From IMG/VR virus record IMGVR_UViG_3300045970_000214: a DNA stretch of 44,753 bases, one strand, 5' to 3'. Source of the DNA: a virus. The position numbers and the translations under genes were made by a program. Below the pieces are notes generated by a model. It was not told where the DNA came from, searched no databases, and saw only the letters and a list, made by a program, of their open reading frames with translations. This document shows, in pieces, positions 1 through 44,753 of the stretch; position 1 is the stretch's first letter, and each line of letters begins with the position of its first letter.

Positions 1-127
1 TGATAGCACAAAAGAAACTTCAGACAATGGAACGAGTCTTAAATAATCCTAAGGCTTCTCTTGCTGAAGTTATAGCAATGAGGAAATCTCTTTCTGAGAT
101 AGATAAAGATAAAGAAGTTCCACAAGA
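1..127. repeat. Terminal overlap copy A (identical to 44627-44753); marks circular closure of the contig
   Basis: Direct comparison: nt 1-127 (tgatagcacaaaag...gttccacaaga) equal nt 44627-44753 base for base. Confidence 0.95.
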
Positions 128-1856
128 AATTGTAAAAGAACAGGCAAAGCCATTATCTCTCAAAGAACTCTTGTTTAAACAGCGTGGAATAGATGCTGCA
201 ATTAAACTAGGTCTTATGAGCGAAACTAAGGAAAATACATCTCAGGAGAAGGCAGAAGATATTATACTCTCACATTCTCCTGAGATCATAAAAGAAGTTA
301 AGAAGAACGAACAGTTCTCTATGAACATAAAGCTTAATGCGGAACAGCTTCTTGCAAAGGAAATGGCTTTCGCAGGTAAGAGCTTCTGTATCATAGGAGC
401 AGCAGGTACAGGAAAGACAACAGCACAACGTGAGATAGCAGCCGAACTCTTGAGACAAGATAAGCTAGGAACTCATGTCTTTCGCGTACAAGGACAGGGA
501 ACCCGAGTCTCAGCACCTTCTATTGCCTTCATTGCAATGACAAGGATAGCATCTGGTAATCTTAGAAGAGCAATACATAAAGATCCTGATCTTGAGGCAG
601 TCTTTGAGCATAACATAACAACAGCACATAACCTTCTAGAATATCAACCTGAGACATATTGGGATCCTCTAGAAGAGAAAGAGAAGTTCCGCTTTGTTCC
701 TAAAAGAACAGCGAATAACCCTCTTGATATAACTCATCTTGTTATCGAAGAATCTTCTATGGTAGATGTGGCTAATATGTGGAAGAAACTCTATGATGCT
801 ATGAGATCAGGAACACAAATCATATTCATAGGAGATATAAACCAACTTCCCCCTGTCTTTGGAGCCTCTATTCTCAACTATGCTCTTGTTCAACTCCCTG
901 TAGTAGAACTTAAGACAGTATATAGACAAGCAGGAGATTCTACAATCCTTGAGAACGCACATCGTATTCTTAAGGGTGAATCTCTGAAAGAAGCTCCTGA
1001 CTTCGTTATCATGAGAACAGGAACAGTCCAGCATACTCAGGCTAAGATGAGCCAAATGATAGGACAAACCTTTCCGAAATGGTATAAGGCAGGAGAGTAT
1101 GATCCCGCTCAAGATATTATACTCTCCCCATTCAATAAGCAGGATCTAGGAACAGATAACCTTAACAAGTGGATAGCACAATTCCTAGGAGCTGATAGGG
1201 AAGCAGTAGTACATGAGATCATAGCAGGTATGTCCACACATTATCTTGCAGTCGGGGATAAGATAATGTATAACAAGCAGGTCGGAGAGATTGTAAGAAT
1301 CTCAAGAAATTATGAGTATCAAGGAAAGATACCCCAGCTTGCAGGACAAGATCTTACGAGATTCGGTACACGCATCGCATCTAAGGCAACAGGTGTAGAT
1401 GATGAGCATGATGATTTTGAGCTTGCAGGATATGAGTCTCTTGATCTCGATAAGATCATGGATGAGAATATGAAAGAGGATGTAGTAAGACAAGCCTCAT
1501 CTATTGTAACAATCAAACTTGAGACTGAGGAGGAAATATCTCTTTCAACAGTAGGAGACTTTGCACCTTCTACCTTCTCTCTCGGATACTGTCTCACAGT
1601 ACATAAAGCACAGGGTTGTGAGTGGAGGAAGGTATATATCATCCTTCACAAAGATCATTCTATCATGGCTTTCCGAGAGCTTCTCTATACTGCTGTCACA
1701 AGAGCGAAAGAGAAAGTCGTCCTTATTGCGAAAGACTTCATGATTGAGAAGGCAATAAGAACTCAGAGGATCAAAGGGAATACAATACAAGAGAAAATAG
1801 AATACTTCAACTCTGGAACTCTAACTGATATGGGAGATATATCTTGTCTAAAGTAG
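27..1856 (+). CDS. SF1 RecD/Dda/Pif1-like DNA helicase (true start probably 44608 across the junction)
   Basis: Walker A GAAGTGKTT; Walker B-like LVIEESSMV; FIGDINQLPPV; C-terminal LTVHKAQGCEW motif typical of RecD-type helicases. Confidence 0.85.
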   Translation: MERVLNNPKASLAEVIAMRKSLSEIDKDKEVPQEIVKEQAKPLSLKELLFKQRGIDAAIKLGLMSETKENTSQEKAEDIILSHSPEIIKEVKKNEQFSMNIKLNAEQLLAKEMAFAGKSFCIIGAAGTGKTTAQREIAAELLRQDKLGTHVFRVQGQGTRVSAPSIAFIAMTRIASGNLRRAIHKDPDLEAVFEHNITTAHNLLEYQPETYWDPLEEKEKFRFVPKRTANNPLDITHLVIEESSMVDVANMWKKLYDAMRSGTQIIFIGDINQLPPVFGASILNYALVQLPVVELKTVYRQAGDSTILENAHRILKGESLKEAPDFVIMRTGTVQHTQAKMSQMIGQTFPKWYKAGEYDPAQDIILSPFNKQDLGTDNLNKWIAQFLGADREAVVHEIIAGMSTHYLAVGDKIMYNKQVGEIVRISRNYEYQGKIPQLAGQDLTRFGTRIASKATGVDDEHDDFELAGYESLDLDKIMDENMKEDVVRQASSIVTIKLETEEEISLSTVGDFAPSTFSLGYCLTVHKAQGCEWRKVYIILHKDHSIMAFRELLYTAVTRAKEKVVLIAKDFMIEKAIRTQRIKGNTIQEKIEYFNSGTLTDMGDISCLK

Positions 1857-2026
1857 AATGTGTAGGAATACCTGAAGTATCTTGCTTTCATTGTATCTTC
1901 TGGAAGGATAACAATGATGCGATACTCTCAGGTCGTTGTGAGATATATGAGGTAGATTGTCCACATAACGATCATTGCGATCATATGCTTGATAAACGAG
2001 TTCTTAAGAGGATGGATATAAAATGA
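1844..2026 (+). CDS. Small Cys/His-rich protein (possible zinc binding), function unknown
   Basis: 60-aa ORF with 6 Cys and 4 His (CVG..CFHC..C..C..HNDHCDH); 13-nt overlap with the helicase stop. Confidence 0.45.
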   Translation: MSKVECVGIPEVSCFHCIFWKDNNDAILSGRCEIYEVDCPHNDHCDHMLDKRVLKRMDIK

Positions 2027-2157
2027 TAAAGGAAATAAGATTCGGAATAGGGATGATCTTTGTTATCCTAACCTCTCCCTGTGTCATAATCGGAATCTTT
2101 GCTAAGTTCATAATGACTTGGATAGAGATCGGTTATCATCTCTTTGATAAGGATTAG
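2023..2157 (+). CDS. 44-aa hydrophobic (membrane-type) small protein
   Basis: Not in the ORF track (<60 aa). ATGA start/stop overlap with the upstream ORF. Reads MIKEIRFGIGMIFVILTSPCVIIGIFAKFIMTWIEIGYHLFDKD, with one or two predicted TM segments. Confidence 0.4.
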   Translation: MIKEIRFGIGMIFVILTSPCVIIGIFAKFIMTWIEIGYHLFDKD

Positions 2158-2160
2158 ATC

Positions 2161-2487
2161 ATGCCAAAAGGTATAACATTTGTTCCTTCATCTTCTAAGA
2201 ATGGGAGAAAACTAAGACATAAGAAGGGAGCTATCCTCTCAGCAGATTATACTATTCCAAAAGATATATCCGATTGGAACAAGAATATAGAACAGAAGAG
2301 AAAGGAGAAAGAGATGGCTAAGAATTCATACGGGAAGCTCCCTCCACTTCCTATCATAGAAATACATGATGATATGGAATACGATGAGGAAGGGAGGGAA
2401 GAATACGAGGAAGAGAATAGAAGGAATAGAGAAGAGTTCCGAGAAGATGAGGATCAAAGACTGGATGATCCACGTCATGGGTCTTAA
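2161..2487 (+). CDS. Hypothetical highly charged protein (basic N-terminal half, acidic C-terminal half)
   Basis: 108-aa ORF in the co-directional tightly packed early block. Confidence 0.5.
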   Translation: MPKGITFVPSSSKNGRKLRHKKGAILSADYTIPKDISDWNKNIEQKRKEKEMAKNSYGKLPPLPIIEIHDDMEYDEEGREEYEEENRRNREEFREDEDQRLDDPRHGS

Positions 2488-2911
2488 AGAACTCTTGTTA
2501 GCTCAAAGGGGGGTTCAAGAGGCAGACTCCCTTGAGCCTTCTATTAAGGAAGAGATAGAAGAGGAGACTAGGAAGTTTCCTTTCTATGCTCTCCTTCTTC
2601 TATACGACAGAGCATATAGTAAAGATCTTTACATAAACTACATGGAAGGATTCAAACTTCTTGTTGACTTTCTATCTCCTATAGAAGTTCCTCCGATGGA
2701 AGAATGTAAAAATACTATGGTTCCTAAACTATATCATAACTATGATGCCCATGAAATAGAGAGAGTTGTAGGATGTAATAGTAAACAGCTCTTTAAAGCC
2801 TATGAAGAGACTGTTAAGATATTATACGGAAAAATTTGGATTGACAATTTCGGAGTTTCCGCGTATAATCTTCATAATACCAACTCAACCACAGAGGAGG
2901 CTATCTTATGA
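2477..2911 (+). CDS. Hypothetical protein (144 aa, start moved to MGLKELL)
   Basis: The track ORF 2366..2911 overlaps the upstream ORF by 122 nt. The ATG at 2477 overlaps it by only 11 nt. Confidence 0.5.
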   Translation: MGLKELLLAQRGVQEADSLEPSIKEEIEEETRKFPFYALLLLYDRAYSKDLYINYMEGFKLLVDFLSPIEVPPMEECKNTMVPKLYHNYDAHEIERVVGCNSKQLFKAYEETVKILYGKIWIDNFGVSAYNLHNTNSTTEEAIL

Positions 2912-3249
2912 CAACTGATAAGGATATTACAGAAATGAACATAGAAGAAAATATAGAGGATGATGAGATGTCTTTCTCTGAGATCTTCGCAGCAGTTACC
3001 TTGAATGGAGAGGTTATTATAACAATCCCTCCAGAAGAAGTTGAGAGGACTAAGACTGGAATCAAGAATCTTAAGAGCAAGCAGGCTACTAGATTCAAAG
3101 AGGATGGTCTTGTCCCTGATCCTTCTGTCCTCACTTTTGTAGAACGTCTTTCAGAAGAATATGATGGAATGATTGATCTCTCAATCTCTCTCGCAAGAAA
3201 GAGTGTTGTTAAGATCAAGAAGATCCAGATCCCAGATGATAAATTCTGA
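2908..3249 (+). CDS. Hypothetical acidic protein (113 aa)
   Basis: ATGA-type overlap with the upstream stop; N-terminus rich in D/E. Confidence 0.5.
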   Translation: MTTDKDITEMNIEENIEDDEMSFSEIFAAVTLNGEVIITIPPEEVERTKTGIKNLKSKQATRFKEDGLVPDPSVLTFVERLSEEYDGMIDLSISLARKSVVKIKKIQIPDDKF

Positions 3250-3412
3250 ACAAGATAAAGAGCAAGAACAGGAAGAATGTGATCATAATTGGGAATTCTG
3301 TGATGATTCTTTTGATCATGAATATGGTACAGAACAAGTACATTATTTCCTTTGTTCTGAATGTGGTGAAACAAGAGATGTAGAACCAGGAGATTTTGAC
3401 TATGACGATTGA
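3236..3412 (+). CDS. Small zinc-ribbon-like protein (58 aa)
   Basis: Internal ATG at 3236 minimises overlap. Cys pairs CDHNWEFC and CSEC; acidic C-terminus DFDYDD. Confidence 0.4.
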   Translation: MINSEQDKEQEQEECDHNWEFCDDSFDHEYGTEQVHYFLCSECGETRDVEPGDFDYDD

Positions 3413-3716
3413 ACTAAATGAAGTAGATATAAAGCAAGCAGCTTCAGATATTACACAGCGTATAAATCAACTTGACTCATTATCTGGAGAGAGTCTTAAG
3501 AGCGAGATGAGCCAGCTTAAACGCGCTCTCCTAGATAATCCCGCAGCTTGTGCTCTCCTCCTTCCAGAAGATATAGGAATGATGGTAGCGAATCTTCGGA
3601 AGGTAGTAGGAACTGCTATCATGGCATCCTCGAAACCAGCTAAGGAGAAGAAAGATAAGAAGAAACAGATGACTCCTGAGGAACTTAAAGCAGCTCTTGA
3701 AGATGAGGACTTCTGA
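3396..3716 (+). CDS. Hypothetical helical protein with Lys-rich linker and acidic C-terminal tail ending in Phe (..LEDEDF)
   Basis: 106-aa ORF; the tail resembles SSB / T7 gp2.5-type C-terminal tails (see findings). Confidence 0.5.
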   Translation: MTMTIELNEVDIKQAASDITQRINQLDSLSGESLKSEMSQLKRALLDNPAACALLLPEDIGMMVANLRKVVGTAIMASSKPAKEKKDKKKQMTPEELKAALEDEDF

Positions 3717-3717
3717 G

Positions 3718-3996
3718 ATGACAACTTCTAGACTCGTAATAGATGGTTCCTTCAAAGATCAAGAGATCCAAGCGAAGGATACTAAGACTCTCGATGTCTT
3801 TACAAGGAAAGGAGAATCAGCTTACTACATGAGAGTTAAGCCGACTCACTATCTCTTGAATTCAACTCTGATATGCGATTCCATTAATAAGAATAAACCT
3901 CTCATTGTGAATCTCACAAATGGATCTTGCTATTTCCTCAATGATAGTGAGATGGTAACTCTTGTCACGAAAGCAAGAATGGTAGTCGAGGAATGA
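3718..3996 (+). CDS. Hypothetical protein (92 aa)
   Basis: ATG at 3718 lies 1 nt after the upstream stop; the track start at 3697 would overlap. Confidence 0.45.
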   Translation: MTTSRLVIDGSFKDQEIQAKDTKTLDVFTRKGESAYYMRVKPTHYLLNSTLICDSINKNKPLIVNLTNGSCYFLNDSEMVTLVTKARMVVEE

Positions 3997-3997
3997 T

Positions 3998-4168
3998 ATG
4001 GACTACATTGTAATATCTCAGCCTACTAACGGAGATGCTGAAGTGGTATATTTTCTTCCGCCTTGCACCAAGAATGAAGCTTTTGAACAAGCTAAGAAGA
4101 TAGCTATATTAAGAGAAGAACCTGTACTTGTAGGATGTATCTTAGACACAATCGGAAACAATACATAG
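3998..4168 (+). CDS. Hypothetical small protein (56 aa)
   Basis: Not in the track (<60 aa). ATG lies 1 nt after the upstream stop and the ORF fills an otherwise empty 210-nt gap. Reads MDYIVISQPTNGDAEVVYFLPPCTKNEAFEQAKKIAILREEPVLVGCILDTIGNNT. Confidence 0.35.
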   Translation: MDYIVISQPTNGDAEVVYFLPPCTKNEAFEQAKKIAILREEPVLVGCILDTIGNNT

Positions 4169-4175
4169 ACACATA

Positions 4176-4195
4176 ACGCAGTTACGCAGACAACG
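4176..4195 (+). promoter_or_regulatory. Intergenic box ACGCAGTTAC..CAACG, copy 1
   Basis: The 10-mer ACGCAGTTAC followed by CAACG recurs at 6574-6595 in the only other comparable + strand spacer. Confidence 0.4.
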
Positions 4196-4207
4196 AAAGG
4201 ATATAAA

Positions 4208-4519
4208 ATGAGTTCAAAAGTAGAAGGTAGTACCTTGATAAGTGAGTTCTTTCTCTGTGCTTCCTATTCCACATGGGATAAGAAAACAGATTATCATCTC
4301 TTTCTATCGGATATGACAGATCATGGCTATCCTATGATTAAGAAGGTGACTGTAAAGACAAAGATACCAGCACATGATGATCTTCGTCCTGCGATTGTGG
4401 CAGGTCTAAGGAAGAAGATAGACGGAATACGTGCTGAGAAACAGAAAGAGATAAACGAAGTAGAAGAACAGATCCAGCAACTTCTAGCGATAGAAGATTT
4501 CTCAACGAGGGAAGAATGA
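4208..4519 (+). CDS. Hypothetical protein (103 aa)
   Basis: ORF preceded by gaaaggatataaaATG (SD-like). Confidence 0.55.
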   Translation: MSSKVEGSTLISEFFLCASYSTWDKKTDYHLFLSDMTDHGYPMIKKVTVKTKIPAHDDLRPAIVAGLRKKIDGIRAEKQKEINEVEEQIQQLLAIEDFSTREE

Positions 4520-5403
4520 AATACCGCCTATCTCACTCAGCTCTTGATCTCCTTAATGTATGCGAGAGAAAGTTCCAGCTTGATCGTCTATTAGCTGGGA
4601 TCAAGAGTAAGCAAGACTGGCCTGCTACTGTTCTTGGAACAGCCTTCGGTAAAGGTGTTGCTTCATATCTCACCTTCCGTGACATAGATCAGGCAATCTT
4701 CGCAACCTATCTTGGCTTCTCCCCTGTTGTGGAAGATGAGAAGAGAACAGAAGAGATCGCAGTTAATCTCATAACAACAGCTATTCCCTATCTTGAGAAC
4801 ATTCTCATGGACTGGGACATAGCAGTCTTTAATAACAAGCCTGCCGTAGAACTTTCGTTCCGTCTCAACATAGATGAGGACTTCTATTTCGTAGGATATA
4901 TCGACATCATCCTTAGAAATAAGTTCAATGGAAGATCTGGAGTCCTTGAAGTTAAAACAACAGCTCTTAATCTATTCGATCTTGATCCCATTTATAGGAA
5001 CTCCGGCCAAGCCCTAGGCTATTCAATTGTTCTTGACAAGATCCTTGGGGAATCTCAGGCAGAGTATGATGTGATATATCAGGTAGGTCAATTAGGTGCT
5101 GGGAATGGCTTTCAACCAAAGCACTCTACTCTGTTCTATCCTAAGACATTATCTGATCGTCTTAACTGGTTCATAACTCTTGGGATGGATGTTGAGAGAC
5201 TTCATCGTATGCTTCAGATGAACATCTTTCCCATGAGAGGATCTCATTGCCTTCAGTATATGAGGCCTTGCTATCATCTAGGAACCTGTGACCTTCATAC
5301 CCTAGATGATTATAAAGAAATAGAGGAAGATAAGATTGTATATGATTTTGTCTACTCTTTGAATGATGTAATAGATGAACACCTCAGAAGGATAGCACAA
5401 TGA
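4516..5403 (+). CDS. Cas4/RecB-family PD-(D/E)XK exonuclease with probable Fe-S cluster
   Basis: GYIDI...LEVKTT (D...ExK); SGQALGYS (QxxxY-type motif); N-terminal CERKF Cys plus C-terminal CLQYMRPCYHLGTC Cys triad. Confidence 0.85.
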   Translation: MKYRLSHSALDLLNVCERKFQLDRLLAGIKSKQDWPATVLGTAFGKGVASYLTFRDIDQAIFATYLGFSPVVEDEKRTEEIAVNLITTAIPYLENILMDWDIAVFNNKPAVELSFRLNIDEDFYFVGYIDIILRNKFNGRSGVLEVKTTALNLFDLDPIYRNSGQALGYSIVLDKILGESQAEYDVIYQVGQLGAGNGFQPKHSTLFYPKTLSDRLNWFITLGMDVERLHRMLQMNIFPMRGSHCLQYMRPCYHLGTCDLHTLDDYKEIEEDKIVYDFVYSLNDVIDEHLRRIAQ

Positions 5404-5744
5404 GCCAAGATATTGAAAAGACATTAGAGGAACGAGGATCTCGTTATGGTTCCTTTGATAGCCATGCTATGATTACTCAATCCATCAAGAGAGTATATAT
5501 CGTGACTCCTAATTGGGATCGTCTAGCAGACGACCAGAGAGAATGTCTTGATATGATAGCTCATAAGATCGGAAGGATTCTGAATGGAGATCCAAACTAT
5601 CATGATTCATGGCATGACATCGTAGGATATACGAAGCTTGTGGCAGATCGTCTACTTTCGAAGCAACAAGTTCCTATAGGAGAGATAAAAGAAGTGACAA
5701 TAAAAGAATATGAACAGATGATGGCAGCGGGGATAAGGAAATGA
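5400..5744 (+). CDS. MazG-like / all-alpha NTP-pyrophosphohydrolase-fold protein (DUF1599/DUF6378-like)
   Basis: N-terminal ERGSRYGSF motif, later HKIGRIL and WHDIVGY; resemblance recalled from memory only. Confidence 0.4.
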   Translation: MSQDIEKTLEERGSRYGSFDSHAMITQSIKRVYIVTPNWDRLADDQRECLDMIAHKIGRILNGDPNYHDSWHDIVGYTKLVADRLLSKQQVPIGEIKEVTIKEYEQMMAAGIRK

Positions 5745-6571
5745 AACTCTCAGAACTTTCTAAGGCTGTACAAGCAAAGCCTAATCATTCTATCCTCTTA
5801 TACGGTCGTCCTAAGACAGGGAAAACCCGCCTCGTAGGAACAGCAGCTAAGATTCCTGAACTTAAGAGAATAGTCTTTGTTGATCTTGAGAACGGAGCAG
5901 AGACTCTCACACATATGGGTCTCTCAGAACAAGAACTCGACAAAATAGACTTGATTAAACTCCCAGATACAAGAGATAATCCGATAGGAATTGTCACACT
6001 TCTTAAGATGTTCTCTTCTAAGGATGATGTCTTGATCTGTCACAATCATGGTAAGATAGGTTGTGTAGAATGTAAAGATCCTAAGATGAATACTGTGTTC
6101 AATCTAAGGAAGCTGACACATAATGATCTTCTCATCATAGATTCTGGCTCTCAACTCGGAGACTCCGCCCTGAATTTAGCCTGTGCTGGAATGGATATAA
6201 CATTCAAACCTGGCTTTACTGAATTCGGAACAGCCTCTAAATATCTCGGAGACCTTCTATCCACGATGCAACAAGCATACTTCACGAACTTCGTTATGGT
6301 CTCTCATGAGATAGCAATTGAAGAGGAACATAATGGAGTTAAGAAGGATGTTATATTCCCTCTCGTAGGATCAAGAAACTTCTGCCAGAAGGTAGGAAAG
6401 TATTTCGGAACAATAGCTCATGTCGAAATCAAGATGAGCAAACATATTGCAGGATCTTCTTCTACATTCAGAAGCGACTGCATAACAGGCTCCCGTCTTA
6501 ACGCTAAGATGGAGTCTGCGAAGGAACCTGATATGAGATCTATCCTCATAGATGGTGGTGTTCTAGCGTAA
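5741..6571 (+). CDS. AAA_24 / Sak4-like RecA-fold ATPase (recombination mediator)
   Basis: Walker A LLYGRPKTGKT; Walker B LLIIDSGS; sits between the nuclease and the SSB-like gene. Confidence 0.7.
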   Translation: MKLSELSKAVQAKPNHSILLYGRPKTGKTRLVGTAAKIPELKRIVFVDLENGAETLTHMGLSEQELDKIDLIKLPDTRDNPIGIVTLLKMFSSKDDVLICHNHGKIGCVECKDPKMNTVFNLRKLTHNDLLIIDSGSQLGDSALNLACAGMDITFKPGFTEFGTASKYLGDLLSTMQQAYFTNFVMVSHEIAIEEEHNGVKKDVIFPLVGSRNFCQKVGKYFGTIAHVEIKMSKHIAGSSSTFRSDCITGSRLNAKMESAKEPDMRSILIDGGVLA

Positions 6572-6573
6572 GC

Positions 6574-6595
6574 ACGCAGTTACATTCTCTCAACG
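6574..6595 (+). promoter_or_regulatory. Intergenic box ACGCAGTTAC..CAACG, copy 2
   Basis: Identical 10-mer to 4176-4185, followed by CAACG after 7 nt. Confidence 0.4.
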
Positions 6596-6622
6596 CAATG
6601 CAAATAGAAAGGTAATAGAATC

Positions 6623-7117
6623 ATGACTAAAGAAACTGCAACTCTGTTGGATCTAGAAGCAATGGCGAACGAGACTCTGGATGCGATTCCAGAAGCTCCT
6701 GATTATTCTAACCCTCCCGCAGGAGAGTATCGTCTGAGCTGTCAGGATGCGAAGATTGATAAGTATAAGACGAAAGAAAAGCAAGGCCAGCCCTCCGTAG
6801 AAGCTCAACGCCTCAAGATCACATACTCGATTCTTGAGACCAAGAGCACGGCAGAAGGTGAGCAGCCTGTTCCTAATGGTACTCTCTTTACTGAGACTTT
6901 CCAAGGAACGGAACAAGGTCTTTCCTACTTCAAGAAGCGTATCCGTGAGATCATGAATGTGGAAGAGACTACCGGAGTTACTCTGGGAGATATGATGGCT
7001 TCTGTTAAAGGTACGGAATTCAATTGCCGTATCAGCATCAGGAAGTCTCCTAATCCGGCTAAGCCTGGCGAGTTCTATGAGAACGTCCAGATCCGTATTG
7101 TTCCTGCAACGAAGTAA
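6623..7117 (+). CDS. Putative ssDNA-binding protein (DUF669-like partner of Sak4-type ATPases)
   Basis: PPAGEYRLSCQDAKI...LKITYSILE pattern; position directly after the AAA_24-like ATPase; CGT-rich high-expression-type codon usage. Confidence 0.5.
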   Translation: MTKETATLLDLEAMANETLDAIPEAPDYSNPPAGEYRLSCQDAKIDKYKTKEKQGQPSVEAQRLKITYSILETKSTAEGEQPVPNGTLFTETFQGTEQGLSYFKKRIREIMNVEETTGVTLGDMMASVKGTEFNCRISIRKSPNPAKPGEFYENVQIRIVPATK

Positions 7118-7211
7118 TCCCTTGAAAGGAGGTGAGACTATTGGCCAAGAAGAAAGGTGGTGGTAAGAAGTGCTAGTATGTCATAGCCTTCCTACGATGT
7201 GATGTAATACC

Positions 7212-7277
7212 CTGTCCCTTCCTGTTAGGTTCTTCTACCTGAATCTTAACAATCTTGTGGTGAGATGGAAGGGACAG
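7212..7277 (+). promoter_or_regulatory. Long-range hairpin upstream of polA (11-bp perfect stem CTGTCCCTTCC / GGAAGGGACAG, 44-nt loop with two sub-hairpins)
   Basis: Inverted repeat read directly at 7212-7222 and 7267-7277. Confidence 0.45.
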
Positions 7278-7313
7278 ATATATTCCTTCATATAAGAAAG
7301 AGAAGAAAGAGAT

Positions 7314-9599
7314 ATGAGAATCCTTGTAAACTATCATAAAGACGAACAGAACTTCCTTCCCATCTTGCAGTATCATCTTAAGGCAAGAAGGCTTGAAGCT
7401 ATAGCAACGAACTTACCTTTAACAATAGGAGAACTTCTTGCTAAAGCAAAGAATGCTTCTTGTCAAGCTATACTTATATGTAATGAGGATACGCTTAAGA
7501 ATTGCGTACCTGGAGATAAGCCGACTCTGGATGATTACAGAGGTTCGCTTCTTAACTTTTCTGTTCCTACTATTGTATGCAATGCTCTTGCTCATGCTCA
7601 CACGGTGGATCATGGAGCATGGCTTCTAGGAAAGGATCTAGATAAGTTCTTATCTCTTGGAGAAGAGAAGGTCTCTTTCAACTTCACAGTCCTTGAGACA
7701 GCTAATGATATGGAAGAAGCTTTCTTTGTCCTTAAGGAATCGGTTCTCATAGCCTATGACATAGAGACAGTAACCCTAGGAGAAGATGAAGAACTTCTTA
7801 GAGGGGGTGAGACTGTAATAACCTGCTGTTCTTGGTCTGCTGTTTCACCTTCTGGGAAGATAACAACCTATACCCTTCCCTTCGTAGATTATCTAATAGA
7901 TCATTGGGTAACAGATCAAGAATATATCTACGCTATTCGATTCATGCAACGAGTTAATGCCTTAGAGATTCCTAAGGTTATGCATAATGGAGTATATGAC
8001 TGTCTCCATTCTATCGTATATCACGCAGAACCCGTTCAATGGATTCTTGATACGATGGCTATGATGCACTCAGAGTTCTCATCTCTTCCGAAGGATCTCT
8101 CATTTGTGGCTTCCATAACCCTCCCAGATTATTGTCAATGGAAGGGTGAAGCTAAAGCCGCCGCAAAAGATAAAGACATTCATCGCTACTGGGGTTATAA
8201 CGCAAAGGATACATGGACAACAGCTAGAATTTGTCTCCACTATCTGAAGCATCTCCCAGCTTATGCGAAGAAGAATTATGCAACCCAGTTCAAGCTAGTA
8301 TATCCTTGCCTCTATATGAGTTTCGAGGGAATCCTTATCGACCAAGGTAAAAGAATCTCTCTAAGAGAAGAGGCTTTCAAGAAACAACAGGAGAATCTAA
8401 GTGTACTCCGTACAATGTTCGCCGATCCTAATTTCAATCCTGGAAGTTATAAGCAGGTACAGATTTATATCTATGATGTATTTGGTGCTGCTGATCCTCA
8501 TATTGGTAAGAAGAAGGTTGATGGTAGAAGAACAAAGATGGTACGGGGCACAGATGAAAAGAATCTACGTTCCGTGGGAGAACAGCACCCGTTACTATTA
8601 CGTATCACCGAAGCTATCATATCCTATAGAGAAGCTCAGAAAGCTATTGGAACTTACTTTGATTTCTATCAACGGAATAGTCGCCTTCTTTATACTCCTA
8701 ATCCTTTCGGAACAGATACGGATCGTATGAGTTGTTCTGCATCTTCTTTCTGGTGTGGGACACAGATACAGAATATCCCTCCCTATGCGAAGGAGATGCT
8801 TATCTCGGATGAAGGTTATGTTCTTGAGGAGTTTGATAATTCCCAGAGTGAAGCAAGATGTACAGCCTATCTTTCTCAAGAAGAGAATCTCATCAAGGCT
8901 CTTGAGAATAAAGAGAAAGACTTCTACAAGACTCTTGGTACTCTTTTCTTCGGTATTCCTTATGAGGAAGTGACGAAAGAATTTAGGAACAACCTTCTCA
9001 AGAAGATCGTTCATGGTACAAACTATATGATGGGAGCCGTAACCTTCATAGAGAACGCAGGAGCACAGAATCTTCTTCTCGCATCTGTTCCTCTTAAGAC
9101 GAAAGTTACATTCTCTAAACTTCCTAAAGCTGGGGAAGTTACTATGACGATGTTCGCAACCCAGCTTCTCGAATCTTATCACAAGCCTTTTCCTCGTGTC
9201 CGTATGTGGTATGCTGAACAAAAGACAGCAGTAGCTACAAGTCATATGCTTATATCCCCATTAGGGAACACAAGATATTTCTTCGGTGATGTGAATAAGA
9301 GTAACAATATGTTAAGAAGTGTTGTAGCTCATGGACCGCAGAATCTTTCAGTCACTATCTTAAACAAAGGTCTGTGGAAGGTATGGCAACTTGTTAAGAA
9401 AGAGAAGGGAGCACTTCGTTTAAAAGCACAGATACATGATTCTATCTTCACACAAAGACTAGCACATAGAACAGATCTCACACAAACCGTAAGAGCCTGT
9501 ATGGACAATCCTGTTATAGTCAAAGGACGTACTCTGAGAATTCCAGTCGATTATAAGGATGGGATCTCTTGGGGTTCAATGATAGAACATAAGGGATGA
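7314..9599 (+). CDS. polA: Family-A DNA polymerase with 3'-5' proofreading domain and an extra ~140-aa N-terminal domain
   Basis: Exo I IAYDIETV; Exo II MHNGVYDCLHS; Exo III YNAKDTW. Pol motif A FDNSQSEAR; motif B KKIVHGTNYMMG; motif C QIHDSI. Confidence 0.92.
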   Translation: MRILVNYHKDEQNFLPILQYHLKARRLEAIATNLPLTIGELLAKAKNASCQAILICNEDTLKNCVPGDKPTLDDYRGSLLNFSVPTIVCNALAHAHTVDHGAWLLGKDLDKFLSLGEEKVSFNFTVLETANDMEEAFFVLKESVLIAYDIETVTLGEDEELLRGGETVITCCSWSAVSPSGKITTYTLPFVDYLIDHWVTDQEYIYAIRFMQRVNALEIPKVMHNGVYDCLHSIVYHAEPVQWILDTMAMMHSEFSSLPKDLSFVASITLPDYCQWKGEAKAAAKDKDIHRYWGYNAKDTWTTARICLHYLKHLPAYAKKNYATQFKLVYPCLYMSFEGILIDQGKRISLREEAFKKQQENLSVLRTMFADPNFNPGSYKQVQIYIYDVFGAADPHIGKKKVDGRRTKMVRGTDEKNLRSVGEQHPLLLRITEAIISYREAQKAIGTYFDFYQRNSRLLYTPNPFGTDTDRMSCSASSFWCGTQIQNIPPYAKEMLISDEGYVLEEFDNSQSEARCTAYLSQEENLIKALENKEKDFYKTLGTLFFGIPYEEVTKEFRNNLLKKIVHGTNYMMGAVTFIENAGAQNLLLASVPLKTKVTFSKLPKAGEVTMTMFATQLLESYHKPFPRVRMWYAEQKTAVATSHMLISPLGNTRYFFGDVNKSNNMLRSVVAHGPQNLSVTILNKGLWKVWQLVKKEKGALRLKAQIHDSIFTQRLAHRTDLTQTVRACMDNPVIVKGRTLRIPVDYKDGISWGSMIEHKG

Positions 9600-9603
9600 G
9601 ATC

Positions 9604-9861
9604 ATGGCATTTAAGATTTCAGAGAATGATAAGGATAGAAGCATAGATGATACTCCTATCACATTCGGTAAGTATAAGGGACTCAAACCAAGATATATCG
9701 CAGACAGAGATCCACAATATATTTTATGGATGTATGAGAATGTGAAACATGCTGTTACTTGTACAAAAGAATTATATAACCAATGTCAGTATGAGGAGAT
9801 GGACGACGAAGAAGATCAATTGATGAGAGATGTATACGAAAACTTCATGAAAGAGGATTAG
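9604..9861 (+). CDS. DUF3820-like small protein
   Basis: ITFGKYKGLKPRYIADRDPQYILWMYEN matches the FGKYKG...YL.W pattern of DUF3820. Confidence 0.55.
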   Translation: MAFKISENDKDRSIDDTPITFGKYKGLKPRYIADRDPQYILWMYENVKHAVTCTKELYNQCQYEEMDDEEDQLMRDVYENFMKED

Positions 9862-9862
9862 G

Positions 9863-11086
9863 ATGTCAAATGATTTCTTTCGTGAGTATTTCTCATACGT
9901 TGGAGAGACAGAAGCTCCAATGTTATATCACAGATGGTGTTGTGTTTCTATGCTTGGTGCTCTCCTAGGAAGGAATGTATATATCCCGTTCGGTCATGGT
10001 AAGATATATCCTAATCAGTATATCATGCTTATGGGATCCCCTGGAGCTAGGAAAGGAACAGCAATAAACATAGCACATAAGTTAATTCAACAGACAGGAT
10101 ATAATCGTTTCGCTCCTGATCGTCTTTCGAAAGAGAGATTCCTTATGGAGATGAGACCTCATACTGCAGAAGAACTTGACTCGGATCTCAGCGTTCTTAC
10201 ATTCGATGCAGCTTCAGAGATCTATGTAGTAGCTGAGGAATTTACAGACTTTGTAGGTCATGGAGGAATAGAATTCATGACGATGCTTACAAAACTCTGG
10301 GATAATATGACCTCATACTCTCATCCTAAGATTCATGGAAAGAGTATCGTTGTTGAGAAACCAACTGTGAATATTCTTGGAGCGAATACTGTTCAGGGAC
10401 TTGCTCTTGCCCTTCCTCCAGAAGCTCTTGGGAATGGTTTTATGTCTCGTCTTATCTTCGTTCATTCAGAACAGACTGGAAAGAAAATATCCTTTCCTGG
10501 TCTTGTTGATGTAGAGAAGAGACAATTCCTTATAGATAGAATGATGGATATAAAAGAACTTAAGGGCGAGATTTCATATGAGAAAGACGCCTATCCCCTT
10601 CTTGAGAGAATGTATAAGGAGTTTCATGATGTGGAAGATCATCGTTTCAAACACTATTCCACAAGACGCTTTACTCATCTGCTCAAACTCGCACTTATTA
10701 TCGCAGCTTCAGATTGCAGAACCTCTATCTCAAGAGATGATGCACTTGCTGCAAACACATTGTTGCATTATACAGAACTTAGGATGCCAAAAGCCCTCGG
10801 AGAGTTTGGAAGATCTAGATACTCCGATACAGCTAACACTATTCTAGATCTATTAGGTCATACCATAAAACCTTATACCATCAACGAACTTTGGAAGGTA
10901 GTTGCTAAAGATCTTACAAAGGTAACAGAACTCGCTGATATTCTTAAGGGTCTTATGGCAGCACAGAAGATTCAAGTTGTTACAATAAAAGGCAAGCAAG
11001 GATATATGCCTATGTTTCATGAGACAAAGGAGTGGGATCCATCGTTGTTAGATAAAGACTTTTTAACTCAAGAGGAAATGCTATGA
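9863..11086 (+). CDS. DUF3987-like P-loop NTPase (putative replicative helicase)
   Basis: EAPMLYHRW..MLGALLGRNVYIP...YPNQYIMLMGSPGARKGT (Walker A); VVAEEF (Walker B); ILGANT. Confidence 0.6.
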   Translation: MSNDFFREYFSYVGETEAPMLYHRWCCVSMLGALLGRNVYIPFGHGKIYPNQYIMLMGSPGARKGTAINIAHKLIQQTGYNRFAPDRLSKERFLMEMRPHTAEELDSDLSVLTFDAASEIYVVAEEFTDFVGHGGIEFMTMLTKLWDNMTSYSHPKIHGKSIVVEKPTVNILGANTVQGLALALPPEALGNGFMSRLIFVHSEQTGKKISFPGLVDVEKRQFLIDRMMDIKELKGEISYEKDAYPLLERMYKEFHDVEDHRFKHYSTRRFTHLLKLALIIAASDCRTSISRDDALAANTLLHYTELRMPKALGEFGRSRYSDTANTILDLLGHTIKPYTINELWKVVAKDLTKVTELADILKGLMAAQKIQVVTIKGKQGYMPMFHETKEWDPSLLDKDFLTQEEML

Positions 11087-11352
11087 ACATTAAAGGGACT
11101 ATGGATTTTAGTGATGCTCTTATCTGTATCAAAGAGGGAGATAAGGTAGCAAGAGAAGGATGGAATGGTAAGGGTATGTTCCTATTCTTCACTGATGGAA
11201 GAGAAGAGTTTAACCAGATATATCTTCCTTATATTAGTATGAGAAATGCTCAGGGACATATTGTTCCTTGGCTAGCATCCCAGTCTGATGTTTTAGCAGA
11301 TGACTGGAGTATCGTAAGTATCGAAGATTCTGAAGATTCTGAAGAGGACTGA
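11083..11352 (+). CDS. DUF2829-domain protein (Tad2 family; candidate cyclic-nucleotide/gcADPR sponge) with acidic tail
   Basis: MDFSDALICIKEGDKVAREGWNGKGMF...LPYISMRNAQGHIVPWLASQSDVLADDWSIV matches the DUF2829 consensus as I remember it. Confidence 0.8.
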   Translation: MNIKGTMDFSDALICIKEGDKVAREGWNGKGMFLFFTDGREEFNQIYLPYISMRNAQGHIVPWLASQSDVLADDWSIVSIEDSEDSEED

Positions 11353-11358
11353 TATAAA

Positions 11359-11616
11359 ATGAGCGAGATGGAAGATTTCAAGAGGCCAGATCATAATGAC
11401 TTCGCAACCTCTTTTGAACTCCGTAAGAGGAAGTTCTCTGGCATACGTCATAACTCAATATCAGATCACATGGAGATATGGCTAGAAGGAGATCTTCGAT
11501 TCTCTATGTCTGTTGTTGAGATAAGAACGAATCAGAAGAAGTTTGATGCAGCCTACGCGAATATCTTCGGACTTCATTCTGCTACTATGGCTCCATTACC
11601 TAACAAAGGACACTAA
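11359..11616 (+). CDS. Hypothetical protein (85 aa)
   Basis: ORF in an operonic position; no recognisable motifs. Confidence 0.5.
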   Translation: MSEMEDFKRPDHNDFATSFELRKRKFSGIRHNSISDHMEIWLEGDLRFSMSVVEIRTNQKKFDAAYANIFGLHSATMAPLPNKGH

Positions 11617-11617
11617 C

Positions 11618-12289
11618 ATGAGTCTCCTATCATATTATAAAATAGTAGAACTTCTCCAACGTAAGGTGATAGTGAATGGAGATATAGAGTGTGTGAACTC
11701 AGCCTCCATTGACCTTCGTCTAGGAAGGAAGGTTCTCATAGAGCAACAGATTCGTTCTACTATCTCTCTACGAGAAAGAGATCCTTTGAAAGTTAAGGAA
11801 CATGACCTAATAACAGACGGTCCTGTTACCTTATATCCTGGAAACTTCTGTCTTGCTCATACACACGAGACCTTTGACTTACCTAATACGATCTCAGCAG
11901 AATATAAACTGAAGAGTAGTATGGCAAGGATAGGACTCGAACATCTTAATGCTGGCTGGTGTGATGCTGGCTGGAATGGATCTTCTCTTACACTTGAGTT
12001 CAAGAACATGACACAGAATCATAACATCGTTCTTAACTACATGGATAAGATAGGACAGATGGTATTCTTCACTCACATCGAAGTACCTCATGATAAGAGT
12101 TACGCTTCGAGAGGAAGATATAACGGAGATAAGAGTGTATCTGGAGCAAAGATGCAAGCTTCCAGAACTATTAACTTCGGTGATGAATATGAAGATCTTT
12201 TCGCTAAAGACTTTCCCGTTAAGATCAATATAAATCCTAGGACTACCCTAGACCTTGATAACGAAGATGAAGAAGGAGATAGTAAATGA
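11618..12289 (+). CDS. dcd: dCTP deaminase / dUTPase-superfamily enzyme with ~45-aa C-terminal extension
   Basis: ASIDLRLG; GWCDAGWNGSSLTLEFKN (catalytic Glu context); IGQMVFF. Start set to the ATG 1 nt after the upstream stop. Confidence 0.8.
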   Translation: MSLLSYYKIVELLQRKVIVNGDIECVNSASIDLRLGRKVLIEQQIRSTISLRERDPLKVKEHDLITDGPVTLYPGNFCLAHTHETFDLPNTISAEYKLKSSMARIGLEHLNAGWCDAGWNGSSLTLEFKNMTQNHNIVLNYMDKIGQMVFFTHIEVPHDKSYASRGRYNGDKSVSGAKMQASRTINFGDEYEDLFAKDFPVKININPRTTLDLDNEDEEGDSK

Positions 12290-12822
12290 ATGGAAATACG
12301 GATGTGATGCTTGATCTTGAGACCTGTGGTGTTAGTCCAGGATGTGTCATTCTTTCTATAGGTGCTTGTACATTCCGTGGTGATAGAACATTCTATGAAA
12401 AGATCTCAGTCATGGATTCAGAACATCAAGGTCTCTTCAAAGATCCTGCTACTATGGCTTGGTGGAATAAGCAAGATCCTGAAGCTAGGAAAGAAGCTTT
12501 CTCAGGAGCAAAAGACCTTGTTTCTATTCTTGGTTCTTTCTCTGACTTCTTACGTTCTATTAACTCTGATATTTATATCTGGGGTAATGGAGCAGACTTC
12601 GATCTTCCGATACTTGCAGCGGCTTATATCAGAGTTGGTATGAAAACTCCATGGAAACCTTTTAACGGAAGATGTTATAGGACATTGAAGAATCTTTATT
12701 TCGATGTGAAGATGGAACCCTTCGAAGGTATGAAGCATAACGCATTAGTGGATGCACAGAATCAAGCAGCCCACGCCCGTCTTATCCTCACGAAACATTT
12801 TAATCTTGGCAAGATAACCTAG
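12286..12822 (+). CDS. DEDDh 3'-5' exonuclease (Rv2179c/KapD-like phage exonuclease)
   Basis: MLDLETCG (Exo I); WGNGADFDLPIL (Exo II); KHNALVDAQNQA (Exo III, H-x4-D). Confidence 0.8.
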   Translation: MNGNTDVMLDLETCGVSPGCVILSIGACTFRGDRTFYEKISVMDSEHQGLFKDPATMAWWNKQDPEARKEAFSGAKDLVSILGSFSDFLRSINSDIYIWGNGADFDLPILAAAYIRVGMKTPWKPFNGRCYRTLKNLYFDVKMEPFEGMKHNALVDAQNQAAHARLILTKHFNLGKIT

Positions 12823-12829
12823 AAACAAA

Positions 12830-12857
12830 GAAGCCCCAATCTCACGAAAGGGGCTTC
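12830..12857. terminator. Hairpin terminator between the convergent arms (better U-tract for the - strand)
   Basis: GAAGCCCC-12 nt-GGGGCTTC. The - strand reads hairpin then TTTGTTTCT. It lies between the stops at 12822 (+) and 12884 (-). Confidence 0.6.
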
Positions 12858-12883
12858 TGCATTTCCTTCCTCTTAAGACAACC

Positions 12884-15800
12884 TCAGTCCAAACTCTCAA
12901 TCATCATATTCGCTGGACTCTTAGGAGATAGGTGGTTCCTAACAGCGGATACCCCAGGTGAGTCTGTATCATGTATCGTCTTATTGATAACAGATCTCCA
13001 TCCAGTAGGACTTCCTGTCCTCATATACTTCTCCTGTATTCTCTCCATAACATCCGGTGTAAGAGTTCCACTTCTAACGTGGTTCTTAAGGACAGCCATT
13101 GCTCCTTCTCTTTGATCCCTATCAAGAGTTCCATACATGGAATTAAGATGCATAGCTTCTCTTGCTTTCGCTTCTCTCAATGAACGAGTAGCAAACACAC
13201 GAGCAGAGATACCAGCTGCAGAATATAATTCTTCTGGACCTGCTACTTCATTCCCCTTCTGAGTCACAGAATATCCTGTAGCAAGTTCAGATAAACGTGC
13301 AACCGGCCTTGAAATATTCTGCATAGAAAGAGCTTCTCCCACCGCAGAGAAAGTCCCAGGATCTCCTATCTGAGATGCAGCACTCAGTAACTTATGACTT
13401 GACTGATATGCGCTCGTAAGGATATTAACGGAAGCGAGAGTTTGAAGTCCTCCAAAAGGATTAGGAAGTCTTGGCTGAATATCCCCACGAGTATAGACAG
13501 CCGGTCCGAGATTAGATGGAAGTCCATATAGAAGGATGTTTGCTGCTGTTTCAGGAATTGCCCTATATGTTCCGGTTGTAAGATCATAGTTCTGATCTGA
13601 GAAATGTTCTCCCATAAGTTCTGATATTTGATTAAACCCTGGGAGTCCTTTCACACCGAAGATAGAAGATTGTGTAAGAGCCATCTTAGCCAGTTGTTTG
13701 TAATCTCTTAACTCAAATCTACGATAGATCTGTTGCATAAGAGTTACAAAGTATGTCTGAAAGAGTCCCATAGCTACACCAAGAGATCCTTGAAATACAG
13801 TAGGTCTCTGTGATGCAGTATAGTTTCCTACAGCTACATCCATGAAGTTCCTAGCAAAGGTTATCACACCCGAATCATGCAGACCTGGATAAGCTTGCTT
13901 TGCGAGATATACTCCATTAGCAAAACTCATCTCACGGACAGCGGTCTCAGACCAATTACTTGGCTTAGAAAGCATCTCTACAAGTTTCCCATTCAAAAGA
14001 TTCTCTGTCTTCTGAATCATACCAGGATTGAAACTTCTGCTTAACTGAAGAAGCTCAGATACCTCAGATACGACAGGAGTCATAACACCAAGATCTCTTG
14101 CTTGTGTCACATACTTCTGGTATTCTGGATTCCCCATATATCGTATTCCACCATACATAGCCTTGATGGTTCCCATATGGAAGTCAGGAGCTAACTTAGT
14201 CCCCATGAATTCTTTAGAGAATGTCCTTTGTACCGCAGCACTTGTAAGGACTGGTAGAGATAGAATATTAACAAGGGGTTGTCCTAACTCCATAACCTTA
14301 AGAAGGAAAGTCGCAGCTAGGTTATTCGAAAGAGCTACAATTCTTGGAGTAAGATTCGGAGCCTGAGATAGTCTCTCCATATGATATATATCTTTTGCGA
14401 CAGCATTATCAAGATCTTTAAAGGGATTAGGAATTCCTCTTGTATCCATATCCTTTATGAGAGCTTCATATTCTGCATCAGAGAAGGTCTTACCTTTCCC
14501 GAAGATACCCTTGATAGGATTCAGAATAGGATCCATTATCTTAGCTACACTCTGAAGTCCTAATTCAACAGCAGTCTGAATACCATTCTGTGTATCTTGC
14601 CAGGCTGTATATTCTTTAAGGTTGCTTTTTCCTAGGAGGGTATTCTTAGCAATCATCCCAGCATCAAGGGGTTTGTTAAGAGCTTCTTGAATCTTAGATA
14701 CTGGTTGCTTCGCTACTGGCCTACGCACAAGAGCTGATATTGCATCCAGACTTCCCATAACATCAGAGAGATTAAGCTCAGTGATATTAGAAACACTTCT
14801 ATGTATATAGTGCTCATATGCGTTTGCAAGATCCGAAAAGATATTACTATTCGTTGCTACCATAGCAGCTGTGGAAGCCCCGCTATGGAAAGATGAAATA
14901 TCAGCAGAAGCCATGAAGATAGGATCATGCCTTCCCTGAAGTTTATTGAAGAGTTCTCTTTCTTCACCTGCTCTTACTATCTTCACAATTCCTCTCTCGA
15001 TCTCCCTCTCTTTAAGAGTCGAGGAGAAAGCATCTTCGAGAGATTTAAGTTCTTCTGGAGTATTCGCATGAAGGAGTCTTGTTGTCTGATCGTTATTATT
15101 CCACACGAAAGAGATATACTTATTTCGTGGATTAAATGCAGGCATCCAGAATCCATTATCATTCATAGGAGGAAGACCTAGGATCTTTCTCTCTGTCGAA
15201 TGAAGATTATATAACTCTCTTCCTGCTTCTTGCATATTCTCGTAAGAACGAAGGACAGAAGGAGTTGTTATCTCAAACGGAGTTCCTTTCCATTCTGCTT
15301 GTACGAGATTCATTGTCTTGACAGATTTCCCAGAACCAGAAGGATCAGGAACCATCTTCCAGGGTTCATTCTCATCTTGTACCCAGAACTTACCGTTGTT
15401 AAATTCCCTATATCCTTTGAGAGAAGCATTAACTTCTTTCGCTGTATTAAATTCTACAATCGCAGCCGGATCTTTTGTTATCGACTTATAGGAAAGAGAG
15501 ATAGGTTCAAGAATCTGGTTAGTATATCTCCCTTTAAAGTGTTCCATATTCTTTCCGAGGATGGAGATAATTGCTCCCGCATCTCCCATATCTCTCAAAG
15601 AGAAGTCTGTTGATTGAAGGAACTTAGAACCTATTGAAGCAGGAGTGATCTCTTTAATAGCAGCTTTAAGAGCAGCTAGAGAATATTGAGTATCCTTCGT
15701 GAAAAGGAAAGCAGCAAGATCTTTAGAGATCTGAGAAGGAGAACCTTCCATGATAACTTGTTTGATAAGAGAATCTGATTCATCTCCCATTGCTTTGAAG

Positions 15801-18502
15801 TTAGAGGCACGGAGTTCTGCAACTGGGACTTTTGTAGCTGTCGTCTTGAGAGCGAGAGATCTATTCTCAGGAGTAAGGTATGTCTGTATCTCAGATGCCT
15901 TAGTATAACGAGACATATTCATACCAGGAGTGAATGATCCGGTCGCAATGAGTTCTACGACATAAAGAGGAGTATTCGTGCGGAGACCTAATGTTTCAAG
16001 AGGAACACCTAGTTTTATCCCAGCTTGTATCTCATTCATTTTAAGAGTGTTTAAAGCTTCCATAATTTCATGGAATCCTGCTGTGTTGTTTACGACAGTC
16101 TGATTCAGATTCTTAGCAGAATTAAAATCATTAATATCTTTGATATGAGCCTTGAGTCCCTCTCCTACATAATCCTTAGCTTGCTGATCCCACAGTTCTT
16201 TAGTTCCATGGAATTTATTAAAAGGATTAGAGTCTGCGAAATCTTCATAGAGATTCACAGTAAGATCTTTCATCTGAGTCTTCTCATAAGATTTAAGACC
16301 AGTAGCAGATAGACCGAAATTCTCAAGTTTGAACAGATCCTCTGGTATCGCTTTAGCACGGTCTGCTATTGGCAGAATATCATGCGCTTCACGAGTATGA
16401 GACATCACAAGAACTTCAGCGTTCTTATCATATTTAGGACCTACGTCTCGTATCACACCAAGAATATCAGTCACCTTTACACGATATAACTTAGTTGATC
16501 CGAATTCTTTTCCCTTCTCAGCAAACATCGCAAAGGATTCTAAAGAGTGAGATCCCACAGCCTCTTTCCTAAGACCTCTGAATAGATAAACATACCCATC
16601 AGAATCCGCGTTCTGCATAAGCATATCACGAAATGCTACAGACTGAGGAGAGTTATAGGCTGCCTTTACACCTGCTATATTCTCTGGGAGAGCACCACGA
16701 TTCTTACCATAACCACCCGGCCTAAAGGCATCATCTACTGCATTTCTTAGATCTTGTACTCCACCACCTATCCACTTCCTTACAAGTCCTGTGAATCCTG
16801 AGATAGAGACTGATCCAAGATTATATCTCTCAAGGGCTTGACCTTTCACTTCAGCTTGTATCTTCTGGAGATAATCAGGAGAGACACCCACCTTACCAGT
16901 TATTCTATTCCTCAAAGGAACTTGTTTGAAGAGAGCCTCTTCTATTTTATTCCAATCAGGTTTCGCATCTGTGAGAGTTATCTTGATGGAAGAAGCAACC
17001 GTGGGATCAGTCTCTCCAAGTTTGATAAGACGAGATAGAACAGCGTTCATCGTAGGAGCATCCTGAGGACTTACCACCATCTCAGTAAGTTTCTCGATAG
17101 ACATCTCATCTACGGCTTTCAGTTTCTTAAGATATTCTGCATCCACTTTCGCAGTAGATTCTACCATCATCTCAAGACTTGCATCTCTATTAGGAATCTG
17201 AAACCAATTATTTGGAAGTCCCTTTGTAAGTGCTTTCTCATCTTGATAAAGATCAGCTGCTACACCATATCCTGCAAGATCTTTCTTAAGCATGAAACCA
17301 TCGAAGGCGGGAGAATATACTATAGTCGTAGGAGTAAGTTCACCCTTCTTAGCACCTGATAAGATAGTTCTTGTAAGGGGGATCTCGGATAAGGCAGCAC
17401 CTCCTGCATCCACAGGAATAGTAGAACCAAATAGTTTGTTAAACTTCGTCTCAAGGAAACCAAGTTCTTCTTTAGTTGTTGCGAATTCTATCTTGTTGAT
17501 ACCAGCAAATCTTGTTGGCTCAGCGTACATTCTCTCAATGATAGACGTCTTAAAATCAGCAGTCATCTCACGAAGTTCCGGAGATAGCATATTATTAAGA
17601 GTCTCTAATTGCTTCCCTTTTGCTGTATCTATGAAAGATGAGATGATACTTCTTGAAGTCTTAGAAAGACCAGAAGCAGTTTCTTCCGCAGCAGTCTTGG
17701 GGAGGAGAGAAGACCATGTGTTGATATTTCTCTGATAGTCATTTATCAGAGTTGAAGCATCTCCTATCGTATGAAGGGGAGTAGCTGTTTTCTCTAGGAT
17801 ATTTAGAGTTCCAGTATATAGTTCCTTAGCTGACATCCTTGCTTCATACGATAGACCTATATGAGAGATAGGACCTACGATAGCAGTTCCAAGAAGCATT
17901 GAGATCCCGAAGTTCTTAGCAGGATCCTTCATGTAGTCTTCCATCAAAGGATGGGCGTTCATTGTCCCAAGGAGTGCTATCTCCATTGCAGCATTATCTA
18001 CTACCACATTCGCTATATTTGTGGTATAGAGAGCACGCAGTTCTGCCTTATAAGCTGCACTGGCGATACCACTTTCTTGGAGGACAGAATCTATCTTTCC
18101 AAGTTGTGCTATCTTTCCTTCTTGAGAAAACCAATTGATCCCTTTAGTTCCAGCACGAGCTAATGTCATCCCCTTAAGAGCAAGTCCTGTAGGAACAAGC
18201 ATACCTCCTATAAAGGAAGCGGCATGAATTGTATCTGGATGTTCTTGATATACCTTAAGAGCATTGTCATCTATGCGGGTTAGGAGATCCTCTGTAGATG
18301 TGGGGTATTTATTGAATGTAACAGAATTCCAGACAGAAGATCCGAAATCTGCTACAGAAGCAATAGTACCTCCTACCATATCTGCTACGATCCCAGACTT
18401 GACATCATACTTTGAGCCAAGACTTTCGAAGGGATCATTCACTGGTACATCAGAAGATCCTGCTTGAACAATCTCAGGAGGTAGATCCAGAAGATCAGTC
18501 AT
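12884..18502 (-). CDS. Giant internal-virion / DNA-ejection-type protein (1872 aa)
   Basis: Size and position at the distal end of the late operon, as for podovirus ejection/core proteins. The start shares 1 nt with the upstream stop (TAATG). Confidence 0.6.
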   Translation of the reverse strand: MTDLLDLPPEIVQAGSSDVPVNDPFESLGSKYDVKSGIVADMVGGTIASVADFGSSVWNSVTFNKYPTSTEDLLTRIDDNALKVYQEHPDTIHAASFIGGMLVPTGLALKGMTLARAGTKGINWFSQEGKIAQLGKIDSVLQESGIASAAYKAELRALYTTNIANVVVDNAAMEIALLGTMNAHPLMEDYMKDPAKNFGISMLLGTAIVGPISHIGLSYEARMSAKELYTGTLNILEKTATPLHTIGDASTLINDYQRNINTWSSLLPKTAAEETASGLSKTSRSIISSFIDTAKGKQLETLNNMLSPELREMTADFKTSIIERMYAEPTRFAGINKIEFATTKEELGFLETKFNKLFGSTIPVDAGGAALSEIPLTRTILSGAKKGELTPTTIVYSPAFDGFMLKKDLAGYGVAADLYQDEKALTKGLPNNWFQIPNRDASLEMMVESTAKVDAEYLKKLKAVDEMSIEKLTEMVVSPQDAPTMNAVLSRLIKLGETDPTVASSIKITLTDAKPDWNKIEEALFKQVPLRNRITGKVGVSPDYLQKIQAEVKGQALERYNLGSVSISGFTGLVRKWIGGGVQDLRNAVDDAFRPGGYGKNRGALPENIAGVKAAYNSPQSVAFRDMLMQNADSDGYVYLFRGLRKEAVGSHSLESFAMFAEKGKEFGSTKLYRVKVTDILGVIRDVGPKYDKNAEVLVMSHTREAHDILPIADRAKAIPEDLFKLENFGLSATGLKSYEKTQMKDLTVNLYEDFADSNPFNKFHGTKELWDQQAKDYVGEGLKAHIKDINDFNSAKNLNQTVVNNTAGFHEIMEALNTLKMNEIQAGIKLGVPLETLGLRTNTPLYVVELIATGSFTPGMNMSRYTKASEIQTYLTPENRSLALKTTATKVPVAELRASNFKAMGDESDSLIKQVIMEGSPSQISKDLAAFLFTKDTQYSLAALKAAIKEITPASIGSKFLQSTDFSLRDMGDAGAIISILGKNMEHFKGRYTNQILEPISLSYKSITKDPAAIVEFNTAKEVNASLKGYREFNNGKFWVQDENEPWKMVPDPSGSGKSVKTMNLVQAEWKGTPFEITTPSVLRSYENMQEAGRELYNLHSTERKILGLPPMNDNGFWMPAFNPRNKYISFVWNNNDQTTRLLHANTPEELKSLEDAFSSTLKEREIERGIVKIVRAGEERELFNKLQGRHDPIFMASADISSFHSGASTAAMVATNSNIFSDLANAYEHYIHRSVSNITELNLSDVMGSLDAISALVRRPVAKQPVSKIQEALNKPLDAGMIAKNTLLGKSNLKEYTAWQDTQNGIQTAVELGLQSVAKIMDPILNPIKGIFGKGKTFSDAEYEALIKDMDTRGIPNPFKDLDNAVAKDIYHMERLSQAPNLTPRIVALSNNLAATFLLKVMELGQPLVNILSLPVLTSAAVQRTFSKEFMGTKLAPDFHMGTIKAMYGGIRYMGNPEYQKYVTQARDLGVMTPVVSEVSELLQLSRSFNPGMIQKTENLLNGKLVEMLSKPSNWSETAVREMSFANGVYLAKQAYPGLHDSGVITFARNFMDVAVGNYTASQRPTVFQGSLGVAMGLFQTYFVTLMQQIYRRFELRDYKQLAKMALTQSSIFGVKGLPGFNQISELMGEHFSDQNYDLTTGTYRAIPETAANILLYGLPSNLGPAVYTRGDIQPRLPNPFGGLQTLASVNILTSAYQSSHKLLSAASQIGDPGTFSAVGEALSMQNISRPVARLSELATGYSVTQKGNEVAGPEELYSAAGISARVFATRSLREAKAREAMHLNSMYGTLDRDQREGAMAVLKNHVRSGTLTPDVMERIQEKYMRTGSPTGWRSVINKTIHDTDSPGVSAVRNHLSPKSPANMMIESLD

Positions 18503-20373
18503 TATTGATTACTCCCACTTATGATACCTTTATAGAGATCAGAAGCACCACCCGCTATAGCTTTGCTATAGGCTATCCCAGTTCCGACAGGGAAGTTAAG
18601 AGGACTTGCTATGTTCTCAATCCTATTATTTAACATAGATCCTATTTTCTCACCTATCCTTCCCATCGTACTCGTAGCAGCTGCAACAACTGCTTGATTC
18701 ACCATCTTAATAGTATCCAGTTTATTTCCATAGATACCATTGTTATAGGATTCTATCGCAGCACCATATGAATCTTTTACGAGTTTACTTCTACGAAGAG
18801 ACTCATCCCGCGATATGTTAGGATCTCCAACGAACATCTTAGAGAATGTAAGGATATCAGGATCTTTACCTGTAGCAGTCCTTACCTTATCGAAGATATC
18901 CTTAGATTCTGGGAGACTATATAGGGAGGGTTGTCCAGGAGCAATCGGCCAGTTCTTTATGTCAGACATGACTGCTCTCTTATTCATTTCTGTTGCTATA
19001 CGATCAACCATAGAGGCTCGCATCTTCATGGCAGAGGTCTGAGATGCTTTATCTTGCATGGTCGATACCATGTTATAAGCCTTGAGTTCTTCAGGACTTA
19101 GAACAGAAGAACCATAATTCTTGATCTTCTCAGCCGCGATAGCAGGATTCTTAACAAATTGATCCAATGCTGCTACTTGAGAACGAACTACGTTAAAAGG
19201 AATTCCTGTTTGTTCTGCTTGTCTATTAGCAGCAAGAGCAAGACCTATATTCGAATTCGCTTCTATACCGAATTGAAGATACTTATCCGGTTGAATCTCC
19301 CCACGAAGGATAGGAGCTACTTCCTTGGTCTTAAGTCCTATGTCAACAGTCTTACCTTGAACAAGTATATCAGGATTCCCAAAAGAGTTAGGAAGAATCT
19401 TAGCAAGATCATTCTTGACATCTGGGGGAAGCATGGCATACACTGTCTCTGCTTTATCAATGGCAGCTTGATCTTTCACTTCCTTCCTAGCAGCAGCACC
19501 GGCTTCTACACGATCAAGAGCATCCTGTTTCATCTGGTCTTTTCTGTTATATACATCAACCAGAGCCTTTGCATTCTTGACAGAACTTGCCATTGCATTA
19601 AGAGGACCATTCTCTTTTATGTAACGATTGGCAAGAGTCTCTACCTTAAGTTCTGTGGTTTGGAGTCTTGCCCTTATCTGAGCAGTCTCATTACTATCCG
19701 TCATATATTTCTTCCACAGCGGATGCATATGATCTCTTGCTTCAGATGCTTTAAGTTGTTGCTCTATAACAGGAAGTCCTAGATTTTGTTCAGCTAACTG
19801 TCTTGCAGCACTCTGAGCTTTCGCTACAGTCTCAGTGAAGGTCTTATCAATCTGGAGAGATTGTTGAACACGATCTTCTATAGTCTTTGCAGAAGCAAGA
19901 CCTGAGATCTGAGATGAGATATCCTTAGATGCCGTATCTATCAGACTCGAAGTTATATCACCTACTTTAGTGATAGGAATAATCTTACCAGTTACAGGAG
20001 CAGTAGAAGAATCACCTAACTCACCACCGAAACGAGTAGGTTTTGACTCATTCTTAATAAGACGCATAGTCCCATCATTGTCGAGTTTCATTATCTCGGA
20101 TGGGATATTAGTTATGACTCGTCTCTTAGGTTGAATCCCGATAGGAACACTTCCCGAAGAATCTGCCACAACAACAGGAGATTCATCAGGAGTTACAAAG
20201 CTATCGGCAGACTGGATAACCTGTTCTGCATCATTGGTAAGTTCTTGGGTGATAGGAGCAGAAGAATCTTCTACGGGTTGAGTTGTAGCCTCCTGTCCTG
20301 CAGGAATCTCAGGACTATTGGCAAGACTCATTAGAATATCTTCTAAACTTTGCGAGCTTTGTGCGGCTGCCAT
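18502..20373 (-). CDS. Internal-virion-type protein (623 aa, long helical/coiled regions)
   Basis: Position between the low-complexity protein and the giant protein; translationally coupled to the giant gene. Confidence 0.45.
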   Translation of the reverse strand: MAAAQSSQSLEDILMSLANSPEIPAGQEATTQPVEDSSAPITQELTNDAEQVIQSADSFVTPDESPVVVADSSGSVPIGIQPKRRVITNIPSEIMKLDNDGTMRLIKNESKPTRFGGELGDSSTAPVTGKIIPITKVGDITSSLIDTASKDISSQISGLASAKTIEDRVQQSLQIDKTFTETVAKAQSAARQLAEQNLGLPVIEQQLKASEARDHMHPLWKKYMTDSNETAQIRARLQTTELKVETLANRYIKENGPLNAMASSVKNAKALVDVYNRKDQMKQDALDRVEAGAAARKEVKDQAAIDKAETVYAMLPPDVKNDLAKILPNSFGNPDILVQGKTVDIGLKTKEVAPILRGEIQPDKYLQFGIEANSNIGLALAANRQAEQTGIPFNVVRSQVAALDQFVKNPAIAAEKIKNYGSSVLSPEELKAYNMVSTMQDKASQTSAMKMRASMVDRIATEMNKRAVMSDIKNWPIAPGQPSLYSLPESKDIFDKVRTATGKDPDILTFSKMFVGDPNISRDESLRRSKLVKDSYGAAIESYNNGIYGNKLDTIKMVNQAVVAAATSTMGRIGEKIGSMLNNRIENIASPLNFPVGTGIAYSKAIAGGASDLYKGIISGSNQ

Positions 20374-20382
20374 ATCTATCTC

Positions 20383-21405
20383 CTAGTACCCGTAGTAAGA
20401 GTCAGCACTTGCGTAAGGATCATACTCTGGAGGTAAGGTGATATAATCAGTATTCTCACTTCTATCTATATAACCTCCATCAGTATCTCCGGTGTAATAA
20501 GAATCACTTCCTCCACCACTTGTATCATCTACATTACCTACGACTATACCATTATTATCGTAGGTGTTTCCAGTATAGCCACTACCATTATTACTATAAC
20601 CAATAGAACCTCCACCACCCCCACCTCTTGTGGTTGTAGAAGTAGAACTTCCTGGATTGGTTGTACTATTATTGGTAGAAGAAGAACTTTGTGTTCCAGT
20701 AGTTACACTATTATTCACAGAGTTAGTTGTGCTGTTACTCGTAGAATTAGATACAGTAAGAGCACCTTTAAGAGCATTAAGTGCTGCTACAAGAGTATTT
20801 TCTACTTGGTTGTTAGGATTATTAGCCATGTTAGCAAGATCAGCTGCAAGCTTACTTCTCTCACTTGCATATGCCTTAGCTTGCTCTCCACCAAGAGCCG
20901 CACTCGCCTCAGATGAACGAGTTACTAGATCATTCGAAAGAAGGCCTTGCATGGAGGAGGCTGATGTTCCCGCACCTTCTACTGCTTTCGCAATAGCTGG
21001 CATATTCTTTTCAAGAGCAATTCTCATCTGTACAGCCATGAGACCTTCCGCATCTGAGAAGGCATTGTCTGATCCAATAGAATCAAACAACTTCATAATT
21101 GCTTGACGAGTCTGTTCTCTATAGGCTTGCTCTGCCTTCTGGTTAGTAGTTCCACCATTCCCCATTTGCTGTATAGTATTCATCAAAGCAGCAATAGCTT
21201 CTGGAGAAAGAGCTTGTGTGAGAGTCTGATTATATCCCTCAGTCTTAGATACGCCAGTTCCAGTCGTAGAAGAACTATGAGAACCAAATGATGTACCTCC
21301 ACCACTAGTAGATCCACCCCCACTATTACTTACTGTGGTAGATTCTAAAGCTGAAGAAGTAGATGGTATTCCATCGGCTGTACTATTAGACCATCCTGTT
21401 GTCAT
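20383..21405 (-). CDS. Ser/Thr/Asn/Gly low-complexity virion protein (340 aa) with a helical core
   Basis: N- and C-terminal S/T/N/G tracts (SNSTSNSTTNSVNNSVTTG, GGGGGG), Tyr-rich C-terminus. Confidence 0.45.
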   Translation of the reverse strand: MTTGWSNSTADGIPSTSSALESTTVSNSGGGSTSGGGTSFGSHSSSTTGTGVSKTEGYNQTLTQALSPEAIAALMNTIQQMGNGGTTNQKAEQAYREQTRQAIMKLFDSIGSDNAFSDAEGLMAVQMRIALEKNMPAIAKAVEGAGTSASSMQGLLSNDLVTRSSEASAALGGEQAKAYASERSKLAADLANMANNPNNQVENTLVAALNALKGALTVSNSTSNSTTNSVNNSVTTGTQSSSSTNNSTTNPGSSTSTTTRGGGGGGSIGYSNNGSGYTGNTYDNNGIVVGNVDDTSGGGSDSYYTGDTDGGYIDRSENTDYITLPPEYDPYASADSYYGY

Positions 21406-21422
21406 GTCTATCTCCTAATTCG

Positions 21423-24400
21423 TTATCTTCTACTGACGATATTACCACGGAACTCCATAAACTGTAAATCGAATTGTCCAGATAGCGTGATTGTAAACCA
21501 CCTAGCAGACACATCGAACTTAAAGGTATGGACTATAGTATCCATGAAAGTCTCTGTTTTCTGAAGTGCTGGTTCAAGACCTCTTCCATCAAGAGAAGCA
21601 TCTATGATAATAGTACCAGTAGATAGACTTCTAAAATGAACTTTCACTTCAAGAGCTTGTGTATAACCTAATCTATATAAACCCACCTTACCCCAACGAG
21701 CGAAGTTAACAGAAGGTTTAGTATTGAAAAGATACAAAGAACCTGCGGTATCAAGAATACCTGCATAGAAACCGAAGTTATCGTAGGGTATAATAGTACC
21801 GCTTGTGAGGTTTATGGGTGTATATTCTACTAACTGACTATGACTCCCACAATACTTACCCCACTTCTTGAGATGCATATCGTATACAAGAGATCCTTCG
21901 TATGTAGGATACATAGGTTCTATTGAACCATCCTGTATTATAAAGGTAGAACCAGGTATACTCTCTGTGAACATACCAGGAAGTGATCTACTCCCTTTAA
22001 GTACATAACCCGGAATTGTTATAGAAGGTTGTGTAAAGGTTAATATACCATAAGGAAGAAATACTCCTCCCATAGTCATATTCTGAAGATCGTACGGAGA
22101 GGATCCTGTTACCGTCACAGGAGGAATAGAGTTAGGTGTAGTAAGAGCTAATGTACTACTACTATAGGAACCAGTAGTTCCAGGGAATTTAGCTGTTGCT
22201 GGTATGGTAGATCTCACATGAGTAACTACACTAAAGGGATAAGACTGATCCCATGACATAAGAGGAACAGCGGAAGGACTTACAAATCTTACTATATTAC
22301 CTGTATTTCCATTTATAAGCTTCCAACTTAATATCTTAGCTCTCGCTTCAGAATACCCACCAGTACCAGCTGCTACAACTCCCTCATCTTGATATGAATA
22401 CAGCTCAACAGCACCAGGTACTAGGATTAGAATACCAGGAGTGCTAGTGAAAGTAAGAACCCCGTTTGTGTAAGTCTCTTGAGAGGAACAGGTAAGAGTA
22501 AATCCATCTGAATAGAAGGGTGCATAATATCTATATTCAAAAGAAGTCCCACCGGAATATATAAAAGACTTAACTGGATTAGTTAGATTACTTATTAGAC
22601 TTGCAATAGCCGCATCTGAGTTAGAGCCAGAACCTTCACTAGATCCGAATCTGGCAGATACAGTACCTCCCGATGTACTACCATCCGTCTTAGTAACAGA
22701 TACATTCCTTCTCTTAACGTCATAGGTTGCACCCTGTATTGTTAAGAGATAGGTATAAAGACTAGGACCTGTATCTGCTATATTTGATTTGGTAATTAAG
22801 AAACTCTCAGTAGCAGTACCGGATACTCCATTCTCTGAGTATTCGTAGGTTATACTGTTATAACTATAGTCTGTCACCATAGTTATAGTTCTGAATGTTT
22901 GTACACCTAACACCCATTTCGTAAGATAAGAACCAGGTAATTTATCTACCATAGTCTTAACAGCAGATTTAATTATATCCTGGAAAGTTGTGAAATCTGC
23001 GGTTGTACATGTAAAAGCCATACCATATAAATTAAATGGTATCCAATTAGCAATAGTATCACCACAATTTAGATAATAGGCTACACTATGTGGAGGCATA
23101 TAAAAAGGATAACTTCTCTTTTTTACATTCCTGTATATATCATAGTATTCGTTATAATACTTTCTAAGTACTATCTCATTAGTAGAAAGTAAGAACTCCT
23201 CAGGACCTTCAAAGGATAGAATAGAAGCATTGAGTGTAGAAGTATCTATGTCTGCAGGAGTAGATCCTGGATTATATTCAGTAGTTATAGAAAGACTTAA
23301 CGCAAGACGCAAAGAGTCCATCAATCTTGCATATCTTTCAGCGGTCTTAGCCCATATACCTTCTTGTCTATAGAATAGAGATTCTATTGTATCATAGGTA
23401 TATGGGGCTCTTACATCACCATACTGATTAGCTCCAGGTGATATACCATACTGTGCGAATATATTAGTATCATATCCTTGATTACTATGATAATGGGTAT
23501 AAGGACCAGTATCAAAAGTATAGTCAGGAGCCAGTCCATTATAAGTACCTATACGAGTTACATAATCATATTCTACGGTAGGATTTGAGATCTCATATTC
23601 TTCCCAATATCTATTATTATAGTTCTCCGTATCTGAATAGAACATCTTTATATCATAGGTCCAATAGTATCCAGTTACTACAGTAAGAGGTGGATATACC
23701 GGATAGGTAAGAGCATCTACATCAGGGTTCCCAGCTATCTGAGCACCAGTTTTCATACTGAACCATTGAGATAACACAGTAGATACCGTATAACCTGGGA
23801 TAGTCTGAGGTAATATCCAAAGATTTCCATCATATACGGTAGGACCGAGTGATATACTTCTATTAAGAGTAGGTATCACCTGAGATTCAAAACTAACCAA
23901 CCCGTTGATATACTTGGGATTTATAAGACTAAAACATAGATATCTCGCTGCCATGCAAGTTATGTATATAGGATCTTTAGTTTCCCTGAGGAAATCATAC
24001 ACCTCTACAAAAACAGGGGTGAAGTCATTAGTTTGACTCACTACATTATATTTACCTAACTCATACACACCAGCGTTAGATATGATATAATGATCTTTAT
24101 CTGTTATTCCATGAGTAACTTGCCTTCTATAGGCTACTCCTACCTTATTCGTTATGGTAACAGCATCCCATAAAAGAGATCCTGTTTGAGTATATCTAAC
24201 TCCCACGACGCTCTTAGTAGAATATATAACAAAACCCTCATACATAGGAAGGATTAGTGTTATTCTTCCTACGATGGCATTAAATATCGTAGAACCTACA
24301 AGGGTTGTAAGAGATGGTACGAAATCTGTGAGATCGAATAACGAAGACCAAGAGATTGAATTAGCAGAATCCCAGAATCCTAGTCTACCATTCGCACGGA

Positions 24401-24917
24401 AGATACCCATCTGTCCTGACATATTTAGGAAAGTAGGTTCTATATAATCTATGGTAGTACTTGTAGGAGATATTCTATAAACCCTGGAATCTCCTTGACG
24501 ATACATATATAGTTTATTCTCAATAAGAGTGTAAGACCAGTCTTTATGAGATCCCGCAGGGGGAGGAGTAAGAGTTACTTGATGAGTCCAAGCTAATCCA
24601 ATAGAGTTAGCTCTACAAGTCCATATACCATCCTCGCACATAGCTACGAGTAAGTTCTCGAAAGCTAGAGTCTGATACATTATCACATAATCACATCTAG
24701 AGGATAGAACTCCTATATCTAATTTAGTATCCGTACCAAACCAACTACGATAACCATAGGAAGTGGGGAGAAAATTATAACCCTCATACAGAAGGATAGG
24801 AGGTTCTTTTTCTGGTGTATCCTCCTGAGCAGTTCCTACCATATTCTCAGGAAGTGCATTGGGATCTATAGGAAGAAAACTACGAGATACATCAATAATC
24901 TTAGCTTTTTGTGGCAT
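21423..24917 (-). CDS. Large tail protein (nozzle/tailspike-type candidate, 1164 aa)
   Basis: Size, beta-rich aromatic composition and position in the late operon only. Confidence 0.4.
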   Translation of the reverse strand: MPQKAKIIDVSRSFLPIDPNALPENMVGTAQEDTPEKEPPILLYEGYNFLPTSYGYRSWFGTDTKLDIGVLSSRCDYVIMYQTLAFENLLVAMCEDGIWTCRANSIGLAWTHQVTLTPPPAGSHKDWSYTLIENKLYMYRQGDSRVYRISPTSTTIDYIEPTFLNMSGQMGIFRANGRLGFWDSANSISWSSLFDLTDFVPSLTTLVGSTIFNAIVGRITLILPMYEGFVIYSTKSVVGVRYTQTGSLLWDAVTITNKVGVAYRRQVTHGITDKDHYIISNAGVYELGKYNVVSQTNDFTPVFVEVYDFLRETKDPIYITCMAARYLCFSLINPKYINGLVSFESQVIPTLNRSISLGPTVYDGNLWILPQTIPGYTVSTVLSQWFSMKTGAQIAGNPDVDALTYPVYPPLTVVTGYYWTYDIKMFYSDTENYNNRYWEEYEISNPTVEYDYVTRIGTYNGLAPDYTFDTGPYTHYHSNQGYDTNIFAQYGISPGANQYGDVRAPYTYDTIESLFYRQEGIWAKTAERYARLMDSLRLALSLSITTEYNPGSTPADIDTSTLNASILSFEGPEEFLLSTNEIVLRKYYNEYYDIYRNVKKRSYPFYMPPHSVAYYLNCGDTIANWIPFNLYGMAFTCTTADFTTFQDIIKSAVKTMVDKLPGSYLTKWVLGVQTFRTITMVTDYSYNSITYEYSENGVSGTATESFLITKSNIADTGPSLYTYLLTIQGATYDVKRRNVSVTKTDGSTSGGTVSARFGSSEGSGSNSDAAIASLISNLTNPVKSFIYSGGTSFEYRYYAPFYSDGFTLTCSSQETYTNGVLTFTSTPGILILVPGAVELYSYQDEGVVAAGTGGYSEARAKILSWKLINGNTGNIVRFVSPSAVPLMSWDQSYPFSVVTHVRSTIPATAKFPGTTGSYSSSTLALTTPNSIPPVTVTGSSPYDLQNMTMGGVFLPYGILTFTQPSITIPGYVLKGSRSLPGMFTESIPGSTFIIQDGSIEPMYPTYEGSLVYDMHLKKWGKYCGSHSQLVEYTPINLTSGTIIPYDNFGFYAGILDTAGSLYLFNTKPSVNFARWGKVGLYRLGYTQALEVKVHFRSLSTGTIIIDASLDGRGLEPALQKTETFMDTIVHTFKFDVSARWFTITLSGQFDLQFMEFRGNIVSRR

Positions 24918-24932
24918 GATATATCACCTATC

Positions 24933-25316
24933 CTATCTTCTATCAAGCATTGTTTGAAGAGCAAGACCAGCCCATTTGTCAAGGAAATTACAAATCAGAG
25001 TTCCTATAGTACCAGCTCCATGAACTGATACTGTGGTAGCATTAGGACTTACTATTACCATCTGACCTCGCACAAGGAATATAGCATCAGTTAATATAGT
25101 AGAATCCGCAGGTAAACTAGCAACCTTACCGAAGGTAATTACACAATCCATGTCTGCTACCATAGCTATAAGCTCACATCCAGTAGGAATTGTGAGTTGA
25201 CTAGTACCCCCACTATTATTGAAATCTATCCTGCAATATCCTATAGGGCGAATAGCATCTAATGGAATTGATATACCATCTACAGTAGCTAATGGATAAC
25301 GTTGTGGAGTAGCCAT
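24933..25316 (-). CDS. Small beta-rich structural protein (127 aa)
   Basis: Position only. Confidence 0.35.
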   Translation of the reverse strand: MATPQRYPLATVDGISIPLDAIRPIGYCRIDFNNSGGTSQLTIPTGCELIAMVADMDCVITFGKVASLPADSTILTDAIFLVRGQMVIVSPNATTVSVHGAGTIGTLICNFLDKWAGLALQTMLDRR

Positions 25317-25324
25317 CTTATTTC

Positions 25325-25846
25325 CTATTTACCTATGAAGGTAGGAGATTTTCCCGGGCGCATAGCAAACCACCATCCAATAGAGACACCCGCCTGAAAG
25401 AGAATCCACTCAATAGAACTCTTCCATATCGAGATTACATCCTCAGGATCAGGAGTCACTTTAAGTTCTACCATCATGGAGTTAATCTTATAGAACACGT
25501 AAATTGTAAAGAAGAAGAAACAGATTGTAATAAGGGGACGTATCATCTTAGATATTTTATCTACTATTCCATCCTCTGAAGTAGTTACAGCGAAGTCATA
25601 ACTCTTCTCCATTGCTTTATAAGCAGAACTCTCTATAACTGCATCTGCTTCTATTCCAGCAACGACAGTCTTATGTTTCCACTCAGCTTCCATCTGAATG
25701 GCTTCTTTATCCATCTTAGCGAGTTCGAAAGTTCTTTCAGCATTCTTATCCTGAAGATCAAACTTTCTATTTATCATACCTCCCACAAGTCCTACAATAG
25801 AACCGAATCCACTAGAACTAAGGAGTGATAATAGGATCGTAAGCAT
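25325..25846 (-). CDS. Putative 3-TM holin
   Basis: Hydrophobic segments at aa 1-25, PLITICFFFFTIYVFY and IEWILFQAGVSIGWWF; adjacent to the wall-hydrolase candidate. Confidence 0.5.
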   Translation of the reverse strand: MLTILLSLLSSSGFGSIVGLVGGMINRKFDLQDKNAERTFELAKMDKEAIQMEAEWKHKTVVAGIEADAVIESSAYKAMEKSYDFAVTTSEDGIVDKISKMIRPLITICFFFFTIYVFYKINSMMVELKVTPDPEDVISIWKSSIEWILFQAGVSIGWWFAMRPGKSPTFIGK

Positions 25847-26258
25847 TTCTTATCTCCAGGATAAAAGATCGTCTTTCGAAGAATGATTCTAGTCTACGCA
25901 ATGTTGGGAGAGAAAGCAATCCAGCTTTTTGTCCAGCTAGAATTCCTAGTTTCTTAGCAGGAAGGATGCAACCATAGGAATTTGTCTTATATCCCTTAGT
26001 TGAATCTCCTACCCAATTACCAGAATGTATTAATATATTACCTCTCCCATGTACATCAAGTACATGATAGCACCAACCGAACTTGGGACTTTTATCCCAT
26101 ATTACATTATAAACAGACGGGGGTATGCAGGAAAAGGTAGGTATATTATTACGCTCTGGAAGTTCTGAAAGGAAGCAGGAGAACGTAGAATCCTCAGATC
26201 GGAGTACAGAGAATGTCCCTTGATCTGAGGTAGATGTCCTGAGAGCAAAGGCTTTCAC
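25818..26258 (-). CDS. DUF5675-like protein with YkuD-type His/Cys motif (endolysin candidate)
   Basis: GTFSVL...LELPERNNIP.FSCIPPSVY...SPKFG..YHVLDV.GR.NILIHSGN...SYGCIL. Confidence 0.55.
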   Translation of the reverse strand: MKAFALRTSTSDQGTFSVLRSEDSTFSCFLSELPERNNIPTFSCIPPSVYNVIWDKSPKFGWCYHVLDVHGRGNILIHSGNWVGDSTKGYKTNSYGCILPAKKLGILAGQKAGLLSLPTLRRLESFFERRSFILEIRNAYDPIITP

Positions 26259-26554
26259 GGAGTACCCTCTCTATTATTTCTATCTTCTTTTCTTCTTTCC
26301 ATATAACCTTCCATCCTTGCGATAGAAGATTTTATTTCTGATACTGTAGTCGTAAGAGTATCATGTTTTCGGAATAAGATATTAAACTTATCATTCTCTT
26401 CCGTCGTATGTACATCAAAGACTTCATGTGTTATTAACTTCGATTCTATATTCTTGAGTCTGCTATCTAACATAGTCCATATGAAAGCTGTAGCAGACCC
26501 AATTAGAGCTACCACCTCAAGTAGATTCTTCACCTCTTCCTGCAGTATGTTCAT
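26255..26554 (-). CDS. N-terminally membrane-anchored coiled-coil protein (i-spanin- or antiholin-like)
   Basis: TM LLEVVALIGSATAFIWTML, then a charged helical region; part of the lysis cluster. Confidence 0.4.
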   Translation of the reverse strand: MNILQEEVKNLLEVVALIGSATAFIWTMLDSRLKNIESKLITHEVFDVHTTEENDKFNILFRKHDTLTTTVSEIKSSIARMEGYMERRKEDRNNREGTP

Positions 26555-26999
26555 TATAATAATCCTTTATGAGGTAGAAAATATCATCGGGTGGTAGAAA
26601 AGCTTCCTTGATAAAACTCTGTTGTTCCCAGATACCAAACTGATTACCTCTGAGATACTTTCTTGATTTTAATATATTCAAATTATCTTTATATCCGAAT
26701 ATATTAGGATCTGATACAGACCAGATAACTACACCTGGTTTTATACCACGAGCAAAATGAGGTAAAAAACTATCTACTGCAATCCAGATAGAACACCCTG
26801 TAACAAGATCTTTTATATATTTAAGAGAAGGTTGTTTTATAAAAACATCTGTTAATTGCTCTTCTCCATCAAGACCTATTTGGACTACGTTCTTATCTAA
26901 TTCATAAAGACGATGGATAAGTTCTGACCATCTATGATATGTCTTGGCATTAGGCATACCATTACGAAGTTTCTGTGCATAAGGTTGTATGAGTATCAT
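26517..26999 (-). CDS. C-terminal half of a GT9 (heptosyltransferase-like) GT-B glycosyltransferase
   Basis: NAKTYHRWSELI..L.E.DKNVVQIGLDGEE; SLK.I.DLV..C.IWIAVDSFLPHFA; PGVVIWSVSDP. The ATG overlaps the upstream stop (ATGA). Confidence 0.6.
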   Translation of the reverse strand: MILIQPYAQKLRNGMPNAKTYHRWSELIHRLYELDKNVVQIGLDGEEQLTDVFIKQPSLKYIKDLVTGCSIWIAVDSFLPHFARGIKPGVVIWSVSDPNIFGYKDNLNILKSRKYLRGNQFGIWEQQSFIKEAFLPPDDIFYLIKDYYNEHTAGRGEEST

Positions 27000-28597
27000 A
27001 GCAAATACATCCTACGATAAGCTTCTTCTATGGAACCTTTCCAATCTCGTTCCGACATCCAGTCGTAGATATTATCTCCATTGAGTTCAGTAGATCTTTC
27101 GACTGATATGAAGTGAACTCCCATATCTTGAAAAACCTCAGGATAACAAGATCCAAGAACTATGATAGGATATTTCTTTTTAAGTTCTGGGAGGATTCTG
27201 GAGAATACTATATTATCTCCTAGACCTACTCCAAGATGTATCAACTTCATACCCCATTCATTCTCTATTATCTTATTGAATTCTACTTGATCCCAATTAT
27301 AAGCCCATTCCATATCAGGATTCCCAGTCCTAGTACCTCCTGTTCTGGCCTTATAATGATATGTATGTATGGTTGTATCAACGATAAGACGATAACCAGC
27401 AAGTCTTAGACGATGTGAAAATATACTCTCTTCGTGAAAAGCCGCCGGAGACATATTATGTTTATAGTTGGTTATTCCAGCACGATATAAGAAGGAGGAA
27501 TATAACCACTCAACTTCGTATATACCATGATTAGGAGCCCACTGTACATTATTACGATCAAAGAAATGTTCTTTTTTTGTAGCATCTCCAAACACTATCC
27601 TATCTGGTTCATAGACAGCTCCGGCAGACGCTCCTATATCAGTAGAACTCCCTAAGATTTTAACTAATCTTTCTAACACATCAGGTTCAGCTATTGTATC
27701 ATCATCAAGACGCCATACATAATCATAGCCTGATGTGTTAGATAACTGATGTGCTATATGTTGTCCTCTACCTGGAGTGAATACAACTTCCCACTCTATT
27801 CCTTTCTGAGATAGAAGAGGAAGTAAATATCTTCCAACAACATGTTCTCTTACATCCATCTTATTCGGAGAGTCATCATAGATTATTATCTTATCTGGTT
27901 TGACTGTCTGAAATGCAACAGATTGTAATGTAAGCATAAGACAATCATATCTATCTCTTGTAGGGATAGCACAAAGGATTGTCTTTTTATTGCTATATTC
28001 TTTACCTTCCTCCCATGTCATGATAAGGAGATTCGTAGGTTCTTGTGTCGGTGTATCATGAAGAGAACCATCTACGTGCATATATATGTAATAGAAGGAA
28101 GGAAAATCCTTAGCTTTCAGATGATGCAGAACGTGATGTTTTCCCCAGAATCCAGGAAACTCATTATAGGGAGTTGATATAATCAGAGTAGAACAATGTT
28201 TCTTTAACTCTTGTGCTACTTCCTTACCTCTAGCTATATGCTCAAGAATCTCATAAGCTATGATTATGTCATACTTCCTAGTATTAGTTTCTAGGAATTC
28301 TTCTATTCCACTTTGTACAAACTTATGACTAGAGTCTTCGAAATTCTTCTTAGCGAATTCTACTATACCCGCATCATAGTCAACGCCTGTGTAATCTATA
28401 GAAGAAGGAAGTATCTTAGTTCCATATCCAGAAGCACATCCGAACTCAAGAACAGACATCCCTTCTTTTATAAATGTGGCTGCAAACTTATACCTGTTAT
28501 ATTCTCTAGGAAGATTGGTCTCACTAAGTTCTTCCGTATTTCCTATAACAGGTCTTTCCCAATCATTACCTAGTGCATATTGTTCTTCATCTGACAT
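26996..28597 (-). CDS. Tri-domain enzyme: class-I SAM methyltransferase + GT2 glycosyltransferase + N-terminal half of a GT9-like fold
   Basis: MT: VLEFGCASGYG, DIIIAYEILEHI. GT2: ILCAIPTRDRYD, IIIYDDS, WRLDDD. GT9-N: KLIHLGVGLGDNIVFSRILPELKKKYPIIVLG. Confidence 0.8.
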   Translation of the reverse strand: MSDEEQYALGNDWERPVIGNTEELSETNLPREYNRYKFAATFIKEGMSVLEFGCASGYGTKILPSSIDYTGVDYDAGIVEFAKKNFEDSSHKFVQSGIEEFLETNTRKYDIIIAYEILEHIARGKEVAQELKKHCSTLIISTPYNEFPGFWGKHHVLHHLKAKDFPSFYYIYMHVDGSLHDTPTQEPTNLLIMTWEEGKEYSNKKTILCAIPTRDRYDCLMLTLQSVAFQTVKPDKIIIYDDSPNKMDVREHVVGRYLLPLLSQKGIEWEVVFTPGRGQHIAHQLSNTSGYDYVWRLDDDTIAEPDVLERLVKILGSSTDIGASAGAVYEPDRIVFGDATKKEHFFDRNNVQWAPNHGIYEVEWLYSSFLYRAGITNYKHNMSPAAFHEESIFSHRLRLAGYRLIVDTTIHTYHYKARTGGTRTGNPDMEWAYNWDQVEFNKIIENEWGMKLIHLGVGLGDNIVFSRILPELKKKYPIIVLGSCYPEVFQDMGVHFISVERSTELNGDNIYDWMSERDWKGSIEEAYRRMYLL

Positions 28598-28655
28598 GAT
28601 ATCTCTCTCTGATTAGTAGGCTTGTCGCCTGGGTTTAACAACGAAATTATAAGAA

Positions 28656-31600
28656 TTAACTGTACTGTTCTATAACTATAAGTCCCGCTGAGCCTGCACC
28701 ACCACTTCTAAGACCGGAGGTTATAATAAGGGCTCCAGCACCCCCTGCTGCATATCCGTTAGCAACACCACCGTTATTAGAGCTTGTAGTAGGTCCTACT
28801 CCACCACCTCCTAGAGTTGAGTTAGCTCCATTACCTCCATGACCTACTACTTGAGAAGCCATCATACCAAACTCACCTACTCCACCACCTCCTAATACAT
28901 CACCACTGAATCCTATTGGTGCTCCTGCTCCTCCCGCTGCGAATTTACTAGCTACAGTACTTTGAGCACCACCAGATCCTCCTAGACCTCCAGAAGCAGA
29001 TACCACAGCAGTACCAGAGAATACAGTAAGACCTCCAGTAGCTCCAGAAAGGTTTCCTACACCTCCTGCACCACCTGCACCTATTCCAAAGTTATACCAA
29101 GTAGAGGATGAAACAGTCTGTCTATCTTCAGTATAACCTCCTGCACCACCTCCTCCTGCTACTGCACCAGAGGATGCTGTAGTAGAAGATACACCACCAC
29201 CACCTGCGCCAGCACCCCATAATCTTATGAAGATACCAGAAGTCTGAGCAGTTGTTTGAAATGAACCAGTAGCAGTAAGTACAGTCTTTTGTATAAAGGC
29301 TCCTGTTGAGCCAGTACCATTAGAACCAGAGAATCCTGAGTAACCAGAAGATCCATTAGTTCCATTAGACCCACTAGTACCATTAGTACCATTTGATCCA
29401 GAATAACCAGAATAACCAGAAGTTCCTCCACCTCCTCCTATAGTTCTCCATCTAGGATCATAGACATCTGTAAATATAAATTCTGCTTGTCCTCCAGAAG
29501 GTATTGCATATCCTGTATTAACAGCCAAAGCATTTATATAACTACCACTATGAGGATATACATATATGGTATTAGCTGTGATGTTAAATACACGATTTAA
29601 CTGGGATTTTACTGGCAAAGGTAATTTACAAGTACCGTTAGGATAACTGAATTTAATTATCGCATCACGACCTTGAATACGATCAGCATCCCAAGCTGTT
29701 GTTCCTATAGCATTACTAGCAGTATCATATGGAATAGGATAAAGAGTAACTAACCAATTGGATGCACTACTAACACATCTTAATACACTCTGAGGAGTAA
29801 CTGGAATACCGGCATCAACAGCCAGAGCTACGTTATTAACTATAAGAGAACCACCTGTTGGAGGATACACAAAGAATGTATAACCATAAGAATAAGCGGC
29901 AGTTGTCTCATTACCATTCTTGATAGTACATGTAACACCTAGAGAACAAGCTGGTAAACGTACACCCTCATCCTCTGTATTACTTAGAATATCAAGATCT
30001 GTAAAACCTGCTGTTATAGCAGAGGCAGTAGCAGCAGTAGTACCAGCAGAGGAGATACTGGTATAATTTCCAGCTCCTCCGTTGGTTCCACTATAACCAC
30101 TCTTTCCACTATAACCACTAGTACCAGTAGCCCCACTGAAACCACTTATCCCATTGGTTCCACTATAACCACTATAACCACTAGCACCACCTGATCCACC
30201 ACCTTCTGTTAACCATTGTCCTGTGTATTTATACAAGGAGATAGAGGTATTACCAGCTAATACAAAAGGAGCATTAACTGCTAAAGCATTTATACTAGCT
30301 CCAGATCCAGGATATACATTAATCGGAGCTGCCGTAGCATTGAATATAACTGCACGGCCATAATAATCAGATAGATCATTATGTGGGAGATATATACCTT
30401 GACCAGAAGTCCCAGAACTTATCCTAGCTACTTTACCTGGTATTAACGTAGCATTAGATTGATTAGTCCCACCTGCACCTACGTTAATTATATCAACATC
30501 AGCTGCACCAATCAGATTCCACATACTACTACCCATATACCTTAGTCTAATAGACTCATATGGTCGTAGTAGATAAGGAGCATTACCCCCTATCATATCT
30601 ATATAGGCAGTAGCAGTATCAGCATACACCTTAACTACATAACCACCATAATTATATACTTCTCTTATGGTATTAACAGTAGTGCTATTTAGATTAACAC
30701 CAAGAAAATTACCTCCAGCCCCTTGTACTATGGTTACATCAGTTGTTATATTAGCAGAGGTAGCAGCAGTCGTACCAGTAGGAGTTAAAGTACCTGTAGT
30801 AGAACCACCCGCACCATTAGTACCTGAATAACCAGAATATCCAGATGCACCATTAGTCCCATTTGAACCAGAATACCCAGAGACTCCGTTAGTCCCATTA
30901 GAGCCAGAGTATCCAGATACACCGTTCGTTCCATTAGAACCACTATATCCAGAATATCCACTAGTGCTAGTTCCATTGATACCATTAGAACCGGAATACC
31001 CAGAATAACCACTTGATCCATTAGTTCCGTTAGAACCAGAATAGCCACTTGTGCCATTTATTCCATTAGAGCCGGAGAATCCAGAATAACCGCTAGTACC
31101 ATTTGTACCATTAGATCCTGAATAACCACTTCTTCCAGAATATCCAGAGTATCCAGAAGGATCAGAAGGTCCACTAGCACCAGAATATCCAGAGAATCCT
31201 GAAACACCATCTGCTCCATAATAACCTGAATAGCCAGAGAATCCAGAAGCTACGAAATTACCAGGAGCTCCTGAGAAACCAGAATAACCACTTCTTCCGC
31301 TATATCCAGAGAATCCAGAATATCCACTATTACCTATAAGTCCAGAATATCCTGAAAAACCAGAGATACCAGAACCAGAATATCCAGAATATCCACTAAT
31401 ACCAGCAGGACCAGTGAAACCAGAATATCCAGAGATACCAGAAAGACCATTAGAACCTGAATAACCAGAAGGTCCAGAATAACCAGAAGGACTTGTAGCT
31501 CCTGGGAAACCTGAGAATCCTGATATACCAACACCAGAATATCCACTCTTCCCAGAGATACCACTGTATCCGCTATAACCAGAGAATCCACTATAGCCAC

Positions 31601-31808
31601 TAGCACTGCTATAACCAGAATATCCTGAAGGTCCAGAATAACCAGAATAGCCGGAACCCCCGCTCTTACCAGAATATCCTGATACTACATCAAGATTTCC
31701 ATAAGAGTCTACAGCAAGACCTGAGCGAGGTTTTACACCGCCTAATACAGTAGAGGAAGCTACAGGAACTTGTGCTACTATCTCTGGAGTATTATTAAAG
31801 GCACCCAT
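28656..31808 (-). CDS. Collagen-like tail fibre (1050 aa): three Gly-X-Y tracts, four ~90-aa beta modules, C-terminal Gly-rich domain
   Basis: Gly at every third residue over about 300 aa (GYSGYSGPSGYSG...), SNGTNG repeats, repeated (V/I)YP.SG..INALAVN modules, terminal GAGGGG-rich domain. Confidence 0.8.
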   Translation of the reverse strand: MGAFNNTPEIVAQVPVASSTVLGGVKPRSGLAVDSYGNLDVVSGYSGKSGGSGYSGYSGPSGYSGYSSASGYSGFSGYSGYSGISGKSGYSGVGISGFSGFPGATSPSGYSGPSGYSGSNGLSGISGYSGFTGPAGISGYSGYSGSGISGFSGYSGLIGNSGYSGFSGYSGRSGYSGFSGAPGNFVASGFSGYSGYYGADGVSGFSGYSGASGPSDPSGYSGYSGRSGYSGSNGTNGTSGYSGFSGSNGINGTSGYSGSNGTNGSSGYSGYSGSNGINGTSTSGYSGYSGSNGTNGVSGYSGSNGTNGVSGYSGSNGTNGASGYSGYSGTNGAGGSTTGTLTPTGTTAATSANITTDVTIVQGAGGNFLGVNLNSTTVNTIREVYNYGGYVVKVYADTATAYIDMIGGNAPYLLRPYESIRLRYMGSSMWNLIGAADVDIINVGAGGTNQSNATLIPGKVARISSGTSGQGIYLPHNDLSDYYGRAVIFNATAAPINVYPGSGASINALAVNAPFVLAGNTSISLYKYTGQWLTEGGGSGGASGYSGYSGTNGISGFSGATGTSGYSGKSGYSGTNGGAGNYTSISSAGTTAATASAITAGFTDLDILSNTEDEGVRLPACSLGVTCTIKNGNETTAAYSYGYTFFVYPPTGGSLIVNNVALAVDAGIPVTPQSVLRCVSSASNWLVTLYPIPYDTASNAIGTTAWDADRIQGRDAIIKFSYPNGTCKLPLPVKSQLNRVFNITANTIYVYPHSGSYINALAVNTGYAIPSGGQAEFIFTDVYDPRWRTIGGGGGTSGYSGYSGSNGTNGTSGSNGTNGSSGYSGFSGSNGTGSTGAFIQKTVLTATGSFQTTAQTSGIFIRLWGAGAGGGGVSSTTASSGAVAGGGGAGGYTEDRQTVSSSTWYNFGIGAGGAGGVGNLSGATGGLTVFSGTAVVSASGGLGGSGGAQSTVASKFAAGGAGAPIGFSGDVLGGGGVGEFGMMASQVVGHGGNGANSTLGGGGVGPTTSSNNGGVANGYAAGGAGALIITSGLRSGGAGSAGLIVIEQYS
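30800..31685 (-). repeat. Coding tandem repeat (9-nt periodic GYS/GFS/GxS collagen-like triplets, plus 27-36-nt SGSNGTNGxSGYSGY units)
   Basis: Periodicity is visible in DNA (ccagaatatccagaataacc...) and protein. Shorter tracts occur at about 30070-30210 and 29305-29445. Confidence 0.85.
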
Positions 31809-32413
31809 TATTTCGCCTCTGGAGTAATAAGATCTTCAAAATCTCTCTTTGCTGCGGTAAATAATTCATAGGCAGAACTCTCATATGACTTAGCTGAGGT
31901 ATCATCACCTATAGAACGAAATATTCTTGCGCAGGCTTTATCTATCACAGCCCACGGCATGAGATCAAGCATCCAATGTGTCTTATTGGTAACAAGATCT
32001 AGTTTATACGGAAACTGATAATAACCTATCTCAAGTGACGGAGTAAGTTCTCTAAGAACGTAGGTTATAGAATTACCTCCTACGTAATATACATCACGTT
32101 GGATAAACTCTCCAGGAGTGAATACTTTATCAGCTCCTATAGGATGAAGATATCTCTTAACATCCCTTGGTTTTACATACTTGAACTTACGGAAACGTGT
32201 TACAAGACTTGTGGGAACTACATTATTAAATTGAAGTGTAGCCCCATAAAGGGTAGGATCTACGACGAGAGAAGTCTCTACGAGATCCTTAGCCCAGTTG
32301 ACCTTAGTTGTATAAAGAGAGATAGTGGCATTGATGGCAGATTCGGTTTCCGTGCTCTTATCTGGACGAGCTGTTATTCCGATTGCCTCTGAAAGAGCTT
32401 CTGCGAATTCCAT
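31808..32413 (-). CDS. Head-tail adaptor / head-completion candidate (201 aa)
   Basis: Position between the capsid-associated small proteins and the fibre; its stop shares 1 nt with the fibre start. Confidence 0.35.
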   Translation of the reverse strand: MEFAEALSEAIGITARPDKSTETESAINATISLYTTKVNWAKDLVETSLVVDPTLYGATLQFNNVVPTSLVTRFRKFKYVKPRDVKRYLHPIGADKVFTPGEFIQRDVYYVGGNSITYVLRELTPSLEIGYYQFPYKLDLVTNKTHWMLDLMPWAVIDKACARIFRSIGDDTSAKSYESSAYELFTAAKRDFEDLITPEAK

Positions 32414-32429
32414 TATATGCCTCTATCTT

Positions 32430-32684
32430 TTAGGTCTTGATAACGACACCACGAGTTACCTGAACCTCAAGAACAGCTACCTGATCAAGAGTCTCTGGCA
32501 AGAATGTAGTACCACTCTTCTTAATTCTCGTAGCATTGTCATCATAGATTGAACCAACAGACGAGTTATAATGCACAGTAGCCTGAGCAGCTACAGTACC
32601 AGCATGATATGCATTACTTGCTCGTGCAGGATGATACGAAGCTTTGATAGAAGCGATCGAATTACTTTGAGTATTCTTCGCCAT
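32430..32684 (-). CDS. Small capsid-associated protein, paralogue B (84 aa)
   Basis: Shares a C-terminal ~24-aa module with the adjacent 110-aa ORF; lies downstream of the MCP gene. Confidence 0.4.
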   Translation of the reverse strand: MAKNTQSNSIASIKASYHPARASNAYHAGTVAAQATVHYNSSVGSIYDDNATRIKKSGTTFLPETLDQVAVLEVQVTRGVVIKT

Positions 32685-32693
32685 GTCAATCTC

Positions 32694-33026
32694 CTAGGAC
32701 TTAGTAACCCGGCCTTGTGTGACCTGGTACTCTAACATCGCAACATGATCTTCGTTCTCTGGCTTATACACATCCCCTTCTTTAGGAATAGGAGCGGCAT
32801 TAGAACCAAGAACACGAAAATCTCCCGTATATACTGCCTTCGTGGAGAACTTATCTACCTTCTTAGTAACAGGTGGAAGTTCGTTATGATTCACAGGAGG
32901 GATACGATCCGTGGGAAGATTATGATTCCCAGGAAAGTGACTATTCTGATTAGTCTGATTAGTACTAAGAGGATTCTGATTAAGAGGATTCTTCCCAGCA
33001 CTATCTAATTCATCTTTGAGAGACAT
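32694..33026 (-). CDS. Small capsid-associated protein, paralogue A (110 aa; N/Q/P-rich N-terminus)
   Basis: C-terminus YKPENEDHVAMLEYQVTQGRVTKS versus FLPETLDQVAVLEVQVTRGVVIKT in the next ORF. Confidence 0.4.
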   Translation of the reverse strand: MSLKDELDSAGKNPLNQNPLSTNQTNQNSHFPGNHNLPTDRIPPVNHNELPPVTKKVDKFSTKAVYTGDFRVLGSNAAPIPKEGDVYKPENEDHVAMLEYQVTQGRVTKS

Positions 33027-33055
33027 GATATGAGTTCCTTACAAGGTACAACAAG

Positions 33056-33087
33056 AAGACCTCCCCATCCTAAGACAGGGAAGTCTT
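33056..33087 (-). terminator. Hairpin just after the MCP gene (leaky terminator or mRNA stabiliser)
   Basis: AAGAC-C-TCCC / GGGA-A-GTCTT, 9 bp with one mismatch and a 12-nt loop; the - strand continues CTTCTTGTTGT. Confidence 0.4.
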
Positions 33088-33097
33088 AAAAGAACTC

Positions 33098-34300
33098 TTA
33101 CGCAGCACCAGCCGTAAGGCCAGTAACATACACGCACGAGTACGGATTGATAAGTTCTACTGCGAGTTCCGACGTGAGAGAACCACCCACACCGTCTACT
33201 CCGTTCTCTACCAGCTTACCGTTCTGACCATACTCTTCAGCAACAGTATCACGACCATCCATATAAGCCAGTTTCAAGGCCGGAAGATCCATGACAAGCA
33301 TAGTACCAGTAGTACCTACAGCCAGTCCATTCATCAGAGGATGCTCGATCAGATTGATCTCACCTTTGTAGAATTTGAACTTAGTGAACTGCATACCGAA
33401 GACAGTCTCGGATTGCATAACTTCTACCATTGCTGACAGACGAGCGATCTGATGCATAACTTTCATAGCAACAGAATCGCAGAAGCCGACACGCATCTTA
33501 GGATTCGAAGCATCAGTCGAATACGTCCACGCTTCTTCTACCAGAGCCACAAGTTGATCGTAGTTCGTGGTAGCACCCGCAGCATTGATATTAGCCGATG
33601 CGTATTGATAGATTGCGTCGATAATACCTTGCGTTGCATGAATCGGTTGCGCACCGCTAGTATCCATCTTCGGCTGACCGAACAGGATTGCGCTCTCAAT
33701 GTCGATGGAATGGAACATAGCGCAGTCTTTACGAGACTCAGCAATGTTACTATAACCCATCTCAGCCAAGCTAGCACGAGCGGTATCAGTCAAGCCCCAC
33801 GCATTACGGAAGATCTGTGTATAATTCGGAACATACACAGTCGCCAGCATACGAGCAGCAGGACGGTTAGAACCTTCTGCAAACGCAGTACCTACTTGGA
33901 TCAAGTTATCCGCAGCGTTAAGAGCAGCTGCAGCAACACGACCAAAGGCACGAGTTACAGTAATGGTGGTTCCAGAAGCTATCGTCAAGACCAGAACGTT
34001 CTCACGAGTCCTAGTATTGAACAGAACCATATTCGGCGTCATACCAGCGGTAGTACCTACAGTAAGAGTAGTAGCTCCTACCAAGTCACCTGCGGTCGAA
34101 GTCGTCTTAATAAACGACAACGTCTTGCTGAAGTAACCATGTGTAGAACTCTTTGCCTTGCTCTTACCAGCTTGCGATGAGAGAGCAAAAAGAGGAGCTG
34201 AGCCATTCGGGAACAGACGAAGAATGGTTCCTGCGAAAGAACGTGTGTTAAGTTCTGCAGGGTTCAGGTTAGTATTAAAGATGCCGGAGAGCAAAGCCAT
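33098..34300 (-). CDS. Major capsid protein (HK97-fold type inferred)
   Basis: 400 aa, directly downstream of the scaffold candidate and portal; CGT/GC-rich high-expression codon usage; followed by a hairpin. Confidence 0.75.
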   Translation of the reverse strand: MALLSGIFNTNLNPAELNTRSFAGTILRLFPNGSAPLFALSSQAGKSKAKSSTHGYFSKTLSFIKTTSTAGDLVGATTLTVGTTAGMTPNMVLFNTRTRENVLVLTIASGTTITVTRAFGRVAAAALNAADNLIQVGTAFAEGSNRPAARMLATVYVPNYTQIFRNAWGLTDTARASLAEMGYSNIAESRKDCAMFHSIDIESAILFGQPKMDTSGAQPIHATQGIIDAIYQYASANINAAGATTNYDQLVALVEEAWTYSTDASNPKMRVGFCDSVAMKVMHQIARLSAMVEVMQSETVFGMQFTKFKFYKGEINLIEHPLMNGLAVGTTGTMLVMDLPALKLAYMDGRDTVAEEYGQNGKLVENGVDGVGGSLTSELAVELINPYSCVYVTGLTAGAA

Positions 34301-34315
34301 GATTGTAGATCCTTA

Positions 34316-35041
34316 TCAAGAGTTAGAAAGATATTTCGTCCAATCCATCTCTTCAGCTTTATCGGAGCCATCAGAGTTCTTAGTAGGAGAAGACGGGTTA
34401 AGAGCGAATTGCAGATCTGAGATATACTTCTGAGCTGCTTTGGCTACCTCTACCGGAGAAGCATCCGGATTAGCCGCTGCAAACTGATTAGCTATCCTAT
34501 TCAGCTCTGCTTTTACTACTGGGTGACTGTAGTTAGGAGCACTTGCAAGTTCATTAGAAGTCAGTTGAGACTTAACACCTCTCTCTAACTTCTTAGACTC
34601 GTAGTCTCCACGTTGATTGATGTAAGTGTCTGTAAGGTTAGTGCTATGTTCTATAGCAGCCTTATAAGAGTTTTGTCCTACAGTTCTGATTATGTCCATC
34701 AGAGCATTGACATCTCCTGAAGTAGCTTTTGTCAATGTCTCTTGTTCTATCCCCCTCGTAAAGTCCATCTTACGAGATACATCATTTAATACCTTAGGAT
34801 CTAATTTGAACTCTGGAGCTTGGATCTCGGAGTTATTAGTGGCATTATCGAACATTTTCTTATAAGCATCAAGGGGATTTTCAGCTGTCATCTCAGTTCC
34901 AGGCATCTTACCGGACTTATCCGTAGTAGGTGCATTATCTGAGAGATTCTCTTTCCCTTGCTTATTAGGATCTTCTCCTTGATTACTCGAAGAAGGTGCT
35001 TCTGGTGTTTTTGCTCTAAACATATCCATAATACCGGCCAT
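34316..35041 (-). CDS. Scaffolding protein candidate (241 aa)
   Basis: Hydrophilic, helical and low in aromatics; located between portal and MCP. Confidence 0.55.
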   Translation of the reverse strand: MAGIMDMFRAKTPEAPSSSNQGEDPNKQGKENLSDNAPTTDKSGKMPGTEMTAENPLDAYKKMFDNATNNSEIQAPEFKLDPKVLNDVSRKMDFTRGIEQETLTKATSGDVNALMDIIRTVGQNSYKAAIEHSTNLTDTYINQRGDYESKKLERGVKSQLTSNELASAPNYSHPVVKAELNRIANQFAAANPDASPVEVAKAAQKYISDLQFALNPSSPTKNSDGSDKAEEMDWTKYLSNS

Positions 35042-35045
35042 GATG

Positions 35046-35297
35046 TTACTCCTTTACTGGGGGTTTGATAATACTAAGAAGTGTTACGAGAGTTGACAAC
35101 TTCCCTTGAACAAGGGCATGCTTCTTTGCTACTTCACTATCATCTCTCTCGGACACTGAGAGAACTGCTAGTTCTGCGAGATCATTCTGTCCCATTATGC
35201 GAAGATATTTCTTCACAAGAGGGGATGAGAAGATATCTGTGATTGATGCTATCTCTTCTTTTGAAAGAGTTTCCTGTGTGATTATTCCATTAAGCAT
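35046..35297 (-). CDS. Hypothetical small head-module protein (83 aa)
   Basis: Position only. Confidence 0.4.
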   Translation of the reverse strand: MLNGIITQETLSKEEIASITDIFSSPLVKKYLRIMGQNDLAELAVLSVSERDDSEVAKKHALVQGKLSTLVTLLSIIKPPVKE

Positions 35298-35306
35298 GAT
35301 ATATCC

Positions 35307-37325
35307 TTATTGTTTAGTAGGAGTTTGACCAACAGGAGGTGCAGCTGCGGTTGCTGCCGCTTGAACCATAGGAGCCATGTCGGCGGGATTCATTGGCATA
35401 CCAGTCTGAGGATGAACACCTTGTTGCATCTGATTCGCCTGCATCATATTACTCTCTTGTTGTCCTGCATCTGGAGTATATTCCTCAAGACCTCTCACAC
35501 CTAAAAGCTGAGCAAGATGAGCGAACATACCAGGAAGCATTGGACCGTATCTCTGCTGAAGAAGCTGAGATTGTCCAAGGATTTGCATAAGTTGCATGAT
35601 AGAGTCTGTACCAGCGAGTTTACTCTTAGGAGTATAACCATCTGCTACACGGAAGGAGAGAACCTGGGTCTTAAGTTTCTCTATATCTACCTTCTTGACA
35701 GATCCATCTTTCTGAGAGACGACTTCTGCATCCTCTCCATATTGATAGATATTAAGTTTAAGGATCTCTTTCAATGGCATAAAGACTTGGAACTCAAGGG
35801 TGAGAGCTGGTAGACGAAGTCTAGCATCCGCACCAGACATTGTATCATCCCACTCTTTAACACTCTTGTTCCCCTTCTGGAACTTCCCTTGCATAGGATT
35901 GTTAAGACCGGATAACTCCTTTCCGAAGGATACGATAGACATACCATCTTGAAAGGCAGCCTCAGTTCCTCTAGCATCGAAAGGGATCTGATGATATGCA
36001 TCCTGGATTCTACGTGTACCATCTAGGGAATTACTCTTGACAGGTATTTTAGCAGCTGGGACAGGCGCATTAATATCGGCGGGACTAATAAGGTCAGCGT
36101 CATATAAGGCACGATCAGACACAGCCCTACGAGCAGAATTAAAACGGATATTAAATAACGTAGTAGCCGCAGACTGAAACGGAATATTCGATTCAGCAAT
36201 AGACTGGGTTTGATGTCCGAGACCATCTTCAAGAGGTTGACCGAATAGGATAGGAATATAATCATATGCAGATATAATCCTTTCAGCCTGTACAAGCACT
36301 GCATTATTTACAACAACGAACTTCCAGATCTGAGGAGTCTTAGCTTCTGGACCTACTATCTGGAATTCAGAAGGCATAATACGAGCATAGAAACGAAAGA
36401 TCTCAAAGTTACCAGTCTTAATAGTATCCTTAGATTCTTGCTGACCTGTGAGATATGTATACCAGTTCATACCATCAAGAGGTCTCCTGGCATCTATGTA
36501 ATTAGAGACTGTTGGATGAACCCTATAATTCGCAACACTTTCAGGACTTGTGGAGAGATCTCCTGAACTAAGAGCTTCTCTTACATTGAAGGCTTTCCCT
36601 TCTGCAGCTAGCCGATTAAGGAATCTCTTAGTCTTCGTCCTTGATAGAACCTCAACATAACCTGCGTAATCCCCCTCCGCAGATATGTCACCAGGATTCA
36701 CATTATGATCGTAGACTGTGTTATAAGGATCAAGCCGTTTCAGCTTCGTGTATTTAGTAATCGATTTATCGAGCTTCTGTTTCGGACCTTTCTGATTCGA
36801 ATTCATCAGAAGATCGTTCATTATCGAATACTGGGAGACAGAAGTCCAATCAGCTTCGAGTGCTGAGAAATTATACTTCACTCCATCTCGTATGAACATA
36901 AGGAGTTGACGAGCATATCCCCCTAATGTTGCATGATCATCTATGAGAGTTTCAAGTTGCTCAGCCGAGTCTTTATTCTTAGGGTTCGAGACGATAGGAA
37001 AGAGTGGAGATCCTGAGAGAAAAACCTCAGAGAGATAAGCCACCATAGAATCTACTTGAGAGATCACAACAGGAGGAACCGTAGAAGGAAGATTCATTAC
37101 TCCTACTGGGGTTGTAGCAGCATCTATCCCTTGCCCAGTAACTTCACCTGTATGAGGATCTTTATTTGCCTGGAAGCGAGCATAGGCTTGATCTATGGCT
37201 TCCATCTTATTGTAGTATTGGGAGAATTTCTTATGCTCTGTTAGAATCCTCGTAGCGAACTCAAGAATGAGTTTCTGAGAATTTGGCTTCGGGATAACAA
37301 CAGGACTATTAGCTTGAATATCCAT
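35307..37325 (-). CDS. Portal protein (672 aa)
   Basis: Size and position (TerL - 196 aa - this ORF - scaffold - MCP); Q/M/P-rich C-terminal tail. Confidence 0.7.
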   Translation of the reverse strand: MDIQANSPVVIPKPNSQKLILEFATRILTEHKKFSQYYNKMEAIDQAYARFQANKDPHTGEVTGQGIDAATTPVGVMNLPSTVPPVVISQVDSMVAYLSEVFLSGSPLFPIVSNPKNKDSAEQLETLIDDHATLGGYARQLLMFIRDGVKYNFSALEADWTSVSQYSIMNDLLMNSNQKGPKQKLDKSITKYTKLKRLDPYNTVYDHNVNPGDISAEGDYAGYVEVLSRTKTKRFLNRLAAEGKAFNVREALSSGDLSTSPESVANYRVHPTVSNYIDARRPLDGMNWYTYLTGQQESKDTIKTGNFEIFRFYARIMPSEFQIVGPEAKTPQIWKFVVVNNAVLVQAERIISAYDYIPILFGQPLEDGLGHQTQSIAESNIPFQSAATTLFNIRFNSARRAVSDRALYDADLISPADINAPVPAAKIPVKSNSLDGTRRIQDAYHQIPFDARGTEAAFQDGMSIVSFGKELSGLNNPMQGKFQKGNKSVKEWDDTMSGADARLRLPALTLEFQVFMPLKEILKLNIYQYGEDAEVVSQKDGSVKKVDIEKLKTQVLSFRVADGYTPKSKLAGTDSIMQLMQILGQSQLLQQRYGPMLPGMFAHLAQLLGVRGLEEYTPDAGQQESNMMQANQMQQGVHPQTGMPMNPADMAPMVQAAATAAAPPVGQTPTKQ

Positions 37326-37348
37326 TTTGATGCTCCTTGTTTCTTATA

Positions 37349-37939
37349 TTAATCAGGGGAGAAGGGGGAAGACGCTAATGAATCGACCAAGGTTCTGAGT
37401 TCTTTATTATCCTCATGGTCTATCATTTTCTCGTATTCTCCCACAGCCTTAGAATAAGCTACTGCCTGCTTACCCTTTCCATTATACATCTCAACAGCTT
37501 TGTTAGGATCTTGTTGTCCTGTCATGGCGAGCTTAAGGGCACTCAGTTTAGCAAAATCATCTGTGGAAATCATGTCATGGGAAGCTGTGAGAAGTTGATT
37601 CCCAAGCTTAGAAGACACGAGACGAATAGGAGCCATATCTCCCATATCATCTGGTGTGTTAATATATCCATCGAAGAGTTTATTTACGATCTCTCTATTA
37701 CGAGGGTTATTAGCGTAACCATTTACATTATTTCCGAAATCTGGTCTTCCTTCCTTGAGAGCTATTGGAAGGAGTTTCTTGGCAATCTCAGGAGATAGAG
37801 CACCATTCTGCACAGAGATCTTCATAGCCTTCACAAGAGATTCTATATGAGCGACCGGGATCTTCTCTGGGGCAAGGTTCTTCTCTTTATATCCAGGTCT
37901 ATAAAACGGTACTGTTTTTACTTTTTCAAGATCTGCCAT
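37349..37939 (-). CDS. Hypothetical protein between TerL and portal (196 aa)
   Basis: ORF in the operon; only weak lysozyme/SLT-like motif resemblance (see findings). Confidence 0.4.
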   Translation of the reverse strand: MADLEKVKTVPFYRPGYKEKNLAPEKIPVAHIESLVKAMKISVQNGALSPEIAKKLLPIALKEGRPDFGNNVNGYANNPRNREIVNKLFDGYINTPDDMGDMAPIRLVSSKLGNQLLTASHDMISTDDFAKLSALKLAMTGQQDPNKAVEMYNGKGKQAVAYSKAVGEYEKMIDHEDNKELRTLVDSLASSPFSPD

Positions 37940-37949
37940 ATCATCCTCT

Positions 37950-39443
37950 TTAGAAAGGTGTATTCCCTGCTACTACATTACACTTCCCATGATCTATTGT
38001 AACCTTCCTGGTAAGAGTATGGATAAGATGCCAGTACTCATTTCTTATATCAAGACCGTATGCGATAGCATCTAGAAGGTCATCCTTGTTTCCCTCTTTC
38101 TTTCCTATCTTATAAGTCGATGCCTGCCAGACGAAATCTCTTCTTGTCTCAGGGCTATAGAGGAAATATGTCTTTGCATAAAGTTCTTGAATGAATTGAC
38201 GTATACGAGATTCCTTAGTTCTTCCATGAGGCTTAAGAGGAACAACTGTTAGACCAGTTATCTTAAATTTATTAATATAGAATGTGAGCCAGAATCCAAG
38301 AGTCTGCTGATATCCCACATCCTCGACTCCTATGAGACAGCAGTTATACTGTATGGCAAGGGTTATCGTTTTCTCTATGATCTCTGCAGGATCAAGAATA
38401 CCCTTCACAGTCTTAACAACATAACCTTTATTCTGATATTTTAGATGAACTACTATCACATTATCATCTGATGTGTTACGGAATCCAGCAGGATCTATCG
38501 TGATAAAAGAACCATCTGGGTCTAGAAGATCCTCATCTGAAAGGTCACAATCAGGCACAGGATGAGGAAGTATAGAAAGAGCAACACTCTTAGGATCATT
38601 CATCACCTCAGCAAACCATATATGAGCTAATCCAAGAGCCTCATCATGATAGTAAGATTCCATGAGTTCGTCTATTGAGAACAACTCAGGCCATAAAGGT
38701 CTACTAGATTCTAAGATGGCTCCTGTAACCATAGAGACCCAGGAGGACATCTTCTTAAACTTATTGAGGATACACTCCTCAGAATACATATTTCCTACGT
38801 AGATTATGAGACGATTCCCACGAGGAGCTAACGCCTTAAAGATCGTACCGACAAGCTCTGTAAGAAGATTAGTTCTCTCTGTAGGAGATTCGTCATTCTT
38901 CCTTGTTTGTACGTCATCACAGAATATAACATCAGGCCGTTGATTCTGTAAGTTGATACCTCGTATGCCAGCAGACCAGCCACGAGCTACTATGCTAACT
39001 GATCTGTTATGATAAGCTGCTTTCTTAGTATCTGCAGAGTCGATTGCTAGGTTCTCTCTCCAATTCCCATATATAGAGACCATATTAGGAGAGAGAAGAA
39101 TGTTATGAATATCAGCGAGCAGAAGCTCAGCCAAATCTGAGTTAGAACAGACAATGAGGATGAAATTAGCTTTATCATATACTATAAGCCAACAGATTAT
39201 TATTTTTATGAATGTAGTCTTTGCATGACCTCGTGGAAGTCCTAGAGCAAACCTAAGAAGCTTACCCAGATTCTCTTCAGTACGCGTAGTAAGAAGACTC
39301 CACACAGCAACATAAAACATAGGAAGAGCAAATAGACACACGTCTGGAATACATAGACCAGCGAAGAAGTTAATATCTGTTTTACCTCGCTCATAAGCAT
39401 CCCCTAGAGCTACATTAACATCTTGTATTTCAGATTCTAACAT
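37950..39443 (-). CDS. terL: Terminase large subunit
   Basis: Walker A-like GLPRGHAKTT; Walker B VIFCDDVQ; C-terminal nuclease-type region; 497 aa; 14-nt overlap with TerS. Confidence 0.9.
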   Translation of the reverse strand: MLESEIQDVNVALGDAYERGKTDINFFAGLCIPDVCLFALPMFYVAVWSLLTTRTEENLGKLLRFALGLPRGHAKTTFIKIIICWLIVYDKANFILIVCSNSDLAELLLADIHNILLSPNMVSIYGNWRENLAIDSADTKKAAYHNRSVSIVARGWSAGIRGINLQNQRPDVIFCDDVQTRKNDESPTERTNLLTELVGTIFKALAPRGNRLIIYVGNMYSEECILNKFKKMSSWVSMVTGAILESSRPLWPELFSIDELMESYYHDEALGLAHIWFAEVMNDPKSVALSILPHPVPDCDLSDEDLLDPDGSFITIDPAGFRNTSDDNVIVVHLKYQNKGYVVKTVKGILDPAEIIEKTITLAIQYNCCLIGVEDVGYQQTLGFWLTFYINKFKITGLTVVPLKPHGRTKESRIRQFIQELYAKTYFLYSPETRRDFVWQASTYKIGKKEGNKDDLLDAIAYGLDIRNEYWHLIHTLTRKVTIDHGKCNVVAGNTPF

Positions 39444-40095
39444 CTTCTATCTCTATATCTCGCATCCTGACAGGAAGAGGTATTTCTACTATTTCTTCGC
39501 AGGAGTCAAGAAAGGGAATAACTTCTTCAGAGCATCCTTCTGCTTCTGAAGATATTCTTGGACGCTCATTTTGAATCTCCTTCTCTTGCTTAAGGTTCTT
39601 AAAAAGGTTTGTAACACCTTGTGAAGATAGAGGAGCCAGATTTTGACCTTCTATCGCTGTAATTTCATTATCTTTCGTTCGAGTCATAACAGGGGCTATC
39701 TGAATAGCATGACCTGGGAGACTGAGTTGTACTATATTCTGTGTAAAGACTACATTCCCTCCAAGAGGAATTGGGTTCACACGAGAACGTGCGCGATCTT
39801 GACGCTCAGAGATAACACGCAAGGCTCCTACGACATCTCGAAGCTCAGATGCAGGAGCCATATTAAGAACTTGGTCGAGAAGGGCATGCTCCGCTGTGAG
39901 ATATTTCGCAGAGATAGCAAGTTCTTCCTGATCCTTCTCTGCTGTCTTCGTCTGAGCTTCTGCATAGAGATCTCTGAACTCCGCATCCGAGGACATAAGC
40001 TGGGAGATAAGAGCTGGTGAGCATCCTACTATAGAAGCAACATTAGCTTGTTTCAGGCCGGATGCCAGAAGGAGAGCTACTCTTTCTTTATTCAT
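39430..40095 (-). CDS. terS: Terminase small subunit candidate with N-terminal HTH (221 aa)
   Basis: Start moved to MNKERV (AAAGGAG SD 8 nt upstream). HTH-like LKQANVASIVGCSPALISQL; immediately upstream of terL. Confidence 0.6.
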   Translation of the reverse strand: MNKERVALLLASGLKQANVASIVGCSPALISQLMSSDAEFRDLYAEAQTKTAEKDQEELAISAKYLTAEHALLDQVLNMAPASELRDVVGALRVISERQDRARSRVNPIPLGGNVVFTQNIVQLSLPGHAIQIAPVMTRTKDNEITAIEGQNLAPLSSQGVTNLFKNLKQEKEIQNERPRISSEAEGCSEEVIPFLDSCEEIVEIPLPVRMRDIEIEDVRI

Positions 40096-40312
40096 ATAAG
40101 ATCTCCTTTCGGAAATAATAAAAGCTTTCGGAAAAGTGGTTATGAAAAGGATAAGGACATAGTAACATAGATAGAAGAAGAGCAAGAGTGGATTTCCTGG
40201 AAAAGTTTAGGAAAATTTTTTAGAAGCTATTGATAGCTGAGCCACGTGGCCGATCTAAAAAAAGCCCTTAGCCCCCCTTGACTTTTCTTAGCTTTCATGG
40301 TTTTGATAGGCG

Positions 40313-40343
40313 TGAAAAAGCCCCCCTAAACTTCAGGAGGGCT
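40313..40343 (-). terminator. Rho-independent terminator of the 192-aa ORF
   Basis: - strand reads AGCCCTCCT-GAAGTTT-AGGGGGGCT followed by TTTTTC (9-bp stem including one G-U). Confidence 0.65.
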
Positions 40344-40374
40344 ACTAGATCGGGCGATCTATTAGGCGGAAGGG

Positions 40375-40953
40375 TTACATATCGTCCAAAGCATCAACGG
40401 CGCTGCAAGCCTCATCTAAGGCCAAGAGAGGGCGAGAAAAGCGAGTAGCCTGTTCGGGGTTAAGCGTCTTTGTGAAGTCCGAGAGATAGACGCTAAACTT
40501 AGACTTCTTATCTACTGTCTGAAGTGCAAGACCCTTACGATTTGATGCAAGCTCATAGACTGCTGCTTGAACCTTCTCGGACTTCTTAGTAGTCGGCAGC
40601 CAAGCTTTGAAAGCTTTCAAGAAGTCTCGTACAATCGCCAAAGCTTCGCCTGTCTTACCACTACCGGATTCTAGCAGTTCTTCCACGCTTTCCGCTATCT
40701 TCAAACCGTCCTTCAGCGTAGCAGTACCCGATACAAGCTTATTGCGAGCCTGAGCCTTAACAGCGGCAAGAACAGCATCAAAAGCGTATTGAACCTTATC
40801 ATCCTCATATACAGGAAAACCCGCCTCATCATATTCTTTCGGTTCAACTGCTACCCCGAGTTCTGAGAGCAAAGGGAAAAAGATATTAACTTTGCCGACT
40901 TCTTGATATTCGCCATCAACCTTCTTGCTAACTACCATAATAAACTGTTTCAT
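40375..40953 (-). CDS. Stand-alone 192-aa protein of unknown function, with its own promoter and terminator
   Basis: ORF with AAGGAAAG SD. About 50% GC in the two 60-nt lines counted, versus 30% and 42% in two lines counted elsewhere. All five Arg codons checked are CGN. Confidence 0.6.
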   Translation of the reverse strand: MKQFIMVVSKKVDGEYQEVGKVNIFFPLLSELGVAVEPKEYDEAGFPVYEDDKVQYAFDAVLAAVKAQARNKLVSGTATLKDGLKIAESVEELLESGSGKTGEALAIVRDFLKAFKAWLPTTKKSEKVQAAVYELASNRKGLALQTVDKKSKFSVYLSDFTKTLNPEQATRFSRPLLALDEACSAVDALDDM

Positions 40954-41029
40954 GATACGCTTTCCTTTATGATGTGAGTTCCTTTTATCGGGAGGAACCC
41001 TAAACCCGTTTTATTCAACCTATGACTGA

Positions 41030-41058
41030 ATTATAGTTGAGGAATGGGAGGAAAGCAA
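41030..41058 (-). promoter_or_regulatory. Near-consensus sigma70 promoter for the 192-aa ORF
   Basis: - strand reads TTGCTT-17 nt-TATAAT, about 70 nt upstream of the ATG at 40953. Confidence 0.6.
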
Positions 41059-41243
41059 GGAATATTTTCATTTATTCTAAAATAATTTAGTATCTCATCC
41101 TAATCCGGAAACTACGGAAAGTCCTAAAAGTCGCAAGTTTCCCCCCTGTCCTATGGGTTCCTGAGAGCGACCGAACCCTATCATCTTATATTCACAGAAC
41201 TATAAGCTCTTGCTATCCTATAAGACAAACCCTTGTTTAGAAG

Positions 41244-41277
41244 ATATGTATATATATTTATATTTTTAAAATTTAAA
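41244..41277. other. AT-only tract (possible DNA-unwinding element or curved DNA)
   Basis: atatgtatatatatttatatttttaaaatttaaa, in the largest non-coding region of the genome. Confidence 0.3.
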
Positions 41278-41436
41278 CTCGTACACGTATTGCACCTAGA
41301 ATCTTCTAAAGAACACATCTCTATTATCTACTTAATCAACAGAATATCATAGGAATTGAACCGAACAGACAAAACCGATGGGACAAGGGGTAACTCTTTG
41401 ACTTTTAAGAGTTTTTCAAGTTTTTGACTTTTTTCC

Positions 41437-41465
41437 TTGACTTTTCCAGAATCATCAACTATAAT
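41437..41465 (+). promoter_or_regulatory. Perfect-consensus sigma70 early promoter
   Basis: TTGACT-17 nt-TATAAT, 65 nt upstream of the first early ORF; preceded by two more TTGACTTTT boxes. Confidence 0.7.
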
Positions 41466-41472
41466 AATATAT

Positions 41473-41488
41473 GGGATTGCAGAATCCC
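41473..41488 (+). promoter_or_regulatory. Palindrome GGGATT-gcag-AATCCC at the predicted early transcription start (operator or 5' hairpin)
   Basis: Perfect 6-bp inverted repeat starting 8 nt after the -10 hexamer. Confidence 0.45.
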
Positions 41489-41529
41489 AGACAAGGGTAT
41501 ATTCTAAACCACGGAAAGGATAATAGAAA

Positions 41530-41736
41530 ATGGATCTCTCAAAGCAAAACCTTCTAATGATCGAGATAGATCAGGATTTGAAAAAGATAATAGAACAGTA
41601 TGAGAATGGATTGATAACATCAAGAGAACTCTGCTATGCGATACGGAAGATAGAATGGAAGCTTCCTGCGCCAAGAGTAGGCGAGATAGATCGTAACACC
41701 GGACTAAAAATAGAATCCCTCCCAACGAAATCCTAA
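41530..41736 (+). CDS. First early protein (68 aa), unknown function
   Basis: SD-like ggaaagga upstream; first ORF after the early promoter. Confidence 0.5.
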   Translation: MDLSKQNLLMIEIDQDLKKIIEQYENGLITSRELCYAIRKIEWKLPAPRVGEIDRNTGLKIESLPTKS

Positions 41737-41763
41737 GCTTCAAACAAATAGAAGGAAGATATA

Positions 41764-42255
41764 ATGAACACCCTAATAATGAAACAAGATGATGATGAGT
41801 TTAAGATAATCCCCCTTAATAAGTATCCGAAAGGAATCTCTTTCAAAGAGACGGATAGACTAAATAAAACAATATCCCCTGATCTCTTGATAACATACAA
41901 TGATCTCATAAGCAAGAACTGGAACTTCTACGCTGTAGAAGCTAAGAGAGGTCGTTGCTATTATGAGACAAAGATCATAACAATTCCAATCTGGGCTATG
42001 AATAAAGGCGCAGAGTATATGGAGTGGTATGTAGCGCATGAAATGGCTCATGCTATATGCTTTAATAGGAAACAGTTCTCAGCTAATCATGGGATACTCT
42101 TTATGCGTGCTCTTATTGAGATATGTCCTTCTAGAAGCATACATCACGAGATAGGATATAAACCAAGAAATGCTATGGCTGCAGGAATAACAGCAATGGC
42201 TCAATCTCTCAGAGATAATCCTGCTAACCTTCAATATAATGATGTGGAGATCTAA
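41764..42255 (+). CDS. SprT-like zinc metalloprotease (HExxH)
   Basis: YYETKIITIP...EWYVAHEMAHAICF...ANHGILF matches the SprT-type HEMxH...HG arrangement. Confidence 0.6.
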   Translation: MNTLIMKQDDDEFKIIPLNKYPKGISFKETDRLNKTISPDLLITYNDLISKNWNFYAVEAKRGRCYYETKIITIPIWAMNKGAEYMEWYVAHEMAHAICFNRKQFSANHGILFMRALIEICPSRSIHHEIGYKPRNAMAAGITAMAQSLRDNPANLQYNDVEI

Positions 42256-42256
42256 A

Positions 42257-42439
42257 ATGAATCAAGATACTAATTGTAATGATGTTCTAAGAGTAGAAGT
42301 CTTAGTGAATGGTAAGAAATATTTTATCATGGAAGAGACAGTAAACACACAAAAAGACTTCTATCAATGGCAAACTAGAATTATGAGCACAGTAGAATCT
42401 ATAAAACTGGCTGATATATCTAGATTCAAACCTGTATAA
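42257..42439 (+). CDS. Hypothetical early protein (60 aa)
   Basis: ATG at 42257 lies 1 nt after the upstream stop, with GGAG 8 nt upstream. Confidence 0.45.
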   Translation: MNQDTNCNDVLRVEVLVNGKKYFIMEETVNTQKDFYQWQTRIMSTVESIKLADISRFKPV

Positions 42440-42456
42440 ACGGAGAAAAGTAGATC

Positions 42457-42747
42457 ATGGAATTCAAATTAGGTGACTCTGTAATCCTAGCTTCAGACCT
42501 TGCTTCTCCTATCATATCTCATGAGGGAACAATAACAAAGCTCTCAAAACAGAAGGATATAGCTTGGATAGACGGACATCATAGACCAGAAGATTGCATC
42601 TATTCAGCATATCTCTGGCCTATGGAATATAAGGAAGAACTCATAGCAGTCCTTACAGAAAGAGCCTTCCTTAAGAAGAAATATGAGGATTCTATGGCTC
42701 TGATCTATCAGCTCTCAAATAAGATCACAAATGCAAGGAAAGGATAA
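42457..42747 (+). CDS. Hypothetical early protein (96 aa)
   Basis: ORF with upstream ggagaaaag. Confidence 0.5.
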   Translation: MEFKLGDSVILASDLASPIISHEGTITKLSKQKDIAWIDGHHRPEDCIYSAYLWPMEYKEELIAVLTERAFLKKKYEDSMALIYQLSNKITNARKG

Positions 42748-42751
42748 GATC

Positions 42752-43090
42752 ATGAGACCCTCTCAAGGTGGTATCTATACCCTTAATACCATAATGACAA
42801 AACTTGAATTATCTGATAGTCCTTGTCTCATGGTAGAGATAGATGGGAGAATGTGTCCGATACAAGACTCCCATATCTCACAAGATGATCTTCTAGGAAT
42901 AGAAGGTTTTAAATTTACATCATGGAGATATAAATACACAACGCATGAATGGGTTCCTGTCTTTCATGCTCTTGACTCATCTTATGTAATGGCATATATG
43001 ACAAAAGAGCTTCTGAAAGAGGATTGGAGAACAGAGGAAGATGATACATATTGGATAGTTCCGAAAGCATATCCCCGCTCACAAAGCTAA
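42752..43090 (+). CDS. Hypothetical early protein (112 aa)
   Basis: ATG at 42752 with upstream aaggaaagga; the track start at 42731 overlaps the previous ORF. Confidence 0.5.
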   Translation: MRPSQGGIYTLNTIMTKLELSDSPCLMVEIDGRMCPIQDSHISQDDLLGIEGFKFTSWRYKYTTHEWVPVFHALDSSYVMAYMTKELLKEDWRTEEDDTYWIVPKAYPRSQS

Positions 43091-43108
43091 TCTCGGAAAG
43101 GAAATAGA

Positions 43109-44287
43109 ATGAATCTCTACAGAAAGATGTATCAGGAAACAAAGACTCTTGCAGCTTGCCCTATCACAGGGATTGTAATAAGAATAGATATTCCAAGAAT
43201 CTCAATCGGTAAGATCCTAGAATATCCGAATCCCTTCTCAGTCTTTGAGAATGCTCAAGGAATAGCAAAGCTTGAATTCATAGAACAGAACAAGATACCG
43301 CCTACTATCCTATCAGGAGTTCTTCTCTCAGTATGGAATCATTTCCATCTCATAGAAGATCATCTAACAGGGATTCAAAGGAATGAGATTCTTATACCTG
43401 TTCCTCCATATCATCTAATATCCGCTATACGATTCTTCTCAGATATAACAATGAAAGAATCGTATATGCTTCCACGAATCTCATTAGATAGCGAACAGAT
43501 AAGAGATTCCTCGATTCTTGATGTTGTAAGGAACTATACTCTTACCTGTAAACAGACTCTTTCCCCAGATCAAGCATATTCGGAACAGTCATCAAGAGTC
43601 CTTTCCTACACTAAGATCAATAAGGCTACAAAGAGGGATTCTATAACATCTGAGCTAAGGAATAAGGCAAAGGATCTAGTAAACACCTTAGCAAATGAGA
43701 GCGAACTCAGCCCGAAACTTCTCTCAATCCTTCGCTTAATATGCCAAAAGAATAACCTTATAACCCTTCACTATACAATACGAGATAAAGTAATCTCAAG
43801 ACTTGAGGGTATAAACACAATCGCATCAATCGCATTGATTGATATTCTAAAGAATGTGGAAAAGAATCTCTCGACTGCTGAAAGACTATTCAAGCAGGAA
43901 GATGATGAGAAGATGGATTCTATCTTCCCTGATATTCCTTCCCTTCCTGAGAAGAAAAAGACATTGAAAGAACTCTTACAAGAGAGGATAATAGGAGTTC
44001 CTCCTAAAGAGAGTATAGAAGATGATGAGGAAGATGAAATAGAAGAACAAGAATCCTTTACATCTTTTAGGAATCAGATAACATTCCTTCATGGGGATTG
44101 TAAGAATTGCGACTATGACATATCAGATTGTCCTTCGATTGGATTCTGTTCCTTCCTAGAAGATGAGAAAGAGGAGAAAGCAATTCAAACAAGACATATG
44201 ATGCTTGAGATAGGAGCTGAGATGGGTATTATCTCTAAGGAAATGATGGAAGAAGAACAGGAGCATGATAATGCAAACACGTTCTGA
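43109..44287 (+). CDS. Large early protein (392 aa) with acidic C-terminal third and a Cys cluster (HGDCKNCDYDISDCPSIGFC)
   Basis: Long ORF; no family recognised. Confidence 0.55.
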   Translation: MNLYRKMYQETKTLAACPITGIVIRIDIPRISIGKILEYPNPFSVFENAQGIAKLEFIEQNKIPPTILSGVLLSVWNHFHLIEDHLTGIQRNEILIPVPPYHLISAIRFFSDITMKESYMLPRISLDSEQIRDSSILDVVRNYTLTCKQTLSPDQAYSEQSSRVLSYTKINKATKRDSITSELRNKAKDLVNTLANESELSPKLLSILRLICQKNNLITLHYTIRDKVISRLEGINTIASIALIDILKNVEKNLSTAERLFKQEDDEKMDSIFPDIPSLPEKKKTLKELLQERIIGVPPKESIEDDEEDEIEEQESFTSFRNQITFLHGDCKNCDYDISDCPSIGFCSFLEDEKEEKAIQTRHMMLEIGAEMGIISKEMMEEEQEHDNANTF

Positions 44288-44603
44288 TCTATCATTCACA
44301 ATAACAGATGATTTCGGGAACAAGCTCCCAGATATAAAGAGAGCCTTCCTTGCCGCAGTCTATATAACGAAATACGATTATGAACTCGGAACTGTGATAT
44401 ATCCTTCACAGAAATACAAGAGTTCTAGAATCTATTCCCTCTATTATAACGCAACTTTGAGGAACCTTCTCGAAAAGGAACAATGTGTTAAGTGCATAGT
44501 ATCCTTCCAACAGAGAACACACGGGGATTATGCAATAGCAAGGATATTCGAGGATGTTCCTTCAGTAGATAATCGGACAATGACCCACGAGGAAAGAGTA
44601 TAA
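44265..44603 (+). CDS. Hypothetical early protein (112 aa; alternative start 44271)
   Basis: ORF overlapping the upstream stop by 23 nt. Confidence 0.5.
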   Translation: MIMQTRSDLSFTITDDFGNKLPDIKRAFLAAVYITKYDYELGTVIYPSQKYKSSRIYSLYYNATLRNLLEKEQCVKCIVSFQQRTHGDYAIARIFEDVPSVDNRTMTHEERV

Positions 44604-44607
44604 TATC

Positions 44608-44753
44608 ATGACTTCACTAAGCGAACTGATAGCACAAAAGAAACTTCAGACAATGGAACGAGTCTTAAATAATCCTAAGGCTTCTCTTGCTGAAGTTATA
44701 GCAATGAGGAAATCTCTTTCTGAGATAGATAAAGATAAAGAAGTTCCACAAGA
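44608..44753 (+). CDS. 5' end of the SF1 helicase gene; continues across the junction into 27..1856
   Basis: ATG at 44608 lies 4 nt after the stop of the preceding ORF and has ggaaagag upstream. It reads MTSLSELIAQKKLQT then MERV..., in frame with ORF 27..1856. On the circular molecule the full gene is 624 codons. Confidence 0.7.
   Translation, partial: MTSLSELIAQKKLQTMERVLNNPKASLAEVIAMRKSLSEIDKDKEVPQ
44627..44753. repeat. Terminal overlap copy B (identical to 1-127)
   Basis: Same as copy A; the overlap lies inside a coding region. Confidence 0.95.

Follow-up and report, generated by a model that had tools for sequence, protein, structure and literature searches.

A single-gene cassette between the early and late arms of an IMG/VR virus very probably carries a core, highly expressed early gene rather than a moron

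Between the early and the late arm of the viral DNA analysed here (IMG/VR record IMGVR_UViG_3300045970_000214; the whole stretch of 44,753 nt is termed "the window") lies a single minus-strand gene with transcription signals of its own and a composition unlike that of its flanks. Is it a recently acquired moron or a very highly expressed gene, both of which the initial annotation had considered, and what may its product do? Read directly from the sequence, the cassette at 40313-41058 is a real promoter-ORF-terminator unit on the minus strand. Its coding sequence (40375..40953, minus strand), termed here ORF192, encodes a 192-aa protein of 21.1 kDa with a pI of 5.2, a member of PHROG 15550 (match to the phrog_15550 profile with E = 5.1e-12 over residues 8-173). 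The N-terminus MKQFIMVVSKK aligns with the MKSYxMEVSKK of the orthologues, which supports the start codon and bears out the coordinates originally proposed.

All cultured relatives with records that extend over this region carry an orthologue of ORF192: Tiera (Tiera_055) and 16 Jamesmcgillvirus records, a genus to which PaMx41 (ORF1/gp1), 119X (gp01) and PaP2 (p01) belong. These four proteins are homologous to ORF192 over nearly the full length: tblastn gave 37% identity to Tiera (E = 1e-22) and 28% to the Pseudomonas phages (E ~4e-8), and the matches in Tiera, 119X, PaP2 and the PaMx phages covered 86-92% of the query. The PHROG 15550 orthologues have about the same size as ORF192 over the homologous region, some annotated upstream starts adding 20-50 residues, and the family as a whole comprises 236 clusters at 50% identity, in which nearly all full-length members are ~190-240 aa long and carry no fused domain. 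The gene order early arm / ORF192 > TerS > TerL > portal, with TerS following the cassette, is found in 25 of 25 metagenomic loci. In PaMx41, 119X and PaP2 (Jamesmcgillvirus, Fredfastierviridae) and in the Polaromonas phage Tiera, for which synteny was established by joining the ends of its record, the gene likewise lies between the early arm and TerS and is followed by a terminator. The Pseudomonas phages differ from the window in that the gene, which ends a four-gene leftward unit, and the non-coding block downstream of it are inverted relative to TerS. In PaMx41 and 119X the gene is divergent from the late arm. The identity of ORF192 to its relatives tracks that of TerL and portal (70% versus 69% and 56%, respectively, for the metagenomic relative L003, and 28% versus 42% and 37% for 119X). 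Searching IMG/VR with two divergent members yielded one locus of the same synteny from one of them and nothing from the other, and no DNA similarity of the window to known phages was found.

This distribution (the same locus in all 25 metagenomic relatives, and orthologues in Tiera and the Jamesmcgillvirus phages) refutes the moron hypothesis, according to which the unit would be foreign accessory cargo brought in with its own promoter and terminator, and leaves it with next to no probability. The cassette does resemble the morons bor and lom of lambda in its autonomous promoter and terminator around one ORF, and its composition is unlike that of the flanking genes; unlike morons, however, it is universal, fixed in position and vertically inherited independently of the host. 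Moreover, a scan of 185,579 bacterial and archaeal species genomes yielded no relative, and the codon bias described below is common to the orthologues and the capsid gene. By these sequence comparisons ORF192 is a core, clade-defining gene of the PaMx41 gp1/119X gp01/Tiera_055 family.

The composition of the gene is indeed atypical, although its GC content over the whole ORF is 45.8% (versus 40.3% for the genome) and not the "about 50%" suggested initially. All five Arg codons are CGN, as had been noticed, against a genome-wide CGN share of 37% (chance probability ~0.007), and GC3 is 0.435 compared to 0.323 +/- 0.032 in a resampled null (p = 4e-4). When the 47 genes are ranked by the likeness of their codons to those of the capsid gene, ORF192 comes third (z = 6.1), only the capsid gene itself and ORF 6623-7117 ranking higher. 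The bias is recurrent: the orthologues use CGN and AGR codons in a ratio of 96:6 versus 378:420 in the neighbouring genes, and GC3 of the orthologue exceeds that of its neighbours in 18 of 19 loci. The three genes of the window with the strongest codon bias have orthologues in PaMx41 (ORF1, capsid and ORF31), and it is exactly these after which the PaMx41 record annotates terminators. A capsid-like bias that recurs in orthologues argues for a core and highly expressed gene rather than for a recent moron; on this evidence the composition of ORF192 reflects its expression level and not a foreign origin, which favours the second of the two original alternatives. The signature of maximal expression is shared by three genes of the window, i.e. 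those for the capsid, for a probable single-strand-binding protein (ORF 6623-7117) and ORF192, so the product of the last probably ranks with the phage proteins that are most abundant during infection.

The signals around the ORF were mostly found as first described. The sigma-70-type promoter (41030..41058, minus strand) has the boxes TTGCTT (-35, 41058-41053) and TATAAT (-10, 41035-41030) separated by a 17-nt spacer, at the place initially given; the epithet "near-consensus" does not hold, since the -35 box matches TTGACA in only three of six positions and the promoter as a whole in 9/12. It is absent from the listing of the promoter scan, and matches scoring 9/12 arise often by chance (40 observed versus 23.5 expected in 8.7 kb). 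Its credibility comes from comparison: in inverted orientation (pair I2) it shares 73% identity over 33 nt with the main early promoter at 41433-41465, and in 17 of 20 orthologous loci a promoter of 10-11/12 (TTGACA-16/17-TAnnAT) occupies the equivalent position. The early promoter in question belongs to a divergent cluster on the plus strand (41395..41465; repeat D1, inverted pair I2) with three T(C/T)TTTGACTTTT boxes, the last of which forms TTGACT-17-TATAAT (41437-41465; 11/12) and drives the early arm. The promoter of ORF192 is of the class of the early promoters, and it is apparently the sigma-70 RNA polymerase of the host that transcribes the unit.

The predicted transcript begins with a 5' untranslated leader of ~70 nt (40954..41023, minus strand), which contains a stem-loop (~41000-40976) and the ribosome-binding site AAGGAAAG (40967-40960). 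Relatives have a stem-loop of varying sequence within a few nt of the predicted transcript start in 16 of 20 cases (mean z = -2.0); the hairpin of the window lies ~24 nt farther downstream. Rfam and tRNA scans of the cassette region found nothing. At the other end, the intrinsic terminator (40313..40343, minus strand; -15.6 kcal/mol) consists of a 9-bp GC-rich stem, in which AGCCCTCCT (40343-40335) pairs with AGGGGGGCT (40327-40319) with one G-U among the nine pairs, a 7-nt loop and TTTTTCA. It is the first entry of a terminator scan over 36000-44753, and no other site in the 44.7-kb window passes a strict scan demanding a hairpin of -9 kcal/mol or better with at least five T directly after it. 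Strong hairpins with interrupted T tracts are found after the capsid gene and in the convergent gap at 12823-12883. In 18 of 20 loci the orthologue has downstream of it a hairpin with a run of six or seven T, and the PaMx41 record has an annotated terminator at the equivalent place (307-345). These data support the view that the cassette is a transcriptionally self-contained, monocistronic unit, as originally claimed, the strong predicted terminator insulating ORF192 from the genome terminus and the late (TerS) arm. A lambda-Q-style read-through of this terminator into the late operon was considered, but the inversion of the unit in Jamesmcgillvirus led us to reject it as a general model.

The region between the cassette and TerS is conserved as well. 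A second G-rich element followed by seven T (40257..40284, minus strand; AAGTCAAGGGGGGCTAAGGGCTTTTTTT, repeat D3) duplicates the terminator loop and 3' arm without having a 5' arm of its own; it has counterparts in Tiera and in the relatives L003, L004, L008 and L010, and in L006, L015 and L026 a C-rich or hairpin version precedes the T run. It is followed by a clade-conserved non-coding block (40200..40250, minus strand) composed of GCCACGTGGC, TATCAA/TAG and CTAAAAAATTTTCCTAAACTTTTC, whose core, TTTTCCTAAACTTTT, has no second copy in the window. The form TTTTCCTAAANTTTT has exact matches in 8 of 30 loci (once in six of them, twice in tandem in two), and one relative has kept the block although its protein identity is only 29%. 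The record of Tiera, rearranged with PhageTerm, ends with ...GTATCAA and restarts with TAGGCCTCC... inside the conserved block, and we regard the latter as a probable physical genome terminus or packaging site, the predicted position being near 40230/40229. The first gene of the late arm, the small terminase gene TerS (39430..40095, minus strand; phrog_16503, terminase, E = 2.9e-20), likely starts at the ATG at 40095 and not at the TTG at 40185, judging from the N-termini of relatives (MNLERIA..LLA.GLKPS) and from an AGGAG ribosome-binding site. A conserved motif close to TerS was examined as a candidate sigma-70 promoter and rejected, since it has no -10 box at the right spacing.

The position of ORF192 exactly at the early/late boundary invites the idea that its product is an abundant architectural or regulatory DNA-binding protein which switches transcription from early to late: it would bind the early promoters and the block beside the terminus and TerS, silence the early genes, its own included, and let the host polymerase transcribe the late ones. 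A family search of the large proteins revealed no phage RNA polymerase and the promoters look like those of host sigma-70, so some phage factor must set the timing. The TerS-proximal motif TTTTCCTAAACTTTTCC resembles the -35 context TTTTCCTTGACTTTTCC of the early promoters, and inversion of the unit, as in 119X, does not separate the cassette from the conserved block. The phi29 p6 and SPO1 TF1 proteins, abundant early architectural DNA-binding proteins, would be comparable as early, very abundant, non-enzymatic products of core genes in lytic phages that depend on the host RNA polymerase; they show, however, no similarity to ORF192 in sequence or fold. Neither Pfam nor Foldseek detected an HTH, RHH or HU-like fold or the Pfam family Bac_DNA_binding in ORF192, nor did Pfam in 51 diverse family members, and profile searches of PDB sequences gave no HU-like hit either. 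The likeness between promoter boxes and motif is confined to the window, the cassette promoters of the relatives examined having a different -35 context, and regulators are usually scarce, p6 and TF1 being exceptions. We therefore consider such a switch improbable.

The timing of expression can be approached through PaMx41, for which the literature lists gp1 under the words "early-stage gene, unknown protein", a designation that follows published northern blots (PMC13160051). This label comes from an orthologue with 28% identity to ORF192, and one that stands at the end of a four-gene leftward unit and not in a clean single-gene cassette. Together with the paralogy between the cassette promoter and the main early promoter it lends indirect support to early expression, as the initial annotation had proposed. 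The early label also speaks against the suggestion that ORF192 is a virion or assembly protein (decoration, internal or assembly-chaperone) that heads the late arm and is made in capsid-like amounts. In the clade of the window the gene shares the strand of the late genes and lies directly upstream of them, its codon usage is capsid-like, and the protein is mainly helical and acidic with a conserved C-terminal docking motif, as in scaffolding proteins. Yet the promoter is of the early type, transcription terminates before TerS, the gene is divergent from the late arm in 119X and PaMx41, and a typical scaffold gene is already present at 34316-35041, between portal and capsid. The PaMx41 record, deposited by authors who characterised the virion, applies the label "structural protein" to eight other genes and not to ORF1. 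A virion role is thus still more improbable than a transcriptional switch. Taking distribution, codon usage and promoter class together, we are largely confident that ORF192 is a core, early and highly expressed gene and not a moron.

The protein itself was stated at the outset to match nothing recognisable, and remote-homology searches, structure prediction and Foldseek agree in giving no match of known function. Pfam reported only NodA for ORF192 (E = 0.14, below its cut-off), NCBIfam the same spurious NodA only, and Pfam found no recurrent family among the 51 diverse members. A profile of close relatives reached at best E = 0.87 against PDB sequences, and one of diverse relatives E = 0.015, for a "putative exported protein" aligned over a single helix pair. 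A profile search of 5.8 billion proteins returned neither informative names nor fused domains; among its matches one JGI label reads "FGAM synthase-like", without Pfam support. The AlphaFold2 model (mean pLDDT 84.7, pTM 0.50) comprises a long N-terminal beta-hairpin with a helix, joined by a conserved extended linker to a bundle of helices at the C-terminus, i.e. one beta-hairpin and nine helices in total, with no OB-fold beta-barrel. Foldseek compared this model of pTM 0.50 with the PDB at a best E of 1.1, none of the 158 matches having E <= 0.001; against BFVD the best match (E = 0.03) was an unnamed 202-aa protein, probably a member of the family. A literature search found no paper that assigns a function to the PHROG 15550/PaMx41 gp1 family.

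In the absence of a matching fold, any function proposed for ORF192 rests on analogy, guided by features conserved in the family. Apart from the start Met, the positions conserved in at least 80% of the 51 diverse members are all G, P, L, Y, A, R, N, F or K; no invariant residues of catalytic type are found among them, which argues that the protein is non-enzymatic. The conserved Lys and Arg positions of ORF192 are K66, R70, K72, K81, R109, K124, K150 and R171. The C-terminal tip reads DALDDM, with ADF, EDF, DDL and DW in relatives. One of the residues F, W, Y, M, L or I is present within the last three positions of 45 of the 51 members, and the last eight residues contain on average ~3.1 acidic residues, with any K or R in only two of the 51. 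Tips of this kind are known from single-strand-binding proteins (...DDDIPF in E. coli SSB, ...DGDF in T7 gp2.5), with which ORF192 has in common the acidic C-terminus ending in a hydrophobic or aromatic residue and the origin from a highly expressed, non-structural gene. Acidic and hydrophobic ends occur on several other proteins of the window too, hence the tip motif is not unique to ORF192.

The reading we tentatively prefer, while giving it somewhat less than an even chance as a whole, is that this core early gene encodes a binding or adaptor protein of DNA metabolism that acts stoichiometrically. Its product would be a soluble, non-enzymatic binding protein, required early and in amounts that are stoichiometric and not catalytic. 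More doubtfully, and by analogy with the proteins just mentioned, it might coat or mark phage DNA or a phage nucleoprotein complex and recruit partner enzymes through its acidic C-terminal tip, in which case the process served could be replication, recombination or terminus processing. The mildly acidic character of the protein (pI 5.2) counts against this reading. We demoted the more specific candidate of a replicative single-strand-binding protein. In contrast to OB-fold SSBs the model of ORF192 consists of a beta-hairpin and helices, Foldseek gave no single-strand-binding protein among the 50 PDB matches listed, and it is ORF 6623-7117, beside the gene for a Sak4-like protein (5741-6571), that models as an OB fold. 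The window further encodes a DNA polymerase (7314-9599), a Dda-like helicase (27-1856) and a primase (9863-11086). The predicted structure of ORF 6623-7117 matches OB-fold single-strand-binding proteins such as PrgE, RPA, mycobacterial SSB and PRD1 P12 (best E only 2.7e-3), so that, as far as models can tell, the single-strand-binding role is likely filled already.

The strongest competitor of the DNA-metabolism adaptor is a host-takeover or anti-defence factor delivered immediately and in bulk, which would act as a stoichiometric inhibitor or decoy of a highly conserved host target, e.g. by mimicking the tip of host SSB and titrating its docking proteins, or by inhibiting a nucleoid protein or RNA polymerase. 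Roles of this kind, along with superinfection exclusion, had been put forward in the initial annotation. The host-type promoter of the early class, the early PaMx41 orthologue, the signature of very high expression, the mildly acidic protein with a fold that has no match and the acidic tip with its hydrophobic end would all suit such a factor. A universal target could explain why the gene is kept as a core gene, and it would have to be conserved across Gamma- and Betaproteobacteria, since the cultured relatives span Pseudomonas and Polaromonas. ORF192 also adjoins the probable genome end and could by inference enter the cell among the first DNA. In 119X and PaMx41, however, the early arm starts at one end and the gene occupies the other, which means that early entry is not general, and we leave it as a speculation. 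T7 gp0.3 (Ocr) and other immediate-early anti-restriction DNA mimics resemble ORF192 in host promoter, abundance, early timing and possibly a position near a genome end. Known anti-defence genes are usually accessory and variable, whereas this gene is found in each of the relatives and its evolution is about as slow as that of TerL and portal. Nor is it a DNA mimic in the manner of Ocr or ArdA: such mimics are far more acidic than ORF192, which has 26 K+R against 29 D+E (net charge -3, pI 5.24), the 51 family members ranging from pI 4.55 to 6.06 and from -1 to -13 in net charge. Foldseek against the PDB matched no solved anti-restriction, sponge or polymerase-inhibitor structure, and PADLOC, whose library models defence systems rather than counter-defence, gave no match at E up to 10. 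On balance we consider takeover or anti-defence unlikely, if less so than the transcriptional switch.

We further speculate that PHROG 15550 may represent a hitherto unrecognised class of abundant early proteins with a new fold, encoded by a hallmark core gene of Fredfastierviridae-like podophages, in which an SSB-like tip is attached to a non-OB body. Such proteins might plug phage DNA, perhaps at the terminus block, into replication, recombination or packaging, or else titrate the host proteins that dock to SSB.

Phages of the lineage with ORF192-type genes are frequent in metagenomes from freshwater and wastewater; among them are Pseudomonas aeruginosa phages that serve in studies of bacterial immunity. 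Engineering of PaMx41 with Cas13a-based methods has been reported, and the function of ORF192, as that of a core gene with a genetically tractable orthologue in PaMx41 gp1, is directly testable. The present analysis removes a false lead, in that ORF192 is no moron or accessory cargo, and indicates that a promoter-ORF-terminator unit with odd codons can mark a highly expressed core gene of the phage and not a foreign one.

The protein encoded by ORF192, the gene of the cassette (40375-40953, minus strand, 192 aa), has 252 relatives in a collection of 5.8 billion proteins; those among the matches listed are 186-199 aa long, without a Pfam domain or a meaningful name, and an exhaustive profile search yielded 236 clusters at 50% identity. 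The order early arm (on the opposite strand)-ORF192 orthologue-small terminase (TerS)-large terminase (TerL)-portal is retained in all 25 loci compared, 24 from IMG/VR and one more that was retrieved via a family member only 29% identical. The identity of ORF192 to each relative parallels that of TerL and portal and exceeds that of TerS, and no relative was found in bacterial or archaeal genomes (185,579 species, one genome each). These three observations refute the suggestion of the initial annotation that the gene is a recently acquired moron, an explanation that we regard as hardly credible. Judging from gene order and sequence comparison, ORF192 is a vertically inherited core gene. It is a new member of an existing, uncharacterised family, PHROG 15550.

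The window represents one whole phage contig of 44,753 bp. By TerL identity, the nearest described phages are EBPR podovirus 3 (65%), Polaromonas phage Tiera (53%) and the Pseudomonas 119X/PaP2/PaMx41 group (42%), i.e. Jamesmcgillvirus of the family Fredfastierviridae. The lineage carrying ORF192 comprises virulent or non-integrating phages; phage Shea, which is 98.6% identical to PaP2 and hence carries an ORF192 orthologue, has been reported as a persistent unintegrated episome with superinfection resistance (PMC13348215). The early arm (41.5-44.6 kb and 0-12.8 kb, plus strand) encodes a SprT-like protein, a Dda-like helicase, exonucleases, a Sak4-like annealing protein, family-A DNA polymerase, primase and dCTP deaminase. 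The SprT-like (zinc metalloprotease) match of the gene at 41764-42255 (plus strand) is weak (E = 3e-5, narrowly under the Pfam cut-off), and the gene is kept in Tiera and several metagenomic relatives. The late arm (40.2-12.9 kb, minus strand) encodes TerS, TerL, portal, scaffold-like, major capsid, tail and internal proteins and a collagen-repeat fibre. The collagen triple-helix repeats lie in a 1050-aa protein (28656-31808, minus strand) that is probably the tail fibre and has the lowest GC3 of the genome (0.154), and a 533-aa protein (26996-28597, minus strand) with SAM-dependent methyltransferase and family-2 glycosyltransferase domains is unusual company for virion and lysis genes. The mechanically called TerS ORF (39430-40185, minus strand) has a TTG start and 30 extra hydrophobic residues. 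Translation more likely begins at the ATG at 40095, to judge from the aligned relatives and from an AGGAG ribosome-binding site.

Analysis of codon usage bore out the other explanation offered initially, namely that ORF192 is a very highly expressed gene. Its GC content is 45.8% (genome 40.3%), lower than the earlier estimate of about 50%, and the reported preference for CGN arginine codons stands on proper statistics (five CGN and no AGR, against 37% CGN in the genome). GC3 is 0.435 vs 0.323 +/- 0.032 in a resampled null (p = 4e-4), and in a log-likelihood score of capsid-like codon choice ORF192 ranks third of 47 genes (z = 6.1), behind only the capsid gene itself and ORF 6623-7117. The bias recurs in the orthologues, in which the CGN:AGR ratio is 96:6 vs 378:420 in neighbouring genes; in 18 of 19 loci the orthologue also surpasses its neighbours in GC3. 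The bias is thus a clade-wide property of the gene.

All elements of the cassette (ORF, promoter, ribosome-binding site and terminator) were found where the initial annotation had placed them. The promoter (41058-41030, minus strand) is present, but "near-consensus sigma70" overstates it: with just 3 of 6 consensus positions in the -35 box TTGCTT, the total is 9/12, a score frequent by chance, and the site is absent from the list of the scan tool. At the head of the early arm (41395-41465, plus strand) there are three tandem T(C/T)TTTGACTTTT boxes, the last of which gives TTGACT-17-TATAAT. The region 41030-41062 (minus strand) is a 33-nt inverted paralogue of this main early promoter (41433-41465), with 73% identity, TTCCTTG common at -35 and TCAACTATAAT common at -10, a likeness that, on sequence grounds, places ORF192 in the early promoter class. 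The early arm also contains a perfect consensus sigma-70 promoter, TTGACA-17-TATAAT (2841-2869, plus strand), closely 5' of ORF 2908-3249. In the orthologous loci the promoter of the cassette gene scores 10 or 11 of 12 in 17 of 20 cases, sixteen of them with an exact TTGACA. A stem-loop of variable sequence is no more than a few nucleotides away from the predicted start of transcription in 16/20 loci, an arrangement known to stabilise mRNAs, and a hairpin followed by six or seven T lies downstream of the orthologue in 18/20. The regulatory anatomy is thus conserved, and cleaner in the relatives than in the window. The cassette terminator (40343-40313), described initially as good, is indeed strong: no other site in the whole window combines a hairpin at or below -9 kcal/mol with an immediately adjoining run of five or more T. 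Strong hairpins whose T tracts are interrupted stand 3' of the capsid gene (33027-33097, minus strand; -29 kcal/mol over the full gap) and take up the interval between the converging arms (12823-12883); these are probably further terminators, missed by the strict scan.

The orthologue in PaMx41 is ORF1/gp01 (362-1000, minus strand), and the depositors annotated a terminator immediately 3' of it (307-345) in the GenBank record. Terminators are also annotated there after the capsid gene and ORF31, the orthologue of ORF 6623-7117, so that the three genes are orthologues of the three most codon-biased genes of the window. A 2026 preprint lists gp1 as "early-stage gene, unknown protein", its early, middle and late classes following the northern blots of Cruz-Plancarte et al. 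2016 (PMC13160051). Early expression of ORF192 is thus supported indirectly, by the early-type promoter and by this classification. We consider a role as a p6/TF1-like architectural regulator of the early-to-late switch improbable. The label "structural protein" is attached to eight PaMx41 genes, ORF1 not among them, and a virion or assembly protein is a very improbable identity for the ORF192 product. ORF192 is, then, a core gene that is apparently transcribed under its own control; its promoter is of early type, its PaMx41 orthologue is classed as early, and the signs of very high expression are conserved.

Its product (21.1 kDa, pI 5.2, 26 K+R, 29 D+E) contains no signal-peptide-like or long hydrophobic stretch when the sequence is read by eye. 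An AlphaFold2 model from 28 sequences (mean pLDDT 84.7, pTM 0.50) comprises a long N-terminal beta-hairpin (residues 2-26) whose tip differs in length among relatives, a helix with the most conserved motif AAVKAxARNxL (residues 52-71), a highly conserved extended linker (GTxxLKxGxxIA) and a helical bundle (residues 90-184). No meaningful match was detected in Pfam, NCBIfam, PADLOC, PDB sequences (single and profile), Foldseek-PDB or Foldseek-BFVD. Start Met aside, the residues conserved in 80% or more of 51 diverse members are limited to G, P, L, Y, A, R, N, F and K. Conservation of Asp, Glu, His, Cys or Ser never attains this level, which argues against an enzyme. At eight positions, 70% or more of the members have K or R. 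We regard the product as a non-enzymatic soluble protein whose fold has no known match. The last three residues include F, W, Y, M, L or I in 45/51 members, and the last eight typically contain about three acidic and almost never basic residues. This acidic, hydrophobic-ended C-terminus, a hallmark of the family, resembles the docking tips of single-strand-binding proteins, although the body, as modelled, is not an OB fold.

The place of an OB-fold protein seems to be taken instead by ORF 6623-7117 (plus strand, 164 aa), which adjoins the Sak4-like gene and has phrog_13889, of unknown function, as its sole family match. Its model is an OB fold (pLDDT 88.9, pTM 0.77) with top Foldseek matches, at weak E-values, to PrgE, RPA, bacterial SSBs (including mycobacterial SSB) and PRD1 P12. 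By codon usage it ranks second for likeness to the capsid gene. Its C-terminus is without the usual acidic tail, but a conserved acidic motif, LDLxAM..ETLDxIPDAPDF, is present at the N-terminus. The ORF192 product could also be the host-takeover or anti-defence factor that the initial annotation supposed, for instance, given its docking-type tip, a decoy for host proteins that dock on single-strand-binding protein; we consider this rather unlikely.

A non-coding block (40200-40290, minus strand) separates the cassette terminator from TerS and is conserved at the DNA level even where proteins share about 30-40% identity. It consists of four parts: a second G-rich element that duplicates the 3' arm of the terminator and leads into seven T, a GC-rich stretch with CCACGTGG, then TATCAATAG and CTAAAAAATTTTCCTAAACTTTTC. 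Counterparts exist in the relatives' loci L001 (4640-4709, with L027 1-45), L003, L004, L006, L008, L010, L015, L017, L026 and L030 (1250-1310). The core motif occurs once in the window and matches exactly in 8 of 30 loci compared, and the block is framed there by an inverted repeat whose two boxes, in the window, are 40200-40211 and 40276-40287. The GenBank record of Tiera, rearranged per PhageTerm, ends ...GTATCAA and restarts TAGGCC..., both within the block, with the cut precisely at TATCAA|TAG. This makes the block the probable packaging site or physical end of the genome, which in the window would lie near 40230. Compared with the window, 119X, PaMx41 and locus L002 have the gene and the downstream block inverted relative to TerS. 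The gene of 119X and PaMx41 points away from TerS, sits upstream of the early arm and is followed by an apparent diverged copy of the block, which suggests that gene and block travel together. Its place in the records of the Pseudomonas relatives is the left end, with three small ORFs of the same orientation ahead of it.

We infer that the ORF192 product would act stoichiometrically, by binding. The mechanism we prefer is that of an abundant early factor for replication, recombination or terminus processing, which would bind phage DNA or a nucleoprotein complex and recruit partners via the acidic C-terminal tip with its hydrophobic end; as a whole it is a tentative proposal, possible rather than probable. 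ORF192 is a good, tractable target, and its product is probably among the most abundant proteins of a widespread phage lineage.
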